Translations under genes and position numbers: made by a program | Notes under the pieces: model-generated | What the model saw: only the letters and a program-made list of their open reading frames with translations | What the model was told of the DNA's origin: nothing | Database searches by the model: none | DNA from: a virus | Lineage: Duplodnaviria; Heunggongvirae; Uroviricota; Caudoviricetes | IMG/VR virus record: IMGVR_UViG_3300044675_001501 | Span: 1 to 64,000 of that record | Direction: 5' to 3' (one strand) | DNA: 64,000 nt | Shown here: positions 1 through 64,000 of the stretch, piece by piece | How the letters are laid out: each line of letters starts with the position of its first letter | Numbering within the stretch: the stretch's first letter is position 1

Positions 1-39
1 TTATTTCCCTGCATGTAAACATTAGTATAGAAATCCAAA

Positions 40-597
40 TTAAACTCCGTACATAAGCATCATAGCATCATAGGCGCAATCATGAATAGGATTGTGCTTG
101 ATTACATTGTGTCGTTTGAATGTTGGATGATCAACATCGCAGTAACCGTTCTTAGCTGTGGTAGATAAACAATCAACTGCTGTTCTGACATCACGCCAGT
201 TATTATACGGGAAAATAAGTTCTTCGTCAATCTTCTTACATAGCGAATCAATAATAACTTGATCGAAAGAACCTCGAGACCATACGGTATGATCACGACC
301 ATGCTTTGCGACATATTCTTTTAGAATGCGAATACCTTCTTGCGGTGTTAGATCTTGCGGAGTTGGGTCAAAAGAAGTAGCACGAATAGAAGGATGAATC
401 TTATCCCACCATTCTAATGTTTCTTTAGAGATTGATCTGTTATATTCTCTCGCTTGCAGTTTAGAATTAAACTTAACAAAACATGCATTGCTCAACATGG
501 TTTCATAATCGTCACCTTGTTGAACGAAGATTAAAGCAGCAGAAAGAACAACAGCAGTAGACTCAGCGTCTAGCGTCTCTATATCAAAAATGTACAT
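40..597 (-). CDS. dexA: DexA-like 3'-5' exonuclease (DnaQ/DEDD fold)
   Basis: Exo I motif 'FDIETLD'. Similarity to T4 DexA ('WSRGSFD', C-terminal 'HNPIHDCAYDAMMLMY'). Start placed at the ATG at 597, which has a GGAG RBS 7 nt upstream; the track start at 657 is a longer upstream start. Confidence 0.7.
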   Translation of the reverse strand: MYIFDIETLDAESTAVVLSAALIFVQQGDDYETMLSNACFVKFNSKLQAREYNRSISKETLEWWDKIHPSIRATSFDPTPQDLTPQEGIRILKEYVAKHGRDHTVWSRGSFDQVIIDSLCKKIDEELIFPYNNWRDVRTAVDCLSTTAKNGYCDVDHPTFKRHNVIKHNPIHDCAYDAMMLMYGV

Positions 598-628
598 GAT
601 AACTCCAATGAGAAATGCCTCAAGTATT

Positions 629-657
629 ATTATACCTGAGGCATTAATAAAAAGCAA
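629..657 (-). promoter_or_regulatory. sigma-70-like early promoter TTGCTT-17-TATAAT upstream of dexA
   Basis: Read on minus strand. -10 at 629-634, -35 at 652-657, spacer 17 nt. Confidence 0.4.
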
Positions 658-662
658 ATGTA

Positions 663-995
663 TTATTGCACTTTTGCAGCACTTAGAATTTGAGCAGCTT
701 CTTCCTTTGTAAGAATTTCTAAACCACTACCAAAAAGTCTGCTGTATTCATTGATAAGTTTTTCAGCTGGCTCACACTCAGCAGCAATACTTGTCCAAAA
801 TACTTTGACTCTTCCATCTTTTGCAAAAGGCATATATGGTGCCATAACACCATCAGTCTTACCATCTGCTGTGCTCTTCAAGAAGATAATAGCAGGGTTG
901 ACTACTGAAAGATATTCAGGTGCTGTGCCTGCGGTATCATCTTCTTTTGCAATTAATACATCACCATTAATTAATCTAAATGTTCTTACGTTCAT
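663..995 (-). CDS. hypothetical protein
   Basis: Minus-strand ORF. An internal ATG at 995 is preceded by AGGAG at 5-nt spacing and forms an ATGA overlap with the upstream ORF stop; the track start at 1028 is also ATG. Confidence 0.45.
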   Translation of the reverse strand: MNVRTFRLINGDVLIAKEDDTAGTAPEYLSVVNPAIIFLKSTADGKTDGVMAPYMPFAKDGRVKVFWTSIAAECEPAEKLINEYSRLFGSGLEILTKEEAAQILSAAKVQ

Positions 996-1204
996 ATGTT
1001 CTCCTGTGCAATTAACCATTCGACCCATTCGCTCGCTTCTACATAATTAACGAACTGCTGGATCAATACCTTGTCAGCATCATAAACATGCTGAGCTACC
1101 ACCATGACAAACTTGTCATTGAATACGGATACCTTCAACAGCCAAGATGCTCTTCGCACAAGCTGATAAGATACTAGATGTTTGTAGATACGTGATTTCA
1201 TCAT
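992..1204 (-). CDS. hypothetical small protein (70 aa)
   Basis: ORF is ATGA-coupled to the downstream gene. No clear RBS. Confidence 0.3.
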   Translation of the reverse strand: MMKSRIYKHLVSYQLVRRASWLLKVSVFNDKFVMVVAQHVYDADKVLIQQFVNYVEASEWVEWLIAQENI

Positions 1205-1244
1205 ACTTCTATTTAGTATGATGAAGTGGGGAGTTTCCTCCCCA
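1200..1244. other. two adjacent hairpins in intergenic spacer
   Basis: CATCATACT-n7-AGTATGATG and GTGGGGAG-TTTC-CTCCCCAC. The T-run follows on the + strand only. Confidence 0.3.
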
Positions 1245-1323
1245 CCAGATTTATTTTTGATTTGGATTTGTTGGAGTCTTTCCGTTTACCCAATCCCAAT
1301 CATCATCTGTCATAGGAAGCCAA

Positions 1324-1848
1324 TTACAACCTTTCTGATAAATCATCTTTTTCCTTTTCTGTTAAAAGTTGTTTATCAGTTTTCTTCGCTTCACCTTTTT
1401 CTGCAATATCAATTTTCTGTGGCTTCTTATGCTCAGGAATAATACGCTCAAGAGCAATCTTCAACATACCATTAATTAATTCTGCACCTTTGATCTCTAC
1501 TTGATCATTCAGCGCAAAGGTATGTGTAAAGTTACGAGTAGCGATTCCCTTATGCAACCACTCTAGTGCTGTGTTATCTTCATTTGCCTTACCTTTAACA
1601 ATTAGTTTGTCATCAGCAAATTCGATTTCTAGTTCCTGTTTTGTGAAACCAGCAACAGCCATCTCAACAACATACTTATTTTCTGCTGTCTTCTTGATAT
1701 TGAATGGTGGATAGTTTGGAACATTTTTGGTCAGATCGTCATGCATTTTTGCTAGACGATTGAATTGATCATCGAAACCGACAAAGAACTTGTCGAAATC
1801 TTTGAACTGAGGGTGTAACATTGTATCTGGTAGCCATTTGTGTACCAT
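1324..1848 (-). CDS. hsp20: small heat-shock protein, Hsp20/alpha-crystallin family (IbpA-like)
   Basis: Strong similarity to E. coli IbpA ('YPPFNI', 'AVAGF.K.ELEIE', 'GIATRNF', 'LERIIPE..KP'). hsp20 is a common gene in marine T4-like phages. Confidence 0.85.
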   Translation of the reverse strand: MVHKWLPDTMLHPQFKDFDKFFVGFDDQFNRLAKMHDDLTKNVPNYPPFNIKKTAENKYVVEMAVAGFTKQELEIEFADDKLIVKGKANEDNTALEWLHKGIATRNFTHTFALNDQVEIKGAELINGMLKIALERIIPEHKKPQKIDIAEKGEAKKTDKQLLTEKEKDDLSERL

Positions 1849-2140
1849 AATAGTCTCCTTATTAAGCGAGTTATAAAATTACTACCCCGAAGGCGTAGCA
1901 GTTTAAATAGTCGGCTTTTAACGTAGTTACCGACCAACTACGTTCCCATCCCGATTGGGATCAGATTTATTTAGCGATTTGCGATATACATTGTAATCTC
2001 AAATCCAAAACGCATATCAGTAGCTACTGGTTTTGTCCACATAATTATCTCCTTGGTTAATTGTCCGAACTGGACAATAATACTTATCCCTACTGTGGCG
2101 ATAAGTCCCTAAGGATTTTCATTAAAAACTCATAAATTAT

Positions 2141-2557
2141 TTAGCGTTTTTTTCCGATATTATACTTAGGAACTAATTCCCATTCATCTTTTTCTTTATG
2201 CGTAACTACTTTAATCTGCGACAAAGATGCTTTCGGCTCTGACTTAGATGGTAGCATAATCTTTAACAAACCCCAATCTTGCAAAAGACCAGCAATAGTA
2301 TTGCGTCTCTCAACATCATTGGATGTAATGTTAGATTCTTTACCGTCTAGAGCGAACAGCTCTTTAAAGTGCACAATAAAGTACCTGCCCTGCTTATGTA
2401 AGATATGGCAAGACTGGTATAATTTTTTATCTTTACGGGAAGCGATACCAATACGAGTTAGAGTCTCTCTAACCTTCAGGAAATTGTCTGGTTCTGGTAG
2501 GGTCACTTCTAGCATGGACTCTGGAGTCCAATCGTAATAAACCATTTCAACACTCAT
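2141..2557 (-). CDS. regA: RegA translational repressor of early genes
   Basis: Close match to T4 RegA ('FLKVRETLTRIGIA', 'KLYQSCHILHKQG.YFIVHFKE', 'WELVPKYNIG'). Position after gp62 matches T4. Confidence 0.85.
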   Translation of the reverse strand: MSVEMVYYDWTPESMLEVTLPEPDNFLKVRETLTRIGIASRKDKKLYQSCHILHKQGRYFIVHFKELFALDGKESNITSNDVERRNTIAGLLQDWGLLKIMLPSKSEPKASLSQIKVVTHKEKDEWELVPKYNIGKKR

Positions 2558-2943
2558 GATTTTCCACCCTTATATAATTTTTCTTCTATTTCTTTCAGTT
2601 GATCATCCGTAAGTATGCTCATAGCAACTTTCGCCTTTTCATCAGAATACTTAAAATATTCTTTAACTAAGGAGAAGTGTTTACCTAATTTTTCCTTTTC
2701 GTTCCATTTGGAAAAACGCTTCTTCTTAACTACACTATTTAGTAAAAACGAAAATTGCCATTCTGGTGGAATCTGTGAGTACTGGTTTACTACATTAGCA
2801 TATGCTACAGTGTCTACAAAGTAAGACAAGCCCCTGTTAATGATAAAGGCGCTCTTCTTGTAGTCCTTGGAAGCCAAAGAATCCTTCTTTAGCAAGTCCT
2901 CCTTTGTGTAGGAAATAGCGTTAATAAAGTCAAATGGATTCAT
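2554..2943 (-). CDS. 62: clamp-loader small subunit gp62-like
   Basis: Position between gp44 and regA. Weak motif similarity to T4 gp62 ('KDYKK', 'KKKRFSKW' vs 'RGKRYGKW'). ATGA coupling on both sides. Confidence 0.55.
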   Translation of the reverse strand: MNPFDFINAISYTKEDLLKKDSLASKDYKKSAFIINRGLSYFVDTVAYANVVNQYSQIPPEWQFSFLLNSVVKKKRFSKWNEKEKLGKHFSLVKEYFKYSDEKAKVAMSILTDDQLKEIEEKLYKGGKS

Positions 2944-3254
2944 GATAAGTTCTCTAGGACTTCTTTTTCTACAATAAATTTAGTATTGGGATAACGCTTA
3001 ACCATGGCTTCCAGCAAAGAATCTCTGGTGTTACCCTGAGCGATAAACTCATCGGTGTCATAGTTATATGCGAAAAGGAATCCCTGCTCTTTTTCGAAGT
3101 ATATACGGACTATCTCCTGGTCATCCTGGTGCTCTTCCATCTGATTGAGCATTTTCCTGACTTCATTCTTTGCAGTCAGTTCTCGTAATGCCCAACCAAG
3201 TTTATAGCACATCCAACCATAGAGTAGGATAAGTAATAGATCTAAGACGTTCAT
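2940..3254 (-). CDS. hypothetical membrane-anchored protein (N-terminal TM helix)
   Basis: ORF inserted between gp44 and gp62. Hydrophobic N-terminus 'LDLLLILLYGWMCYKLGW'. ATG at 3254 overlaps the gp44 stop (ATGA). Confidence 0.4.
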   Translation of the reverse strand: MNVLDLLLILLYGWMCYKLGWALRELTAKNEVRKMLNQMEEHQDDQEIVRIYFEKEQGFLFAYNYDTDEFIAQGNTRDSLLEAMVKRYPNTKFIVEKEVLENLS

Positions 3255-4192
3255 TTGAATTTGCAATTTACCATTAGTTCAGTCAACGCTGCCATCATAT
3301 TTATTTCCTGATCAGCTACGAAAGCAGACTTGTACTGATAGTCTGCTAGGGTTACCACTAGCTGAGGGATAGATGATGGATCCATAATCTCAATTGCTTT
3401 GTCATAAAGATTACGGAAAATATGGGCAGTTCCCATATCAGCATTCTTACCAACCCAACGACGAATGTCTGTATACTTCTTCGTCTTTAGTAAATCTACA
3501 AGTTCTTTAAATGATTCATCACTAACATTCAGAAGAATACCAGAATCAATCTTACCTGAAACTGAATAACGCTGAAGTTCATTCAGAGTTCTACGGAAGT
3601 CTGGGAAATGTTTTGTGACGAGTTCAGCTACAACCTTAGAGTCAAACTCTACCTGTTCAGAAGATAGAATGTCAACAATACGCTTATAGAAAGCAGCTGC
3701 GATCTTTGGCTTCTCGCCATTGTCGATTTTAAAATCAACATTAATGCAGCGAGACTGAAGAGCATCAAGAAGACGATGCTTAAAATTACAAGTAAAGATG
3801 AAGCGGCAATTGCCAGCAAACTCTTCAATAAACGCACGCAATGCAGGTTGTACTGAGTCGGCATTCATATAATCAGCCTCATCAATAATAACAACCTTCT
3901 TTGCTTCTGTCAAAGAAACAGTTGAAGCAAAAGATTTAATAACAGTTCGGAGAGTGTCGATAGAACGACCTTCGTCCGAACCGTTAATCATCAAATATTC
4001 TGCGCCAACTTCATCACATAGTGCTTTTGCTACAGTAGTTTTACCAACACCAGCTGTTCCGCTGAAAATAAAATTAGGAAGTTCACCACTAGCGATGAAC
4101 TCCTTAAAAGTTTTCTTCAGAGATTCTGGTAAAATACAATCATCAATTTTCTGCGGACGATACTTCTCAACCCACAAATAGTGTTCACTCAT
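3251..4192 (-). CDS. 44: clamp-loader ATPase gp44 (RFC-like AAA+)
   Basis: Walker A 'GTAGVGKTT', Walker B 'IIDEADYM' and an SRC motif 'LQSRC'. Size is about 313 aa and it sits next to gp45. Confidence 0.9.
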   Translation of the reverse strand: MSEHYLWVEKYRPQKIDDCILPESLKKTFKEFIASGELPNFIFSGTAGVGKTTVAKALCDEVGAEYLMINGSDEGRSIDTLRTVIKSFASTVSLTEAKKVVIIDEADYMNADSVQPALRAFIEEFAGNCRFIFTCNFKHRLLDALQSRCINVDFKIDNGEKPKIAAAFYKRIVDILSSEQVEFDSKVVAELVTKHFPDFRRTLNELQRYSVSGKIDSGILLNVSDESFKELVDLLKTKKYTDIRRWVGKNADMGTAHIFRNLYDKAIEIMDPSSIPQLVVTLADYQYKSAFVADQEINMMAALTELMVNCKFK

Positions 4193-4209
4193 AATATATC
4201 CTCAATTGT

Positions 4210-4494
4210 TTACTTAGAATGTACTGCCTTTAAAGTGCGCTCAAAAATAAGTCGCATATTTTCGTCATAAACATCATCATCAAATTCATCTTGCGTCATA
4301 CATGGTTTAGTTTCAGCCTCAGTCATCCATTCTGGAGGGTTGCCGAAAAAACCAATTGGGGCAAGTGCCATACGGAATCTTATCATAGAGCCTGACATAC
4401 CTAGCTGAGTATCACCTGGAGCAGCATGCTCAGCGATCAGTTTGCCACGACGAACCAATTCCATAATCACTTCATCACGTTGTGTAGTAATCAT
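4210..4494 (-). CDS. hypothetical protein (94 aa)
   Basis: ORF between gp45 and gp44. No recognisable motifs. Confidence 0.35.
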   Translation of the reverse strand: MITTQRDEVIMELVRRGKLIAEHAAPGDTQLGMSGSMIRFRMALAPIGFFGNPPEWMTEAETKPCMTQDEFDDDVYDENMRLIFERTLKAVHSK

Positions 4495-4496
4495 AA

Positions 4497-5159
4497 TTAT
4501 TCAAATGTAGAGTCAGCTTCAACAGCAACGAAATAAACTAAATCTGAAGTAGAAGATTGGAAACGACTGATCTTCTTGTTAGAGATTGCGACAGAATAGT
4601 TTCCTGGGATCATCTTAAGATTATCTACCTTCAAGTTTACCTTGAACGATTTATCAGTGTCAGAAAGTGCAACTTCATAAGCATTAGCTGCTGCATTCTT
4701 TTTGTCAGCAACAACGATCTTCATTTTAGAACCATCACCAACTACGCTTACGTCAGCTGAGTGAAGAACAGAAGCAGTACGCTGAACCATAGCAAGAGTT
4801 GCTGCGGTTAAGTCAAAAGTAATATCTTCTGATGGCAGTTGAATCTGCTTTGCTGGAGGAATAGTCAAAGTGCCAGCATCAGCAGCATAGTAACGAATAG
4901 AGTTATTACCTTGCTTGATACGAACAGACTTCTCAGAGAACTCTAGATCGGGATCTTCAAACAAAGATAATGCGCCAAGGAATTCATTAAGATCATAGAT
5001 AGCAAACTCGCTATCGAAAGTCTCAGGAACTGTGATAGATGCCATCACGTTTTTCTGAGCAGAAATCGTTGCGAGTTTAGAACCTTCTTTGATCAAAAGG
5101 TTTCCATTAATGGATGCGAAATTCTTTAGAACTCCGACTGTTTCTTTAGATAACTTCAT
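4497..5159 (-). CDS. 45: sliding clamp gp45
   Basis: Close N-terminal match to T4 gp45 ('MKLSKETVGVLKNFASIN', 'FAIYDLNEFLGALSL'). ATG at 5159 has an AGGAGA RBS; the track start at 5174 is TTG. Confidence 0.9.
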   Translation of the reverse strand: MKLSKETVGVLKNFASINGNLLIKEGSKLATISAQKNVMASITVPETFDSEFAIYDLNEFLGALSLFEDPDLEFSEKSVRIKQGNNSIRYYAADAGTLTIPPAKQIQLPSEDITFDLTAATLAMVQRTASVLHSADVSVVGDGSKMKIVVADKKNAAANAYEVALSDTDKSFKVNLKVDNLKMIPGNYSVAISNKKISRFQSSTSDLVYFVAVEADSTFE

Positions 5160-5198
5160 ATTTTCTCCTATCAATTAAACACATAACTATGTATATAC

Positions 5199-5227
5199 AT
5201 TATACCCCAGAAATGGGGTATAGTCAA
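5199..5227 (-). promoter_or_regulatory. sigma-70-like early promoter TTGACT-17-TATAAT upstream of gp45 operon
   Basis: -10 at 5199-5204, -35 at 5222-5227. The spacer contains the hairpin ATACCCCA-GAAA-TGGGGTAT. Confidence 0.5.
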
Positions 5228-5228
5228 A

Positions 5229-6032
5229 TTATTTTTGCATCATCAAAGCATTGAAGTTAGCAGGAACAACAATGGTCTGCACTCGACCATTCTTAATACC
5301 CTCAGAGATATTCAACGCAGCTTGAGCTTGCATAAAAGCAATAGAACTGGCAGAGTTATTGGCAAGAGCAGCCATACGCTCAGCTTCCTTCTTAGCAGTT
5401 TGAACCTCTACTTCTTTCTGCTTGTATTCATTCTTAGCACGAACCAAAGCATTAGCAGATTCAACAACACTGTCAGCTGGGACTACGTTACGAATTAAGA
5501 CTTGGCTAATTGTAATTGAACCATCAAGTTTTTCTTCAGCAAGATTCTTTTGAATCTCTTCTTGAATCATACGCTCCATATTCTCACGATTGTCTGCCAT
5601 ATCAAGTGCTTCATATTTACGAGCAGCTTTATAGATGGCATTACGAGCATTCTGAACAACGTAGTTATACATTACGTAGGTGTCACCCTTGAACTCAGCG
5701 TGGAATGCTTTGTTCTTAGTTGAGTAGAGTTCTGCTACAGTTTGTGGATTGATGTTGTAAACAACAACAGCATCTAGATCTTTCATAGTGCTATTATCTT
5801 TTGCTACTGGAGTCATATCCTGAAGGACTACGTTAACATCTTTCACTGGGAATGTCAAAACATCACCAATCATAGTTTGGTTAAAAGATCCAGGCAGCAA
5901 CTCTCCTGGTTTAACCTGCTTATCAAAGCCAACTCGAACACCAACCTCGCCTGTCTCAATACGAGTGCAGCCAGTAGCCAGAGCAACAGTAGCAACCAGA
6001 GCAGAGATTTTCAACATTTGTTTCATGATCAT
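5229..6032 (-). CDS. SPFH/band-7 (prohibitin/HflK-like) lipoprotein
   Basis: Signal peptide plus lipobox 'LATGC'. SPFH-type central domain followed by a coiled-coil tail ('KQKEVEVQTAKKEAERMAALAN'). Confidence 0.7.
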   Translation of the reverse strand: MIMKQMLKISALVATVALATGCTRIETGEVGVRVGFDKQVKPGELLPGSFNQTMIGDVLTFPVKDVNVVLQDMTPVAKDNSTMKDLDAVVVYNINPQTVAELYSTKNKAFHAEFKGDTYVMYNYVVQNARNAIYKAARKYEALDMADNRENMERMIQEEIQKNLAEEKLDGSITISQVLIRNVVPADSVVESANALVRAKNEYKQKEVEVQTAKKEAERMAALANNSASSIAFMQAQAALNISEGIKNGRVQTIVVPANFNALMMQK

Positions 6033-6038
6033 TTTCCT

Positions 6039-6215
6039 TTAAAATAAAACAACAATACCAACCATAACAATTACAACCAAAGCAGAAATACCAAGAGAGT
6101 ATGCTGTAATTTTAGCAAGACTCAATTTTTCTTTGTTAGTCATTTTTCTAAACATGTCTATGCCAGTAAAGAAAATAATAAACAAAGAGATGAAAGCGAG
6201 AACTATCTTAATCAT
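6039..6215 (-). CDS. small membrane protein with two TM helices (58 aa), not in ORF track
   Basis: Hand translation gives MIKIVLAFISLFIIFFTGIDMFRKMTNKEKLSLAKITAYSLGISALVVIVMVGIVVLF. Its ATG overlaps the stop of the upstream gene (ATGA). It lies immediately upstream of the SPFH gene, as NfeD-like partners of SPFH proteins do. Confidence 0.45.
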   Translation of the reverse strand: MIKIVLAFISLFIIFFTGIDMFRKMTNKEKLSLAKITAYSLGISALVVIVMVGIVVLF

Positions 6216-6550
6216 TTTTCTTCCTTAGAATATTTTACATCATGCTCATATAGAAAGTAAAGGCAGCACATTGCATGCGCCAAATGATGAATACCAGATT
6301 CAGGATCTAATTGTTCACCTTCTTTCCACGCCCATAGATGTCTTTGCATAGCATCAAAGTATCTACGCTTAGAATCGGGAACAAATTTCCAGTTGTCTGG
6401 TTCATATTTTTCTGCTCCGAATGTAAGGACTTTAACCATTTCTTTCAGAGCGAGTGGTGGGACTAGCCCATATTGAAGTTTGCCACCATCAAACTTTCTA
6501 CCGCCAGTGGTAGAATTCTGAGATTGTTCAATTTCTTTTTTAGTTGCCAT
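6212..6550 (-). CDS. dATP/dGTP pyrophosphohydrolase-like domain protein
   Basis: Motif 'KFDGGKLQYGLVPPLALKEMVKVLTFGAEKYEPDNW' is typical of the phage dATP/dGTP diphosphohydrolase N-terminal domain family. Confidence 0.55.
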   Translation of the reverse strand: MATKKEIEQSQNSTTGGRKFDGGKLQYGLVPPLALKEMVKVLTFGAEKYEPDNWKFVPDSKRRYFDAMQRHLWAWKEGEQLDPESGIHHLAHAMCCLYFLYEHDVKYSKEEK

Positions 6551-6572
6551 AGATCCTCCAAGTGAGAATGAC

Positions 6573-6597
6573 TATGGGCACTCTAGGAATGCCCATA
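6573..6597 (-). promoter_or_regulatory. 8-bp stem-loop in the 5' leader of 6212..6550
   Basis: TATGGGCA-ctctaggaa-TGCCCATA lies between the upstream gene stop and the GGAGGAT RBS. Confidence 0.3.
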
Positions 6598-6607
6598 AGC
6601 AGGTCAC

Positions 6608-6868
6608 TTACGCAAAGAGACCAAGGCGATACGCAGCTGCTACCATCGCACGAGTAGGCTTACCAATGCGATACTTTACAACTGGCTCACCCTTACTATC
6701 GCTTTTAGAGTTTGCGTAAACGCAATAACCCTGCTCGCGAAGATTGCGAATAGCAGATGCGGGATGGGCGATACCGAACTGACCACGGATTTGTGAAGCA
6801 GTTAGTTCTTTACCATTTTGTAGAACCTGCAAAAGTTTAGATTGACGACTCATAGATTTAATCCTCAT
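6608..6868 (-). CDS. small putative winged-helix DNA-binding protein
   Basis: 86-aa basic protein with an HTH-like segment 'LTASQIRGQFGIAHPASAIRNLREQG'. Confidence 0.35.
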   Translation of the reverse strand: MRIKSMSRQSKLLQVLQNGKELTASQIRGQFGIAHPASAIRNLREQGYCVYANSKSDSKGEPVVKYRIGKPTRAMVAAAYRLGLFA

Positions 6869-6889
6869 TCAAGTCAATACCATCAAACG

Positions 6890-6929
6890 AAAAAAAGTCA
6901 AGAGTGGTGATGGCATTCCCACTCTTGAC
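6890..6929 (-). terminator. rho-independent terminator
   Basis: Perfect 11-bp stem GTCAAGAGTGG/CCACTCTTGAC with an 11-nt loop, followed on the minus strand by T7. It lies just downstream of 6947..7324. Confidence 0.65.
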
Positions 6930-6946
6930 TGTCAAACCAAGTCAGC

Positions 6947-7324
6947 TTAGACTTGGATACCGTTAGCACGAAGTTCTGCGGTAAACTCATCTTCATCGAT
7001 AGACACTGGCTCAGCGTCCTCGATAATTTTCTCGAGCTTCTTCTTAGCAGCAGCAGTTTGCTTAGCTACTGCATCTTTGACTGAACCTGTAGACTTCGGT
7101 CCAGGAAACGCAAAAACTCCACGCGAAATTGTGTTGTTAGCAGACAACCAAAGCGGATAACCAATTTTTGGAGCACCGTCGGTGCGCTTCTCATGAAGAT
7201 CCCAAAAAAGTTTTTGAACTTCTTTGGTCGTAATAGTCTCAGCCGAAGCAAGTTTCGGATTGAGAGAAATAAAAGCATCGATACAACGCTTTTGACCCTT
7301 AGACAAATCAGCATATTTCAGCAT
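6947..7324 (-). CDS. hypothetical protein sharing a ~45-aa domain with the N-terminus of the CobS-like ATPase
   Basis: 'KIGYPLWLSANNTISRGVFAFPG' aligns with 'KFPSWLMTNKVGRGLYAIPGG' in the 7451..8626 product. A perfect sigma-70 promoter lies upstream. Confidence 0.5.
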   Translation of the reverse strand: MLKYADLSKGQKRCIDAFISLNPKLASAETITTKEVQKLFWDLHEKRTDGAPKIGYPLWLSANNTISRGVFAFPGPKSTGSVKDAVAKQTAAAKKKLEKIIEDAEPVSIDEDEFTAELRANGIQV

Positions 7325-7378
7325 AGTTTAACTCCTGTGTGTGTTAATAAAAAAGAAACTACTCAACTTTACAACTAT

Positions 7379-7407
7379 AATTATACCCCGACTGGGCATA
7401 AATGTCA
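7379..7407 (-). promoter_or_regulatory. perfect sigma-70 consensus promoter TTGACA-17-TATAAT
   Basis: Minus strand reads 'TTGACAtttatgcccagtcggggTATAAT'. It lies upstream of 6947..7324. Confidence 0.6.
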
Positions 7408-7441
7408 AGCATAACCCTACAGTTTGCAAGGTTATTTTCAG

Positions 7442-7464
7442 CCTTTAAAATCAAGGACTTACAG
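7442..7464. repeat. 23-nt exact direct repeat copy B (cctttaaaatcaaggacttacag)
   Basis: Overlaps the last codons and stop of the cobS-like gene. It is followed ~33 nt later by the perfect sigma-70 promoter at 7379-7407. Confidence 0.6.
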
Positions 7465-8626
7465 CCTCCCCTTCGGCTACAGGGGTTTCCACAGCGGCAG
7501 CTGAGGACTCTTCAACGTAATCGCCTGTCGAAACCTTTTCGAACAAGTCAACAAAGGCAAGGCGAGTAGCGTCATCAAATCGATTCGTGCAAAGTTCAAT
7601 TGCTTTCTTCTGATTCTTGAAGATCGCATAAGCACGAACGATGTGAATTAAACGGCGAGTAGTAATTGTTTCGTCAACACCACCAGCATCAAAAGTACGG
7701 CGAATAGCATCAGCCCACTTGACCATGTTCTCAGCAAACTTCTCATCAAAGCAACCGTAAGAAGTCATGAGATTAGTAACGATCTTCATCTCAGTACGCT
7801 GCTCAGGGTATTCCTGGTTGAAGGTAACAGCGAATCGCTCAAGAAATGCTTCGTTAAGAACATTGGTACCAATGTAACGACCATCTTCGCTACCCTTACC
7901 TTTTGTGTTTGCGGTAGCAAAAATATTGAAACCACGAGCAGGATAGATAAGTTCGTTTTTCAGTTTGAAGTAGAATGGCTTACCTTCAAGAATTGGCTGC
8001 AAGCACATCAGAGTATTTGAGTTACCAGCATCAATCTCATCAAGAAGCAGAGGAATACCAAGACGCATAGCAATAACGATTGGACCTTCAACGATTTCGA
8101 CATTACCATCGATCAAAGTCTTAGTGCCAATCAACTGATCTTCATCAGTCATGCTGTTAAAGTTAATACGAATCAGCGGACGCTTACGCTTTGCGCAAAT
8201 CTGCTCAATGCTGGTAGACTTACCGTTACCAGTTGGACCGCTGATGTAAGAAGGATAAAAGATCTCAGACTTGATAATCTCATCAAGATCTTTATAGTTA
8301 CCGAAGGGGACATAGTTAGGATCAACCTTCGGAATCAAAGATGAAGTGTCGCTATAATTCACAATAACATTCTCATTTTTTTCGGGAGCCAAAGCTGTAT
8401 TGCCAACAACTGGTGCTGTAATATTACCACCAGGAATAGCATACAAACCACGACCAACCTTGTTAGTCATAAGCCAAGAAGGAAACTTGTCAGTTCCGAA
8501 TGAAGTCATAACCTCAATCAATTGAGAGCGAGAAACGACACCCTTAGAAGAAACATCAGGGAACATCTCAAAAAGTTTGGTTTCAAACTCATCACGATAA
8601 GCAGCAGTAGTCATCAAAATCTCCAT
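7451..8626 (-). CDS. cobS: MoxR/CobS-like AAA+ ATPase (putative cobaltochelatase CobS homolog) with N-terminal extension
   Basis: Walker A 'GPTGNGKST', Walker B 'LLLDEID' and a MoxR-type AAA+ core. cobS is widespread in marine T4-like phages. Confidence 0.7.
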   Translation of the reverse strand: MEILMTTAAYRDEFETKLFEMFPDVSSKGVVSRSQLIEVMTSFGTDKFPSWLMTNKVGRGLYAIPGGNITAPVVGNTALAPEKNENVIVNYSDTSSLIPKVDPNYVPFGNYKDLDEIIKSEIFYPSYISGPTGNGKSTSIEQICAKRKRPLIRINFNSMTDEDQLIGTKTLIDGNVEIVEGPIVIAMRLGIPLLLDEIDAGNSNTLMCLQPILEGKPFYFKLKNELIYPARGFNIFATANTKGKGSEDGRYIGTNVLNEAFLERFAVTFNQEYPEQRTEMKIVTNLMTSYGCFDEKFAENMVKWADAIRRTFDAGGVDETITTRRLIHIVRAYAIFKNQKKAIELCTNRFDDATRLAFVDLFEKVSTGDYVEESSAAAVETPVAEGEAVSP

Positions 8627-8647
8627 AATAAAATTTACTACAATTAA

Positions 8648-8676
8648 ATTATACTAGCATTGGCAATTAATGTCAA
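8648..8676 (-). promoter_or_regulatory. perfect sigma-70 consensus promoter TTGACA-17-TATAAT upstream of cobS-like gene
   Basis: Minus strand reads 'TTGACAttaattgccaatgctagTATAAT'. It is 22 nt upstream of the ATG at 8626. Confidence 0.6.
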
Positions 8677-8690
8677 GCAAAATGCAAACT

Positions 8691-10943
8691 TTATGCAACC
8701 AGCCCAACAAAGCGATTCAGAAGGATCCGATTTGTCTTCTGAACATTCAGATACTTGTTGAACGCTTTTGCAATTTGCTTGCTATTCATCTTGTCAGAAA
8801 CTTCCAAGTCTTCATCTTTAATTGCAAGTTTAGACGAAGGGATAATATACAGTTCATCACGACCACAGTTTGTAAGCATAGCGAAGTCATTCTTACGAAT
8901 TTCTTTTTGCATTGCTTCAACCGTAGCCATATCCTCAATAGAACCACCCTTAGCAGAAGTAACATTGTTACGAACAAACCAAGTTAGATCACGGCGAGAA
9001 TTTCTACCGATGTAGAAACCAACAGTAGTAGCGTTATATCGATCTTTGATAATCTGCAGGAACACATTAGTTTGTGTGCTAGATTCCTGAGTGATACGAT
9101 ATTCTTTCTTAGTAATTGGATCAACCAAGTAGTTAAGAACTTTACAACGCTTGTACTCTGGCTCATATACGGTAACGTATTCACGAAGAGACTTGTGATG
9201 ATTACCGTGAAGAGTTCCACCCTCGCCATCAGTCAAAGTAATAAATGTCAGTTTCTCGACATTGTTCTTTGACTTAAACTCAGCAAGATGGTTAGTCATA
9301 AACAGCAACGCTTCATTAAGCGGAGTGCTATTAAGAGTCAATCTAGAACTATAATAATAGAAATTAGAAAGACACATCTGAACCATCTTAGTAAATTCAC
9401 TGTTAGTCATTTTATCAGTGAACAACTCAAGAAGGTAAACATCGGCATTGGTAAAACCGTTGAACGATACATCAGTCTCATCAGGAACTCTGGTATAAGG
9501 ATCTTCTGGGTACAGAATATCACCACGTTCGTTTCTAGGATAACGATCGAAACCATTGCTAAATGCGTAGACACGGAAAGGAATCTGTGCACGCTGGCAG
9601 AACATAACCAGAGTAATAGTTTGCTTCAGCGTATCATGAATGTTATCATACATTGAACCAGACCAGTCAAGCAACATAACCATACCGTGATTCTTTGTAT
9701 CTTTAGTAACAGAGATACGCTTAAAGATGTCATCGGTCAACTGATACATCGCCAGTTTGTTTACGTTCAAATTACCAGTCTTAGAAATTTTACTACGACG
9801 ATAAGCAGTAGCTGACTTACGCATTTCAAATTCTTTGACTAGATAATTGACGATACGGCTACTTTCAGACTTGAATTGTTGAGCAGCTGTGGTCATTCTA
9901 TTAGCAGCTTCTGCTCGCTCCTTATTTCTGTCTGCGTCTGTCAAATAACGATTTGCGAAGTGACGATCGAAGTCTTCATCAAAAACTTTGAAGATTTCTT
10001 TATAAGGTACAACCTGATTGACGTCACGCAAATTGGCAGTCTTAGGTTCCCAACGCTGAACAATAGTATTCGTATCTGCTAGGTCTTGAAGGCGAACACG
10101 CAGGGCACGTTCTGTTTGCGACTCCATTTCAGTGGTAGTCGGTAAGGTAGAAGTATTCTGTGTGTTATCACCAGCAACAAAACGCTTGTTAGAACTGTCA
10201 GACTGTTCTTCATGTTCTGTTTCAGTATAGGGATCATACTCGCCGTCAAAGAAGATTTCATCTTCATCTTCATCTTCATCAACATCACCGAACTCAATTT
10301 CGGTATCGTAATTCATTTGCTCTTCGATATCATCGAGATCTTCTTGAGTGAGTTCTTTGTTGGAGTTGAGTTCTTCCTTACGCTTTTTCAATTCCTCATA
10401 AGAAAAGTTGTAAACTTCAAGAGCAAGATTCTGCACGTCTTTGATAGTGTCGCACTTGTCAACTCGGCGAACAAGTTCCATTTCTTGCGGTGTAAACTTA
10501 ACACCAGAGTTGATGCCAACTTTGTAATAGATGTTGATGCGGTCAATCAGCAAAAGTTTGCTGAGGTCTTTGTCTTTAACTTCAAAGAAGTCTTTGTCGT
10601 TGAGGTATTTGTATCCAGCAATAAAGCATTTACGCAAGCCAGGATACTTGTTCTTCATCATTTTTTCAATGCGAACATCTTCAATCACATTAAGATAACT
10701 GTGCATCTTGTGGTAGTTTTCTGTTTGAAGGTATTCTTGAGAAGTGAACAAAGCATGCCCAACCTCATGGGAAATGAGCATGTCCTCCACATCTTCGTTC
10801 ATTTCTTTCCAAAGAGGGAGGACTAGTGTACGACTGGTGATATCAAATGAAGCAGTAGTCGTTCTTGCGCGAACCACGTTCAGGTTCTCGGCTGCAAGAA
10901 GGCGAGCAAGCATGTCCTTACTATTCATAATGTAGGTCTCCAA
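8691..10943 (-). CDS. vWA-domain protein (CobT-like) with N-terminal HExxH zincin-like motif and central acidic stretch
   Basis: MIDAS motif 'DWSGSM' in a C-terminal vWA domain. Acidic run 'DVDEDEDEDEIFFDGEYD', as in CobT. N-terminal 'HEVGH' with a downstream Glu ('IEDVRIE'). Confidence 0.65.
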   Translation of the reverse strand: METYIMNSKDMLARLLAAENLNVVRARTTTASFDITSRTLVLPLWKEMNEDVEDMLISHEVGHALFTSQEYLQTENYHKMHSYLNVIEDVRIEKMMKNKYPGLRKCFIAGYKYLNDKDFFEVKDKDLSKLLLIDRINIYYKVGINSGVKFTPQEMELVRRVDKCDTIKDVQNLALEVYNFSYEELKKRKEELNSNKELTQEDLDDIEEQMNYDTEIEFGDVDEDEDEDEIFFDGEYDPYTETEHEEQSDSSNKRFVAGDNTQNTSTLPTTTEMESQTERALRVRLQDLADTNTIVQRWEPKTANLRDVNQVVPYKEIFKVFDEDFDRHFANRYLTDADRNKERAEAANRMTTAAQQFKSESSRIVNYLVKEFEMRKSATAYRRSKISKTGNLNVNKLAMYQLTDDIFKRISVTKDTKNHGMVMLLDWSGSMYDNIHDTLKQTITLVMFCQRAQIPFRVYAFSNGFDRYPRNERGDILYPEDPYTRVPDETDVSFNGFTNADVYLLELFTDKMTNSEFTKMVQMCLSNFYYYSSRLTLNSTPLNEALLFMTNHLAEFKSKNNVEKLTFITLTDGEGGTLHGNHHKSLREYVTVYEPEYKRCKVLNYLVDPITKKEYRITQESSTQTNVFLQIIKDRYNATTVGFYIGRNSRRDLTWFVRNNVTSAKGGSIEDMATVEAMQKEIRKNDFAMLTNCGRDELYIIPSSKLAIKDEDLEVSDKMNSKQIAKAFNKYLNVQKTNRILLNRFVGLVA

Positions 10944-10959
10944 GTTTATTACAGTTAGA

Positions 10960-10988
10960 ATTATGCCCTATTTATGAATTAAAAGCAA
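10960..10988 (-). promoter_or_regulatory. sigma-70-like promoter TTGCTT-17-CATAAT upstream of vWA gene
   Basis: -10 at 10960-10965, -35 at 10983-10988. Confidence 0.4.
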
Positions 10989-11003
10989 GTCTTGCATATT
11001 TGT

Positions 11004-11026
11004 CCTTTAAAATCAAGGACTTACAG
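11004..11026. repeat. 23-nt exact direct repeat copy A (cctttaaaatcaaggacttacag)
   Basis: Starts 4 nt after the gp46 stop. It is followed ~15 nt later by the promoter at 10960-10988. Confidence 0.6.
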
Positions 11027-11030
11027 AGGG

Positions 11031-12749
11031 TTATGGTGCTGACATGACTGAAAAATCGTTCTTCTTTTCGAACTTTACCACACTATGAAACTTGTCAAAT
11101 AGTTGGTCGCCCTTGTGAGAAATTACAAAAACATTAGTCTTTTCGCCCAACTGATTCATCACACTCAAGAAATAGTCAGTTCCTGCTGTGTCTAGAGATG
11201 AATCAAAGATCTCATCCAAGATAAGTAGGTTAGTGTTAACTGAGTTCTTCATCTTCGCAATCTGTCGCCAAGTAAACAAGATAGCCAAGTCAATACGCAT
11301 CTTCTCACCTTCTGAGAAACTCGCATAGGTAAACTCATCACGGAATCTAGACTTAATAGTTTCGTTGAATGATTCATCTAATTCAAAGTGAACATAGAAG
11401 TCCATAGCCTGTAGATACATGTTAATTAACTTGTTCATAGCAGGTAGATATTCTTTGATCACCGCAGTCTTAATTCCAGTGTCCTTTAGTAAGGTAGCTG
11501 AGATTTCTTGAATAGTTCTTTCTTCGCTTAGGACTGTCTTTCTGTCCAGGAACTGCATAGCAGCTTTCGCTAACTCCTTCAACTTAACTTTTTCAGCATC
11601 AATACTTTCAGTGTTAGACTTTGTGTTTTCTATTTCCTGAAGGAGTTTAGTGTTCTGAGAGTTTAGAGTTGAGATTGTGCTATTCATAGTTGAGATTTCA
11701 ATGTTTAACTCAGAGATCTCAGTAACTATGTCATCTATTTGCTTCAATCTAGTTCCTAGATCTTCTAGTCTAGTTTTGATACTATCTTTCTCTGTCTGAT
11801 TAATCTCAAGATCAGCAGTTAAAGTAGTCGCAATCTTTTCAGCATGGGAATGTGGGATGTTCTGATCGCAAGATGGGCACTGGTCGTTTGACGAAAAGAA
11901 TCTAACTCTTTCGTTTAGATCAGAAACTTTTTGATTAATCTTTACCAAAGTTTCTTTAAATGAGGCAATCCCCTCAGTAACAGCTTGCTTATCTGCTATA
12001 TCCTCTCGTAATTCCTTAACTCGATTAGATAGTTCCGTAAGAGTTGTTGTTGTGGTATGAATCTCAGCTTCGTTTGATTGAATTCTTGTTCTAATAGAAT
12101 CAAGGTGCTCTTTCTTTGAAGTAACGAGGCTAGAGATGATCTTCTGTTGAGACTCCACTGCTGACTTTGAAATTTGTAGCTGCGATTCGACATTAGCCAA
12201 TTCCTCTTTGGTTGCTTGTACTTTTTCTTTTAAGAGTTGATTCATCGTAGAGAAAATCTTAATGTCTAAGATATCTTCAATAACTTCTCTACGCTGACCA
12301 GAAGGTAACTGCATAAATGGAACAAATGATGCGCTACCCAGAATAACAACCTGAGTAAATGTCTTATAGTTTAGTTTTAAGATTTGTTGCTCTAGAATCT
12401 TTTGGTAATCCTTAGAGGCAGCATCTTGATTGATTAGATTGTCGTTGTGATAGATCTCAAACAAGTTTGGTTTGATACCACGCTTGATAACATAGTTGTT
12501 TGAGGCAATAGAAAATTCTACTACAACCAAACACTGCTTTTGATTGATGCTGTTGACTAGCTGCCCTTTGTTAATGTTTCTAAATGGTTTTCCGAATAGA
12601 GCAAAACAAAGAGCATCTAGAATAGTCGATTTACCGTCACCATTCTTACCAACAATCAATGTTGACTGCGAACGATTAAGTAAAACTTTATTTGGGGAAT
12701 TGCCTGTTGATAAAAAGTTTTTCCATTCTATAGATTTAAATACGATCAT
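11031..12749 (-). CDS. 46: recombination endonuclease subunit gp46 (SbcC/Rad50-like)
   Basis: Walker A 'GKNGDGKST'. Long coiled-coil middle. Signature-like 'FSEGEK' and Walker B 'LLILDEIF'. Confidence 0.85.
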   Translation of the reverse strand: MIVFKSIEWKNFLSTGNSPNKVLLNRSQSTLIVGKNGDGKSTILDALCFALFGKPFRNINKGQLVNSINQKQCLVVVEFSIASNNYVIKRGIKPNLFEIYHNDNLINQDAASKDYQKILEQQILKLNYKTFTQVVILGSASFVPFMQLPSGQRREVIEDILDIKIFSTMNQLLKEKVQATKEELANVESQLQISKSAVESQQKIISSLVTSKKEHLDSIRTRIQSNEAEIHTTTTTLTELSNRVKELREDIADKQAVTEGIASFKETLVKINQKVSDLNERVRFFSSNDQCPSCDQNIPHSHAEKIATTLTADLEINQTEKDSIKTRLEDLGTRLKQIDDIVTEISELNIEISTMNSTISTLNSQNTKLLQEIENTKSNTESIDAEKVKLKELAKAAMQFLDRKTVLSEERTIQEISATLLKDTGIKTAVIKEYLPAMNKLINMYLQAMDFYVHFELDESFNETIKSRFRDEFTYASFSEGEKMRIDLAILFTWRQIAKMKNSVNTNLLILDEIFDSSLDTAGTDYFLSVMNQLGEKTNVFVISHKGDQLFDKFHSVVKFEKKNDFSVMSAP

Positions 12750-13069
12750 TTATCTTTCCATTTCCATCCAAGCATGAACTCAGTATATTTTCTATTAAGC
12801 CAACTTGGTTTCTCAGTTCTCCATATTTGGATACTTTCAGTAACCTGCCAATAACCAATAGAGTCAGGCGATGGTATAAACTGAAAAGAAGGAGAAGTGT
12901 TTATTGTTGTACTACCTGTTAAACCATTCGCAACCAAGTAACTAGAAACAGTGTTTAAAGAAACTAGATTAGATTTCTGTCTTTGATAATCTTCGCATGG
13001 TGAATAGTCAAGATTCAGCGGAATCTGCTCCGTCAGCGGAAAGAAATATCTTATTTCTAATTGTTGCAT
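12746..13069 (-). CDS. hypothetical protein (between gp47 and gp46)
   Basis: ORF overlaps both neighbours. No motifs. Confidence 0.35.
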   Translation of the reverse strand: MQQLEIRYFFPLTEQIPLNLDYSPCEDYQRQKSNLVSLNTVSSYLVANGLTGSTTINTSPSFQFIPSPDSIGYWQVTESIQIWRTEKPSWLNRKYTEFMLGWKWKDK

Positions 13070-14133
13070 TAGACCACCTCAACATTAATTGCCTCAGTAT
13101 AAAGAGACTTCATATAAGTTTTGACTTTCTCTTTGTCAGTATCTGTTTGAACAGAGTCGATGTAATCATTTAGCAAATCAACAGTGTCCTCAAGATTTAT
13201 GTCTGACGAAACTGCGCCTTCATTGTATTCAGAGAAGTCTTCAATAATTTTGATCTCGGCGCATCCTTTATTATATAACTGTTGAAGGAATTGGTCAAAC
13301 TTGTAATAATCAGTCTTGTTAACAACTACAACTTTAACGAAACAATTTTTTAAGTCGAGTAGCGAAATGTCTTGGACTTCGCTGGTGTCGTCGTACTCGA
13401 ATCTTGTAAACATACTATAATCGTTTCTGATAAACTCGAGTTGTCTGGTCCCAAGGTCAAACAAGTGAAACCCTCTGGGATCGTTATAGTCCTGCCACGT
13501 GAGCTCATAAGGATTTCCGAGGTAAAAGATATGACCGTCGTTAGAGCGATGATGGTAATGACCACTGAATACCATATCAAATTTTTTGAATAGATCTTTT
13601 CCGAGTCCCTCATGAGATTCCATCCCTCTATACATTGCGAAGCCAGCAATCTCAAAGTGCCCCATACAAAGAGTTGCTGATGTGTTATTGATTTCATCCA
13701 TCGCTCTTTGATAGTTGTCTGCGCATATCCAAGGAATCATGCAAACATCGCAATCAATATCTTCATAGTTGAGATGAATTGTTTGTGGGGTGTCGATTAC
13801 GTTGATGTTGTCGTACTCTCTTAAGAGTAGATCTGGTGAGTTTACATCGTTGGTGTTTTTGTAATAAGTGTCGTGATTACCAGCAAGCATATGAACTTGA
13901 ATTTCTCGCTTGGCTAGTTCATCAAAGAACATTCTCTTTGCTCTGTCAAGAGCATAGAAATTTACATACTTACGTCGATCAAAAGTATCGCCAAGAATAA
14001 GAACAGTATTAATACCAGCTGCGTCAAGACTAGGAAAGAAAATATTGTCATAGAATTTTTGAAAAAAGTCTAGAAATAAAACACTGTCATTACGAGCACC
14101 AAAATGTTGGTCAGTTATAATAGCAACTTTCAT
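13069..14133 (-). CDS. 47: recombination nuclease gp47 (SbcD/Mre11-like)
   Basis: Phosphoesterase motifs 'DQHFG', 'GDTFD', 'GNHD', 'GHFE' and 'GHYHH'. Confidence 0.85.
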   Translation of the reverse strand: MKVAIITDQHFGARNDSVLFLDFFQKFYDNIFFPSLDAAGINTVLILGDTFDRRKYVNFYALDRAKRMFFDELAKREIQVHMLAGNHDTYYKNTNDVNSPDLLLREYDNINVIDTPQTIHLNYEDIDCDVCMIPWICADNYQRAMDEINNTSATLCMGHFEIAGFAMYRGMESHEGLGKDLFKKFDMVFSGHYHHRSNDGHIFYLGNPYELTWQDYNDPRGFHLFDLGTRQLEFIRNDYSMFTRFEYDDTSEVQDISLLDLKNCFVKVVVVNKTDYYKFDQFLQQLYNKGCAEIKIIEDFSEYNEGAVSSDINLEDTVDLLNDYIDSVQTDTDKEKVKTYMKSLYTEAINVEVV

Positions 14134-14681
14134 TCTTCACCTTTTATTAAATCCTCAAGACTATTCGACTTTGCTAACTTTTTCTGTTTTCTTTTTTGCT
14201 TCTTGCGTTCAATAAAGTCATCAAAGTCATTGTTCATCTGCATATATTCAAGATACGTATTATGGTGGTCATCGCCATCATCATGATCCTGAAGTTCAAA
14301 CGCTTCGAACGGCATCTGTTGGATAAGTTTCTGTTTGACGTAGCTTTGTTTCTTTTCCTTGGCTATCGTCCTTAAGAACGAATAATATATTACCTGCGTA
14401 AAATAAGCAAATGGGTTATTGGATTTAGAAGGATCAAAGTTTTTAACAATAGCAAGACAGTTTTCAACACCGTCAAGTATCATATCATTACGGTAGCTGT
14501 AGTTAATGAAGTTACCTTTATATGAGAGGTGAGTAGCAATTTTGTAAAAGCATTCCCCAATATAGTTTGTAACTTGCGGAGGATCATCTCCTGATTCTTC
14601 AGCTTCTTTTACCTTTGTCTTCCATTCAACAATTGCTTTTAAAAATTCTTCATTGTTTACATAATGTGCACCACCTGCCAT
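14130..14681 (-). CDS. 55: late-transcription sigma factor gp55
   Basis: Similarity to T4 gp55 ('EEFLKAIVEWK', 'NPFAYFTQV'). ATG at 14681 has an AGAGGAG RBS; the track start at 14687 is TTG. Confidence 0.85.
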   Translation of the reverse strand: MAGGAHYVNNEEFLKAIVEWKTKVKEAEESGDDPPQVTNYIGECFYKIATHLSYKGNFINYSYRNDMILDGVENCLAIVKNFDPSKSNNPFAYFTQVIYYSFLRTIAKEKKQSYVKQKLIQQMPFEAFELQDHDDGDDHHNTYLEYMQMNNDFDDFIERKKQKRKQKKLAKSNSLEDLIKGEE

Positions 14682-14711
14682 AACCAACTCCTCTTGTTTT
14701 TAACTACTTAC

Positions 14712-14740
14712 ATTATACCTTAACATTATCAATAAGTAAA
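14712..14740 (-). promoter_or_regulatory. sigma-70-like promoter TTTACT-17-TATAAT upstream of gp55-gp47-gp46 operon
   Basis: Perfect -10 with a 4/6 match at -35. About 25 nt upstream of the gp55 ATG. Confidence 0.4.
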
Positions 14741-14812
14741 ATATTTTTCTTTGCAAACTTTGCTTTTCGCTTGACATAAGAACATAATTACGGTGTAGGG
14801 GTTGATAGATAC

Positions 14813-15286
14813 CTAGTGAAGTGTATTATTACCTCTTACCACTTGCTTCTCTTCTTCCTCCTGCTGCTCTTCCTGAGGATCTTCAGCAAGAGACTTCAAA
14901 TGATCCATAAGTCTGTTCACTCTATCAGATAACTCCTCCACCGAAGAAGGTGGTTCATCAGGAACTTCGATAGTAGCTTCATATTCATTCACCAAACGAA
15001 CATAAAACGGTATAGCATATTGGTGAACTCTCTTCTCAAATACAATATCTCTTTTCTTGAATTCAAAGATCTTGTCTTCTGCGAATTTGCAGTATGGTGC
15101 TGCTGTAACATGTTCTCCGATCTCTCCATCATTCATAAAGGGAAAGCTCTTAATCAACATTGGATATTCAATTGTTACAGAGGTTTGCGATTCATCTCTT
15201 TTTACTGCCATAATTTGTTCACCAGTAACTAATTTTAAAACAACATACTCATCTTTTGCAGTTAGGTTGAATTCGTTCTCGTTCAT
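14813..15286 (-). CDS. hypothetical protein with acidic C-terminal tail
   Basis: ORF between uvsW and gp55. C-terminus 'EDPQEEQQEEEEKQ'. Confidence 0.4.
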   Translation of the reverse strand: MNENEFNLTAKDEYVVLKLVTGEQIMAVKRDESQTSVTIEYPMLIKSFPFMNDGEIGEHVTAAPYCKFAEDKIFEFKKRDIVFEKRVHQYAIPFYVRLVNEYEATIEVPDEPPSSVEELSDRVNRLMDHLKSLAEDPQEEQQEEEEKQVVRGNNTLH

Positions 15287-16770
15287 ATTTCGACCTCTAC
15301 GATCTTATAATTAAATTGTTCTTCTGAGTATGTTTTAATTCTCTCAGCGAAGTGGTTTAGCGTATGATTTTTCCAAGATTTCCAGTGAAGATCATCTGCT
15401 ATATCGTAAAGATTACATTCTGTCTTGCCATCTTTTAATCTTAGACCACGCCCAATACTTTGTAAATTGCGTATCTTACTTTTAGAAGGGGACGCAAAAA
15501 TAACATTCTCAATCGAAGGTATATTGATGCCTGTCGAGAAGGTGCCAAACGACGCAATAATGATAGCATCTTCCTCTCCCTCGCAGATATGCCTAATTGC
15601 CTCTCGATCAGATGTTTCGGTGCCACCATAAACGAAAAATACTTTTCTATCTTCATCAGCTTTTTCTTTGATTAGATCGTAAAGAACTTTTCCATGTTTC
15701 TCAACAAACTGAAAAAGAACTAGAGTATTACCACTTGACTTTACGGCAAGATTACGAATAAATCTATTTCGTTTCTCATGAGTAACTATAAAGTCCATCT
15801 CGTCTTGATAGTTATTGTTCTTTCTACCTTGACGAGTTATGTCATCGTACTTTAGTAATATACAGGTAATATTTAGATTCGCTAAACGTGATGAGTCCAT
15901 CAACGCTTTCGTTGTAGTTACTCGGTGGACTGGTCCAAATATTCCTTCAAGTACAAGTCTATGGACTTTCTTATTATCCAGTGTCCCAGTAGTGCCAATG
16001 CGATAACGTACATCGGTAAGTTTCTCCATTACTGACGTCAATGACTTCGCTTTAAACTGGTGCGCTTCATCACCAAAGATGACGTCAAACTGATTAAACC
16101 ATTGTTTTGGTTGTTTATAAATCGACTGCCATGTTGTAATTAATACGTCTTTGGTAAAATCTTTAGGAAACCCAGCATATAGTTTTTGACAGTGTCTATC
16201 AACACGCCAACCATTTGCTGAAGAATAATCTTCAAAATCTGAATATAACTGCTCAACCAAAGAGGTTGTTGGTACTACAATAATACATTTTCTTCCTTGC
16301 TCTAAATGCCATCTTAGAGTAGTATAGATAATAAATGATTTACCAGAAGCAGTTGGTGATAGTAATAGGACACGCTCATCTGTTACAGCTTTGTGAACAG
16401 CTTCTAATTGATAGTCTCTAATCTCGATAGGTTTGCCGTGACCCATTGGTTTTAGCCAATCGGCATAACTTTTAATTTCTTCTATTGAAACTATTGATTT
16501 AGATTCAACAGGAGTAATATAATTTAATTCGTATTCGTTGTTCTTAGCAAACTCTTCTACGTAGCCGAGCAATCCATTGTATAAAGTTTTTCTAAACACA
16601 TCATATAGTCTTACTTTACCATCCCATAATCTAGCTCTATACTGCGGAGTGAACCTCGCTCCTGGATATTCATAAGTGAAGAATTGTGACAACTCCTGCT
16701 CAATACCAGGATCAGCATAACAACGAATAAAAACTTCATTAATTTTTTCTACATTAATAGTACTCATCAA
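15283..16770 (-). CDS. uvsW: UvsW-like SF2 DNA helicase
   Basis: Walker A 'SPTASGKS', DEAH box 'FGDEAHQF' and helicase C-terminal motifs. Position after uvsY. Confidence 0.75.
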   Translation of the reverse strand: MMSTINVEKINEVFIRCYADPGIEQELSQFFTYEYPGARFTPQYRARLWDGKVRLYDVFRKTLYNGLLGYVEEFAKNNEYELNYITPVESKSIVSIEEIKSYADWLKPMGHGKPIEIRDYQLEAVHKAVTDERVLLLSPTASGKSFIIYTTLRWHLEQGRKCIIVVPTTSLVEQLYSDFEDYSSANGWRVDRHCQKLYAGFPKDFTKDVLITTWQSIYKQPKQWFNQFDVIFGDEAHQFKAKSLTSVMEKLTDVRYRIGTTGTLDNKKVHRLVLEGIFGPVHRVTTTKALMDSSRLANLNITCILLKYDDITRQGRKNNNYQDEMDFIVTHEKRNRFIRNLAVKSSGNTLVLFQFVEKHGKVLYDLIKEKADEDRKVFFVYGGTETSDREAIRHICEGEEDAIIIASFGTFSTGINIPSIENVIFASPSKSKIRNLQSIGRGLRLKDGKTECNLYDIADDLHWKSWKNHTLNHFAERIKTYSEEQFNYKIVEVEI

Positions 16771-17204
16771 GCGCCACTAATAAATTTTTTCCATTCGATA
16801 CTATTACGAATCTGCCAATCTCTTTGCTTAATTTGATTCATAATGCTCTCAAGATAACTAATAATACTTTCTAGATACTCTTGTCTAAGTTGGGCTTCTG
16901 ATAATTCAAAGTCACCCTCTAGAAACTCTTCCATCTCATTCTTCAATGGTTTAACACCTTGCCATTGTTCCCAGCCATATTGTTCCAACTCACTCTTACT
17001 TAGTTCACCTCTATAATAGCGAAACTTTAGTTGACGTAGTGTGTTGTAATCTTTCTTCGCTTTAGCAAGTTTTAACTTGTAACCGATAAGAAAATTTAAA
17101 TACTTTGCGTGAAGGTTTGGTGTCCTAACTGACTCTCGATCTAGATGATCGTCATCTATGGCACAGTCAGTTTCCCACGCTTCTTGCAGTTGCTCTAAGT
17201 TCAT
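16767..17204 (-). CDS. uvsY: UvsY-like recombination mediator
   Basis: Size and similarity to T4 UvsY ('MNLEQLQEAW', 'HAKYLNF', 'YYRGELSKSEL'). Perfect sigma-70 promoter upstream. Confidence 0.7.
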   Translation of the reverse strand: MNLEQLQEAWETDCAIDDDHLDRESVRTPNLHAKYLNFLIGYKLKLAKAKKDYNTLRQLKFRYYRGELSKSELEQYGWEQWQGVKPLKNEMEEFLEGDFELSEAQLRQEYLESIISYLESIMNQIKQRDWQIRNSIEWKKFISGA

Positions 17205-17229
17205 AATAACTCCAAAAACAAATAATAAA

Positions 17230-17258
17230 AATTATACTATAATTATTGTAAAATGTCA
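17230..17258 (-). promoter_or_regulatory. perfect sigma-70 consensus promoter TTGACA-17-TATAAT upstream of uvsY-uvsW
   Basis: + strand reads 'attata-ctataattattgtaaaa-tgtcaa' in the 17205..17260 intergenic gap. Confidence 0.55.
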
Positions 17259-17260
17259 AA

Positions 17261-17797
17261 TTACAAGAACTTATAGTAGGAGAATCTAAATGTTGCTCTA
17301 CCGATTAAATACTGAACATCTTGTTGAACTGAAGAAAATTGTAAAGAATCAATATTCGTTGGGAACAAGTCAATAAACTCAACAGTTTGTGATGGTCTGT
17401 TATTGTTAGTGAGGATAGTTAGCGTTGCGTCTGAGTAGTTGCTTGCTAGTTCATTAAGTTGACCACGTTGCTCTTCTGTTAGAAATGATGTATATTGAGT
17501 GTAAGATTCTGGGAATCCTAATGCAACAAGCCAATTATAAACAGACTTGTAGTTAGCCATATCTTCGTCAACCAAGAACTGAATAGTTAATTGATCATAA
17601 GTTAGTGTTTCACCTGGAATCGGAACTCTAGCAAATGGGTTAACGAATTCAGGATCACCTAGAGTTATTCCTGGTAAATTAACTTCTTGACAAAAGAATG
17701 ATAGTGCTGGTAATTTTTGAATAGAAAACTGAAACCCTACTGGCGACAGAGGGTTTATATTATCTGGTGTCGGGCAAGTAAAAATTCTGTTAGACAT
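17261..17797 (-). CDS. 3: gp3-like tail completion / sheath stabiliser protein
   Basis: 178 aa, immediately downstream of gp23 as in cyanophage-type T4-likes. Preceded by an exact TATAAATA late promoter and an AGGTGA RBS. Confidence 0.5.
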   Translation of the reverse strand: MSNRIFTCPTPDNINPLSPVGFQFSIQKLPALSFFCQEVNLPGITLGDPEFVNPFARVPIPGETLTYDQLTIQFLVDEDMANYKSVYNWLVALGFPESYTQYTSFLTEEQRGQLNELASNYSDATLTILTNNNRPSQTVEFIDLFPTNIDSLQFSSVQQDVQYLIGRATFRFSYYKFL

Positions 17798-17823
17798 AAT
17801 TCACCTATTAATTGTAGTATCAC

Positions 17824-17831
17824 TATTTATA
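17824..17831 (-). promoter_or_regulatory. T4-type late promoter TATAAATA upstream of gp3-like gene
   Basis: Exact TATAAATA on the minus strand, 27 nt upstream of the ATG, with an AGGTGA RBS between. Confidence 0.6.
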
Positions 17832-17834
17832 ATG

Positions 17835-17862
17835 AAAAAAAGGAGGGACGAAAGTCCCTCCT
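17835..17862 (-). terminator. rho-independent terminator after gp23
   Basis: 9-bp GC-rich stem AGGAGGGAC/GTCCCTCCT with a GAAA tetraloop, followed by T7 on the minus strand. It directly abuts the TATAAATA promoter of gp3. Confidence 0.7.
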
Positions 17863-17903
17863 TAAAACGCTACTCTTAGGTGGTAGCTTCGTAACCTTAA
17901 AAA

Positions 17904-19211
17904 TTACATTAGGTTAGAAACGAATACCTTACGGAAGTAGTAGTTACTTGCTGACTGTAGGTTTGAACCATTTCCGTCTAGTTGAACGAATGGGTTAGAA
18001 ACCATACCGTAGCGAGTCTTGAAGCCAATCTTAGGCTGGAAGCTCTCTGGATCAACTGCACGAACCAACTGTAGTGGAACGTATGGGCAGTAGAATAGAC
18101 CAGCGTCGAATGCGGAAGCACCCTTATAGCCAACCATGAAGAATTGGTTGTTACCACCGTTACCTGCATATGGATCAACATATACACGGAAACGACCGTT
18201 TAGAACACCTGCGAAGGTAGTTGATGCTTCATCGATTGCTAGACCTTTGTTTGCTTCTAGAGCTGGAGTGTAATCTAGTACACCTGCCATTGCTAGAGCA
18301 GAAGCAACATCAGAAGAACAAACGATAAAGTTACCCTTACCACGACGTGTTTGCTGAGCAATTACGTTAGCATCACGTTCGATTTGGAACATTAGTCCCT
18401 TGAACTTTTCAACGCTCCAACGACCATTAGCGTCAACGTCTAGGTCAAAAGTACCTGCTGATGCTGTACCAGCTTGTGCACCTGGCTTAGCAACTTTGTA
18501 AACAGTACGGATGACTTCACGGTTGATTTCAGCAAGAATCTCAGTTGAGAGAATGTTGCTTAGTTCGCCTTCAGCATCTAGACCATGAACGCTCTTTAGA
18601 TCTTGAGCAAGTTCAATAGTGTATTCTGCTTTTAGAGCACGGCTCTTAGCAGTAACACTGGTCTTTTCGATTGAGAAAGACATCTCGTTGAAAGTACCGT
18701 CACCAGTACCACCAGCGCCTAATGCTTCAGCAGCAGCGGTTGTTAGACCAGTACCGTTGGTAGCATTGTTAGCTGTTGGTTCACCAGTTGAGTGAGTACC
18801 TGTACCAGAGAAATCTGTATCTGCTTCGTTGAAGAGAGCTTCAGTACCATTTTGTGCACTGTAACGGCTCTTCATTGCGAAGATTAGACCTGTTGGTTGT
18901 GTCATTGGCTGAACACCGCAGATGTCATAAGCGATCATCTGTGGCATTGCGCGACGGACTAGGCTGATTAGAACTGGGTCGTAACCTGCCATTTGTGCAT
19001 TAGTACCAGCACCGCCAAGAGCGATACCAGAACCACCTGCGTTAACGTGAGTACCAGTTTCGAAAAGTGCTGACTTTTCTTCTTTAAGAGCCTTTTCTTG
19101 GTTCTCTAGAAGAACTGCAGTAACTTCCTTACGGTAGTTGTCTCTAATTCCTGGCAGAGAGTCATGCTCTAGGATTGGCTGCCATTTCTTTAATAGATCT
19201 TGACGATTCAT
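17904..19211 (-). CDS. 23: major capsid protein gp23
   Basis: Strong similarity to T4 gp23 ('LLKKWQPILE', 'VRRAMPQMIAYDICGVQPM', 'PTGLIFAMKSRY'). Confidence 0.9.
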   Translation of the reverse strand: MNRQDLLKKWQPILEHDSLPGIRDNYRKEVTAVLLENQEKALKEEKSALFETGTHVNAGGSGIALGGAGTNAQMAGYDPVLISLVRRAMPQMIAYDICGVQPMTQPTGLIFAMKSRYSAQNGTEALFNEADTDFSGTGTHSTGEPTANNATNGTGLTTAAAEALGAGGTGDGTFNEMSFSIEKTSVTAKSRALKAEYTIELAQDLKSVHGLDAEGELSNILSTEILAEINREVIRTVYKVAKPGAQAGTASAGTFDLDVDANGRWSVEKFKGLMFQIERDANVIAQQTRRGKGNFIVCSSDVASALAMAGVLDYTPALEANKGLAIDEASTTFAGVLNGRFRVYVDPYAGNGGNNQFFMVGYKGASAFDAGLFYCPYVPLQLVRAVDPESFQPKIGFKTRYGMVSNPFVQLDGNGSNLQSASNYYFRKVFVSNLM

Positions 19212-19234
19212 TTTACTTAACTCCTTGGGTTGAT

Positions 19235-20251
19235 TTACTTCTTAATGGAATTCAAAACTTGCAAGTATGACTTAATAGATGGATCTACGATCTTATCTTC
19301 AGTCAAGGTAACAGCTTCGTCGCTAACGACAGAAGATACTACGCTACTTGTTGTCTTCTTATCACCGAAATAATTTTCGCGAATAGTCTGAAGTTTTGTT
19401 TTAAATGTTTCTTGATTTTCGTAAGATAGTTCTTCAGCTAGACCTTTGAACTTCTCAACTTCTGTGTCGGTTAGACCAGATGTTGCTTCTTCAATAGTCT
19501 TTTGACGAGCCATCTCATCAAGAGTTTTATTCAACGCAACATTCTTTTCAGTAGTTTCGTTTAGTTTATCCTCAAGAGTTGCAATATGCTGTTCCATTTC
19601 TCCTAGAACATCATACTTCTCTTCAGGAACGTCGATGTAGTGCTCTTCAAATAGACCTTTTAGACCACCAACAAAACTTTCAAGAATGTCAGACTTCATA
19701 CCAGATTCAAGGGCAATTTCATTTTGTTCCATCCACTGCTCGACAACGTAGTCGAGATATCCATCAACCTTTTCAACAAGACCCTCTTTTACTTGTTCAA
19801 CTTGTTCTGCAAGTTGAGTTTGGTATTCTTCTTCGATACGTGCTAGTTCTGACTTAACACGTGTCATAACTGCAGCTTCAAAGATTGTTTCTGCTTTCTG
19901 ACGGAATTCTTCTGAGAAGCCTTCTTCGCCATTAAATAAAGCATCTACGTCTTCTTTGACGCTCTTTAGATGAGATCCTTCTGGTGCGGATGCGCCAGCT
20001 GTAACTTTGTTAGCGGTCTTAGAAGTACCACCTTCAGCAGCTTTCTCATCAGTTACTGCGTTTTTCTTATTCTCTGGATTATCTCCAGCGACAGAGGTAA
20101 CGCCATCGGTCTTACCGTTAGCAGCCTCTTCATCTAATTCTTCTTCTACTACTGTAGTTTCGCTGTCTAACTCTTCGGCAACAGTCTCTTCAGCTAATTG
20201 AGCTTTTTTAGATTCTGCCAAGAGTTCAGCAATTTTTTGTTCGATAGACAT
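19235..20251 (-). CDS. 22: prohead core scaffold protein gp22
   Basis: Highly acidic, coiled-coil-rich protein between gp21 and gp23. Confidence 0.7.
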   Translation of the reverse strand: MSIEQKIAELLAESKKAQLAEETVAEELDSETTVVEEELDEEAANGKTDGVTSVAGDNPENKKNAVTDEKAAEGGTSKTANKVTAGASAPEGSHLKSVKEDVDALFNGEEGFSEEFRQKAETIFEAAVMTRVKSELARIEEEYQTQLAEQVEQVKEGLVEKVDGYLDYVVEQWMEQNEIALESGMKSDILESFVGGLKGLFEEHYIDVPEEKYDVLGEMEQHIATLEDKLNETTEKNVALNKTLDEMARQKTIEEATSGLTDTEVEKFKGLAEELSYENQETFKTKLQTIRENYFGDKKTTSSVVSSVVSDEAVTLTEDKIVDPSIKSYLQVLNSIKK

Positions 20252-20286
20252 CTGTAATCTCCTATTGGAATGATTCTCTAATAAAT

Positions 20287-20294
20287 TATTTATA
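20287..20294 (-). promoter_or_regulatory. late promoter TATAAATA upstream of gp22 (and gp23)
   Basis: Exact motif about 36 nt upstream of the gp22 ATG. Confidence 0.55.
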
Positions 20295-20296
20295 AG

Positions 20297-20950
20297 TTAT
20301 TTGATTTTACTTAAAAAGTATTCAAAAGCACGAATCTTCGCTTCCACCAATTGCTTAGAGGATGCTTGTTTAATTGAATGCTTTACAGCATCAATGTGCT
20401 TCTCCACAAAGTTTCCATCAACGTAAATCCATTCTTTACTTTCCATAACTCCACGGACGAAAGCCTCTGGAGCTGAAGGGTCGGCTACGATGTCAGCGGC
20501 AGTAGATAACATAAAGTCATCCTGTACTACTTGGACGCCTTCTTCGTTTTCTTTTAGAGAACCAAGTGCTCTACTAGAAACTCCAAGATTAGCGCCACCG
20601 TCTAACAATCCTTTAGCAATCTGACCCATTGGTGTGTCAAGAATTTTTGCCTTACCAACATAGTTGGTTCCCTCTTTTTTAAGAGAGGTGATTAAATGAG
20701 AAACTCGCTCTAAATTAATGGAAGGGTTTTCAGGATGTCCCAGCTCTCCATATGCACGATTTTTCTCAACGTATTCTTTAATGTAACGATCGACTTCTTT
20801 ATCCATAATGTCTTCTGAATACATACGACCATTACGGTTTACTAATTCTGATTGAAGGAAGATACCTTCAATAAAATATTGTTTACCCTTGCCGAGTTTT
20901 TCCTCAACAATAAGTTTTGGTGTCTCGATAAATTCTCTAATTAGTTTCAT
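20297..20950 (-). CDS. 21: prohead protease gp21
   Basis: Similarity to T4 gp21 ('IEGIFLQSELVNRNGRMY', 'GELGHP', 'GVSSRALGS'). Confidence 0.85.
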   Translation of the reverse strand: MKLIREFIETPKLIVEEKLGKGKQYFIEGIFLQSELVNRNGRMYSEDIMDKEVDRYIKEYVEKNRAYGELGHPENPSINLERVSHLITSLKKEGTNYVGKAKILDTPMGQIAKGLLDGGANLGVSSRALGSLKENEEGVQVVQDDFMLSTAADIVADPSAPEAFVRGVMESKEWIYVDGNFVEKHIDAVKHSIKQASSKQLVEAKIRAFEYFLSKIK

Positions 20951-20951
20951 T

Positions 20952-21359
20952 TTAGCTTCCTACTGCGTTAGGATTATCATAAGAACCAAATCTAACTGGT
21001 TCGAAAGGAGTATTATATCCATCAACTTTCTTTAGATGCATAACAATACTTCCAGGTCCAGTAAAAGTGGCAATAATATCATGCGTTGATTGATCAGTTA
21101 TCGCCCATTCGGCTTCGACGAACTGATTATTTCCATATAGATCAGCAACAGTTACTGAGTTTCTTTGTAGTTTGATGTTATCATTAGTGCTAGTTAATAC
21201 AGCAGTAATGTAAACAGTTTGAGTTGCGCCAATTGTTTCATTGGTCATTTTTAAATCAGTCTGTAAATCAATAGTAGCTGCGTCTGCTGCAGTTGTTGCT
21301 ACGATTCTAACAATAGCATCAGTTGTAGTTAATTTTGTAACCGTTTTTGTAGCTGCCAT
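20952..21359 (-). CDS. hypothetical virion/prohead-associated protein (in gp68 position)
   Basis: 135-aa Thr/Ala-rich ORF between gp20 and gp21. Confidence 0.35.
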   Translation of the reverse strand: MAATKTVTKLTTTDAIVRIVATTAADAATIDLQTDLKMTNETIGATQTVYITAVLTSTNDNIKLQRNSVTVADLYGNNQFVEAEWAITDQSTHDIIATFTGPGSIVMHLKKVDGYNTPFEPVRFGSYDNPNAVGS

Positions 21360-21360
21360 T

Positions 21361-21921
21361 TTATTCCTCTGTTAACAAATCTATCACTTGTAGAAAATTC
21401 TCTTTATTTTCCCTCATATAATCCAACACTTCTTTTTGATCTTTCAATATATTATTTAGATATTCCTGTGTATGCAAATCGATAACTACTTTAGAGCCAT
21501 CAGCTAACACATAATCAATTTTATCTTCAAAAATGCAATCATGTTTGTTTAATTTTCTGATTGCTTGAACTGTTGAATCAACGGTAAAAACCTTAGAAGA
21601 GGCGAGATCAATATAATGTTCTAGTATATTATCTGTAACTTTTATATTGTGCTCTTCTTTTATTATTGACGCGATCTTATTTTCTAACACTTCTTCATAG
21701 ATATCTTTAGACACTTCTTGTTCGATATATTGTAACTTATTTTGTTGTCTAAGGTAAGATCTCGCCTCATCTAAGGTCTTGAACTCAGTTTCAACATTGC
21801 TAATAAAGACTTTACCTTCCTCTGTTAAATACAATGGAATGTTAAATGCAGAGCTCTGTTCTACAATTTTCTTCTGTAGAACAGAACCCTTTACTTTATT
21901 AGCGAATTGCTTAAAATACAT
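21361..21921 (-). CDS. hypothetical protein
   Basis: 186-aa ORF in the head-gene cluster. No motifs. Confidence 0.35.
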   Translation of the reverse strand: MYFKQFANKVKGSVLQKKIVEQSSAFNIPLYLTEEGKVFISNVETEFKTLDEARSYLRQQNKLQYIEQEVSKDIYEEVLENKIASIIKEEHNIKVTDNILEHYIDLASSKVFTVDSTVQAIRKLNKHDCIFEDKIDYVLADGSKVVIDLHTQEYLNNILKDQKEVLDYMRENKENFLQVIDLLTEE

Positions 21922-21927
21922 ATTAGA

Positions 21928-22257
21928 TTATTTGGTTTTAGCTTTTTCAGCTGCTTGTTTTTCAGCACGCTTTTTAGCAGCCAAAGCCTCTAGACCAGGA
22001 TTAGTGAAAGCTCCTTCTTTCATGTCTTCCTTCTCGTCTTCATCTTCATCATCTTCTTTTTCATCTTCTTTCTCATCTTCGTCTTCTTCTTTGTCTTTAG
22101 CCTCAGCTACTTGAGAAGCGAACATATTTTTAGCAACTTCTTGTCTAAATGTATCAAGTTTAGTAGCAACTTTATCTGCCATAATACCCTCAAACGCTGC
22201 TTCAATCTCTAAGGTTTTCCCAGAGTCAATTGCATCAATTAGTTGTCTTGCGTTCAT
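21928..22257 (-). CDS. 67: acidic prohead core protein, gp67-like
   Basis: Poly-acidic stretch 'EDEDEKEDEKEDDEDEDEKED'. Position just after the portal gene. Confidence 0.5.
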   Translation of the reverse strand: MNARQLIDAIDSGKTLEIEAAFEGIMADKVATKLDTFRQEVAKNMFASQVAEAKDKEEDEDEKEDEKEDDEDEDEKEDMKEGAFTNPGLEALAAKKRAEKQAAEKAKTK

Positions 22258-23828
22258 TTCTGATCTCCTGTTTGTTGTTCCTCGTCTGGCATATACGCTT
22301 GTTGAGTTTGCGCAGCCATACCTTGTTGCATACCAGCCATCATACCCATACGTTCAGCATGGTCTAAGTGTTCTTCCTCTTCTTCTTCAATCTGACTTTC
22401 AATTTCTTCAATTTCTTTTTCAGATTGTCTAAGGATATTCTTTCTAACCCATTCTTTAGAATAGTATTTACCAACCATCTGATTTTGTTCTAACATCATT
22501 AGAAGGTTAATTCTATTTGTTAGAATTTCAGAATCTTTTAATTCAGCATAGTAGTTATCTTTATGGTAACTAAACTTGATAAGAGGAAGCATATCTGCCC
22601 ACTCATCATCACGAATAATACCTTTAGCTACTAACTGAATCTTTAATGCGTCAGTAAATAAACTTGTAAATCTCTTACGAATACGTTGGATGAATTTATT
22701 AAATTTAACTTCATCTCTAGTAATCTCGCTGCTCTTGCCAAGATTAAATCCATTATCGGATTGCATTCTAGTAGCAGGAACATTCAATGCTTGATATAGT
22801 TTACGTTGGAAATATTCAATATCTTGAATTTCTCCAAGATTGGTGCCTCCAGGTAGAGTAGTAATTTCAGTACCCTTACCACCTTCACGACGTGGCATCC
22901 AAAAATCTTCAAGCATCGACATATGTTTTCTGTCGTCACGAACTTCGCCAGTACTAGCATCATACTGTATCTTATTGCGAAACTTATTCATAATATCATT
23001 GACGTATTGCTCAGCTCTAATCTTAGGCAAGTTACCTACGTCAATGTAAAAAATTCTACGCTCAGGTGCTCTACTAATACGATAGATAACCAAAGCATCT
23101 TCCATAAACTTCAACTGGTTAGTTGGCTTAATTGCTTTATGCAAATAACTTAAAACCATACCAGTGTTAGAATCTAAGAATCCAGAATGAGCATATATTA
23201 CAGAATCTATAGAGAGTTTAACTCCCTGAACATTATTCTCTGTAATACCTTTATCATTATAGATATAGTATTCCTCAACTTCTTTAACAACCTCAACACC
23301 GTTAGGTTGTCTTTCCTTCTTAATATTCTTGACCTTGCGAATCTTTCTTGGGTCAATATAACGAAGTTCTACGATACCTTCTTTAACTTTATTTGGATCA
23401 ATCAGTATATGATAGAATAATCTTCCATCAACATACCAAGATCTAAAGATATCATGCGATCTAGTTTGAAAATCTAATAGCTGAAGAACAGTAGAGAACT
23501 CTTCTCTAATTTTAGACTTGATACCAGTTGATACTTTTAAGTCATCTAAGACAATATCAACTGGCATCTTGTTTTCATCTGCTACGATCGACTCATTAAC
23601 AATATCTTCAATAGCGCTGTCTACATCTGCATACTGTGCGATTTCACGGTAACGACGGATTAGATCATTTTCATTTTTAATGATCGAATCCATATCAAGC
23701 ACCATGCTATAATAAGCAGCAGCACTTGATATGGTCGTTGCGCCATCGTCTTGAGCTGGAGCAACTACACTAGGTACTTGCTTCTCAATACTCTTGCGCT
23801 TTATCTCAAAGCCAAAAAACTCAGCCAT
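22254..23828 (-). CDS. 20: portal vertex protein gp20
   Basis: 524 aa, the same length class as T4 gp20. Located between tube and prohead genes, with an acidic C-terminus. Confidence 0.85.
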   Translation of the reverse strand: MAEFFGFEIKRKSIEKQVPSVVAPAQDDGATTISSAAAYYSMVLDMDSIIKNENDLIRRYREIAQYADVDSAIEDIVNESIVADENKMPVDIVLDDLKVSTGIKSKIREEFSTVLQLLDFQTRSHDIFRSWYVDGRLFYHILIDPNKVKEGIVELRYIDPRKIRKVKNIKKERQPNGVEVVKEVEEYYIYNDKGITENNVQGVKLSIDSVIYAHSGFLDSNTGMVLSYLHKAIKPTNQLKFMEDALVIYRISRAPERRIFYIDVGNLPKIRAEQYVNDIMNKFRNKIQYDASTGEVRDDRKHMSMLEDFWMPRREGGKGTEITTLPGGTNLGEIQDIEYFQRKLYQALNVPATRMQSDNGFNLGKSSEITRDEVKFNKFIQRIRKRFTSLFTDALKIQLVAKGIIRDDEWADMLPLIKFSYHKDNYYAELKDSEILTNRINLLMMLEQNQMVGKYYSKEWVRKNILRQSEKEIEEIESQIEEEEEEHLDHAERMGMMAGMQQGMAAQTQQAYMPDEEQQTGDQK

Positions 23829-23851
23829 ACTATAAAATCCTCAAGTTATAA

Positions 23852-24445
23852 TTAGATACGAATTGGTAGCGAACCAATAGGTGTGTCAACAGATACATTA
23901 ACTCCAATGCCACTGCTAGTAGCTGTATTAGATGTCCAGTAGTTGTATTGGAACTCTACTGTAAATTCTTCAACAGCGTTAGTTGTGTCGAAGTTCAATT
24001 CAATTGCGCCGATACTAATTGGATACGCATCAACAAACTTGTAAGTTTTAACGATAGCACCGCTACGATCTAACTGATGAACTGTTAGGTCGGTTTGGTA
24101 TTCACGTGGGTTAGTTCTACCGTTTGTTGTTGCTAAGTTTTGTACTCCATTTGACCATACTTCCATCGCATTGCGAATAGTAAATGTAGTGTCATTTAGA
24201 ATAGTTACTGACCATGGGGCGAAGGTACGCTCACCAGCTACGTTAACAACACGACCACGATAGTTTAGTGGGATGTTCTCAACGGTTGATGCTGGCAACT
24301 GAGCACCTTTACACATAAACTGCGCTTGTTGCCCTACTAAAACACCAGCGGTAACGTAAGATGGGAATGATAACTCAACTCTAAATTGGTTAGCACGTGC
24401 ACCACCTCCGATAAGCTGCGCTTTAAAATCTGAAATGTTTGCCAT
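23852..24445 (-). CDS. 19: tail tube protein gp19
   Basis: Similarity to T4 gp19 ('ANQFRVELSFP', 'NVAGERTF', 'WSVTILND'). Confidence 0.85.
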   Translation of the reverse strand: MANISDFKAQLIGGGARANQFRVELSFPSYVTAGVLVGQQAQFMCKGAQLPASTVENIPLNYRGRVVNVAGERTFAPWSVTILNDTTFTIRNAMEVWSNGVQNLATTNGRTNPREYQTDLTVHQLDRSGAIVKTYKFVDAYPISIGAIELNFDTTNAVEEFTVEFQYNYWTSNTATSSGIGVNVSVDTPIGSLPIRI

Positions 24446-24474
24446 TTAAATCTCCTGTTGTGACTTCTTTATAT

Positions 24475-24482
24475 TATTTATC
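24475..24482 (-). promoter_or_regulatory. late promoter-like GATAAATA upstream of gp19
   Basis: NATAAATA form 30 nt upstream of the gp19 start. Confidence 0.4.
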
Positions 24483-26670
24483 CACCAATTTCATCAAAGT
24501 TTACAGCTGAACGAGCAGCTACAAAGGTTAGAGTAATGAAGTTGATAGAACGGTTTGGTTTGATAAAGATTTCAGCAACAAACTCGTTACGGTCAACGAC
24601 CTCAGCTGTATTGTTGGAATCGTCACACTTAACACGGAAATCTATAATACCACGACGACCTTGAACGTCACGTAGGAATGGTTCAACTAGATTACGGAAC
24701 TGAGCACGTGTAAAACTGTCGTTGAATTCAAACAACTGGAACTTCGCTGCAGTTGAAATAGATTTCTCAAGAGTAATGAATAGGCGACGAACGTTGATGC
24801 GATCAAATGCGCTTGGCTTAGATAGCATTGTCTTATCACCGAACAGAACAGTACCTTGTCCTGGGAATGTAACAACTGGATTAATACCTGCTTTGTAAAG
24901 AGTGTCACGCTCAGTCTTGCTTGGTGTAACAGCCAATTTAATAACATTCTTAACCTGACCACGAGTAAATCCACCTGGAGAGAACCATGGGTCAGCAGTA
25001 AAGTCAGTTCTTGCGCAAATACCAGCGATGTCACCGTTTAGTGGAACATAACGATACTTGTCGTTATAACGGTCATACTGATACTTGTAACCAGAATCAC
25101 AAACTGCGTAGCTGCTACTTGGTAGAGCATTGCGATATGCGATTAATTCATCAACATAATCTGCAGTTTGTTGTGTGATTGGATCGCCGTTACCCATTTG
25201 TGGAGAAACGAATACGATACAATCTTTTCTAAATTCTGCAACGTTGTTGATAACCCAAGTTGCAACAGCAGTAGAAGCTGCGCCTACTGGAATTAATGAG
25301 ATGTCATATAGTTCATCATTTTTAAAGATCTCATATCCAGCTTGTAGAGCTGCGTCAGATACGCTAAAGTCATCAACACCACCAGATAGTGTAGAAGTTT
25401 GAGCTGCTGTTAGTGCCTTAAATGCAGAACTTGTCATGTTTTCGATACGAACACCCCAAGCATTTCCTGTGTTAGCGATAGCAGTTGGGTGATCCATCCA
25501 CCACACATACTTAGATGATTGATTCATAACATCTCTGTAGTATGCGTTAGAACCATCAACACGCTTTGCGCCATCAGCTTTAGAAACGTAAGAATACTTT
25601 TCTAGAGTAGAACCAGCAACACCAGTCCATAGACCTAGAGAGTCGATAACGATAATATGAACTTCGTCTAATGCTGCGTTCTTGCCGTTATTAGTAGCCC
25701 ATGGCGATGTTCCTGGAGCAGTATCAAATTCTGCTTTATATGTCCAAGTATCGAATGTTGCGCTGTCGGCGATAGAAACTGTAATTGAGTTTCCTAGAGC
25801 ACCTGGGAATTTCGCAGCCCAGCTACCAACTAGACCTTGACCAGTTGAGTATGCTGCTAGATATTCTTCAGTGTTTTTAATTTTAACACCAGCTGTTGTA
25901 ACTGTTGCTGTTGCTGTTGCGCCAGTACCGTTACCACCAGTTACGTTTACTGTTGGTGCAGTGCTATAACCAGTACCTGCTGTTCCAACAGAGATAGAAG
26001 CAACTGCGAAACCAAGAGTTGCTGTTGCTGTTGCGATAGAAGTGATAGTGTCGCCAGCATCTGGAGTAATAACTACTGTTGGTGCGCTGGTATAACCAGA
26101 ACCACCTGCTGTTACGTTAATTGCAGTAACTGCGCCACCAGAAACAGTTGCTGTTGCAGTAGCACCTGTACCACCACCGCCAGTAAAGGTAATAGTAGGA
26201 GCAGTAGTATATCCTGCGCCACCACCTGATACTGCTATTGTCTTAACAGCACCTGCTGTTGCTAGAGTAGCAGTAGCAACTGCTTGAACGCCACCAGAAA
26301 TATCTGGTGCTGCGATAGCAACCACTGGTGCGCTAGTATAACCTGTTCCACCTGCACTAAGCGCTACTCCAACAGAACCAGTCTTAACAGCAACTGCGTT
26401 TCTTAGGTTTGGCGAATCAATACGGACGGTCAAAAGGTTGTTTGCGTATGATAAAAAGTTGGCAGCTACTAAAAATGACTGCCAGTTTGCATCTGTTGGT
26501 TTTCCAAAACGATCTGCTAGACTGTTTTCTGAGGAAACTTGAACTGGGTCAAGAACTGGACCCCACTGGAATGATCCAGCAAACGCTCCTGCAGAAGTAG
26601 AAACCGCTGGAACAATTGAAGAGAAATCTTTCTCTACAACTGAAACTCCTGGACTAAGTTGGAAAGGCAT
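24478..26670 (-). CDS. 18: tail sheath protein gp18 with inserted ~37-aa repeat module
   Basis: Located between gp19 and gp17. Conserved sheath N- and C-terminal regions. Residues ~95-250 carry 'GG.GYT.APT..F.GG.G.GA.ATA' repeats of the same type as in the 56084..59635 product. Confidence 0.8.
25920..26385 (-). repeat. repeat module inside the tail sheath gene homologous to the 56.6-58.9 kb repeats
   Basis: Encodes '[10 protein letters not shown]...[28 protein letters not shown]...[28 protein letters not shown]', which matches 'VVITADPGDTITNPATASAVIGYAVASI' in the 1183-aa protein. Confidence 0.6.
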
Positions 26671-26736
26671 TGTAATTCTCCTTATTACATTTTACATGTT
26701 ATTCTTTTGCTTTGAAGAGCACAAACTTCATAAGAT

Positions 26737-26744
26737 TATTTATT
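26737..26744 (-). promoter_or_regulatory. late promoter-like AATAAATA upstream of gp18
   Basis: NATAAATA form in the gp17-gp18 intergenic region. Confidence 0.35.
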
Positions 26745-26756
26745 AAAATCGGTATT

Positions 26757-28337
26757 TTAGAAGTTGTATATGGGTTTCTCCTCATCTGGAGTTCCGTCAT
26801 CGAAAAATCCAAATGGGGTTAGTTCATCTTCAATTGCCTTTAGTTGTTTCTCGTAAATTAATTTTCTCAAGTTTAGATTATTCAAGTCCTTAAAATAAGG
26901 GTTTGTTGATAACCAAGAAAAGAGAACCAGAGTCATAACTAAATCGTCATAGTACCCATCGTCAGCTGCAAAAGAATTCCTCTTTTCAATAAATGTAGAA
27001 AGTTCAGATATAATATCAGCGTCAGTAATAATGAGTTTTTTCTCCTCGATAAAACTCTTCAAAACTGAACAGCCGATTCGTTTGACTTTTTTGTCTGTTG
27101 TTACACCATATTTTGTTCTGCCGCCACCAAATCCACCGTTTACAGTTTGTCCTTGGTTGCCTCTATTAACGAACAACATATTCTCATACTCAAGTTCCCC
27201 ATACAGGATGTCAGCAACCTGTGGGTCTGAGTTAACCTCAATCAGAACATAAGCATTGTTGTATTGTTTCGCTATTTTCTCGATAATGTTTGGATACAAC
27301 AAGGGACTTACTTTGTTACTTCTATATTTAGCGTTTATGAAATACGGAGTTGTAGTAATGTCTATTACCGTAAATGCGCTGTAGTCGCCGTCAAGACCCT
27401 GTGAGGTGTCTGCTACAAGAACATAAGTGTGGTCTTTTTCTGGCTTATTAAAGATGTCAAGACCTTCGTTATTATAGATAGGTTTAATCGGCGACATCTG
27501 AGCGATGACATCAGCATTAATAAGAGTAAGAGAAGAACCAAGGAATTTACACAGAACCTCTTGGTTATATTTAAGGTCGCCAAGTTGACGACGCTGTTCT
27601 TCTGCCCATTTCGCATCTCTACCTGGAATTTCCCAATATGGAATAAACAATGGAACAAAGTCATTATACTTCTGTTCAGCATCGTTCCAGAATTTCCAGA
27701 AATGATTATATCCAAGTGGAGTTGATGTTATCAAAATCTTGGTTGACGTACCAGCAGAAATTGTAGGATATATAGAAGTGAAGAACTGTTCTGCAATTTG
27801 ATTAGGAATAATCGCAGCCTCGTCAATATACAACATGTTAACAGATTTAGAACGAATACCAGAAGCTGTAGTAGCTGCAGTAAAAACCTTTGAACCGTTC
27901 TCTAATTCAACGTCGCCCTTGTTCCATGTTTTAACACCTTGCTGCATCCACAGAGGTAAATTCTCGTACATTAATTGATAACGAGAAAGTATTTCTCTAG
28001 ATGTAGCAGCTTTGTTCGCTAGAATAGCGACATTCTTATTGTCATTAAAAATAGTATACCAAAGAATATAACCAGCAGCTGTAGTTGTTTTACCCTGCTG
28101 ACGACCTTCCATAATAATTACTTTACGATTGTCGTGAATCGTTCTTACTTTTTTCTTTTGACATTCGTATAATTTAAACTGTTGAAGACCATGATCGAGT
28201 GTAACAATATAACAGTAATTATCAATAAAGTAGACTGGGTCTTCTTTACATTTTAGATACTCTTTAATTGTTTCTTCTGTAAATTCTACAGGTACACCAA
28301 CAGCTTTTAAATTCGCATTAGCATTATAATTCTTCAT
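26757..28337 (-). CDS. 17: terminase large subunit gp17
   Basis: Walker A 'GRQQGKTT', Walker B 'MLYIDEAA' and a C-terminal nuclease domain. Confidence 0.9.
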   Translation of the reverse strand: MKNYNANANLKAVGVPVEFTEETIKEYLKCKEDPVYFIDNYCYIVTLDHGLQQFKLYECQKKKVRTIHDNRKVIIMEGRQQGKTTTAAGYILWYTIFNDNKNVAILANKAATSREILSRYQLMYENLPLWMQQGVKTWNKGDVELENGSKVFTAATTASGIRSKSVNMLYIDEAAIIPNQIAEQFFTSIYPTISAGTSTKILITSTPLGYNHFWKFWNDAEQKYNDFVPLFIPYWEIPGRDAKWAEEQRRQLGDLKYNQEVLCKFLGSSLTLINADVIAQMSPIKPIYNNEGLDIFNKPEKDHTYVLVADTSQGLDGDYSAFTVIDITTTPYFINAKYRSNKVSPLLYPNIIEKIAKQYNNAYVLIEVNSDPQVADILYGELEYENMLFVNRGNQGQTVNGGFGGGRTKYGVTTDKKVKRIGCSVLKSFIEEKKLIITDADIISELSTFIEKRNSFAADDGYYDDLVMTLVLFSWLSTNPYFKDLNNLNLRKLIYEKQLKAIEDELTPFGFFDDGTPDEEKPIYNF

Positions 28338-29086
28338 TATTCCCAGCCTTCAATTATCGCTGATCCAGGTGTTTCTTGTGTTGCTGAATATGTTGATGTT
28401 TCAATATCAAACTGATTAGTTTGAGAAATGCTTGCATTGATAGTTCTAATAATACCGTTCTTAGAAACAGGTCCAAACAAATTAAGTTTAAGAGTAAATG
28501 TCATAGTATAAGTAACAAATCTTCTTGTCTGAAAATCACCATCATAATCATCTTGAATACTTACGCTATTTAGAATAATTGGAATGTCCTGAACTACATT
28601 CATTTCTGGAACAACATTAAGAGATAGTGTAAACTCTGGTGTAAAATATGGAAGGATCTGCTCTACTATTTGCAAACAGTCTTCTTGGGTTTTAGCGATA
28701 GCATAAAGGGATATGTCAATATTATATGGAACAGGCGAGAACATTTGATCTCTGCCACCATTATCTTTAACGCAAACCAATTTATTCATTCTATTTACTT
28801 TTCTTGTTGCGTCATACGCAATATTAGTAACTTCGAATGAAAGTCTTGGTAGAGTTGTATAAACTTGATTTTCTAAAGTTGGATCTGAGTCAACACGAAC
28901 AATCCACTTTTCTTTAGGTGCGTAAGCAATAGGAACATCAACAGTTTGAATTGTGTCCCCAGTGTTTCCGTATTCGGCGCTATTCTCTTTTAACTTTCTT
29001 TCAATTTTAATGTTACTAAAAAGGCTACCGAAGGCTACGATAGTCTTTCTAATTACACCATGATAGAATGTTTGACCTTTTAACAT
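28337..29086 (-). CDS. 15: tail sheath stabiliser/completion protein gp15
   Basis: Similarity to T4 gp15 ('LFSNIKI', 'LQIVEQILPYFTPEF', 'GIIRT'). Confidence 0.8.
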   Translation of the reverse strand: MLKGQTFYHGVIRKTIVAFGSLFSNIKIERKLKENSAEYGNTGDTIQTVDVPIAYAPKEKWIVRVDSDPTLENQVYTTLPRLSFEVTNIAYDATRKVNRMNKLVCVKDNGGRDQMFSPVPYNIDISLYAIAKTQEDCLQIVEQILPYFTPEFTLSLNVVPEMNVVQDIPIILNSVSIQDDYDGDFQTRRFVTYTMTFTLKLNLFGPVSKNGIIRTINASISQTNQFDIETSTYSATQETPGSAIIEGWE

Positions 29087-29799
29087 TATACGATATCCCC
29101 AAACGGATTATCTTCATTAAAGATAATATCTCTCATTTCTTTTCTAAACTTCTCATTGTCTCCGAATGAAGTAACTTCATCTGTTCCGTAACCACCACCA
29201 AGCTGTTGACCATTTTCTGCAAGCATTAGATCGCCAGTTTCTAGTAGTAAACCATATTCTCCGTAAGACTTTAGTTCTTCGAAAACATCAATATCAGGGA
29301 TACCAGTTTGGATTGTCTCAGAAGCATACTGGAACAATTCAACTTGTAGTTTGTAAATATAGAGTTTGCCTAATTGAAAGAATGGATCTAGATGATCAAC
29401 ATACTTAATTTCAAACAAACCTTTTGTTAGTGGGAAATATAATAGGTCGCCTTCTGCTGGTCTAGCTGGGATAATCGTTTGACCGAATCTACCAATAAGC
29501 TGATCCCATCTACGTCTTGCTACTGTGAAGGTTGCGCTTGATTCATTAAACAAACCGAACTTTTGAATAAAAGAACCTTGACCACCGTAGTCAGTAACAT
29601 TCTCAAAATACATCTCAATTGGGTATGCATCTAAGAACTGGCTTAAACGATCTTCGCCTAAGATCTCATCTTTACCTACAAGTTTTCTTGGAATGTAAAA
29701 CATATCCTGTCCATAGATGGACAGGGACTCAACTATTAGGTCTTCAATAAGATACTGTTCGTTCTTTGTGCCATGACTAAAGTAGACATTTCTTGTCAT
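29086..29799 (-). CDS. 14: neck protein gp14-like
   Basis: Synteny between gp13 and gp15, and size. Confidence 0.55.
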   Translation of the reverse strand: MTRNVYFSHGTKNEQYLIEDLIVESLSIYGQDMFYIPRKLVGKDEILGEDRLSQFLDAYPIEMYFENVTDYGGQGSFIQKFGLFNESSATFTVARRRWDQLIGRFGQTIIPARPAEGDLLYFPLTKGLFEIKYVDHLDPFFQLGKLYIYKLQVELFQYASETIQTGIPDIDVFEELKSYGEYGLLLETGDLMLAENGQQLGGGYGTDEVTSFGDNEKFRKEMRDIIFNEDNPFGDIV

Positions 29800-29801
29800 T
29801 T

Positions 29802-30548
29802 TTATCCCATAAAGAATTCTAGCGGAGCAGCCTTAGTAATTAAGTCTTCTTCTAATTCCTTTATTTCTTCGACTGCTTCTTGATATAATTTATCGCCATC
29901 AATTACAACACCACCTGGTAATTGTAATCCTTGGAATTTCTTTAGGTTAGTTCCCCACTGTTTCTTAAACAATGCAGTTGTAAACTTCTTTAGCCAAGTT
30001 TCGTTTAACATTCTTGGGAATGTTGCTGGATCTAAAGCACGATAACACTCAACTAGAACATACTCACCAACATTAATATCACTTTCCCAGTTAATATCTA
30101 GGTGTAATCTATTTTGAAATCTATTAAAACGATAAAGAGTATGTCCATTTAGAACCATGTCAAGCAAAGCAAGATGTCCTCTTACCATTTCATAATAGAT
30201 TATAGATGTGCTTGTTAAGTCGTAAAGATCGTGAAGACGTAGTTGGTATTGCATATCAAACATATTACGACTAGAGCCAGAAGCGCCAGAACCACCTGTT
30301 GGGAAAACTCTAGTAATACCATAAACAATATCAGGGATTGGAATATATCTATTTGTCTTATCTGTTTCGGTAATCTGATGTTTTAAATAAAACTTTTCAG
30401 TACCTTCATGGTGATATACTCTAAACTTCTCGATAGCATCATCAATTCTGTCCTCTAGTTGATCGTCGTCTACGTTGATCTCGAGAACTGGTGCGCCCAG
30501 TTCTCTTAAGCAGTACTCTTTTAATTGTTCTCTAGTAGCAACAGCCAT
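29802..30548 (-). CDS. 13: neck protein gp13-like
   Basis: N-terminal similarity to T4 gp13 ('KEYCLRELGAPVLEINVDDDQLEDRIDDAIEKF'). Confidence 0.75.
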   Translation of the reverse strand: MAVATREQLKEYCLRELGAPVLEINVDDDQLEDRIDDAIEKFRVYHHEGTEKFYLKHQITETDKTNRYIPIPDIVYGITRVFPTGGSGASGSSRNMFDMQYQLRLHDLYDLTSTSIIYYEMVRGHLALLDMVLNGHTLYRFNRFQNRLHLDINWESDINVGEYVLVECYRALDPATFPRMLNETWLKKFTTALFKKQWGTNLKKFQGLQLPGGVVIDGDKLYQEAVEEIKELEEDLITKAAPLEFFMG

Positions 30549-30557
30549 TTTGTTTCC

Positions 30558-33500
30558 TTATGCTTGTGATTCAGTCCAAGACAGACGGCAAGAAGCAGCG
30601 AACGTAGCAGCAGCAGTAACGTCAGAAGCTAGACCAATGTATCTCATACGTAGAGTCAATACGTCTGGACCGTCAGGGAATACACCGTTACCGCCCATAA
30701 TAGAGTTACCAAGAGTTGCAATTTCACGTAGGTCAATAGAGGTCAATGCTTGAGCTCTGTTGTTTGGTGTTGTCAACTGGTTTCCAGGTGGAACACGGAA
30801 CGAGAAGATAACAGAACCTTGGTCAATTGTGTCAGAAATGTTATGGTAAACAACCTGACTCAATGAAGGAGCAGTAACACGCTTCCAATCCAAGTTATCC
30901 AAGTCAGCATTCAGAACCAGAGACAATTCAATCTCGTGGGTTGAAAGAACGTCAAGAGCTTTCAAGTTCAATTGCATGCGGTTAATAATTTCTCTTTCTC
31001 CAAGTAATCCTGGAATACCATTATCAACAGAAGGCGATAGACGTAAAGACAATAGAGGAATTGTTTTAGTCAAATCAACAGCCTGTGAAACTGTATATGT
31101 AGTATTTGTCGCTTGGATAGAAGAAGGTCTTGCGTTAACAACCAATAAGTTTTTAAGAATATTAGATGTTGGAGAAACTCTGACCTGACGCAAATATGGT
31201 TGACTACCGATAGATGAGTTGGTTGGGTTTGCAGTTAATGTACCAGCAACAATACCATTTCCTGATATACCAGAATTAGCATTAATAGAAAAATATGTAT
31301 CTGCATGAGTAGGAATTTCAATAGCAAAACCAATTTCACCAATCAGCTTACCGCCATTGTTATAAGCATACCATTTTCCTAGTTCGAATGCGTTACCAGC
31401 TGTAACTCCACCAGCTGCGGCAAGACTTGGTGCTACTGCGGTACAAACAAAACTTGTTCCAACGTTGTTGTTTGCTGCTCCATATGAAGTCCAAGTTGTT
31501 GATCCTGCCGTATTAATTGTATAAGAACGACCGATAACTAAATTGTTTGCTGTAAAGGTTTGAGATACTGATGCTTGTGTTCCACCAGTAACGCTAATTG
31601 TGCCAGAAGTACCAGTAGAAGTACGAATCTGGTTAGAAGTAGCGGAGAACAAGTATGCTTTATCGTCATCGAAACCACCGTCCATAATAACGGAAGTACC
31701 CCAGTGTGCAAGTTTAGGTATAAAGGAAGGAGAAACGCCAGTATCAACCTCATAGCGAGCTGGCAGGTTACCCGAACGTAGGTACGCTTCTGTTTCTAAG
31801 TTGTTGTGGACAATTTGGTGTACGTATCTAACAACACCATCAGTAGTTTTAAATCCAAAACGAACTTTACCAGCGCCATACCAAGAATAGTCCATGTAAG
31901 CCATCTGAATCTTACGAATATCTAAAGTATATCCTGTTGGACCACTTCCATTACATACATCTAAATTCCAGCTTGATTGTGGAACTCTAATCTCATTAGT
32001 CTTACTTACTACAACATTAGTTGATGTAGAACCTCTATATGATGGTTGAACATAGAACGTATTGTTGTTTGGAATTTCAATAACTTTATATGATTGTCCT
32101 TTAATTACAACATAATCTCCAGAGACTAATTCTGTTACGTATTGTGTTCCTGTTCCTACAATTTGATTGCTGTTAAAAATAACACTTGCAGTTCCACCTA
32201 GCTGAACTGTAGAATTTCTTCTGCATACGCTAAGAGTCGAACCATTATATTCAAAGAACATACCATTTTGATCATCAAATAAACCACAACGAACTGTTGC
32301 GTTATTCCAAGAATTTACGTAGAATTGTGGGCGACCGCTGGAAACGTTGCTATATGGGAAATTCAAACTAATTCTAAATGAATAATCATCTATAATGTCA
32401 TAAATTGTGAACGATCCATTATAGGTAGATCCAGTATCCCCAGAAATAGTAATGTCTAGACCAGCAGTACATCTGTGAGGAACACGAGTAGTTACTGTTG
32501 CATAGTAGTTACTATTACCTGTAACTGAGTTAATAGGTACTGAAGGGCTGAAGTTAATAGCAAACGAAACTTGAATGCCTTTACCTGACTGATAACGGAA
32601 ATACTTACGAGTCTGACGAACAACACGTGCGTTCGGAGAATCTGTTGAGATTAATTCAACACCACCGTCATATGGTCTATGTAACGCTGATGAGTCAGCA
32701 CGCAACAATAGACTAGAAGTAACATCATAGGTGTTTGTTGCTGGGAATCCGTGACAGTTTATTGCGTTTACAGTAGAAGCTGTTGTTGTTGCTGGGATAG
32801 TTGCAGTCGCAGCAGCATTAGTTTGCATAGTAACAACAATAGAAGTGCTATTGCTACCAGCATTAGTTTTGACAATTAATGGAATATTGTCAATCTGAGT
32901 TGTATTACCAGTTCCTGTTAAAACAATGACAGAGCCAGCAGGGAATGGGCAAGGCATTGGGAAAGCGACAGTAATATCTGGGCTGGCGCTTGTTAGTGAT
33001 ATAGAAGTTACTGGCAATTTATATTGTTCATTAATTGGGATAGTATCAACTAAGTTTAACACAGTGCGTGAGTTGACTGTGCTAATTAGAGAAACACCAG
33101 TATTTCCAGGAACAATTAAAGAAACAGTGTGAACACCTGAACCACCAGAAGCAACGATCAAGTTAGTCCCATTTACTGCATCATTATAGGTAGGAGCTAA
33201 GTTGAAGTCGGCAGCTGACGCCCATCTTACATAGTAGATACCACCGTTAATTAGACCAGTTGGTGCAGCAACAGTAGAGTTCCAGCGTACAGACATGCCT
33301 GTCAACATACCGTGCGCAGCACTAGTAAATGTTGAAGAAACGAAAGTTGTTGTTTTTGCAGTGTAAACTGCTGGGTAATTCCAATAGAAGTTATCGCCAG
33401 ATTTAAACGCAGTTGAGAAGTTTGTGTTATTACCAACTACCTTAGTTGTTCCTGCTGCTAGTGCAATAGTACCAGCACCAACAATAGAACCAACAACAGA

Positions 33501-36500
33501 AGCTGCTTCAAATTGATGCGTTCCAGAACCCAAGAAGTTTCCGCTGTTTAAGTTAATTGGAACAACAATAGGATTAACAGCATCTGCTACTGTCGCAGCA
33601 AGTCTGAACCAATCTTCTGTTATTTTAATAATGTAGTATGTTGTATTACTAATTAATGGACCGAATGGTGTTCCTGATGCTGTATATAATACAGGAGTTC
33701 CTGTAATCAATTTGTGTCCGACGCTATAAATCGCATTCCAGTTAAAGTCGACATTAATCTGAGGATTAATACCTAGAACACGTTTAGGAACAACAGCATT
33801 GTTAGGATTATTAAGGGTAAATTTATTTGTTGCGCCACCAGGAGCATTATTTGCGACAGTATACAACCCATCAATGGCTCCAGTAGTAACCCCAGTAGTC
33901 ATTGTGTGGGATGCGCCAGTTCCTTCTGCTGTTATATCAACAACAGTTGATTGACGTAAAGAACCAGTTCCAGAAGGAGTTCCAACAAACTTCACACGAT
34001 CATCTGCGGTATTGTTAATCGCACCAAGTTGAGTCCAGTACAATGTACATGTCGTAGTAGAATCTGCACGAACGTAGTAGAACGCACCATTGGTTAGTCC
34101 TGTAGCTGGTGTTGCTGACAAATATTGAACTAGACGACCAGTAGTAAACCCATGAGTTCCAGTTGTAATAACACCAGTCGCAGTCGCTAAGTTGGTAGTA
34201 TTCTGCGTAAATGAAATCGCAGCAGTATCCCAACCTGTTAACGTATCAGCTAACTGGAATCTATCGGTAGTAGAATTGAAAACGAATTTAGTTGATCCGC
34301 TTGTTAGTCCTCCAACTTCAGAGCCACCACCTGTTGCGTATGTTACAGAGGTTCCATTGTTTAATCCATGATTTTGTTTATAGATGGTGTCGCCAGCGGT
34401 ATTCGATGCTCTTCTTGTGAAGTAATGATTATTTCCAACAAAAGATAGTTTTGCGCCGAGGAAATAAATTCTACCAACATCTGTGCCATTATTATATGCA
34501 GCAAAAGCAGAAGTGTTTAGAGGCTCAGTAGCTTCAGCATCTTTGTAAATTTCTAGTGTTGTAGATGTTGCTGATTTAGCATAATATATCTTATGATCCC
34601 ATAGAGCATACCAAGGAGAAGCTGGTGCAGCAAAACCTTGGAAGTGAATAGGAACAACTGCGCCAACAGGGACGCTGTGCGCTGCAGTCGTAGCAACCGC
34701 AGTAGAGTTACTGGTGAATGCAGTAATCGCAAGGATCTGAGGGTTCAATGCTGGAATTAGCTGAGAAGCAGTACCGTTTGTTGACACTGCTCCATTGGTT
34801 CCACTATTAGCATATGTGAACGTATTAAATGTAGCTTGTAAAATTACTGCAGTTGCATTGTTAAAGGTTGTGTCAGTAACAGAAGCAATAGCAACTTGTG
34901 TTCCAATTTTGAAACCATGAGGAACAGCAGTAGTAACTGTAGCTACGTTATTATCTCTACGAATAGAAGCAATATTTACGCTGTTCGATGGGAATGTATA
35001 TGTTATTGAATTTGTCTCACCAACAGTAATCGCTGTAATAGATCCTCGTTTTAGTGTAGTAGAAGGAATCTTTGTGATTTCAAAGTAATCAGTAATTTGT
35101 GAGCCAACAAGAGGGAAATATGAGTTATCTTTAGGGTGAGCCCAAACACTCTGCAACCAGCTTGTTCCAATAGCAAGGTTATCTTCATCGCGAACTCCAT
35201 GTCCTGTATCAATAACAACCTTCGCAGTAGATATTGTAGAGAATGTTCCTGGAAGACCTCCTGGAGTCATAACATAAACAATAACACTTAGTGCTGGCGC
35301 AGTTCCTGATACGGCTCCAACTCTAATATCATAAGCATTGAAACGAGAATCTCCGATATATGTTAACTCCGCAGTGCCATCAGAAACCGCACCACTTGTG
35401 TGAGAAGGCGCTGATGTGCTGGTTGTTCCAGCAACAGAAACATTGTATAAATTATTATTCCAGAAAACTTTTTGGTTTAGTGTTAACGCAGTATTTGGAC
35501 CCCATGGTGTACCCATTTTTAGTGGTTGGTTATTTGCGTCAAAGAACTTGATTAAACCGCCATGGTGTGCAACGTTGGCTAAAGCGCTACCTCCTGCGAT
35601 ACGTGCTGCTGAAGTAAACGTGAATGTATTAGCACCAGCAGTAATAGTTGGAACTACAATGTTTGCTGTAGTTGACCATGCAGAAGATGGATACGAAATC
35701 GTCATCGATGTTCCACCAGAAGCCACAGCTGCAGTTTTCCAATTCCAATATGCGGTGTCAAATGTTGTGTTAACATTTGTTAGTGTCTTATCTGCAAATG
35801 CGTTAGCTGTATCTAAATGCGCACCAGCAGCGCTTGTTACTGCCAGAGCAGATCCAGCATCAGAAAGAAGTTTAAATCTATCTGTGGTTGCAGAGTCAAC
35901 AATAAAGTATGATCTATTTGTTAAACCAGTAGGAACAGAAGCTGCGGCTTGGGTTCCACCTGATGCCTCCCAGAAAACCAATTCTCCGTTTTGGAATCCG
36001 TGAGACTTAGAATACCAAGATCTACCAGTAGACCATGGTTGTGTATAGTTAATAGGAACAACATATCCATCAACAGAAGTGCCACTAAGAGTTAAATTAG
36101 ATCCACTAACAGTTGTTGACAAATTGAATGTTAGAATATCTGAACTTGCTGAACCATAGAGATCAAAACCAACATTATTGGTTTGAACTGCAAGAGAATT
36201 GTTTAATGGATTTTTAAGTTTAATTGTTAAAGTTCTAGTTGTTGTTCCTGTGTGGTTGGTTATCATACCAACTGGATTTACTGTAGAACCTGGGAATTCA
36301 CCAAAAGGGCTAACCTCATATGATTGATACAATCCAGTATTATTTCTTAAAACAATCTGGTGTCCTTTCGGAGTATTTCTTAGAGGAGTTCCTGTGAACA
36401 GTGCGCCAGCGTTTGATGCGGTAGCAAGAGTGAATGTTGCACCACCTTGCGTAGAGCTTAAAGTGATATCTGCGCTACTTTCGATAGTTTTAACATAATA

Positions 36501-39500
36501 CGTTGTGCCAGAAACAATATTACCGAAAGATGCACCTACAGTGAATGGTTGATTAACTGCAAGACCTTGAGTTGTATGTAGCGTTAGTCTATTAGTTCCA
36601 GCTGTGGTGTTTGTTGCAATAGTTGTTACGTTTGTAGCGCCAAGGAATCCTGACATGACGTCAGTCTTAACTACTGGTAATGGTCCATACGAATAGCAAG
36701 AAACACGCTGAGCTGAAGTAGTAGATAGAGTTGCTAAAGCCCCACCACGAGTAGTAGAAACTGTAAGTGTTGTTCCAGAAAGAACGCTTACAATGTAATA
36801 AAGTTGTCCAGAAGATAATCCACCAACGCTGGCATCAACTTCAAACATCTGACCAGCTTTCATACCAGTAGTGCTTGACACAGTAATTACGTTCGTTGTT
36901 ACAGCAGTGCCAGTAATTGTAGTAAATGCACCCTCATCAAAAGTTAATGATAATGTTGCAGCGTCTTGAGCCGCAAGAGCGATGGTGCCGATTGCGCCAT
37001 CAAGTTCTCCATTCGGACCACTATAACTAGAAAAATTTGCATTACCTGGAGCACTGTTAGATCCATTGGTTGCGCCGAAGGGTAAGGTTACTTGTGATTG
37101 GTGCGTGTCAGAATTTGGATTTCTGGCATACACAATGTTTGGCAATTGAGCTGGTGTCCAGTTATTAGTGAATGCTGTAGTTCCACCAATAGCAGTAGTC
37201 CATACAGCTAAAGGTTGGTTATCTAAAATCGCAGAATTGAGAGTATCTAAACACTGGACAAACATTGTTCCAGAAGCTGTTTGATAGTCATGAACTCTAG
37301 CTGCAGCCATAAAGGAATGTGGACCAAATCTATCTGTAGCAAGAGGGAATCTAGATGCAGCTGCTTGTACACCGAAGTTAACTGAAAGAGCAGTTCTTCT
37401 GTTTGCTTGTGTAACTAATACGCACTGTGTTGTCGAATCTGTAATAATAGTGCCGATTTGAGCAGTAAACGAAGCAGCAGTAGCAGTACCCATTGCTACT
37501 GGATTTGTAAACTGTTTAGGTGTAGCACTAGAATCGTTTACATCAGTAGTTGGTGTATCAGAAATTGTAATCTGAGTGCCAGACAAAACGTCTTTGACGT
37601 AGTATGTAGTATTTCCAAGAATACCAGCAAGGCTACCGTTAGCAGTACCAGTACCAGATGCTGCTCCATTAGTTGCGGCAGTGAATGTTGAACCAACAGC
37701 ATAAGTTACGCCAGATGTTCCAGCAATAGTATTCCACTGAGGTTGTGTAGTTGTTCCAAGAGCAGCAATAGTGTATTGCTGTCCTACAGTAAAATGACCT
37801 GCAGATACTGTTGGACCTTGAATGTGAGTGCTTAGATATGGGGTTACTGCAGTTCCTGGCACGAAACGAATTGCCATACCTGGAGTCATGTTTGCAGTAG
37901 CTGCTACAGTAACAATATTTCTCTCAGCGTTTAGGGAGTTACCGCTGATCACTGGAATGTTCAAGTAGCGATTAATTGTATAAGTACCAGCTGCTCCTGT
38001 ACCAGTGCCTCTTGCAGTAATGTAAGTTCCTGCTGGTACATGTCCATTAGTATCTGACAGATATGCTCCAAGGTCGAATGCAGTACCTGTTACAGTAGCG
38101 TTAACTGTCAATACGTTTCCTGAAATAGAGAACGAGGTTGTGCTACCTGTTTGGTTTAATGTTGCAGTGCCTGTTGTTGTGTTACCGTTATAGAATCCAG
38201 GTTTAGTTCTTACATAATAAACTGTAGGCGCAGTAATTTGCGATCCACCAATAGTAAGACCGCCATTTAGAGCACCCATGTTGTATAGGTATGGTCTATT
38301 ATCGATAAGACCATGAGAAGAAGCGAAAGTAATTACATTGGCTCTCGTTGAAGCGATGTAGTTTGTATCGTTTACACCTTTATGCTCAAGTAGATCTGCT
38401 GCGTTTTTACCCAATGTGAAAAATAAAGTTGGGCGAGATGCTCCAGCTGGGTTGAAGTTATACTTCTCAGCTGTCCATGTATATGGGTTAAATTTAGATG
38501 TGTTGTCTAGATCTAAAGAGTTTTCTGAGTAGCCGTTAGAAGATGATACGGTTTCGTTAGAAGAAGTTGTTCTGATAAACAACTGTCTCTTCCAGCTCTG
38601 CTGTGGATCTAAGAATACATCACCAGTGAATGTTGCATTAACAGCTTCGTTGTTTGGACCTCTAATACTAAAAGTTAAACTAGATAGAGAATAATTTACT
38701 AAATCTGCTTTTATTAATCTAGCATCAATTGTATCGTTTTCGCAGTCAAATGTTACTTCCCAGATTATTGTAGTATTAGTTGATCCGTCTTGAAACTCTT
38801 TACCTTCCCATCTAATTCTAAGGCTGGTAGTTGTTGTTGAAAAATAAAGTTTCTTAAGATTAAAGTCCCCAGTTAAGAAGTTAATCTTTGGAGAATATGT
38901 ATTGTTATTATCAACGCCATTCCAAGCAGCAACATCAACAGCAGGACCATTACCAATTACGCTTGTGCTATTTGTAAAGTGAATAGTCGAATTAGATGTT
39001 ACCCAAACACGGTCAAAGGTTTGGTCGAAAATTTTAAACGGCATTGATTCTGGGAATAGTACTCTGTAAACACCCTCATCAATACCAACGTTTGATGTTG
39101 TTGCATCACCATCAATAATTAATGTCATACCCAGAGTTCCTGGGTCTGTAATGCCAGAAGTTCCAAAGGTTACGTATGCTTTGTCTGTATAACCATTGTT
39201 ATCAGTAACTACAGCATCATCTGTTCTTAGTATTGCTTGGTTTTCAGTGTAAATTAAAGAAGTAACTAATGTTGAATCGAATGTAATCTGCTGCGATGTT
39301 AGGCTGTTTAGAAGAATAAATGTAGTGCCAATAGCAAATCCATGTGGACCATTGGTTGTAATTGTAATAGTAGATGGGCTTTCTCCATCTGTTGCGATCG
39401 CGCCAAGAGATTCTAACTTAAATTCAGTTCCTTGGTATAATGATGCAAGATAAATTTCTGTAGAGCTTTCTCTTACAGAACCTGTAATTGGTGATGTTCT

Positions 39501-39899
39501 TCTTGCTCTGTATGTAAACGATGTTGATGATGGAGTTGTTAAAACAACGTATGTACCGTCAGCAAACTGTAGATTAGCACCTTTAACAATAATTGAGTTA
39601 CCAACAACAAGACCATGATCCTCAGAAGTGGTAACTGTGATCGTGTTGCTTCCTGAGATTGCAGTCATTGTTAAAATGCTTAAACTCAAAGAACCATCTC
39701 GAGCAAAGAAAGTAGGAATATTATTGATGAGCTCTAAAGTTTCCCACTTTGAAGATTGCAAACCGTATTCGAAGTCAGTATCAATTAAGTTAGATGGCTC
39801 AGAGACACGCATCTTAGACACTGGGTCATAGATGGTCTCATTAGGTTCAATATAAACTGAACCAGCGATTCTGTTTGCTTTTAATACGTCAAGAGACAT
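30558..39899 (-). CDS. giant virion structural/fibre protein (3113 aa), paralog of 45419..55813
   Basis: Uninterrupted 9.3 kb ORF. Thr/Gly/Ser/Ala/Asn-rich fibrous composition. The N-terminal ~150 aa and C-terminal ~700 aa are conserved with the second giant ORF ('RVVRQTRKYFRYQSGKGIQVS', 'VRCGLFDDQNGMFFEY', 'SWYGAGKVRFGFKT', ending 'SWTESQA'). Confidence 0.85.
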   Translation of the reverse strand: MSLDVLKANRIAGSVYIEPNETIYDPVSKMRVSEPSNLIDTDFEYGLQSSKWETLELINNIPTFFARDGSLSLSILTMTAISGSNTITVTTSEDHGLVVGNSIIVKGANLQFADGTYVVLTTPSSTSFTYRARRTSPITGSVRESSTEIYLASLYQGTEFKLESLGAIATDGESPSTITITTNGPHGFAIGTTFILLNSLTSQQITFDSTLVTSLIYTENQAILRTDDAVVTDNNGYTDKAYVTFGTSGITDPGTLGMTLIIDGDATTSNVGIDEGVYRVLFPESMPFKIFDQTFDRVWVTSNSTIHFTNSTSVIGNGPAVDVAAWNGVDNNNTYSPKINFLTGDFNLKKLYFSTTTTSLRIRWEGKEFQDGSTNTTIIWEVTFDCENDTIDARLIKADLVNYSLSSLTFSIRGPNNEAVNATFTGDVFLDPQQSWKRQLFIRTTSSNETVSSSNGYSENSLDLDNTSKFNPYTWTAEKYNFNPAGASRPTLFFTLGKNAADLLEHKGVNDTNYIASTRANVITFASSHGLIDNRPYLYNMGALNGGLTIGGSQITAPTVYYVRTKPGFYNGNTTTGTATLNQTGSTTSFSISGNVLTVNATVTGTAFDLGAYLSDTNGHVPAGTYITARGTGTGAAGTYTINRYLNIPVISGNSLNAERNIVTVAATANMTPGMAIRFVPGTAVTPYLSTHIQGPTVSAGHFTVGQQYTIAALGTTTQPQWNTIAGTSGVTYAVGSTFTAATNGAASGTGTANGSLAGILGNTTYYVKDVLSGTQITISDTPTTDVNDSSATPKQFTNPVAMGTATAASFTAQIGTIITDSTTQCVLVTQANRRTALSVNFGVQAAASRFPLATDRFGPHSFMAAARVHDYQTASGTMFVQCLDTLNSAILDNQPLAVWTTAIGGTTAFTNNWTPAQLPNIVYARNPNSDTHQSQVTLPFGATNGSNSAPGNANFSSYSGPNGELDGAIGTIALAAQDAATLSLTFDEGAFTTITGTAVTTNVITVSSTTGMKAGQMFEVDASVGGLSSGQLYYIVSVLSGTTLTVSTTRGGALATLSTTSAQRVSCYSYGPLPVVKTDVMSGFLGATNVTTIATNTTAGTNRLTLHTTQGLAVNQPFTVGASFGNIVSGTTYYVKTIESSADITLSSTQGGATFTLATASNAGALFTGTPLRNTPKGHQIVLRNNTGLYQSYEVSPFGEFPGSTVNPVGMITNHTGTTTRTLTIKLKNPLNNSLAVQTNNVGFDLYGSASSDILTFNLSTTVSGSNLTLSGTSVDGYVVPINYTQPWSTGRSWYSKSHGFQNGELVFWEASGGTQAAASVPTGLTNRSYFIVDSATTDRFKLLSDAGSALAVTSAAGAHLDTANAFADKTLTNVNTTFDTAYWNWKTAAVASGGTSMTISYPSSAWSTTANIVVPTITAGANTFTFTSAARIAGGSALANVAHHGGLIKFFDANNQPLKMGTPWGPNTALTLNQKVFWNNNLYNVSVAGTTSTSAPSHTSGAVSDGTAELTYIGDSRFNAYDIRVGAVSGTAPALSVIVYVMTPGGLPGTFSTISTAKVVIDTGHGVRDEDNLAIGTSWLQSVWAHPKDNSYFPLVGSQITDYFEITKIPSTTLKRGSITAITVGETNSITYTFPSNSVNIASIRRDNNVATVTTAVPHGFKIGTQVAIASVTDTTFNNATAVILQATFNTFTYANSGTNGAVSTNGTASQLIPALNPQILAITAFTSNSTAVATTAAHSVPVGAVVPIHFQGFAAPASPWYALWDHKIYYAKSATSTTLEIYKDAEATEPLNTSAFAAYNNGTDVGRIYFLGAKLSFVGNNHYFTRRASNTAGDTIYKQNHGLNNGTSVTYATGGGSEVGGLTSGSTKFVFNSTTDRFQLADTLTGWDTAAISFTQNTTNLATATGVITTGTHGFTTGRLVQYLSATPATGLTNGAFYYVRADSTTTCTLYWTQLGAINNTADDRVKFVGTPSGTGSLRQSTVVDITAEGTGASHTMTTGVTTGAIDGLYTVANNAPGGATNKFTLNNPNNAVVPKRVLGINPQINVDFNWNAIYSVGHKLITGTPVLYTASGTPFGPLISNTTYYIIKITEDWFRLAATVADAVNPIVVPINLNSGNFLGSGTHQFEAASVVGSIVGAGTIALAAGTTKVVGNNTNFSTAFKSGDNFYWNYPAVYTAKTTTFVSSTFTSAAHGMLTGMSVRWNSTVAAPTGLINGGIYYVRWASAADFNLAPTYNDAVNGTNLIVASGGSGVHTVSLIVPGNTGVSLISTVNSRTVLNLVDTIPINEQYKLPVTSISLTSASPDITVAFPMPCPFPAGSVIVLTGTGNTTQIDNIPLIVKTNAGSNSTSIVVTMQTNAAATATIPATTTASTVNAINCHGFPATNTYDVTSSLLLRADSSALHRPYDGGVELISTDSPNARVVRQTRKYFRYQSGKGIQVSFAINFSPSVPINSVTGNSNYYATVTTRVPHRCTAGLDITISGDTGSTYNGSFTIYDIIDDYSFRISLNFPYSNVSSGRPQFYVNSWNNATVRCGLFDDQNGMFFEYNGSTLSVCRRNSTVQLGGTASVIFNSNQIVGTGTQYVTELVSGDYVVIKGQSYKVIEIPNNNTFYVQPSYRGSTSTNVVVSKTNEIRVPQSSWNLDVCNGSGPTGYTLDIRKIQMAYMDYSWYGAGKVRFGFKTTDGVVRYVHQIVHNNLETEAYLRSGNLPARYEVDTGVSPSFIPKLAHWGTSVIMDGGFDDDKAYLFSATSNQIRTSTGTSGTISVTGGTQASVSQTFTANNLVIGRSYTINTAGSTTWTSYGAANNNVGTSFVCTAVAPSLAAAGGVTAGNAFELGKWYAYNNGGKLIGEIGFAIEIPTHADTYFSINANSGISGNGIVAGTLTANPTNSSIGSQPYLRQVRVSPTSNILKNLLVVNARPSSIQATNTTYTVSQAVDLTKTIPLLSLRLSPSVDNGIPGLLGEREIINRMQLNLKALDVLSTHEIELSLVLNADLDNLDWKRVTAPSLSQVVYHNISDTIDQGSVIFSFRVPPGNQLTTPNNRAQALTSIDLREIATLGNSIMGGNGVFPDGPDVLTLRMRYIGLASDVTAAATFAASCRLSWTESQA

Positions 39900-39927
39900 T
39901 TTTTCTCCAATTTTCCAATAGTTTTAT

Positions 39928-39935
39928 TATTTATG
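39928..39935 (-). promoter_or_regulatory. late promoter-like CATAAATA upstream of giant ORF 1
   Basis: NATAAATA form 29 nt upstream of the ATG at 39899. Confidence 0.4.
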
Positions 39936-41622
39936 TTCCACCACGAACCTTAAACACATTATAGCGAATAACGATTCTATCATCTGGATTTGGCGCTTCT
40001 GTAAAAATTAAAGTGCTACCAGAAGTGTAGTACGAATAAGAAGATCCTGGTGTTTGAGGAACGCCACCAACAGTAACAAATATCTCGTCTTCAGCCATCG
40101 CAGCAGCTAATGCGTATGAGGTTGTAGTTCCGTCACCAGTGTATATAGTTCTACTATATTTAGGCGTAAATTCTAACGCAGAACCAGAAGAATTTAATAG
40201 TGGAGTTGCCGCACTTAATCTTAAAGATGTTGCGTTAATCGTTCCAACAACATCTAATGGAAAAACTGCTGTAGTGTTTAAAGTTCTTGGTGTGCTGGCT
40301 GTTCCACTAGAAGTACCATTTACTGGGCTTAGAGCAACTGACAGATAATAATAAAAACCAGAAACTTGTCCATACGCACCACCAGAGGCATTAGCTGTTG
40401 CTAGAGAGTTTGTTCTAGCGGTAGTAAATGTTGAGCTATGAGTTCTTGTGTTAGCTGAAGGTACAGTCTCAACCAGAAACCATGATGTGCTAAATGAAGT
40501 TTTTCTATAAACTTTATATGATGTTGCGCCAGTAACAGCACTCCATGTTACTGTTGCTGTGTGGCTAGTTGGTGATGCGCCAGCGGAATAAAAGCGAGAT
40601 GAGGTTGCGGTTCCTATGGTTTCTCCGTATGCATTAACTGCTGTAACTGCAAAGGAGACCAAAATTGCTCCAGTAGAATTAAGAGAAGAACCAGTTGCAT
40701 ATGTTATAGATGTTTCGCTTAATGATGTAACTGCGCTACTACCAGTAATATGTAAATTACCACCTCTAATACCACCTGCAACTTTTAATGCACCAGCAGA
40801 AGATGTTGAAGGTGTTGTGCTACCTAGAGTTATGTCTCCAGTTGGACCATCAATACTAAATTTTGTTGTTAAAATATCTACATCAACCAAAGTGCCAGTT
40901 GTTTCGCTAACAAGAAGAGGGTATAATGTTCCAGTTGCGTTTGTGGTGTCAGTAATAGCAATAGCATCTGAAGACTGAACCCACTGAACTCCTGTCCCTG
41001 TTGATTTAAGAACATAATTATTAGTTCCAGCGCTACCACCAGCAGTAATTGTTCCAGTTAGGATTAAATTGTTTATTGTTTTACCACTTAGACTTTGCGT
41101 GGAGTCAGTGTCTACAATTGTTTTTCTACCAGTAGCGGTGCCGATGGTTAGAATATTATCATCTGTATCCCAGAAGATAGAACCTTCCGCAGTTTGCGCA
41201 GCGGAAGCACCTTGAGGTAAAACAAGAGAACCTGCTGCTGCATCAATTGTTGGGTTGTTGATTGTTGGGGATGTTAAAGTTTTGTTTGTTAAAGTTTGTG
41301 TATGATCTTTAAAAACAAATTCATCGTTACCAGATAATATTGGTAACGTAATTGTTCTTGTTCCATCCAACTCTCCGACTGCAAACTGGTAAAAATGATC
41401 ACCAGTAGTATCCCCGATCTTAGGGAGAGTCAATACTTTGTTGGATAAAGTTTGCGATGTGTTTGTTCCGACTAAGGTAGTTGTTACCTGTGGAAGAGTA
41501 AGAATCTTGTCACTGTCAACAATAATCCCATTACCTGTTAGGTCTAGATTATCGCCAGAGGCAAGTTCTTCAATTGTGTTGGTTTGTCCAGATTTAACTA
41601 TTAGAGGAAAACGATTTGCCAT
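39931..41622 (-). CDS. tail-fibre-like protein with FN3-like domain (563 aa)
   Basis: Fibrous composition. FN3-like 'TVTWSAVTGATSYKVYR'. N-terminus 'MANRF..' related to the neighbouring fibre genes. Confidence 0.6.
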   Translation of the reverse strand: MANRFPLIVKSGQTNTIEELASGDNLDLTGNGIIVDSDKILTLPQVTTTLVGTNTSQTLSNKVLTLPKIGDTTGDHFYQFAVGELDGTRTITLPILSGNDEFVFKDHTQTLTNKTLTSPTINNPTIDAAAGSLVLPQGASAAQTAEGSIFWDTDDNILTIGTATGRKTIVDTDSTQSLSGKTINNLILTGTITAGGSAGTNNYVLKSTGTGVQWVQSSDAIAITDTTNATGTLYPLLVSETTGTLVDVDILTTKFSIDGPTGDITLGSTTPSTSSAGALKVAGGIRGGNLHITGSSAVTSLSETSITYATGSSLNSTGAILVSFAVTAVNAYGETIGTATSSRFYSAGASPTSHTATVTWSAVTGATSYKVYRKTSFSTSWFLVETVPSANTRTHSSTFTTARTNSLATANASGGAYGQVSGFYYYLSVALSPVNGTSSGTASTPRTLNTTAVFPLDVVGTINATSLRLSAATPLLNSSGSALEFTPKYSRTIYTGDGTTTSYALAAAMAEDEIFVTVGGVPQTPGSSYSYYTSGSTLIFTEAPNPDDRIVIRYNVFKVRGGT

Positions 41623-41924
41623 TATACTGCCACTCCTACGACTCCAGTTGGGCTAGTGGATGTCCTAACAATTATTCCTAGAACCCCAGAAGTCACAGAA
41701 ACTACTACAGCATCTTCTTGTAGTAAATCTCCCCTTTGATACACTCTTAATGACGAGGAGCCGCCACCAGCCCCACCGCCAATTAATCCAACCGTGTTAT
41801 TTTGATTTTTGTAATACAGTTTACCGTCAGCGTAGTTGAGAGCCAACTCACCGTATTCTAAGTCTGTATTTAGTGGTATCTTTCCAACTATACTAGACTT
41901 CTTAAGTATAATTCTGTTTGCCAT
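41622..41924 (-). CDS. small fibre-associated protein with conserved 'GELALNYADGKLYYK' N-terminal motif
   Basis: This motif is typical of phage tail-fibre N-termini. The ORF is coupled to the downstream gene. Confidence 0.5.
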   Translation of the reverse strand: MANRIILKKSSIVGKIPLNTDLEYGELALNYADGKLYYKNQNNTVGLIGGGAGGGSSSLRVYQRGDLLQEDAVVVSVTSGVLGIIVRTSTSPTGVVGVAV

Positions 41925-41986
41925 TATAATCCTTAAAAAAGGGTATCACTGAATGATGTGGAGTAAAAACTCCATAATGCTTTTAT

Positions 41987-44146
41987 TTAGTAAGTGCCAC
42001 CTTCAATATTAAATCCGTCAATGTCAGAAGTTGCAGCGCCAGCACCAATGATATCTGCAGCAGTTCTAATATTTTTTAGAATACCCAAACCACCAGCAAT
42101 AACAACAGAAGCAGCAGTAGTTGATGTAGCTTCAGTCGTATCAGCGATTGCCATTTTACCAAATCTAACATTACCATAAATTCCAGTTACGCGAGGGTCG
42201 AATGTTGATCCAGTTTCTGCAGCATCAGCAATAAAAACAAATTCAGATAGCGAATCATCATAACCGAAGAAACCATGTTTAGCCATTCCAGCGCCAGACG
42301 AATCATACCAGTGAAACTTAATACCACGATCTAAGTTGTCGTCAGATATAGCATCAAGTTCTCCACCTAAAGTGAAGATTGGGTCATCAATTGCAATCTG
42401 TGTAGAATTAATGGTAGTAGTTGTACCATCAACTTGCAAGTTACCTTTGATGATAACAGTACCACCGTTATCGTTTACTGGAGCTGGATCAAGATAGAGA
42501 GTGTTACTATTATCAGTAGTAGAAATTGTATTACCATCAATTCGAATGTTATCGATATTCGCTTGACCAGTAATTGTTACAGTAGAATCATTACCAGAAC
42601 CAGCAGTTCCTCTAATGGTTACTGTATTAGAATTTAGAATTGTTTCAGCAGTTGTAGCAATAATGCTATTGTTTGTGCCTGTGGCATCGATAGTTACATT
42701 AGTTGCATTAACGTCTAAGGTTGTTACATTAACTTCAACCTCGTCTGACGCTACAGTTGTCTTAACTGAAGAAGTTAATGATAAGTTATCTGTGCTAGAA
42801 GAACCAACTAAAATTTGAGCAGCACCAGTCCCAGAATTTATTGCATCAATTGTAAGAGTTTTAGTTGCTGCGCTGTTGGTTGTAATTGTTAAATTAGAAC
42901 TATCGGTTGCATCGATAGAAATAGAAGTAGCGTCTAATGTAAATAGATTCTTTACATTAACATCCATGTTGGCATCGCCAACAGAGTTATCAGATTTTAA
43001 CTCATAGGTGATTGCAGTGCCAGTAGCGGCATCAACACCCATAGTTGTTGTATTGCTACCAGTGATAGAAACTGTAGTGCCATAAATTGTTGTCGCTACT
43101 CTTGCGCCAGACGCACCGATTGTTGTTGCGCTATCAATCTGAACTGTACCGTCAACCTCAAGATTTCCAAGAACATGAGCATTATGGTTTATTGTTGTTG
43201 TACCAGTGTTAGCACCGATGCTAACAGTTGAGGCTCCCAAGAACGCATTAACGGTAGATGGACCATCATTAGTTAGTGATGCTTCTGTGTCTTTATTTAA
43301 TAAGTTGAATGTTGACTGATTAGAATATAAGTCACCACCATTAATAGCGAAGTCGCCAGAAATAATCTGCGCACCAGTTACAGCGAAGTCGCCTTGGACA
43401 TTCAAGTTACCTGCGATACCAACTCCACCATCAACAACCAAAGCACCATTATTATATGCTGTTGAAGCTGTTGTTGCGTTAATATTAACAGTAGCAATCT
43501 TAGATTCGATATCTAGACTGTTGGTGTCAACAGCCATCGCAAGAGTGCCATCAGTATAGAATCTTAATGTATCATCAGATCCTGCTGGTGTGCTTTCTGC
43601 AGTAATATATGTCAAACCATCTACTGAGCGAACACCACCAAGCGATGACCAGTTTGAACCAGAGTAACCTTCAAATTGAGAGATTTCACTATTATAGCGA
43701 ATAGCACCCTGAACTGCTGGACCTTGTTGCGCTGATGTTCCTACTGGAATTACAACACCATTAGTTCCGATAATATGAACGTAACCAGTGCCAGCTGGAT
43801 CTAATTCAATATTACCATTGGTATCAGTAGAAGAAATCTTATTACCATTGATAGTAATATTATCAACATTTAATTCATCAATTTTCTTATTAGCATCAAC
43901 AATAATTGCAGAGTTTGCAGTTAGAGTTCCGTGTACATGATCAAGTAGGTCAGTAAAATATTTACCACCGATAACATAAGTATTAGCAGCATTACCTGCA
44001 GTTTCTGGACCAAAACCTATGTATAATCTATCACCACCGTTTGCTTGCGTACCACCTGCAGCAGAGTATGCCAATTCACCATTGGCTAATGGTGTTGGCG
44101 CAGAAGCTGCTGTGCCAGAACGCTTGATACGAATAATTGATGCCAT
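41987..44146 (-). CDS. beta-helix-like tail fibre protein (719 aa)
   Basis: N-terminal 'ANGELAYSA...RLYIG' motif. Long Thr/Asn/Gly/Ile-rich repeats. Confidence 0.6.
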   Translation of the reverse strand: MASIIRIKRSGTAASAPTPLANGELAYSAAGGTQANGGDRLYIGFGPETAGNAANTYVIGGKYFTDLLDHVHGTLTANSAIIVDANKKIDELNVDNITINGNKISSTDTNGNIELDPAGTGYVHIIGTNGVVIPVGTSAQQGPAVQGAIRYNSEISQFEGYSGSNWSSLGGVRSVDGLTYITAESTPAGSDDTLRFYTDGTLAMAVDTNSLDIESKIATVNINATTASTAYNNGALVVDGGVGIAGNLNVQGDFAVTGAQIISGDFAINGGDLYSNQSTFNLLNKDTEASLTNDGPSTVNAFLGASTVSIGANTGTTTINHNAHVLGNLEVDGTVQIDSATTIGASGARVATTIYGTTVSITGSNTTTMGVDAATGTAITYELKSDNSVGDANMDVNVKNLFTLDATSISIDATDSSNLTITTNSAATKTLTIDAINSGTGAAQILVGSSSTDNLSLTSSVKTTVASDEVEVNVTTLDVNATNVTIDATGTNNSIIATTAETILNSNTVTIRGTAGSGNDSTVTITGQANIDNIRIDGNTISTTDNSNTLYLDPAPVNDNGGTVIIKGNLQVDGTTTTINSTQIAIDDPIFTLGGELDAISDDNLDRGIKFHWYDSSGAGMAKHGFFGYDDSLSEFVFIADAAETGSTFDPRVTGIYGNVRFGKMAIADTTEATSTTAASVVIAGGLGILKNIRTAADIIGAGAATSDIDGFNIEGGTY

Positions 44147-44160
44147 CTACTTATCTCCGA

Positions 44161-44421
44161 TTAAAAATTTCCGCCATCCATGTCTTGAGCCACGAGGTTT
44201 CTTGACGCAACCCACTTAGTCGCTGGGACATTGTATATTAATAAAGAACCTGTCTCTAAGTTTGAAGAGTCTACGTTAGCAGCCTGTTCTATGGTAAATT
44301 CTTGAAGTGCACCAGAAACACCCTGTATACCAACACTTGGAACTTGAACCTGAGCACCAATAGCGCTTATGGTGGCTGGTATATTCTGTGTTTGAGAAAC
44401 TTTTGCTTTTATGTTACTCAT
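44161..44421 (-). CDS. small virion protein (86 aa)
   Basis: ORF in the fibre cluster. Overlaps its neighbour. Confidence 0.4.
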   Translation of the reverse strand: MSNIKAKVSQTQNIPATISAIGAQVQVPSVGIQGVSGALQEFTIEQAANVDSSNLETGSLLIYNVPATKWVASRNLVAQDMDGGNF

Positions 44422-44756
44422 CTTGTTATCTCTGGCGATATTACTACTATACCTTCCAACACTCTATATTTATCTTGAGTTGTTGTATTTGTTATTTCTA
44501 TATCATAAAGGTATCTTCCTGCTCTCATAGCGGAAGATACCGATGGAGTTAACTGTAGTCTAATCTGACCATTTGTTGGCGTTCCATACACAGATGCTGT
44601 AAAATTAGTAAAGGTTGAAGATTGATATGACTTTCTTATTTGAGCCTGAATGGTAAACCCAGTTAGATTCATAGGACTTCCGTCCTGATTTGTCAAATCA
44701 ATAATCGTACTAAATGTTGTTCCCTGATCAATATACAGATTAGATATTGTTGCCAC
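44418..44756 (-). CDS. small structural protein (112 aa)
   Basis: ORF preceded by an AATAAATA late-promoter-like motif and a GGAGAA RBS. Confidence 0.45.
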   Translation of the reverse strand: MATISNLYIDQGTTFSTIIDLTNQDGSPMNLTGFTIQAQIRKSYQSSTFTNFTASVYGTPTNGQIRLQLTPSVSSAMRAGRYLYDIEITNTTTQDKYRVLEGIVVISPEITR

Positions 44757-44773
44757 TTAATTCTCCACTCTCT

Positions 44774-44781
44774 TATTTATT
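44774..44781 (-). promoter_or_regulatory. late promoter-like AATAAATA upstream of 44418..44756
   Basis: NATAAATA form. Short leader with a GGAGAA RBS. Confidence 0.35.
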
Positions 44782-44782
44782 A

Positions 44783-45409
44783 TTATGCAAAGTTGTGGTT
44801 TTCACCGTAGACCCAACCTCTTGCCTCATTATAATAAACAAAAACTCTAGCCTCTCTGGAATCGTTTAGCACAGGATTATCTGTTGACCCAGCCAGCTTT
44901 TTACCATTTAGGTTGATTGTGCAGTTGTTTGTTGCAAAAGTTCCAGCGGCATCAACTATCTTAATAGTATCTCCCATTGAAGCTGTTGCTGGGAATGTAA
45001 CCACAATAGCACCAGCTGTGGTGTTAACGAAATAGTATCCACCAGCTACAGCTGTAAAGTTTGCAGTTTTCTCTTCCCACTGCCCGACGCTAGATCTAGA
45101 AATAGATTGCGCCAGTTTATCTCTTGTAATAGCTCCGTCTGCTACGCTCGGAACGAGGAATTGTTTACCAAGGAAGATGATAAAAACATTACCATTGTTT
45201 ACTGGGGGAGTCGTAAAAACAATTTGACTCCCACCAGATGTAATGTTAAAATCCCTGCCTGGTTTTTGGACTTGCCCATTTCTCACAACAAGCAAAGAAG
45301 CAGCGTTGGAAACCTTATAATCTAAATCAAAAGTCGTAGTTGAACCATCGACTGGAGGTGTTTGCACCTCAAAAATTCCATAACTTGGTTCTCTTCCTAG
45401 ATATGCCAT
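44783..45409 (-). CDS. tail-fibre N-terminal-domain protein (208 aa)
   Basis: N-terminus 'MAYLGREP...DGSTTTFDL...VVRNGQVQKPGRDF' is shared with the N-terminus of the 1183-aa repeat protein ('MAYIGN...GDGVQRTFLL'). Confidence 0.5.
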   Translation of the reverse strand: MAYLGREPSYGIFEVQTPPVDGSTTTFDLDYKVSNAASLLVVRNGQVQKPGRDFNITSGGSQIVFTTPPVNNGNVFIIFLGKQFLVPSVADGAITRDKLAQSISRSSVGQWEEKTANFTAVAGGYYFVNTTAGAIVVTFPATASMGDTIKIVDAAGTFATNNCTINLNGKKLAGSTDNPVLNDSREARVFVYYNEARGWVYGENHNFA

Positions 45410-45418
45410 TCTAACCTC

Positions 45419-48400
45419 TTATGCCTGTGATTCTGACCAAGTAATACGAGCGGATGCTTGGAACGGAGCAGAACCATTGATAGTTGATGTATCAATTGGT
45501 GTCGCTGTAATAGTCAAGATATCTGGACCGTTAGGGAATGTTTCGTCACCGCCCAAGATCGAGTTACCTAGCTGAGCAACTTCACCAAGCTCTGCTGTTG
45601 TCTGAACTAAACTACGCTGACCAGTTGTTGCGCTAATAATAGAACCACCAGAAGCACGGAACGAGAATAACTGAATACCGTTCTTAATGGTTTCTCCTGG
45701 TGAATGTCTATAGATTTGCGACAATGAAGGAGCAGTATTATTAACGAAGTTACTGTCTGACAAATCAGAGTTCAAGAATAGTTTAATCTCAGATTCATGT
45801 GTCAATAGAACACCGCAAGAGTTTAGAGTCAGTTGCATTCTGTTAATGACATCTCGGAAACCAAGACCTCCAGTTAATCCGTTATCTACAGAAGGGGCAA
45901 GACGGATAGAAACTAGAGGAACTGGAGCAAGAGCAGAAATTGACTGATTACTTGTTCCACCACCAACAATAAAGTTTTGACCACTAGCGCCAACTCCAGT
46001 GATATTGTTTCTAAATCTTTGTGTTAATATGACTCTACTATTTGTGGTTCCTGCAACAATAGAAACAGATTTAACTAAAGTGTTTGCTGGTAAATAGAAG
46101 TTATTAAAATCATTCTGAACAGAAACACTAGAACCAACAATAAACTTAGATGAGTTAGCGTTAGTTACAAGGATAAAATCGTCTCCTCTGTTGATATTAG
46201 TGCTTGCTAATGATGCAACAATCTGAGTACCACCATTCGTTAGCGTAATAACATTAGAGTCAGCAGTAAACAAGTATGCTTTATCGTCATCGAAACGACC
46301 ATCCATAATAACAGAAGTACCCCAGTGGAATAGTTGTGGAGAGAATGTTGGTTCGCCGAATGTTACAACTTCGTAACGTGCTGGGATATTACCAGAACGC
46401 ATATATGCTTCAACGAATTCATTGTTGTGGATAAACTCATGGAAGTAGCGAACTTCACCACGCTGGTCTTTAACACCAAAGCGAATCTTACCAGCACCAT
46501 ACCAAGAGTAGTCAATGTATACCATCTGAATCTTATTAAGGTCTAGGACATAACCGCTTCTTCCGTTTCCGTCTGCCTTATCAAGAGTCCATTGATTTTG
46601 CGGTACTTTTGTATCAATTGTTTTGGTTCCAATAATGTTGGTTAGAGTTGATCCGCGATATTCTGGTTGAATATACATTTGAGTATCACTATCAATTCCA
46701 ATAATTTTGTAAGACATACCACGAATAACAACATATTCTCCAACACTTAGTTGCGTTGTAAATTTAGTTTTTTCTCCAGTGATCAAAGAAGAACGATATG
46801 TTGCATTAATTCTTCCAGAAATCTGCTGGATAGAACTTCTTCTAACGCAATATAACTGCTGTCCATCATACTCAAAGAACATACCGTTTTGAGTGTCAAA
46901 TAAACCACAGCGAACCGCAGCGTCTTTCCAAGAAACTAAGTTAAACTTAGGGAATCCATAAGCAACCGAAGATCCATTCTGTCTGTAGATAGGTAGTCTA
47001 ATTTGTTTTATTACAGTTCCAGAATTCTCTGTTATGTTTACACCCGCTTGAGTATAAGTGAATGTTGTTGAATCAACAACTGTTACTGGAGCAGAGAATC
47101 CATTGAAGTTTGCGCCAACACCAGTGCCAGAGATAGAGATATAATTTCCTGTTACAAGACCGTGACTTGATGAAGTAACAACTGTTACAGTGTCATTTAA
47201 TCTTGAGATAGAAGAAATTCCAACTGTTGGTGAACTTCCTACAACAGTGTTAGACAATGTCAAAACTTTAGTATTTGTATTTACATCAGTAATGATTGTG
47301 TTTGCTGGAATTGTTATACCGCCATATGTTCCTGCTTTTATTGTTTTTCCAACTGCAACACCATTCAAATTCCAAACTGAACCGATAGTATTAGTTCCAT
47401 TTGTCACTGTTCCAAATAATGGTGTGTCTTCATAAACATATGTAAAGGTATACTCGTCAACAACTTCTAAAATATCAAATTGACCATTATAACCATTATG
47501 CCCAGAAGCAACTGTTGCTTCTGAAACTCTTATTCTATTAGTTGTTCCTGGTTTAAATCCATGAGGCGAGTCAACCTTAATCTTAGCAATATTCTCATTA
47601 GATGTAAGCTCTTCGCAATCTGTTGGTGGGTTAAAGTTAATAGCAATAGAAACTTGAATACCCTTACCAGATTGATAGCGGAAATACTTACGAGTCTGAC
47701 GAACTACGCTAGAGTCAGGAACTAGACCAGTAGTCATAGTAACTCCACCATCGAATGGACGATGAGCAGTAGTAGCATTAGACTTAACGTAAATGTTAGT
47801 GTTAATAAAGTATTCAAAAACTGGTTGAATAGAAATTGCATTACCAGCAGCAAAACTTGAATTTAAGTATTCACTAATTGTCAATATGTTACCATTAATT
47901 GCAGTAATTCTGGTATTTGCTTTAAATCTTCCGTTACTATCGAATAGGTAGTAACCAACAGCTAAATCAGCAGCATTGTTTACTGTTATAGTTTGAGATC
48001 CAGTTGTTACTGCTGCGCCAGCTGATACTGTTCTATCAATAATCAAATTAACCTTAACAATTGCGTCAGGAGTAATAGGAGATCTCAACTTAATTGAAGT
48101 ATCAGACTTAACAGAAGAAATGATATAGTTAAAGATTTTACCTGGATTAGCTGCAGTATAGAAACGTAGAACGTCACCACCCTTAAAGTTTGTTAAGAAC
48201 TTAGTTCCGATACCTGTAATAATGTCAGATTCTTCAGTAACAACTACTGTACCCAATCCTCTAGTTAAACCAACAATAGAGTAAGTATCAAAGCTCTGAG
48301 ATCCATTAGTTCCAGCAGTCAAATCGATTGTTGTTGGAGTTGGAGAAACAGCCTCATCGAATGTTGGCGCCAACTTAACAAAGTTAGGGTCAACAACAAC

Positions 48401-51400
48401 AGCATAATATGTCTGACCAGAAACAAGAGCAGTTTGTGTTACACCATCTTTGTCAACATAAGGAGCAGTTGCGATTGGTGTAGCTGATCCAGGTCTATAG
48501 ATTAGAGAAGTTCCATCTCTGAACTTATGGTTCTGAATTCTAATGTAGTCTTGTGTTGTGTTTACTTCAGTGTTTGTAAACGACTTAGTGTTGAATGGAA
48601 TGTTCGAACTTGTCGCAACAACAAAAGTTGTTGGATCAGGAATATCCTCAATAACATAAACACCATCAGCATCAGAAGCTCTAGTAAACACGTGAGTTCC
48701 ATAAGACTTAAATGCAACATTGTCGCCAAGATTCTTATTAGAACCAGTAAAGACTAGAGGTCTTGATTCAGCTGTATACGCAACAGGTAGAGGTGTAGTA
48801 AAATCAAGCCTCAATGCCCAATTGGTTGCGGCATATGGTGGAATAGAACCTAAGAATGTTCTTGGTGGTAGTCTATTAAAGTTAATGAATGTTCCACCGA
48901 ACATACCAGCATGCGTTTGGTTCAGAGTAACAGTAATGTTAGGTGCTGTTCCGCTAAACGCTGTAACATATGTGCCAACTGGGAACGGACTAAATGTAAC
49001 TCTCTGACCAGCAGTAACACCACCGTGGATATCGCTGATAGTAACTGTTGTTCCACTAACTGCAGTTACTGTTACATTTTCTGGGAAGTTAGCCTCTGGT
49101 GAACTTACATATAGACCAGGAATAACAGCACCAGCAATAGTGCCAGTAATAGAAGCATTAGATAGAGCAACAGTTGGTGATGCGCCAACAGTAAAGGTGT
49201 TAAGGATTGGATCAATATCAGTGATCAACAACCCTGTTGCTGCAAGAGTACCAGTACCAGCAGTAACTGCAACAGTCATACCAGTGTTCAAACCAACCGT
49301 TGAAGGAACACGAATAATTGAAGTTGTTGGTGTGCTAGAACCAATACCTGCTGCAATAACAGTACCAGCAAGTCTAGTTGCTGGAGTATTACCAGCAGTA
49401 ATTACACCAGTTGTTGCGTTCGCAGTACCAGTAATTAGAGTTGGTTTTAGTGGGTTAGTTGTTACGATAGACTGAATAACTGTTTGTGTTGCATAGTTTG
49501 TTGCAGTCGCGAACGCACCCTGTCCACCAGTAGCTGTTGAAATTAGAGTTAGTAATTGACCAACTTTAAATCCTGTTGCGCTTGGAACATAGATATCGTT
49601 AGTTAAGTTAGTTCCTGTTCCGCTTGAAACACCAGCGATGAATCTAGCGCCAGATAGTGCAGTAGTAGGAGCATCAGTTAATACAAATCTATTGCTGTCA
49701 ATAATAGCAGCAACTCGAGTATTATTAGCAAGAGCTCCAGCACTGCTAATACCACCTGTAGTAATAGCACCAGTAGCCGTAACTTCAACTGCCATACCCT
49801 GAACTAAACCAGCAGTGCTACTTGTGTAGACCATGTTGCTGTTTAATGTCATTGTACCAGTAGCAGTTGTTAATGTCTTAACAGTACCAGCTACACCACC
49901 AGAAATAGTTTCTGAAACAGTGAAGGTAGTTGCGCTTAGGATCTGCTTAACATAGTAAACAGTATTTGTTAGGATAGTACCGAATGTTGTTCCAGTAAAT
50001 ACTACTGGGGTGTTAACTTCAATATTTGCAGTATTGCCAGAAGTTGTAATAGCATTTGTTACTGAAGAAGTTGCAGTACATGCTAGAGTGACAACTACGC
50101 TACCAGCACCAGCGATAATTCTCTGTCCAAACAATGGTGTTGATGGCGTTTGGTTAACCGTGAATGATTTTCCATCAACTGCAATAGATGTAACATAGGT
50201 AGCTACTGGAGTTGTTACTAGAACGCCAGCTGATCCTGCTACGTTAGTTGCAAGAACTGGAACCATACCAACTTGAAGACCAGTTGTGCTATCGCAGAAA
50301 ATACGATTACCAACAGAACCGAAACCACCTCTAATGATTGAGGTGTTAATTACTGGTTCATCTCCAGTTGTCGAACCAATACTACCAACACGATATGTGT
50401 CTGATGCAAAAACAGTTTCATCTAGATTGTTGTTAGCATCTTTGTATCCAACAATAAATGCAACAGAGCGATATGCTGCTGGGCTATCAGGAACAGTTCT
50501 CTTAGAAACAACAACAGAGCCTTGTGGAAGCCCAGCTGTAAATCCAGCTGTTGTAGCATTAACGTGGTGACCTTCAGTTAGAGTACCGCCACCAGTAAAG
50601 CTGTTACCCCAGAAAATATTACCACGAATATATTGCTGAGAACCAGAACCGTATGTTGTTAATGGAATAGCTGTATTACTTTGGGCATTAACCAAAGATG
50701 ATGCTAGTTGAATGTAGTTTGCATTAACTTTAATGATATAGTACAAGTTACCATTCGTTAATCCACCAATATCATTACCACCGTTGCTGAAATAGCGAAC
50801 TGGGTCGCCTGTTAGATATGGGTGTTGTGGTAGACGAATAGAACTTAGAATAGCCGAAGGTCTTCCGTCAGTGCTTGTATAAACATCATTACCAGAGTCA
50901 GCCTTGAACCCTCTAATGTTAGAGAATCCGCTAGTTCCAGCAACTGCACCAGTAGCAAGGAATACTGCACTACTATTAAATGGAACTGCTGAAGTTACAG
51001 CTGCTGCAGTCTGAACTCTATTTTCTGTATAGATGTTAGCAGTTGAGCTAACTTCGAAAGTATTACCTTCACCAGCAGTAGCTGCAAAAGTTGTAGTTGA
51101 TCTATTACCATCAACATACATATTTACCGCTAGTCCAGTATTTGACTTAACAGTAAAAGTATTAGTGTTTGCAGTAGCAGTAGCTGCAGCAACAGTTGAT
51201 AGGTTAGGTGTTGCTTGTGTTACTTCTTGACCTGCTTGAATCTTAAAGAATGTATAAGATCCAGCAGTAGTAGTCGCAGTATGTGGGGCTGTCAACTCAA
51301 TTTGAGTTGGAGAAAGAATTCTCTGAATTCTAGCGTCTAGATTAATACCAGCGCCAACAACTGGCATACCTGGTTTCAATTCTAATGTGTCAGGAACAAT

Positions 51401-54400
51401 CAAAGTGTATTGATTGATTAAACCTGCATTAGCAGCTAGGGTCTTAGTAACATTAGTGATTTGGGTTGCAGTAGCAACTGTTGCCGTTGTCGATACAGCA
51501 CCAACTATTCCTGCCGCAACAGCTACGTTATTTGCTCCACTATTAGCATCATGCCCAACTGAAGATAGAAGATCAGCTTGAGCAGAGGTTAGAGCCATAA
51601 CAACAATAGAATCTACGTCTATTGTTGCAGACTCATCTGATCCAGTTTGAGCGAAAGTGAACGTATTAGTTCCAGTTGTTGTAATTGTAACAGGAGATGA
51701 AGTATTAAACGAAGTTGTTGGCAACCCCTGAATCATTACAGTTTGTGAATTATTGTAACCATGAGCTTCTTCTGTTGTAATTGTAACAATATTAGAAGCT
51801 CTTACTGCGCTCTGAATATCTCTTGGCTTGAACAAGATTCTTGCTGTTCTAATGTTACTTCCTGTTACTGCAGAAACTTTTGACTCGAATGGAAGAACGC
51901 TACTAGACTTAACTAGATGATTTGTAACAATACCACCACCATTAGCAGAAGGAGTCTTCTTGTCTAATAGTCCATCAATTGCTTTCAAGGTAGTAAATGT
52001 TTTACCAGCAGGAACTGGGGTAATAATTGCACGTCTAGCTGTTACGTTAGCAAAGTCAACATATTTGTAAGCAATACCATACGTTACACCAGTCGCAGCG
52101 TTTTGAGTTACTGCTGGAGCAGGATTAGTAAATACTGGAATGTTAACTGTAATTGTAGAAGGGGAAGCATTAATTACTGGAGTTGCTGGAACAGTAGCAA
52201 CAGTCCAGAATCCATTCATATAAGGAACTGGATTATCACGAATAATAATCGAATCACCAACAGCCAAACTGTGGTTGGTGTTAAAGGTAATCGTCATTGT
52301 TGACGCATTAGCAGTTTTACTTACAGCAGTTATTCCTAGTTCTTGAGTTGTTGTTGAAACTCTAAAGTTGTCAGTATTAACTGCTTTAACGAAGTATTCA
52401 AAGGTGTTTCTCAAACCGTCAACAATTGGAGCACCAGCTGAGTCATAAATGACTGTTTGGTTTGCTAAGAATCCATGATTTGGTTTATAAACAGTGTTAG
52501 CTGTTGCTGAATACTTAACACCAGTAAAGGTGTGAGATCCAGTGCCAAATCCTCTTAGATCAATTAAAGTTCCTGTTGCTCTGTCTTTTAGTTTAAAGCG
52601 GTCGTCAGAAACTTTTTCAACTAGATAACCATTAGAACCAGCAGCAGCCAAACTTGTTGCGCTTGGGCTCTGAATTGCAGTATCTGTTGCAGTATATAAA
52701 ATGTAATCGTTATTTAAGAATCCATGATTAGGGATATAGATAGAATCTGATTCTGCTAAAAGAACAATAGGTGTAATGAACACCTCACCATTAGTTCTAG
52801 CTCCAGGTGTAACTAGAGGATTTGCTGGTCCTGTTGAGAATGTTAAATCAAATCCAGAATTTGTTACAGTTCTAACAAAATAAATTGTGTGAGCAGTATT
52901 ATTAGTTGTTGCATCAGTAGCATTTGTTACTGTAGTATTGGCAAGAGCGCCATTAGCTGTATTATTTGTTACAATAAACGCATCACCAGCAGCAAGACCA
53001 TAAGGGACTCCGCTAACCGATGCATTTAATGTCATAACACTTCCAGCAGAACTTACGAATCTGAAGGATCTTGTTGCTACAAACTTTCTACCCTCAAGAA
53101 TAGTTCCAGTGTTTAGAACAACCCTAGCATTAGAGTTTGTCTGGCTGTATACTGTAGGTAGAGCTGTTGCTAATAAAGCAAAATTATCATCGTCGATTGG
53201 ATAAACGAAATAATTTCTAGATGCTGTTAAAGCAGCTGGGAATGTGTTTCCTGGTGGATTATAGAACCATAGAGCATCACCAAGAGCATATCCGTGACTT
53301 GGTACATTAAAGCAAGAAACTCTAATATTTGGCTGTAGGTTTGCTGCTGTTCCAGGATTGTCAGAGAATGTAATCTTCTGACCATGAGTAATGTTAGCGT
53401 TAATGTTAGCGCTAATTTGAACAGTAACAAAGTTATTTACATCTGGCGCACCAACTGTGTTAACTGTAGCATTGGTTGGGATACCAGTTCCGCTAACAAC
53501 CATTCCAGGATAAATCTGTTTATCGTATAGAGTAGCTTTAAATGTCAACTGGTTTGTCGAACCGCTTGCTCTTGTGCCGCCAGAAAAACCAGAAAGATCA
53601 AGAGCTCTTGTTTCCTGATAAGCGAGAGCACTAATAGATGAATTTCTATCATATGCCCAACCAGCATCAACAACAGAAATTGACGATACACTAGAACCTG
53701 TTACTGTTGTTGAGAACACTGCTGGAGCTGCTGAAAATCTTTGAGCAGTTCCGACGCCACCAGAGGTATATGTAATTACGTTGGTGTTATTTAATGCATC
53801 ATTTCTAGTTGGGTGTAACTGAATTGTTGTTGCTGATAGATTTCTAACATATAAACTTAAACTACTTGCGATGAATACATTTCCTGGCAAGAATCTACCA
53901 GTAGCGTTGTTAAAACAACCAGAACCAATATTAGTAAACTTGATGAAGTTTCCACGTAGAGCATCTGAGTATGTAGCAGCAAGTCTAAAATTATCCGCAT
54001 CAATTCTAATTACAAAATACGGAGTAGAATCAGTTAGACCACCAATAACTGCTAGTGCTGGAGAGTTAGCGTTAACTGTTCCAGAAGCAGTTACAACTCT
54101 TCTGTAATAAACTCTATCTCCAGTAACAAATCCGTGATCATCAGTTCTGATGATGCTTGTTTGAGAAGAGATAGAAGCTGCGTACCAAGCAGTAGTAGCA
54201 TTAAAACTAATACCTGTTGAAAGGTTATAAGGGAACTCAATAACAATTGTTAAGATATTGTTTTGAATTTCATAAGAAGAAATTCTAGTTCCTTCTGGTG
54301 TTAATAATGTAGGAGCTGTTGTAGTCGTAGCGCTAATAGACCAAAGTCTTAATTCCTGACCAATTTCAATCTTACCATAATAAGATAATGGATCACAAGT

Positions 54401-55813
54401 AATTAAAGCTGTCTTTGCGCCGACGCTTGCGCCACCGAAACTAGCGCCAGTACCAAATGCAGCTGGAGAATATCCAACTTGACCATCAACAACACTTGCT
54501 TCGCCCATAAAACGACCATTAGATGCCCAGCTGTATGGATCTCTAATTACAGGTGTGCTACCGATAACTGGGTTAATATTCGCGCCTTCCATGTGATACT
54601 CGACACGATCACCAGTATTAAATGTATGAGTAGATGTAGTAATTCTACCAGCATTAGCACCAGTTCCAAGAGTAACACCACCTGCAGTAAATGTAATAGA
54701 GTTTACGTTTGCTGTTGTGCTTCCACTAAAGAATGGGACAGCAACAGGAGCACTAACATAACCTGCGCCACCATTGACAATTCTTGCTGAAGAAATTGGA
54801 GCATTTAATGTAGTGTTGATATTGCTGTTGTCGAAATATAACGTACCCTTACCAACAAATCTGTATGGGGTTACTGATGTAATTCTGTAGTCTAATACAG
54901 ATTCACCAATAGAAGTTGATGTTGTTGTTTTCTCAGTTGTTATTGTATCATCAGAATTAAAGTTTTCAATAGGGATATCTTGACGATAGATAGCAACAGT
55001 ATTGAGGAAATAGAACGGTGTATTTAAAGAGAAACCGTGTGGGAATTTAGTTTTAACAATTAGATGTGATGGGTTTAAACCATTTGTTTCAATATCAGCA
55101 ACAGTAATCTGCGAACCAAAATAGAATGCGCCTGGAATAACTGCAGTATAAACAGTAGATAGTTCTAATGTTGTTTGTGGGGAGAATGTTAACTGATATG
55201 TAAACTGACTTGTGCTGATGACAGCAGTAACAATATAACCACCCTCGAATTGAGAGTTAGCCAAACCAGTAATTTCAAATGGGGAGCCAGCAGTTAATCC
55301 ATGACTTGGAGCTGTAACTAGAACAGTTGAGGAACCTTGTGTTGACTGAACAGATGTTACTGAGATTGCATTCGCACCGTTTCTTGAATAGAATGATGGT
55401 ACATTATTAACAAGTTTCAGAGTTTCCCATTTTGTGGTTTGTAAACCATATTCAAAGTCAGTATCGATAAGATTCTCTGGCTGAGAAATACGTATCTTAG
55501 AAACTGGATCGATGAATGGATCTTCAGGGCGAATTTCTGTTGATTCATTTTCAACTAGAACCTGAAGTGTATCGGTATTTAAAACATTAAGCGCAGCTAG
55601 AGACTGTCTAAAGACAAATTTAGTTTCATGTGTATCTAAATCGTATTCTCTAGTAAGAACACCAGATCCTTCATCCGCGAAGTTATAGATAATTCTGTTT
55701 GTAGTTACATCAGTAATAAGCAATAATCTTTGCAAGAGAATATTGCCATTGATGAAAATAGCATTATTATCTCTATCAATTCTATATCCTGTTGCTAATA
55801 GTTTCTTAGCCAT
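45419..55813 (-). CDS. giant virion structural/fibre protein (3464 aa), paralog of 30558..39899
   Basis: Uninterrupted 10.4 kb ORF. Conserved N- and C-terminal modules are shared with the 3113-aa protein. The central region is divergent. Confidence 0.85.
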   Translation of the reverse strand: MAKKLLATGYRIDRDNNAIFINGNILLQRLLLITDVTTNRIIYNFADEGSGVLTREYDLDTHETKFVFRQSLAALNVLNTDTLQVLVENESTEIRPEDPFIDPVSKIRISQPENLIDTDFEYGLQTTKWETLKLVNNVPSFYSRNGANAISVTSVQSTQGSSTVLVTAPSHGLTAGSPFEITGLANSQFEGGYIVTAVISTSQFTYQLTFSPQTTLELSTVYTAVIPGAFYFGSQITVADIETNGLNPSHLIVKTKFPHGFSLNTPFYFLNTVAIYRQDIPIENFNSDDTITTEKTTTSTSIGESVLDYRITSVTPYRFVGKGTLYFDNSNINTTLNAPISSARIVNGGAGYVSAPVAVPFFSGSTTANVNSITFTAGGVTLGTGANAGRITTSTHTFNTGDRVEYHMEGANINPVIGSTPVIRDPYSWASNGRFMGEASVVDGQVGYSPAAFGTGASFGGASVGAKTALITCDPLSYYGKIEIGQELRLWSISATTTTAPTLLTPEGTRISSYEIQNNILTIVIEFPYNLSTGISFNATTAWYAASISSQTSIIRTDDHGFVTGDRVYYRRVVTASGTVNANSPALAVIGGLTDSTPYFVIRIDADNFRLAATYSDALRGNFIKFTNIGSGCFNNATGRFLPGNVFIASSLSLYVRNLSATTIQLHPTRNDALNNTNVITYTSGGVGTAQRFSAAPAVFSTTVTGSSVSSISVVDAGWAYDRNSSISALAYQETRALDLSGFSGGTRASGSTNQLTFKATLYDKQIYPGMVVSGTGIPTNATVNTVGAPDVNNFVTVQISANINANITHGQKITFSDNPGTAANLQPNIRVSCFNVPSHGYALGDALWFYNPPGNTFPAALTASRNYFVYPIDDDNFALLATALPTVYSQTNSNARVVLNTGTILEGRKFVATRSFRFVSSAGSVMTLNASVSGVPYGLAAGDAFIVTNNTANGALANTTVTNATDATTNNTAHTIYFVRTVTNSGFDLTFSTGPANPLVTPGARTNGEVFITPIVLLAESDSIYIPNHGFLNNDYILYTATDTAIQSPSATSLAAAGSNGYLVEKVSDDRFKLKDRATGTLIDLRGFGTGSHTFTGVKYSATANTVYKPNHGFLANQTVIYDSAGAPIVDGLRNTFEYFVKAVNTDNFRVSTTTQELGITAVSKTANASTMTITFNTNHSLAVGDSIIIRDNPVPYMNGFWTVATVPATPVINASPSTITVNIPVFTNPAPAVTQNAATGVTYGIAYKYVDFANVTARRAIITPVPAGKTFTTLKAIDGLLDKKTPSANGGGIVTNHLVKSSSVLPFESKVSAVTGSNIRTARILFKPRDIQSAVRASNIVTITTEEAHGYNNSQTVMIQGLPTTSFNTSSPVTITTTGTNTFTFAQTGSDESATIDVDSIVVMALTSAQADLLSSVGHDANSGANNVAVAAGIVGAVSTTATVATATQITNVTKTLAANAGLINQYTLIVPDTLELKPGMPVVGAGINLDARIQRILSPTQIELTAPHTATTTAGSYTFFKIQAGQEVTQATPNLSTVAAATATANTNTFTVKSNTGLAVNMYVDGNRSTTTFAATAGEGNTFEVSSTANIYTENRVQTAAAVTSAVPFNSSAVFLATGAVAGTSGFSNIRGFKADSGNDVYTSTDGRPSAILSSIRLPQHPYLTGDPVRYFSNGGNDIGGLTNGNLYYIIKVNANYIQLASSLVNAQSNTAIPLTTYGSGSQQYIRGNIFWGNSFTGGGTLTEGHHVNATTAGFTAGLPQGSVVVSKRTVPDSPAAYRSVAFIVGYKDANNNLDETVFASDTYRVGSIGSTTGDEPVINTSIIRGGFGSVGNRIFCDSTTGLQVGMVPVLATNVAGSAGVLVTTPVATYVTSIAVDGKSFTVNQTPSTPLFGQRIIAGAGSVVVTLACTATSSVTNAITTSGNTANIEVNTPVVFTGTTFGTILTNTVYYVKQILSATTFTVSETISGGVAGTVKTLTTATGTMTLNSNMVYTSSTAGLVQGMAVEVTATGAITTGGISSAGALANNTRVAAIIDSNRFVLTDAPTTALSGARFIAGVSSGTGTNLTNDIYVPSATGFKVGQLLTLISTATGGQGAFATATNYATQTVIQSIVTTNPLKPTLITGTANATTGVITAGNTPATRLAGTVIAAGIGSSTPTTSIIRVPSTVGLNTGMTVAVTAGTGTLAATGLLITDIDPILNTFTVGASPTVALSNASITGTIAGAVIPGLYVSSPEANFPENVTVTAVSGTTVTISDIHGGVTAGQRVTFSPFPVGTYVTAFSGTAPNITVTLNQTHAGMFGGTFINFNRLPPRTFLGSIPPYAATNWALRLDFTTPLPVAYTAESRPLVFTGSNKNLGDNVAFKSYGTHVFTRASDADGVYVIEDIPDPTTFVVATSSNIPFNTKSFTNTEVNTTQDYIRIQNHKFRDGTSLIYRPGSATPIATAPYVDKDGVTQTALVSGQTYYAVVVDPNFVKLAPTFDEAVSPTPTTIDLTAGTNGSQSFDTYSIVGLTRGLGTVVVTEESDIITGIGTKFLTNFKGGDVLRFYTAANPGKIFNYIISSVKSDTSIKLRSPITPDAIVKVNLIIDRTVSAGAAVTTGSQTITVNNAADLAVGYYLFDSNGRFKANTRITAINGNILTISEYLNSSFAAGNAISIQPVFEYFINTNIYVKSNATTAHRPFDGGVTMTTGLVPDSSVVRQTRKYFRYQSGKGIQVSIAINFNPPTDCEELTSNENIAKIKVDSPHGFKPGTTNRIRVSEATVASGHNGYNGQFDILEVVDEYTFTYVYEDTPLFGTVTNGTNTIGSVWNLNGVAVGKTIKAGTYGGITIPANTIITDVNTNTKVLTLSNTVVGSSPTVGISSISRLNDTVTVVTSSSHGLVTGNYISISGTGVGANFNGFSAPVTVVDSTTFTYTQAGVNITENSGTVIKQIRLPIYRQNGSSVAYGFPKFNLVSWKDAAVRCGLFDTQNGMFFEYDGQQLYCVRRSSIQQISGRINATYRSSLITGEKTKFTTQLSVGEYVVIRGMSYKIIGIDSDTQMYIQPEYRGSTLTNIIGTKTIDTKVPQNQWTLDKADGNGRSGYVLDLNKIQMVYIDYSWYGAGKIRFGVKDQRGEVRYFHEFIHNNEFVEAYMRSGNIPARYEVVTFGEPTFSPQLFHWGTSVIMDGRFDDDKAYLFTADSNVITLTNGGTQIVASLASTNINRGDDFILVTNANSSKFIVGSSVSVQNDFNNFYLPANTLVKSVSIVAGTTNSRVILTQRFRNNITGVGASGQNFIVGGGTSNQSISALAPVPLVSIRLAPSVDNGLTGGLGFRDVINRMQLTLNSCGVLLTHESEIKLFLNSDLSDSNFVNNTAPSLSQIYRHSPGETIKNGIQLFSFRASGGSIISATTGQRSLVQTTAELGEVAQLGNSILGGDETFPNGPDILTITATPIDTSTINGSAPFQASARITWSESQA

Positions 55814-55835
55814 TTAGTTCCTCTGTTCCAAAAAG

Positions 55836-56063
55836 TTATGCTAGTGCAACTGCAAGCGCAATTTGTAATGATTGTGGGTTAACTGAATCCCATCCCGATC
55901 CATTGTATACTTCTAATTTTCTTACAGTTTCATTATAGCGAACCTGACCAGCTTCTGGGCTCCCAGTTCTTTGTGCTGTAGTTCCTCCTGGCATATCAAC
56001 AACATCGCCTTGTAGTTTGATGTTTGATTGCAGAGAACCTGATTTGATTTTACTGATCGCCAT
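55836..56063 (-). CDS. small protein with hydrophobic C-terminal tail 'IALAVALA'
   Basis: The short ORF sits between two large structural genes. Its C-terminus resembles the 59965..60183 product ('IAITLALG'). Confidence 0.4.
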   Translation of the reverse strand: MAISKIKSGSLQSNIKLQGDVVDMPGGTTAQRTGSPEAGQVRYNETVRKLEVYNGSGWDSVNPQSLQIALAVALA

Positions 56064-56083
56064 GTTTTCCCCTGAAGATAGTA

Positions 56084-59000
56084 TTATTTAGCGGACATAT
56101 AAGTGAAACTTAGATTCATAAACGCTGAATTTGTAAGAGAAGTGTGAGTTAGTGGAATCCATCTTCCTGTTAACAAGTTGGTATATCCAAGTCTTACGAT
56201 GTTTGAAGATTGTGGAATAACAGCCATTGCTGGTCCAAATTGTTCTGTTGATTCATCAAAGTTAAATCCAAAAGATTGCTGAGTAACACCATATGATTGA
56301 TACGGTAGACCAATAATAGTCAACTCACCAAGAGAAGTTCCAAATTGAATTAAACGAATTTGGATATTTACTGTAACAATTCTTCCAGTTTTAACATATT
56401 GACCAATATTATTTAGGTAGATTAACCCAACAGAATTTCCACCAATTCTTAATTGTGGAGTAAACGAACCAACTTCTTCATTTACGTTTCTACTTACTGT
56501 ACTAAAACCAAGATGTTGAATAGTAACTTTTTCCCCAGTAGATCTTGGTGTAACAAACTCGATAGAATCCGAGCTACCAAGAACAGCAACAGCTGTCGCT
56601 GCGACTAGAGGAACATCTCCAGACTGCGGTGTTACCACGACAGTTGGGGTATTTTCGTAACCTGAACCCTGATTCGTTACTGCTATACTTGCAACCCCAT
56701 ATCCCAGTCTTGCAGTAGCAGTTGCTCCGCTACCGCCACCACCAGAGAATGATACTGATGGAATGCTTGTGTAGGAAGATCCAGGACTAATAACTGTAAC
56801 AGCAACAACCGATCTAGCAAGTGTTACTGTTGCAGTTGCTGTTGTTGTATTAGTGTCGCCAACTTGTGGTGTAATTGTAACTTGAGTGCTTAAATTATAT
56901 CCAGAACCTGCGGTGTTAACTCCAATGCTTGCGATTCCATACCCAAGAACAGCAGTAGCAGCAGCGCCAGAACCATCACCAGTAAATGAAACTGTTGGGG
57001 CAGAAGTATATCCTGAACCTCCAGAAAGAACAGTTAGATTCTTAATAGAACCTGTTGATACTAGGTTTGCTGTAGCAGTTACGCCAGTTCCTGACCCACC
57101 TGAGAAAGAAATAGTAGGAGCAACAGTATATCCAGATCCACCAGCAGTAATTGTGATAGAAGCAACAGCAAAACCTAGTGTAGCAGTAGCTGCTGCACCA
57201 GATCCACTTCCAGTAAATGAAATCGTTGGCGCTGATGTATAACCAGAACCATTATTGGTAATTGTTAATGATGCTACCGCGAAACCTAGTGTAGCAGTAG
57301 CTGCTGCACCAGATCCACTTCCAGTAAATAAAATCGTTGGCGCTGATGTATAACCAGATCCACCAGCAGTAATTGTAATAGAAGCAACAGCAAAACCTAA
57401 AGTTGATGTAGCGACTGCGCTGGTTGTTGCTGCCTGAGCGCCAGTATCAGTAATAACAACTGTTGGCGCTGAAGTGTAACCTGAACCGCCAGCAGTAATA
57501 TTTAAACTAGCAATTGTGTAACCAAGAACTGCTGTAGCAGAAGCTCCATTACCGTCACCAGTAATTGTAATTGTTGGTGCTGAAGTATAACCAGTACCAT
57601 TATTTGAAAGCGTAATAGAAGCAACAGCATAGCCAATTACTGCAGATGCGGTAGCTGGGTTTGTAATTGTATCGCCTGGATCAGCAGTAATAACAACAGT
57701 TGCTGTGGTATAACCAGAACCAGCATTAGTGATGGTAATTCCTGTAATTGTTCCACCAGAAACTGTTGCAGTAGCAGTAGCGCCAGAACCATCTCCACCA
57801 AATGTAATTGTTGGAGCAACAGTATATCCAGCACCACCGTTAGTGATATTTACTTGTTTAATTCCACCTGTTGATGATAAGGTTGCAGTAGCAACTGCGC
57901 CAGAACCACCACCTCCAGAGAAAGAAACAGTAGGAGCATTTTGATAGTTAGACCCACCGTTGTTTAACGCAATTCTTTTTACGTTAGCAGTAGCAGATAA
58001 TGTTGCGGTAGCAGTAGCGCCAATACCAGAACCACCACTGAAAGAAATAGTAGGCGTAGCTTCGTAACCTGCTCCAACATTACTAAGAGTTAATGATTTA
58101 ATTACACCACTAGAAGCAAGAACAGCATCTGCTGTTGCGCCACTACCATTACCGCCAGTAAATGTTACAGCAGGTGCTTCTTCGTACAATGTCCCACCTG
58201 AAGTAACAGAAGCAGAAACAACGCTACCTGATGTTGCTAAAGTTGCAGTAGCAGCAGCATTGCTTCCATCACCAGTGAATGAAACTGTTGGTGCTGTTGT
58301 ATAACCAGAACCACCGTTGCTTAGTGTTAATGTTTTAAGAGCGCCAGCAGTAGCTAATGTTGATGTTGCTGTTGCTCCAGTTCCGTTGCCACCAGTAAGA
58401 GTAACAGTTGGCGCTGATGTGTAACCAGAACCACCACTGTCAACTGTTGCGGTGTTAACCGCAAATCCTAAAACTGCAACTGCGGCAGCGCCAGTTCCAC
58501 TACCACCTGTAAAGTCTACGGTAGGAGCGCTGCTATAACCAGAACCAGCATTATCTAATGTTAGAGATTTTAAAGAACCAGTTGTTGTTAGAGTTGCTGT
58601 TGCTGTTGCGCTTGATCCACCACCACCTGTAAAGGTAATAGATGGTGCTGAAGTGTAGTTTGCTCCTGGATTTGTTACAGCAACAGAAGCAATTTTACCA
58701 GTAGATGCTAGAGAAGCCTCAGCTACTGCGCCCTCACCAGCGCCACCTGAGAAAGAAACTGATGGTGGTGTTGTATAGTCATCTCCACCGTTATTTACCG
58801 TTACACCTTTAACAATACCAGTTGTTCCTAGTGTTGCTACTGCTGTTGCTCCAGAACCATCACCAGTGAAGGAAATTGATGGAGTCTGCTCGTAACCTGT
58901 TCCGTTATTTGTTATAGAAACAAGTTTTACAGATCCAGTAGTTGCTAGAGTAAAATCCTCAACAGGAGTTTGAACTTGACCATCAACCGAAACCAAAAGT

Positions 59001-59635
59001 GTGTTAATATAATTTTCTGGTTGTGACAGCGAGAAAGAAATTTGATTGTTTGTTGCGGTATGCTTATCAATAACAAAGTTTCTTAAATTCTCTGAAAGAG
59101 TTTCTGGTGTAACAGATCCAGCTGCAGGAACTAGATTATAAGTTGCTCCACCATTGTTTATTGCATAAATTACTGCACCAATATCTGGGATACTAGTAAA
59201 TTGCAAACCACAATCATATAGCTCTTGAATCTCTGTAACCAAACCAGAAGCAAGGAGAATAGCATTTTGTGATTCTACTCTAATGCTACTTGCTTGGAAA
59301 TCAGCAGAAGATGTTTGAAGAATATCAACATAACCACTGTTCTGAACGTAGTTGATAACAATACCAGAAGCAGCAGTTGCTGGTTGGTTGATTGTTCTGT
59401 TAATTTCAAAATCGTTAATCTGACCAGTCAGTCTCAAACGCTTTAATGTTACAACCTTGTACGCATCATCAGGTTGCTGTGGTACGTTCTCTACAAAAAC
59501 TGTTAGATTTCCTGGGTATCCACCTGGAACTGGAGTAGAAAGCAAAAATGTTCTCTGAACACCATCGCCCCTAAACTCATCTTTAGGTCTTGCGCCAGAA
59601 GAAACATCAGCTACTGTATTTCCGATATATGCCAT
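56084..59635 (-). CDS. repeat-rich structural protein (1183 aa; ~20 tandem ~37-aa '[26 protein letters not shown]' repeats)
   Basis: N-terminal tail-fibre-type domain. Near-identical DNA-level tandem repeats at ~56.6-58.9 kb. The repeat type is shared with the gp18 insertion. Confidence 0.8.
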   Translation of the reverse strand: MAYIGNTVADVSSGARPKDEFRGDGVQRTFLLSTPVPGGYPGNLTVFVENVPQQPDDAYKVVTLKRLRLTGQINDFEINRTINQPATAASGIVINYVQNSGYVDILQTSSADFQASSIRVESQNAILLASGLVTEIQELYDCGLQFTSIPDIGAVIYAINNGGATYNLVPAAGSVTPETLSENLRNFVIDKHTATNNQISFSLSQPENYINTLLVSVDGQVQTPVEDFTLATTGSVKLVSITNNGTGYEQTPSISFTGDGSGATAVATLGTTGIVKGVTVNNGGDDYTTPPSVSFSGGAGEGAVAEASLASTGKIASVAVTNPGANYTSAPSITFTGGGGSSATATATLTTTGSLKSLTLDNAGSGYSSAPTVDFTGGSGTGAAAVAVLGFAVNTATVDSGGSGYTSAPTVTLTGGNGTGATATSTLATAGALKTLTLSNGGSGYTTAPTVSFTGDGSNAAATATLATSGSVVSASVTSGGTLYEEAPAVTFTGGNGSGATADAVLASSGVIKSLTLSNVGAGYEATPTISFSGGSGIGATATATLSATANVKRIALNNGGSNYQNAPTVSFSGGGGSGAVATATLSSTGGIKQVNITNGGAGYTVAPTITFGGDGSGATATATVSGGTITGITITNAGSGYTTATVVITADPGDTITNPATASAVIGYAVASITLSNNGTGYTSAPTITITGDGNGASATAVLGYTIASLNITAGGSGYTSAPTVVITDTGAQAATTSAVATSTLGFAVASITITAGGSGYTSAPTILFTGSGSGAAATATLGFAVASLTITNNGSGYTSAPTISFTGSGSGAAATATLGFAVASITITAGGSGYTVAPTISFSGGSGTGVTATANLVSTGSIKNLTVLSGGSGYTSAPTVSFTGDGSGAAATAVLGYGIASIGVNTAGSGYNLSTQVTITPQVGDTNTTTATATVTLARSVVAVTVISPGSSYTSIPSVSFSGGGGSGATATARLGYGVASIAVTNQGSGYENTPTVVVTPQSGDVPLVAATAVAVLGSSDSIEFVTPRSTGEKVTIQHLGFSTVSRNVNEEVGSFTPQLRIGGNSVGLIYLNNIGQYVKTGRIVTVNIQIRLIQFGTSLGELTIIGLPYQSYGVTQQSFGFNFDESTEQFGPAMAVIPQSSNIVRLGYTNLLTGRWIPLTHTSLTNSAFMNLSFTYMSAK
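56600..58950 (-). repeat. in-frame tandem coding repeats (~111 nt / 37 aa period)
   Basis: Near-identical ~100-nt blocks, for example around 57180-57250 and 57290-57360. They encode the [10 protein letters not shown] repeats. Confidence 0.7.
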
Positions 59636-59958
59636 TATACATCCTCTAGGATTGATGCGATCGCGTCGATAGAAGATGCTACACTAGATTTAATTTTTAA
59701 AGCATCCCCAGCTTGAAGAACGATCTTTTGCCCTGAAATAACTTGTAATGATCCGCCAACTGGAACTGGAGCAGCCTTAACAACATAATAATCCAAAGCA
59801 GATTTTGTGATATAAACATCACAAGTCACTGCGCCATTTGTTGTATTGCAAATGTCAAGTTCAATAATGATAGACTTTAACCCAGTAGGAACAGTGTAAA
59901 CTGTTTCAGCTGATGATCCTACATTTCTTCTTAGTTCGTTTTTAAATACGTTTGCCAT
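59635..59958 (-). CDS. small structural protein (107 aa)
   Basis: ORF coupled to neighbours in the structural operon. Confidence 0.4.
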   Translation of the reverse strand: MANVFKNELRRNVGSSAETVYTVPTGLKSIIIELDICNTTNGAVTCDVYITKSALDYYVVKAAPVPVGGSLQVISGQKIVLQAGDALKIKSSVASSIDAIASILEDV

Positions 59959-59964
59959 GTTTAA

Positions 59965-60183
59965 TTATCCTAGAGCAAGTGTGATTGCGATTGAAAACTG
60001 ACGACCAGAATTAACAGCAGCTACTAGATTATCTTGAGGGTCAAGAAGAGTGTTAAGATCACCGATCTTCACTTCTTGATTATTAGTTCTCTCAATCGTT
60101 TGATTTGTTTTTACACGCCACTGATCAAAATTGTCAGTTTGCGGAACAGTAGGGATTGGAGTAGACTGATATGGTAGAGCCAT
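59965..60183 (-). CDS. small protein (72 aa) with hydrophobic C-terminus
   Basis: ORF. C-terminus 'FSIAITLALG' resembles the 55836..56063 product. Confidence 0.35.
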   Translation of the reverse strand: MALPYQSTPIPTVPQTDNFDQWRVKTNQTIERTNNQEVKIGDLNTLLDPQDNLVAAVNSGRQFSIAITLALG

Positions 60184-60434
60184 TATTCTTTCCTATCTAT
60201 TAGAATTTGTAACATTTGTTTGATACTATCAACATCATTCTTAAGATTATTTATTTCACAATTTAAAGAAGAAATTGAAGTAGACATAGCTTGTTTTTCT
60301 AACTCATTTCTTCTAGAGATAGACATCATTTTCTTATGTTCAAGATACCTTTTCGTATCAATGTTGACGACCGACCCAGTTCTTAAATCTTTAACTAGGT
60401 CGGGTCTTTTGTCAATCTTAGCAAGTTTTTCCAT
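60183..60434 (-). CDS. small coiled-coil protein (83 aa)
   Basis: Heptad-like 'LNCEINNLKNDVDSIKQMLQILI'. Overlaps both neighbours. Confidence 0.4.
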   Translation of the reverse strand: MEKLAKIDKRPDLVKDLRTGSVVNIDTKRYLEHKKMMSISRRNELEKQAMSTSISSLNCEINNLKNDVDSIKQMLQILIDRKE

Positions 60435-63400
60435 TATGAGTGAGCGATTAATCTTAGTTTCTTAATACGAGGAACTTTACTTGGATCAGTTGACTTCATA
60501 ACAATCTTAATGATTGCATTAGTAAACGGAGTAATGTCAATAACATCAATTGTTTGTTCACTAAACACATCTAATGCGTCATTAGATGCAGTAGTAAAAC
60601 CTGTATCAACATAATTTAGGGTGTTTGGATCCACACCAGTTGTCCAAGTCTTATAGTAAATTCTCAGATCAGTAAACTGCGGAATGTTACTGTCAAACAA
60701 GATCTTCAACGAATCTGCTGGGTTAGAAATAACCAGAGGACGTGTAATATAGTTTGCATAGTTTGATGTTCCAGTAGGAGCCCAATCTTCAACAAACTTA
60801 TCTAGCTGATCAATCTTCCAACTTGGGGTATTCTTTCTGATATAATATTCAGTTGAAGAAGTAATAGAAGATGTTGGGTTTGCTGTTAGAGTAATAGATG
60901 TATCACTATTAACAATAGAGACTGTTCCGATAGTAATACCTGTCTCACCATCTGTTCTTCCGTTTCCACCAAAACTTTGTTCAGTCAGAACATCACCAAC
61001 TGCAACTTCTGTTAGGAATGCGCTACCAGATCCAGTAACTGCAGTTGCTGCGCTACTTGTTGCTGTAATAAATCCTGCACCTTTGAAGTATAGATAATCA
61101 TTCACCATATCAATTGTTGCAGATGTTACGCCTGATGGGAAAGTAAACGCTGGAGAAACTGTAATTGTAATAACATCGTCTTCAGCGTTACCAACATTAA
61201 CAGTAGTATCGCTTGATGTTACAACAGTTTCAACTAGATACTTTCCGTTAATACCAGCGATCATACCAGACAAGTAGATATACTTACCTTGTTTAGCAAG
61301 AGATAACAGGTTATCAGCAGTATCAATATTAGTAGAAATAATACCCTTACCACCAGAGTTAGAGAATGTTAGTTTAGCTTCTGGAGTACCAATAGTAAAT
61401 GTTGTAGCTGGGTCAGTTGAAACAGTAACAGTAGATGCTGTTGCTAATGACTCTAATTCAAGCAAAGTATTGCCAAGAGTATAACCATTATCAGTTCCAG
61501 AAACTTGAGCTACCTTACCAATTAGTTGATTCTGTGTATTATACAATAATGTTCCAACTGGAGTTTCAGTAGTAAACTGGGTTCCGATACCAAACACATA
61601 TTTACTTCTAACAACAAATTGGTCTCCAGCATTAGTAGTTGGAGATGTTGTGTTAATTTTTATAGATCCTGGATTAACTTCCGTAATAGCTCCAATTAAA
61701 ACTGGAGTTGCAGCAGTTGTATAAATCTCATCACCAACTCTTAGTCGTTTCCATGGTGCACCAGTTTGTGAAGTTCCAGAACCATCAAACAAGTAAGTAG
61801 TTCCAGTAATAGTATATGTTCTAGTTCCTCCTGATGTAGTTGCAGCAGGTAGTGTTAGATTTGCGCCAAACAAATTGGTATAGTGGAACGCACCAATTGT
61901 TCCTGTCGCTGGTTCTGCATCAATATCAGCAGCTGTTACATCGTTCGCTTTTAGTAGAGGTCTGTTGTCAACACCAATAACATTAATGTCTGCTTCAGTT
62001 GGGCTATTAATCAGATTTCTAATAGCGAACACTGATAATCTACCCATATCGATAATAGGTGAGACGTTGGCATTAGATGAAGACAACTTAGCTCTTATTG
62101 AAACAGATGGACGTACCAATCCTGTTGCTGCAGAGAGAACGTCTTCGTTCTCATACGATCTAATAATCTTTCTTGAATTAAATGTAAAGTTTGTATTTTC
62201 AGTTAAAGACTGGTATCCACTAGGAGTTCCGTCAGTATCGATAGCTTGAACTTCAAATTTTAATTCAGTATCTGTAGGAACAACGTTGTCGCCCTTTAAG
62301 AATAGGTAATCAACAATTAGTTGTCTTGAGCACTTAATTCCTGTGCCACCATAATCACCTTTGACGAATTGATCTAGAATTTGCTGAACAGTTGTTTCTG
62401 TTCCAGCTTCCCCAGTGATTAGAATGTTTGGCTCAGACTCACCTGTTTGTGGATTAATATATTCATCTTCAGTTTGTAATCTAAAGCAGAATGAATCTTG
62501 ATCAACACCTTCTTGAAGTACAATCTGACCACCGTTTAGTAAACTTGCTGGAATACCAAAAGACTGCGACTTAGTTCCGTAATATCTTGTTTCTTCGAGA
62601 GTGTCAGCAATAAATTCTGCAACTCCCTCAATCATTACAACGTCGCCAGCACTAAATCCGTGGCGTGGTGCTCTAACTCTAATAATATCTGATCCTGGAG
62701 TAACCTCAAATGGATTAGCAGGAAGATTCATTAGTTTAGGTGGTAATGCTTTTAACTCAACCTGAGCTGTTTGACCAATATCAAACTCTGCCTGATACAT
62801 TCTAAACTTCATATCGAACAGAGGATTAATCTCAAACTCTTTACTGTTTTGCGACAAGTATAGAGATCCAGTTAGAGGTTGGTTTGTAACTACGTTACCT
62901 GTTAAAATGTCGCTCTTACCAAGCTCTGAAATGAAAACTTGACATCCTGGCTCGTCAGTCTTAACGATTAGAGCATAGTTCTCATTATCGACCAAGTAGA
63001 TTGGAGATCTAAACTTAAAGTTTGTTGCAACGCTACCATCATCGGAAACTGCTATCTCTGCTGGATTCTTAGTTACTTCAGAGAATGGCAGAATCTTAGA
63101 AGATGGGACGCCATTATCGGTGGTTCTAATCTCAACTGTAACAGGACGATTACCTGCTTCAGAGAAATATAGATCAACAGAAGTGATAAACATTCCACCA
63201 AAAGATTGAACAACGAATGTTTGTGCTAATGGATCGTGACCACGTCTTGGTCGAATAACCTGCAGGACACGTTGAGATGTTGAAACTCGGCGAACTGGAA
63301 TTGATTCGAATACACGATCTCGTACAAAGTTTGCTTGACGACTATTGACAATAGTTCGTTCGCGAGAAAGCGTAACTCCCACAGAGGAATAAGTAGCCTC

Positions 63401-64000
63401 ACCTATAGAATCAAAGTCAGCGCTGCTATTTGAAATATTATCTGTTATCTTAAATGAACGCTCACCAGTTCTAAATCTAATTGTATCGCTACTTGGGAGA
63501 TTAAAGACTCCAGCGCAAGATCCAGTAGTATCGGTTCTAATAGCATCACCAATTTTCTTCATTACTGGCAATGTTCCAGCAGTCGAGTTTCCATTGATTG
63601 CTGTTACAGTTACTTGGTTTCTAGCAGAGTTTGCGAATACAAGAGTACCAGTTAAGTTCTCGCCAATAGAGAAACCATTTTTAATGTTAGTTACATAAAT
63701 TTCTTGTGTTACTGGTCCAAGAGCATCAGTAGCAGAAGCGACACCAGCAAATACTACAACACCAGTAGCTTGTAATCTTCTAATGTAACCACCATCAGCG
63801 CCAGCGTAAGCAGCAGCTCTATCGTATGTGCTGAACTGTCTAATTCTTGAACCGTCTAATGACGTTAGAGTAATTGTTGTTCCGCTAATCGCTGCAATTT
63901 TAAATACTCTATTATTGATTTCTCTAGAAGTTCCAACATTATAAGTTCTAATTGTTGTCTGATTATTGATACGCTCAGTAACAGTTCTTGTAATGTTTAG
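60434..64000 (-). CDS. large structural (baseplate/fibre-associated) protein, 5' end outside window
   Basis: The 1045-aa track ORF starts at a TTG. The same frame stays open with no stop up to position 64000, so the true N-terminus lies beyond the window. Confidence 0.55.
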   Translation of the reverse strand, partial: LNITRTVTERINNQTTIRTYNVGTSREINNRVFKIAAISGTTITLTSLDGSRIRQFSTYDRAAAYAGADGGYIRRLQATGVVVFAGVASATDALGPVTQEIYVTNIKNGFSIGENLTGTLVFANSARNQVTVTAINGNSTAGTLPVMKKIGDAIRTDTTGSCAGVFNLPSSDTIRFRTGERSFKITDNISNSSADFDSIGEATYSSVGVTLSRERTIVNSRQANFVRDRVFESIPVRRVSTSQRVLQVIRPRRGHDPLAQTFVVQSFGGMFITSVDLYFSEAGNRPVTVEIRTTDNGVPSSKILPFSEVTKNPAEIAVSDDGSVATNFKFRSPIYLVDNENYALIVKTDEPGCQVFISELGKSDILTGNVVTNQPLTGSLYLSQNSKEFEINPLFDMKFRMYQAEFDIGQTAQVELKALPPKLMNLPANPFEVTPGSDIIRVRAPRHGFSAGDVVMIEGVAEFIADTLEETRYYGTKSQSFGIPASLLNGGQIVLQEGVDQDSFCFRLQTEDEYINPQTGESEPNILITGEAGTETTVQQILDQFVKGDYGGTGIKCSRQLIVDYLFLKGDNVVPTDTELKFEVQAIDTDGTPSGYQSLTENTNFTFNSRKIIRSYENEDVLSAATGLVRPSVSIRAKLSSSNANVSPIIDMGRLSVFAIRNLINSPTEADINVIGVDNRPLLKANDVTAADIDAEPATGTIGAFHYTNLFGANLTLPAATTSGGTRTYTITGTTYLFDGSGTSQTGAPWKRLRVGDEIYTTAATPVLIGAITEVNPGSIKINTTSPTTNAGDQFVVRSKYVFGIGTQFTTETPVGTLLYNTQNQLIGKVAQVSGTDNGYTLGNTLLELESLATASTVTVSTDPATTFTIGTPEAKLTFSNSGGKGIISTNIDTADNLLSLAKQGKYIYLSGMIAGINGKYLVETVVTSSDTTVNVGNAEDDVITITVSPAFTFPSGVTSATIDMVNDYLYFKGAGFITATSSAATAVTGSGSAFLTEVAVGDVLTEQSFGGNGRTDGETGITIGTVSIVNSDTSITLTANPTSSITSSTEYYIRKNTPSWKIDQLDKFVEDWAPTGTSNYANYITRPLVISNPADSLKILFDSNIPQFTDLRIYYKTWTTGVDPNTLNYVDTGFTTASNDALDVFSEQTIDVIDITPFTNAIIKIVMKSTDPSKVPRIKKLRLIAHS

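What the first reader, a model, noticed from the sequence alone, without database searches (positions are those of the whole stretch)
8691..10943. vWA protein fused to an N-terminal HExxH (zincin-like) motif and an acidic linker, partnered with a MoxR-type ATPase
The 750-aa protein has 'HEVGH' about 60 residues from the N-terminus, with a Glu 24 residues downstream, as in a gluzincin. It has a poly-acidic segment 'DVDEDEDEDE' and a C-terminal vWA domain with MIDAS motif 'DWSGSM'. The adjacent gene is a MoxR/CobS-like AAA+ ATPase. The architecture fits either a CobS/CobT cobaltochelatase-like pair or a MoxR-vWA-metallopeptidase system. The presence of cobT alongside cobS in a phage has not been checked here. 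The acidic stretch and vWA match CobT, and the putative peptidase motif matches vWA-MoxR systems, so the function is ambiguous and worth testing.
Basis: partly seen in the sequence, partly recalled or inferred. Interest (0 to 1): 0.7.

Follow-up and report, generated by a model that had tools for sequence, protein, structure and literature searches.

The report
Phage CobT-like protein with intact peptidase motif
This is a new member of the well-known "peptidase + CobS" gene pair of marine T4-like phages: a relative of cobalt-chelatase subunit CobT that, unlike real CobT, keeps an intact zinc-peptidase motif, so it more likely works as an ATP-driven protein-processing machine than in vitamin B12 synthesis.

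Summary
The 750-aa ORF (8691-10943, minus strand; the likely start is the ATG at 10928) has HEVGH at residues 59-63 and EDVRIE at 88-93. It has an acidic disordered linker and an intact MIDAS (D426, S428, S430, T540, D572). A CobS-like AAA+ ATPase gene lies directly downstream (7451-8626).

The gene is not new. It matches PHROG 459 "peptidase" (E 5e-186), a core gene of cyanomyophages and pelagimyophages. The order gp46 - this gene - cobS - gp45 holds in 59 of 65 related viral contigs.

The protein is a CobT-family homologue: zincin-fold N-domain, acidic linker, helix plus "shaft", then vWA, the layout found in the 2026 Brucella CobSTN structures. Canonical CobT has lost HExxH (a scattered HExxH in only 3 of 131 representatives). 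The phage clade keeps H, E and H in 195 of 197 members (the other two are gapped there) and E88, D89, R91 and the MIDAS residues in all 197. Bridging sequences connect the two groups.

Most likely mechanism, inferred and not shown: a CobS-like hexamer grips the shaft, the MIDAS binds a client protein, and the gluzincin domain cleaves it. The client is unknown. A chelatase role is less likely. Interest is moderate.

The parts
8691..10943 (-). Whole gene for the zincin-linker-shaft-vWA protein (750 aa from the TTG; probably 745 aa from the ATG at 10928)
   Evidence: ORF list. Full-length match to PHROG 459, E 5e-186. More than 6800 homologues with E <= 0.001 among the 8000 candidates scored. RBS GGAG at 10941-10938.
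10344..10925 (-). N-terminal minimal gluzincin (M48-like) domain, residues 7-200: backing helix 8-18, three strands 22-43, HExxH helix 50-66, Glu helix 77-99
10755..10769 (-). HEVGH (H59, E60, H63): two predicted zinc ligands and the catalytic base
   Evidence: Present in 195 of 197 family members; the other two are gapped there. Absent from canonical CobT.
10665..10682 (-). EDVRIE (E88-E93). E88 is the candidate third zinc ligand on the next long helix. The E..R.E part of the motif is shared with canonical CobT.
   Evidence: E88, D89 and R91 are present in 197 of 197 members. They align to CobT E97 and R100. Model coordinates could not be inspected.
10134..10343 (-). Acidic, poorly conserved, disordered linker (residues 201-270)
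   Evidence: 26 D/E and no K/R in residues 201-250. pLDDT below 50 for residues 209-264. Column conservation 0.26. Canonical CobT has a disordered linker of about 90 aa.
9690..9938 (-). Long helix (336-388) plus a low-confidence segment (381-416) directly before vWA strand beta-1. This corresponds to the alpha-0 helices and 'shaft' of CobT that enter the CobS ring.
   Evidence: AF2 model. Residues 356-418 are the most conserved block of the protein, 0.69. hhalign against the CobT alignment gives 89% probability, E 2e-6, covering this block and the vWA domain. Shaft behaviour is taken from the preprint.
8829..9689 (-). vWA domain (residues 419 to about 705) with an intact MIDAS: D426, S428, S430 (9654-9668), T540 (9324-9326), D572 (9228-9230)
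   Evidence: Foldseek PDB hits to vWA domains, including NorD of NorQD 9qhe_G. MIDAS residues present in 197 of 197 members. Aligned to the CobT MIDAS.
7451..8626 (-). Partner CobS-like (MoxR-clade) AAA+ ATPase: Walker A GPTGNGKS at 130-137, Walker B LLLDE at 193-197, plus an N-terminal extension of about 90 aa of unknown fold
   Evidence: PHROG 249 match, E 5e-102. Lies downstream of the vWA gene in 59 of 65 related viral contigs.
8648..8676 (-). Perfect sigma-70 consensus promoter (TTGACA-17-TATAAT) in the 64-nt gap before the ATPase gene
   Evidence: There are 3 perfect sites in the window against 0.13 expected. Function is inferred.
10969..10976 (-). CATAAATA, a T4-type late-promoter-like motif 41 nt upstream of the ATG at 10928
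   Evidence: All 10 ATAAATA sites are on the coding strand and 7 of 10 are intergenic. Function is inferred.

Best explanation
The gene encodes the phage-clade form of the CobT family. It is an adaptor with four parts: an N-terminal minimal gluzincin domain, an acidic disordered linker, a helix plus 'shaft', and a vWA domain with a MIDAS. Its partner is a CobS-like AAA+ ATPase.

By homology with Brucella CobST, six ATPase subunits would form a ring and the shaft (about residues 376-416) would insert into the ring pore when ATP is bound. ATP hydrolysis would then move the vWA and zincin domains. By analogy with other MoxR-vWA systems, the MIDAS would capture an acidic residue of a client protein. 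Because the HExxH motif and the downstream Glu are intact, which canonical CobT has lost, the N-domain would then cleave the client or a regulatory segment.

Shown here: the motifs and their invariance, the folds, homology to CobT and CobS, and the conserved gene pairing and synteny. Inferred: ring and shaft engagement, proteolytic activity, and that the system does not serve cobalt insertion. The client is unknown.
For: 1. Architecture and folds. The N-domain model (pLDDT 90.9) gives zincin hits by two methods. The full model shows a disordered acidic linker, a long helix, a disordered pre-beta-1 segment and a vWA domain. This is the layout reported for CobT in bioRxiv 10.64898/2026.07.21.739949.

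2. Homology to CobT.
- hhalign of the family against 50 diverse CobT sequences gives 89% probability, E 2e-6, with the MIDAS aligned.
- hhalign against Rhizobium phage RHph_N2_6 'CobT' gives 96.6%. That protein is a Pfam CobT_C member (E 1.4e-32) and carries HEVGH.
- The Rhizobium phage protein is 33% (N-terminal region) and 40% (C-terminal region) identical to an Acinetobacter plasmid CobT. The plasmid protein matches both Pfam CobT and CobT_C and reads DQEVAK where the phage protein reads DHEVGH.
- An Anaerolineales zincin-vWA protein matches the phage N-domain at 96.5% and the CobT vWA region at 60%.

3. Selection on the site. H59, E60 and H63 are present in 195 of 197 members (the other two are gapped there), and E88, D89 and R91 in all 197, down to about 30% overall identity. 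All 120 database homologues have HExxH, against 3 of 131 CobT representatives, where it occurs at scattered positions. E60 is the catalytic base, not a metal ligand, so its invariance points to hydrolysis rather than metal binding alone.

4. Partner. The ATPase is 31% identical to genuine CobS, has Walker A and B motifs, and lies downstream of the vWA gene in 59 of 65 contigs.

5. Against a chelatase role. The pair, HEVGH included, is present in Pelagibacter phage HTVC008M. Its SAR11 host clade is a B12 auxotroph (PMC9296465).

6. Iyer et al. 2021 independently read the pair as a MoxR-vWA chaperone with a fused metallopeptidase.
Against: - No biochemical data exist for any member of the family.
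- There is no Pfam peptidase or vWA hit at sequence level for the window protein.
- Model coordinates could not be inspected, so E88 as the third ligand is not verified.
- The direct profile match between the N-domain and CobT is weak (4% probability, E 0.009). The N-domain link rests on bridging sequences and on fold.
- Close homology to CobS and CobT keeps a chelatase-type, non-proteolytic role possible.
- The host of this phage is unknown.
Confidence: 0.6

Rival explanations
1. Genuine viral CobST. The pair docks onto host CobN and drives cobalt insertion into the corrin ring, raising cobalamin supply during infection. This is the classic 'auxiliary metabolic gene' reading. HExxH would be an irrelevant relic or a metal-handling site.
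For: The ATPase is clearly CobS-like. The partner has the CobT architecture and CobT_C-like vWA homology. The hypothesis is stated by Liu et al. 2021, and the B12 or nucleotide-synthesis labelling of cobS and cobT is still used in the literature.
Against: Canonical CobT works without HExxH, yet the phage clade keeps H, E, H and E in every member where the position is present, which a relic would not show. The ATPase scores 106 bits against a 558-bit CobS equivalog cut-off. The pair is present in a phage of SAR11, a B12 auxotroph. The same family turned up on contigs binned with Flavobacteriales and Poseidoniales, groups also reported as B12 auxotrophs. The gene sits in the replication and recombination block, with no cob genes nearby.
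Confidence: 0.15
2. Virion-morphogenesis chaperone and protease. This specific version of the main model was proposed by Iyer et al. 2021. The MoxR-vWA pair would help assemble, and would proteolytically process, head or tail proteins.
For: The proposal, and the precedent of a MoxR-vWA system required for tail development in Acidianus two-tailed virus, are in PMC7824862. A T4-type late-promoter-like CATAAATA lies 41 nt upstream of the start codon; 7 of the 10 such motifs in the window are intergenic and all 10 are on the coding strand.
Against: The gene lies between gp46/gp47 and gp45/gp44, not among the structural genes, in nearly all relatives. In other lineages the pair lies near dnaE or ruvB. 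The ATPase gene has a perfect sigma-70, early-type promoter. The only cyanophage core proteins reported in virions are T4-GCs 15 and 190, although a chaperone need not be packaged.
Confidence: 0.2
3. Non-proteolytic metal site. The HExxH-Glu site would hold a metal ion that the AAA+/vWA machine delivers to, or uses to mature, a client metalloprotein. This would resemble NorQD, CoxDE or CbbQO maturation systems. No peptide bond would be cut.
For: Many characterised MoxR-vWA systems mature metalloenzymes. NorD from NorQD is among the best structural matches to the vWA half. In a minority of related contigs the gene lies near ribonucleotide reductase genes.
Against: E60, the general base and not a ligand, is present in all 195 members that cover the position. 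The fold matches are to proteases. No precedent is known to me for a zincin fold acting as a metallochaperone.
Confidence: 0.1

Closest known systems
Aerobic cobaltochelatase subunit CobT (Pfam PF06213 + PF11775) with CobS; Brucella melitensis CobSTN structures (bioRxiv 10.64898/2026.07.21.739949)
   Same: The domain order is the same: an N-domain with helix, three-stranded sheet and helices (M48C-like), an acidic disordered linker, helix plus shaft, then a vWA domain with a MIDAS at almost the same residue number (D422 in CobT, D426 here). The partner is a CobS-type AAA+ ATPase. Homology of the C-terminal half has 89% hhalign probability, and bridging sequences link the two groups.
   Different: Canonical CobT has no HExxH, whereas the phage clade keeps HExxH plus Glu in every member where the position is present. 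Neither Pfam CobT nor CobT_C matches the window protein at E <= 1. The ATPase is far below the CobS equivalog cut-off and has an extra N-terminal extension of about 90 aa. There is no cob gene context, and at least one host clade cannot make B12.
Cyanomyophage and pelagimyophage core gene pair 'peptidase' (T4-GC146; PHROG 459) + cobS (T4-GC150; PHROG 249)
   Same: Full-length PHROG 459 match, E 5e-186. The synteny gp55-gp47-gp46-[this gene]-cobS-gp45 is identical. All motifs are shared.
   Different: It is at most 35% identical to the protein of any record in the phage collection searched. In this lineage the cobS-gp45 interval also carries a 125-aa ORF, a wHTH gene, a MazZ-like gene and an SPFH gene.
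MoxR AAA+ / vWA chaperone pair with N-terminal metallopeptidase in 'group 2.2' jumbo phages (Iyer et al. 2021, PMC7824862)
   Same: The described architecture is the same and the phages are T4-like.
   Different: That paper gives no link to CobT and proposes a virion-assembly role. The accessions it cites were not compared directly here.
Minimal gluzincins and M48/M56 peptidases, and the ArdC / SprT-Spartan / Wss1 zincins
   Same: These are the best structural matches to the N-domain. HExxH lies on the equivalent helix, preceded by a three-stranded sheet and a backing helix.
NorQ/NorD, CbbQ/CbbO, RavA/ViaA and Mg-chelatase ChlI/ChlD motor-adaptor pairs
   Same: Each combines a MoxR-clade AAA+ ring with a vWA/MIDAS adaptor. 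NorD is a top structural hit, and the ATPase has the CbbQ_C small domain.
   Different: Those adaptors carry no zincin domain, and their clients are metalloenzymes.

Membership tests
CobT (aerobic cobaltochelatase subunit) | Match to the Pfam CobT N-domain model PF06213 | tested here: not met
   There is no hit at E <= 1 for the window protein or for any of the 37 family members. The profile-profile match to a CobT alignment is only 4% probability, E 0.009, though colinear.
CobT (aerobic cobaltochelatase subunit) | CobT_C-type vWA domain (PF11775) preceded by helices and a shaft | tested here: inconclusive
   There is no direct Pfam hit. hhalign against 50 CobT sequences gives 89%, E 2e-6, over helix, shaft and vWA. 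hhalign gives 96.6% against a phage protein that is itself a PF11775 member.
CobT (aerobic cobaltochelatase subunit) | Overall layout: zincin-like N-domain, disordered acidic linker of about 90 aa, vWA domain with MIDAS | tested here: met
   AF2 models and composition, compared with the preprint description.
CobT (aerobic cobaltochelatase subunit) | Adjacent CobS-type AAA+ ATPase | tested here: met
   31% identity to genuine CobS, E 3e-33. TIGR01650 E 1.7e-30, but below the equivalog cut-off.
CobT (aerobic cobaltochelatase subunit) | Works with CobN in the aerobic cobalamin pathway | not testable with these tools
   The host is unknown and there are no cob genes in the window. A homologous pair occurs in a phage of B12-auxotrophic SAR11.
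Phage 'peptidase' family PHROG 459 / T4-GC146 | Full-length profile match and conserved position between gp46 and cobS | tested here: met
   E 5e-186 over residues 7-750. Synteny.
MoxR-vWA system with fused zincin (Iyer et al. 2021) | MoxR-clade AAA+ ATPase (AAA_5 with CbbQ_C) next to a vWA protein with an intact MIDAS and an N-terminal HExxH domain | tested here: met
Gluzincin metallopeptidase | HExxH on the active-site helix after a beta-sheet, with the third ligand Glu on a following helix | tested here: inconclusive
   The sequence motifs are invariant and the secondary-structure order fits. Fold hits are to gluzincins.
Gluzincin metallopeptidase | Zinc binding and peptide-bond hydrolysis | not testable with these tools
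   This needs biochemistry.
Pfam DUF2201_N + DUF2201 (putative metallopeptidase + VWA-like; recalled from memory as a possible home) | Match to these Pfam models | tested here: not met
   No such family appears among the hits at E <= 1 for the window protein or the 37 members.
Known anti-phage defence proteins (PADLOC) | Profile match | tested here: not met
   There are no hits for the vWA protein and only E > 0.02 noise for the ATPase.

The most novel reading that the evidence does not exclude
The near-universal 'cobS/cobT' pair of marine T4-like phages, widely counted as a vitamin-B12 auxiliary metabolic gene and used as a cyanophage marker, may not be a chelatase at all. It may be an AAA+-driven protease. 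Its position beside the replication and recombination genes, next to dnaE or ruvB in unrelated elements, and its structural resemblance to ArdC, Spartan and Wss1 leave open that it acts on proteins bound to DNA or on the replisome, in the manner of p97-Spartan.
Probability: 0.15. Interest if true: 0.7.

Novelty: new member of a known kind. Interest (0 to 1): 0.4.

Why it matters
cobS is treated as a vitamin-B12 auxiliary metabolic gene in marine virus ecology, and it is used as a marker of myo-cyanophage communities. If its obligate partner is an active, ATPase-coupled zinc peptidase and not a chelatase adaptor, that metabolic reading would need revision. One of the most abundant phage gene pairs in the ocean would then be a protein-remodelling and proteolysis machine with an unknown client. 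The comparison also shows how canonical CobT probably arose: from a zincin-vWA adaptor whose peptidase site decayed.

Tried and rejected
- PDB sequence searches with the protein and with the family profile found nothing meaningful.
- PADLOC gave no hits for the vWA protein, so a defence-system reading was dropped.
- NCBIfam gave no usable hit for the vWA protein.
- tblastn of the vWA protein against plasmids found nothing at 1e-3, although the ATPase has relatives on 4416 plasmids.
- The AFDB50 fold library was unavailable. Full-length structural neighbours such as CobT models could therefore not be retrieved.
- A homologue search seeded with Sphingomonas CobT returned only near-identical Sphingomonas proteins. 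It was replaced by the representative-library search.
- Direct hhalign of the family against single CobT sequences was weak. It became informative only with a diverse CobT alignment and bridging sequences.
- Chance occurrence of HExxH was rejected because the motif is invariant across the family.
Full report
**What is there**

The window is part of an uncultured marine T4-like myophage. All genes run on the minus strand. They include gp45, gp46, gp47 and gp55, and a segment inside ORF 17904-19211 matches cyanophage major capsid (gp23) genes.

The ORF at 8691-10943 (-) encodes 750 aa from a TTG. A GGAG lies 9 nt before the ATG at 10928, and the relatives P0002, P0006 and P0007 begin at MNSKDML, so a 745-aa product is more likely. 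HEVGH is at residues 59-63 and EDVRIE at 88-93. Residues 201-250 hold 26 D/E and no K/R. DWSGS is at 426-430. The next gene downstream, 7451-8626 (-), is an AAA+ ATPase. It matches AAA_5 and CbbQ_C and matches TIGR01650 CobS at E 1.7e-30. It is 31% identical to a genuine Sphingomonas CobS and has Walker A and B motifs.

**It is a known phage family**

- Pfam, NCBIfam and PADLOC give nothing useful for the 750-aa protein.
- PHROG 459 "peptidase" matches it end to end, E 5e-186.
- tblastn finds it in 464 phage records, almost all Synechococcus or Prochlorococcus myophages plus Pelagibacter and a few others. Identity is at most 35%, and most are annotated "peptidase" or hypothetical.
- The big protein database holds more than 6800 homologues with E <= 0.001 among the 8000 candidates scored.
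- The order gp55-gp47-gp46-[this gene]-cobS-gp45 is the same in S-SSM5 and in Ochrobactrum phage OC, where the gene is annotated CobT. HTVC008M has the same pair upstream of gp45.
- Of 65 related viral contigs with room downstream, 59 have the CobS-like gene on the same strand, with a median gap of about 160 nt. One has it upstream and five lack it nearby.
- A scan of 185,579 species genomes found 38 loci. Most are short or metagenome-binned contigs from many phyla, which I read as phage DNA.

**Literature**

- Liu et al. 2021 call the pair cobST and say cobT is "mistakenly annotated as a peptidase".
- Zaragoza-Solas et al. 2020 list cobS and cobT as AMGs of pelagimyophages.
- Iyer et al. 2021 describe, in T4-like jumbo phages, a MoxR-vWA pair whose vWA protein has an N-terminal metallopeptidase, and they propose a virion-assembly role.
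- A July 2026 preprint on Brucella CobSTN reports the layout of real CobT: an N-domain of peptidase M48C-like fold, a disordered linker of about 90 aa, and a C-domain in which a "shaft" (Q373-R413) precedes a vWA domain with MIDAS D422/S424/S426/N518/D546. The shaft is disordered without nucleotide and enters the CobS ring with ATP. That paper does not mention HExxH or zinc.

**Structure prediction**

The full-length AF2 model has pLDDT 75.8. It shows:
- helix 8-18, three strands (22-43), then helices, with HEVGH on helix 50-66 and E88 on helix 77-99;
- a disordered segment at 209-264;
- a long helix at 336-388;
- a low-confidence segment at 381-416 directly before beta-1, which carries D426;
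- a vWA domain.

**Homology to CobT, and the key difference**

A genuine Sphingomonas CobT matches Pfam CobT and CobT_C (E 2.4e-85 and 1.4e-104) and has no HExxH. Among 131 full-length CobT cluster representatives, only 3 have an HExxH, at scattered positions. All 120 database homologues of the window protein have HExxH, ExxR[IVLM]E and DxSxS.

Profile comparisons:
- The family against 50 diverse CobT sequences gives 89% probability, E 2e-6, over helix, shaft and vWA, with the MIDAS aligned.
- The N-domain comparison is weak (4%, E 0.009) but colinear. It places non-ligand residues of CobT opposite H59, E60 and H63, and it aligns E88 and R91 with the conserved CobT E97 and R100.

Bridging sequences close the gap:
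- Rhizobium phage RHph_N2_6 "CobT" carries HEVGH...IEDTMIE and is a Pfam CobT_C member, E 1.4e-32. It matches the window family at 96.6%.
- That protein is 33% and 40% identical, in its N- and C-terminal regions, to an Acinetobacter plasmid CobT. The plasmid protein matches both Pfam CobT models and reads DQEVAK where the phage protein reads DHEVGH.
- A cellular Anaerolineales pair, an AAA_5 ATPase with a 528-aa zincin-vWA protein beside ruvB, matches the phage N-domain at 96.5% and the CobT vWA region at 60%.

The CobT N-domain is therefore a decayed zincin, and the phage clade is a branch that kept the site.

**Selection**

The alignment has 197 members: the window protein, 74 viral-contig ORFs, 120 cluster representatives and 2 isolate proteins, reaching down to about 30% identity. 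H59, E60 and H63 are present in 195, and the other two are gapped there. E88, D89, R91 and all five MIDAS residues are present in all 197. The block from the helix to the shaft (356-418) is the most conserved part (0.69), and the linker the least (0.26). The invariance of E60, the general base and not a ligand, favours hydrolysis over mere metal binding.

**Mechanism**

Most likely (confidence 0.6): a CobS-like hexamer grips the shaft of the adaptor, the MIDAS binds a client, and the zincin domain cuts it.
- Shown: the motifs, folds, homology and gene pairing.
- Inferred: ring engagement, proteolysis and the absence of a chelatase role.

A chelatase role (0.15) is weakened on three counts. The HExxH site is conserved although canonical CobT does not need it. 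The ATPase scores far below the CobS cut-off. And the complete pair is present in HTVC008M, whose SAR11 host clade is a B12 auxotroph.

The virion-assembly version (0.2) gets some support from a late-promoter-like CATAAATA 41 nt upstream of the start. Against it, the gene sits in the replication and recombination block, and the ATPase gene has its own perfect sigma-70 promoter. In other lineages the pair lies near dnaE or ruvB. This leaves open a DNA-associated client, which is speculative.

**Verdict**

The finding is real and correctly described. It is a new, divergent member of a known and very abundant phage family. Its two published names, CobT and metallopeptidase-vWA, describe the same protein. 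I did not find the contrast between the intact HExxH in the phage clade and its loss in canonical CobT stated in the papers I read, and it bears on the B12 interpretation of phage cobS. Interest is moderate (0.4).

Noticed in passing
window 6212-6550 (-): A 112-aa ORF matches only the N-terminal domain of dATP/dGTP diphosphohydrolase (PF18909, E 5.5e-35; PHROG 801). It is conserved a few genes downstream of cobS in many related contigs.
   Followed up: partly
window 6947-7324 (-) and residues 48-73 of the ATPase (about 8408-8485): A 125-aa ORF with no Pfam or PHROG match shares a short motif (P.WL..N...RG..A.PG) with the N-terminal extension of the CobS-like ATPase. It is conserved just after cobS in relatives and has its own perfect sigma-70 promoter at 7408-7380. 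It may be a paralogous module or a regulator of the ATPase.
   Followed up: partly
window 7380-7408, 8648-8676, 17231-17259 (-): There are three perfect TTGACA-17-TATAAT sites against 0.13 expected by chance. These are likely strong early promoters.
   Followed up: partly
window, ten ATAAATA sites (e.g. 17824, 20287, 24475, 39928): All ten ATAAATA motifs are on the coding strand, and seven are intergenic, 27-102 nt before a start codon. This fits T4-type late promoters.
   Followed up: partly
window 5229-6032 (-) and 6608-6868 (-): An SPFH/Band 7 protein with a lipoprotein-like N-terminus (PHROG 200) and a small winged-helix HTH_39 protein lie between cobS and gp45.
   Followed up: no
window 30558-39899 (-) and 45419-55813 (-): Two giant ORFs of 3113 and 3464 aa. 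They were not examined.
   Followed up: no
L004 (A. baumannii plasmid NZ_CP046537) and L124 (Rhizobium phage RHph_N2_6): In both elements a CobT-CobS-like pair lies a few genes from dnaE. The plasmid ATPase has a ROS/MucR-like N-terminus. Relatives of the ATPase occur on 4416 PLSDB plasmids, mostly conjugative enterobacterial ones.
   Followed up: partly
L119 4028-7383 (Anaerolineales MAG, 89-kb contig): A cellular AAA_5 ATPase plus a 528-aa HExxH-vWA protein lie beside ruvB. The vWA protein bridges the phage family and CobT. Similar short matches occur in L118 and L120-L122.
   Followed up: partly
L091 (Nonlabens xiamenensis strain 1Q3, 188-kb contig): An isolate genome assembly contains a 188-kb contig that carries this phage gene. 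It may be a co-sequenced T4-like phage.
   Followed up: no
L125 (Staphylococcus Kayvirus): The distantly related AAA_5 ATPase of Kayvirus phages is followed by a DUF7192 protein, not a vWA protein. Not all phage 'CobS-like' ATPases have this partner.
   Followed up: no
L071, L061 (viral contigs): In a minority lineage the zincin-vWA gene has no ATPase within 7 kb. It lies downstream of ribonucleotide reductase and RNase H genes and beside radical-SAM or sugar-modifying genes.
   Followed up: partly

What the first reader, a model, noticed from the sequence alone, without database searches (positions are those of the whole stretch)
26757..29086. No small-terminase gene at the canonical gp15-gp16-gp17 position
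The gp15-like gene ends and the terminase large-subunit gene begins within the same tetranucleotide, so the two genes overlap at 28337. There is no room for a gp16 homolog, which in T4 and its cyanophage relatives sits between gp15 and gp17. None of the small ORFs in the window resembles gp16. Either the small terminase is encoded elsewhere or packaging initiation differs.
Basis: partly seen in the sequence, partly recalled or inferred. Interest (0 to 1): 0.55.

Follow-up and report, generated by a model that had tools for sequence, protein, structure and literature searches.

The report
Small terminase gene moved, not lost
This freshwater T4-like phage does lack the small-terminase gene (gp16) at its usual place between gp15 and the large terminase, but its close relatives keep an ordinary gp16 about 55 kb away among baseplate genes, so this is a gene-order change and not a new way of packaging DNA.

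Summary
gp15 (28337-29086, minus strand) and the 526-aa large terminase (26757-28337) share one base in TAATG. Nothing in the 64-kb window resembles gp16 by HMM, Pfam or PHROGs. The same gp15|gp17 abutment occurs in 55 of the 80 closest IMG/VR relatives (TerL 69-93% identical). Twelve sister contigs, and cultured relatives such as pelagiphage Mosig and cyanophages, keep gp15-gp16-gp17.

The gene has moved rather than vanished. Every relative whose baseplate region I could read carries a full-length PF11053 (T4 gp16 family) gene of 136-138 aa. It sits between a tail-tube-like gene and gp26, in a gp4-gp2-tube-like-gp16-gp26-gp51 cluster on the opposite strand, about 30-56 kb from TerL. Two contigs show both features directly: NCBI JBJKNJ010002287.1 (167 kb, 82-88% DNA identity to the window) and JGI Ga0485291_000034 (126 kb). 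Two more are tied to the same pattern through exact-protein contig records.

The window's own 169,497-bp source contig could not be read. Presence there, predicted about 20 kb beyond the window's right end, is inferred from relatives on either side of the window in the TerL tree.

Verdict: an ordinary TerS/TerL system with an undescribed synteny variant. Low interest.

The parts
29802..30548 (-). gp13-like neck / head-tail adaptor gene (248 aa)
   Evidence: PHROG 211 head-tail adaptor, E=4e-42. The equivalent 248-aa gene on the 167-kb relative carries PF26809 Phage_T4_gp13.
29086..29799 (-). gp14-like neck protein gene (237 aa)
   Evidence: Pfam T4_neck-protein, E=7e-30; PHROG 460/679.
28337..29086 (-). 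gp15-like tail sheath stabiliser gene (249 aa). Its stop codon TAA occupies 28337-28339.
   Evidence: Pfam T4-gp15_tss, E=2.3e-70; PHROG 227, E=4.5e-76.
28335..28339 (-). TAATG junction. The gp15 stop and the gp17 start share base 28337. This is the slot where gp16 sits in T4, cyanophages and pelagiphage Mosig.
   Evidence: Read directly from the sequence. The same TAATG is present in relatives L016 and L613. Gene calls on ENA contig L004 show the same one-base overlap.
26757..28337 (-). Large terminase gp17 / TerL (526 aa), T4 type, with no N-terminal extension
   Evidence: Pfam Terminase_6N E=1e-18 and Terminase_6C E=7e-11; PHROG 2. 51-53% identical to cyanophage and Melnitz TerL over residues 4-519.
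24478..26670 (-). gp18 tail sheath gene, immediately downstream of TerL (the rest of the synteny is canonical)
   Evidence: Pfam Phage_sheath_1 / 1C / Gp18_domIII_N.
60434..64000 (-). C-terminal part of a 2563-aa DUF4815 structural protein that runs off the right end of the window. The relocated gp16 is predicted about 20 kb beyond this end, at a window-equivalent coordinate of about 84,300-84,700, on the opposite (+) strand.
   Evidence: L585 and L005 are 100% identical to window 58174-64000 and 57300-64000 and continue through gp8, gp7 and gp6. In scaffold_47 the PF11053 gene lies 14.7 kb beyond the gp8 start.

Best explanation
The small-terminase gene gp16 has been moved out of its canonical gp15-gp16-gp17 slot in this lineage of uncultured freshwater T4-like (Kyanoviridae-like) myophages. 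The excision was clean and left gp15 and gp17 sharing one base in TAATG, an arrangement that suggests translational coupling.

The gene now sits between a tail-tube-like gene (gp54-like) and the baseplate-hub gene gp26. It is part of a gp4-gp2-tube-like-gp16-gp26-gp51 cluster transcribed away from the gp53-gp27-gp5 baseplate genes, on the strand opposite to TerL and about 30-56 kb from it.

The relocated protein is a full-length, ordinary member of the T4 gp16 family (PF11053). Packaging is therefore expected to work as in T4, which is an inference. In T4, gp16 rings recruit and regulate the gp17 ATPase/nuclease on concatemeric DNA to start headful packaging.

Shown:
- gp16 is absent from the window and from the canonical slot.
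- The relocated gene is present with a conserved context in five lineages, four of them tied to TerL/gp15 data that bracket the window.
- Two contigs were read at both places and carry both the abutting gp15|gp17 and the relocated gene.

Inferred:
- The window's own genome carries the gene about 20 kb beyond the window's right end.
- The gene is expressed late and acts as TerS.
For: (1) On ENA scaffold_47 (134,869 bp) the gene L592 2551-2967 is 138 aa with a precomputed PF11053 hit, and it matches my gp16 HMM at E=4e-40 over its full length.

(2) The same gene in the same context (TnsA-like/gp4, gp2, Phage_TTP_2, PF11053, gp26 T4_baseplate, gp51) is found on:
- JGI Ga0485291_000034, 126,495 bp
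- NCBI JBJKNJ010002287.1, 167,213 bp
- JGI Lake-series contigs of 97,859, 102,628 and 123,300 bp
- NCBI JACCDW010160380.1

(3) Two contigs were read at both places:
- JBJKNJ010002287.1 has gp13-gp14-gp15-TerL with a one-base overlap at contig position 135,938 and no PF11053 gene nearby (L613). Its PF11053 gene is at 81,084-81,497 on the other strand (L597). L613 is 82-88% identical to the window in DNA, and its TerL is in the same 90% cluster as the window's.
- Ga0485291_000034 matches IMGVR_UViG_3300046779_000230 in metagenome ID and length. It has gp15 abutting gp17 (L067) and the PF11053 gene at 109,684-110,100.

(4) Exact-protein look-up puts the TerL of L016 (93% identical to the window's TerL, same TAATG junction) on a 123,300-bp contig, the same length as the contig that carries the relocated gene. 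It also puts a cluster-mate TerL on a 134,869-bp contig, the length of scaffold_47.

(5) In the TerL tree the window clusters tightly with L016 and L613, both of which have the relocated gene.

(6) The best GenBank matches of the relocated protein are annotated cyanophage gp16/TerS proteins such as S-PM2 gp16, at 42-46% identity.

(7) In cultured cyanophages S-TIM4 and S-SRM01 the ORF just upstream of gp26 (annotated 'tail tube' in S-SRM01, 'unknown' in S-TIM4) is followed directly by gp26 with no gp16 between them, which marks the insertion point.

(8) The relocated-type proteins sampled group together in a gp16 tree, next to the canonical freshwater gp16 proteins. This is consistent with one relocation that was then inherited vertically.
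Against: The remainder of the window's own source contig (169,497 bp by exact-protein look-up) could not be read, so presence of the gene in this exact genome is inferred and not seen.

The relocated protein has changed two of the most conserved gp16 motifs: RAYEVVGQ has become RAFEVVGN, and FVGSTAEL has become FVGTTADL. It is only 31-40% identical to gp16 proteins at the canonical position.

Function as TerS is untested. Expression timing is untested, and no T4-type TATAAATA late promoter was found in the relocated cluster.

The backbone of the TerL neighbour-joining tree is unresolved, so a single relocation event is not proven.
Confidence: 0.9

Rival explanations
1. True loss of TerS: this phage has no small terminase at all, and the large terminase starts packaging on its own or with an unrelated factor.
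For: No gp16-like ORF in the 64-kb window. None within +/-10 kb of TerL in 68 relatives. None along about 97 kb downstream of TerL, read on contig B to about +77 kb and continued on close relatives. TerL is about 17 aa shorter than in relatives with canonical gene order.
Against: A full-length PF11053 gene is present in every relative whose gp2-gp26 region could be read. That includes two contigs shown to have the same gp15|gp17 abutment and two lineages that cluster tightly with the window in the TerL tree. The family has 2,099 database members at E<=1e-5, and the best 120 are all full length (135-144 aa), which argues for purifying selection.
Confidence: 0.03
2. The PF11053 gene in the baseplate cluster is a paralogue with a new role, for example in baseplate or head completion. 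The real TerS would be a different, unrecognised protein.
For: Its neighbours are baseplate-hub and head-completion genes (gp4, gp2, gp26, gp51). Conserved motifs are altered. Several small conserved ORFs in the window have no annotation, for example 6947-7324, 12746-13069 and 21361-21921.
Against: It is the only PF11053 gene found in these genomes, and no second copy remains at the canonical site. It aligns over nearly the whole length of the gp16 HMM (positions 6-133 of 135) with the same size. The relocated-type proteins sampled form one group next to the canonical freshwater gp16 proteins rather than a deep paralogue branch. The unannotated ORFs between gp20 and gp21 have counterparts with similar sequence features in relatives with canonical gene order, where they look like prohead-core genes.
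Confidence: 0.05
3. Assembly or gene-calling artefact: gp16 was dropped by a misassembly at the gp15/gp17 junction.
For: The window comes from metagenomic assembly.
Against: Independent assemblies from ENA, JGI and NCBI share the junction, and it is the majority state among 80 IMG/VR relatives that differ by up to about 30% in TerL.
Confidence: 0.01

Closest known systems
T4 gp16 / PF11053 'DNA_Packaging' small terminase, as annotated in cyanophages (S-PM2 gp16, S-CREM1, S-H38), pelagiphage Mosig and Methylophilales phage Melnitz
   Same: The relocated gene of this lineage is the same protein family. It has a precomputed PF11053 hit, E=4e-40 to a Kyanoviridae-type gp16 HMM, the same length (136-138 aa), and the same layout of N-terminal region, central helical 'SEHPRA(F/Y)EVVG' core and C-terminal 'FVG(S/T)T..L' motif.
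   Different: Genomic position. In these known phages gp16 follows gp15 directly: Mosig, S-CREM1, and 78 of 80 IMG/VR gp16 loci. Here it sits between a tail-tube-like gene and gp26, on the opposite strand, 30-56 kb from TerL. Identity to gp16 proteins at the canonical position is only 31-46%, and two hallmark motifs are substituted.
Cyanophage hypervariable region between gp16 and gp17 (Millard et al. 2009, as cited in Sullivan et al. 2010, PMC3037559), and Melnitz, where TerS lies 2 kb upstream of TerL
   Same: These are precedents for gp16 and gp17 not being adjacent in T4-like phages. In them gp16 and gp17 are separated by inserted genes.
   Different: In those phages gp16 stays on the same strand, in the same late operon region, and next to gp15 (Melnitz was not checked for gp15). 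Here gp16 left the neck-terminase block altogether and gp15 became overlapped with gp17.
Cyanophage gp4 - tail-tube-like - gp26 - gp51 baseplate/head-completion cluster (S-TIM4, S-SRM01)
   Same: Same cluster, same gene order, and the same divergent orientation relative to gp48/gp53 (searches compared with 59, 63, 64).
   Different: The cultured phages have no gene between the ORF upstream of gp26 and gp26. In the window's lineage gp16 is inserted exactly there.

Membership tests
T4 gp16 small terminase (Pfam PF11053), tested on the window itself | An ORF matching the gp16 / PF11053 profile | tested here: not met
   Six-frame phmmer and hmmsearch gave a best E of 0.7-3. Pfam and PHROGs scans of 30 small ORFs gave no small-terminase hit.
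T4 gp16 small terminase (Pfam PF11053), tested on the relocated gene of close relatives | Significant full-length match to the family profile | tested here: met
   Precomputed PF11053 hits for L592 2551-2967, L593, L597, L600 and L605. My own HMM gives E=4e-40 over HMM positions 6-133 of 135. The best GenBank hits are annotated TerS/gp16 proteins.
T4 gp16 small terminase (Pfam PF11053), tested on the relocated gene of close relatives | Gene located between gp15 and gp17 (canonical T4-like synteny) | tested here: not met
   The gene lies between a Phage_TTP_2 gene and gp26, 54.4 kb from TerL on the other strand in JBJKNJ010002287.1, and about 30 kb away in Ga0485291_000034.
T4 gp16 small terminase (Pfam PF11053), tested on the relocated gene of close relatives | Forms oligomeric rings, binds or stimulates the gp17 ATPase, and is needed to start packaging in vivo | not testable with these tools
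   This needs biochemistry or genetics. No structure prediction was run.
T4-type large terminase gp17 | N-terminal ATPase domain (Terminase_6N) plus C-terminal RNaseH-like nuclease domain (Terminase_6C) | tested here: met
   Pfam E=1.2e-18 and 6.9e-11; 51-53% identity to cyanophage gp17 over 98% of its length.
T4-like (Kyanoviridae-like) structural module | Gene order gp13-gp14-gp15-gp16-gp17-gp18-gp19-gp20-...-gp21-gp22-gp23 | tested here: inconclusive
   All members are present in order except gp16. The module is canonical apart from that one deletion.

The most novel reading that the evidence does not exclude
The window's own genome, whose other ~105 kb could not be read, might lack even the relocated gp16 and package DNA without a gp16-family TerS. 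A milder version is that moving gp16 into the gp4-gp2-gp26-gp51 cluster reflects a real change in how TerS is regulated or in its ratio to TerL, linked to the shorter TerL C-terminus in this clade.
Probability: 0.04. Interest if true: 0.65.

Novelty: new member of a known kind. Interest (0 to 1): 0.2.

Why it matters
This matters mainly for annotation and classification. A large and abundant clade of uncultured freshwater T4-like phages would be wrongly scored as lacking a small terminase if annotators look only next to TerL or gp15. 55 of the 80 nearest IMG/VR contigs show the gp15|gp17 abutment, and 2,099 proteins match the relocated gp16 at E<=1e-5. The altered motifs RAFEVVGN and FVGTTADL also defeat motif-based searches built on cyanophage gp16. 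The gp15|gp17 TAATG junction together with gp16 between the tail-tube-like gene and gp26 is a clean synteny marker for this clade. The result does not change the understanding of the packaging mechanism.

Tried and rejected
- Looked for the source genome in GenBank phages. The best TerL match is 53% identical, so there is no close cultured relative.
- Tested whether the genes inserted at the gp14/gp15/gp17 junctions of some relatives (about 915 nt to 6.3 kb) are alternative TerS genes. They are fibre-like structural proteins with an MAKQxINxGTxxNDGTGDxLR N-terminus.
- Tested whether the three small ORFs between gp20 and gp21 (109, 186 and 135 aa) could replace TerS. phmmer finds them only in relatives that lack gp16 near TerL. 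Relatives with canonical gene order have counterparts there with similar sequence features (a gp67-like acidic protein, a charged helical protein, a small beta-rich protein), so these look like prohead-core genes.
- An IMG/VR scan with a gp16 alignment gave 80 loci, all with gp15 directly upstream or gp17 directly downstream.
- A protein search with the gp16 alignment listed only the 120 best of more than 8,000 hits, all near the query.
- Walked contig B (IMGVR_UViG_3300046779_000879, 163,642 bp) and close relatives from TerL to about 97 kb downstream: replication, nucleotide-metabolism, membrane-protein and tRNA regions. No gp16 was found.
- Scanned 10 kb upstream of gp8 in 80 loci. This stopped just short of the gp2-gp26 cluster.
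- Tried to tie the relocated gene to the window's exact strain by overlapping contigs. L585 extends the window by 10.7 kb at 100% identity but ends inside gp6. L605 and L610 (relatives with 94-100% identical 263-aa protein) end at PAAR/gp25, so there is no overlap. The 169,497-bp contig is on record but its DNA was not retrievable.
- Literature search for T4-like phages without gp16 found nothing specific.
- A search for the T4 late promoter TATAAATA in the relocated cluster found none.
Full report
**What is in the window**

All genes in and around 26757-29086 lie on the minus strand. Their order is gp13-like (29802-30548), gp14 (29086-29799), gp15 (28337-29086), TerL/gp17 (26757-28337), gp18 (24478-26670), gp19 and gp20, followed by three small ORFs, gp21, gp22 and gp23.

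Pfam and PHROGs identify these genes clearly: T4-gp15_tss at E=2e-70, T4_neck-protein, Terminase_6N and Terminase_6C, sheath and tube. The gp15 stop TAA and the TerL ATG share base 28337, so the motif is TAATG with a one-base overlap.

TerL is 526 aa. It aligns to cyanophage gp17 from residue 4, so it has no N-terminal extension.

**Is gp16 anywhere in the window?**

It is not. I took gp16 sequences from cyanophage S-CREM1, Methylophilales phage Melnitz, pelagiphage Mosig and twelve IMG/VR relatives and searched the six-frame translation of the window:
- phmmer: best E about 0.7.
- A 15-sequence HMM: no window hit at E<=10.
- An expanded HMM including the relocated type found later: best E 3.1.

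PHROGs and Pfam scans of 30 small ORFs gave no small-terminase family.

**Is it an artefact or a one-off?**

It is neither. The closest GenBank phages are only 51-53% identical in TerL, but IMG/VR holds many relatives at 69-93%. Among the best 80:
- 55 have gp15 abutting gp17 (stop-to-stop ORF offsets of -63 to +12 nt) and no gp16 within +/-10 kb.
- 12 carry a cyanophage-like gp16 just upstream of gp17. In the 10 of these whose locus reaches gp15, the order is gp15-gp16-gp17.
- 5 have other genes between gp15 and gp17: a 915-nt insert in four and 6.3 kb in one. These encode fibre-like proteins.
- 8 loci do not reach gp15.

L016 and L613 read the identical TAATG junction, and gene calls on ENA contig L004 show the same one-base overlap.

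Among 80 IMG/VR gp16 loci found with a gp16 alignment, 78 have gp15 directly upstream. In the other two, gp16 directly precedes gp17. Mosig, which has the best gp15 match to the window, also has the canonical order.

**Where is the gene?**

The window's source contig could not be fetched, so I walked relatives.

Downstream of TerL I followed contig B (IMGVR_UViG_3300046779_000879, 163,642 bp, which has gp15 abutting gp17) and its close relatives. The walk ran through gp43, UvsX, gp41, ligase-like genes, primase, ThyX, NrdA/B, membrane proteins, RNase H, dCMP deaminase and tRNAs, to about 97 kb from TerL. No gp16 was found.

Upstream of TerL, the 10 kb before gp8 (gp27-gp5-PAAR-gp25-gp6-gp7) also lacked it in 80 loci.

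The break came from the protein collection. The gp8 of the window's strain belongs to a 90% cluster with members on long contigs. L585, which carries this gp8, is 100% identical to window 58174-64000. One cluster member lies on ENA scaffold_47 (134,869 bp).

One further step upstream on that scaffold revealed a 138-aa gene with a precomputed PF11053 (DNA_Packaging, the T4 gp16 family) hit. It is on the strand opposite to the baseplate genes. Its neighbours are a 59-aa TnsA-like ORF, gp2, a tail-tube-like gene (Phage_TTP_2), then the PF11053 gene, gp26 (T4_baseplate), gp51 and a 720-aa protein. The whole cluster is transcribed away from gp53-gp27-gp5.

My gp16 HMM matches this protein at E=4e-40 over its full length. 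Two hallmark motifs are substituted: RAFEVVGN for RAYEVVGQ, and FVGTTADL for FVGSTAEL. This explains why the motif-seeded IMG/VR scan missed these genes.

**How general is it, and is it in the same genomes?**

A search with this protein returned 2,099 homologues at E<=1e-5. The best 120 are 135-144 aa and 61-100% identical, and all carry PF11053.

Context look-ups show the same cluster (gp4-like, gp2, tube-like, gp16, gp26, gp51) on:
- JGI Ga0485291_000034, 126,495 bp
- NCBI JBJKNJ010002287.1, 167,213 bp
- three JGI contigs of 97,859, 102,628 and 123,300 bp
- NCBI JACCDW010160380.1

Two contigs were read at both places:
- Ga0485291_000034 has the same metagenome ID and length as IMGVR_UViG_3300046779_000230. 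There gp15 abuts gp17 (L067). The PF11053 gene is at 109,684-110,100, about 30 kb from TerL.
- JBJKNJ010002287.1 has gp13 (248 aa), gp14 (237), gp15 (249) and TerL (526) with a one-base overlap at contig position 135,938. These gene sizes are identical to the window's (L613). Its PF11053 gene is at 81,084-81,497 on the other strand, 54.4 kb away (L597). L613 is 82-88% identical to the window in DNA.

Exact-protein look-up adds two more links:
- The TerL of L016 (93% identical to the window's) is on record with a longest contig of 123,300 bp, the same length as the contig that carries the relocated gene.
- A cluster-mate TerL is on a 134,869-bp contig, the length of scaffold_47.

The same look-up places the window's own TerL and gp15 on a 169,497-bp contig, which is presumably the source.

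In a neighbour-joining TerL tree the window clusters tightly with L016 and L613. By this bracketing the window's genome should carry the gene about 20 kb beyond its right end, at a window-equivalent coordinate of about 84,300-84,700 on the + strand. This last step is inference, because the DNA of that contig could not be retrieved.

**What kind of event was it?**

In cultured cyanophages S-TIM4 and S-SRM01 the ORF just upstream of gp26 is followed directly by gp26, with no gene between them. That ORF is annotated 'tail tube' in S-SRM01 and 'unknown' in S-TIM4. The freshwater lineage therefore gained gp16 at that point and lost it cleanly from the gp15/gp17 slot.

The best GenBank matches of the relocated protein are annotated gp16/TerS proteins of cyanophages such as S-PM2 gp16, at 42-46% identity. 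In a gp16 tree the relocated-type proteins sampled form one group next to the canonical freshwater gp16 proteins. Context was verified for five of these proteins. This is consistent with a single move that was then inherited vertically. The backbone of the TerL tree is unresolved, so this is not proven.

**How it most likely works**

Nothing suggests an altered mechanism. The phage has a standard T4-type TerL and portal. Its lineage has a full-length gp16-family protein that appears to be under selection. The expected mechanism is the T4 one: gp16 oligomers recruit and regulate the gp17 ATPase/nuclease on concatemers, followed by headful packaging. This rests on established T4 biology and was not tested here.

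The changes are in gene organisation. gp17 now shares its start with the gp15 stop, which suggests translational coupling to gp15. gp16 sits within a tightly packed run of same-strand genes for baseplate hub and head completion, which suggests co-expression with them. Neither point was tested. No TATAAATA late promoter was found in that cluster, and cyanophage-type late promoters were not searched for.

**Comparison with known systems, and novelty**

Separation of gp16 from gp17 by a hypervariable insert is known in cyanophages (PMC3037559), and Melnitz has TerS 2 kb upstream of TerL. I did not find a described case of a move of 30-56 kb to the opposite strand into the gp26 cluster. That search covered the GenBank phage collection and one literature query.

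The protein is an ordinary family member. Only its address is new. I rate this a new member of a known kind with an undescribed synteny variant, of low interest. It is useful as an annotation caveat and as a marker for this clade.

**Rival readings**

- True absence of TerS in this genome: about 3%. It survives only because the source contig is unread.
- A PF11053 paralogue with a new role plus an unknown real TerS: about 5%.
- Assembly artefact: about 1%.

Noticed in passing
window 60434-64000 (minus strand): The '1045-aa ORF' listed at 60434-63571 is only the C-terminal part of a 2563-aa DUF4815 giant structural protein that runs off the right end of the window. There is no stop codon in that frame up to 64000. 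The window also encodes 3113-aa (30558-39899) and 3464-aa (45419-55813) proteins.
   Followed up: partly
L029, L034, L052, L053 (gp15/gp17 junction); L065, L027, L072, L078, L093, L095 (gp14/gp15 junction); window 41622-41924: Relatives repeatedly acquire extra fibre-like genes with a conserved N-terminus MAKQxINxGTxxNDGTGDxLR at the neck-gene junctions. A 100-aa window ORF carries the same N-terminal module. The neck region appears to be a hot spot for inserted fibre or whisker genes.
   Followed up: partly
window 26757-28337, compared with L044 9992-11620 and L051 9995-11632: TerL in relatives without gp16 next to TerL (the two read at both places have the relocated copy) is 525-530 aa. TerL of freshwater relatives that keep gp15-gp16-gp17 is 542-545 aa. 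Most of the difference is a longer C-terminal tail. Whether this is linked to the TerS relocation is unknown.
   Followed up: no
L044 13589-14797 and 16562-18010; L051 13693-14793 and 16541-17659: The relatives with canonical gene order carry two adjacent gp19-like tail-tube paralogues and a collagen-like (G-x-y repeat) gene right after the portal gene. The window has a single gp19 and no collagen-like gene there.
   Followed up: no
window 24478-26670 (gp18): Residues ~90-260 of the tail sheath protein contain a block of repeats of the type GG(T/S)GYTSAP. These match PHROGs of fibre, baseplate-wedge and virion structural proteins, which suggests an inserted surface-exposed repeat domain.
   Followed up: no
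window 17824 and 20287 (minus strand): The T4 late-promoter octamer TATAAATA occurs only twice on the coding strand of the window, upstream of the gp3-like 178-aa gene and upstream of gp22. It occurs only once, far from the gp16 cluster, in the five relocated-gp16 loci checked.
   Followed up: partly
window 663-1028 and 14813-15286: Two unannotated ORFs (121 and 157 aa) both hit PHROG 527. The 157-aa ORF also hits the Pfam Sm_like family weakly (E=0.045), and the 121-aa ORF hits DUF6561 weakly. They may be a pair of related small paralogues of unknown function in the replication module.
   Followed up: no
L507 about 12600-14600 (relative of contig B): A stretch without convincing ORFs follows the peroxiredoxin gene, about 95 kb downstream of TerL. 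It is probably a tRNA cluster but was not scanned with ARAGORN.
   Followed up: no
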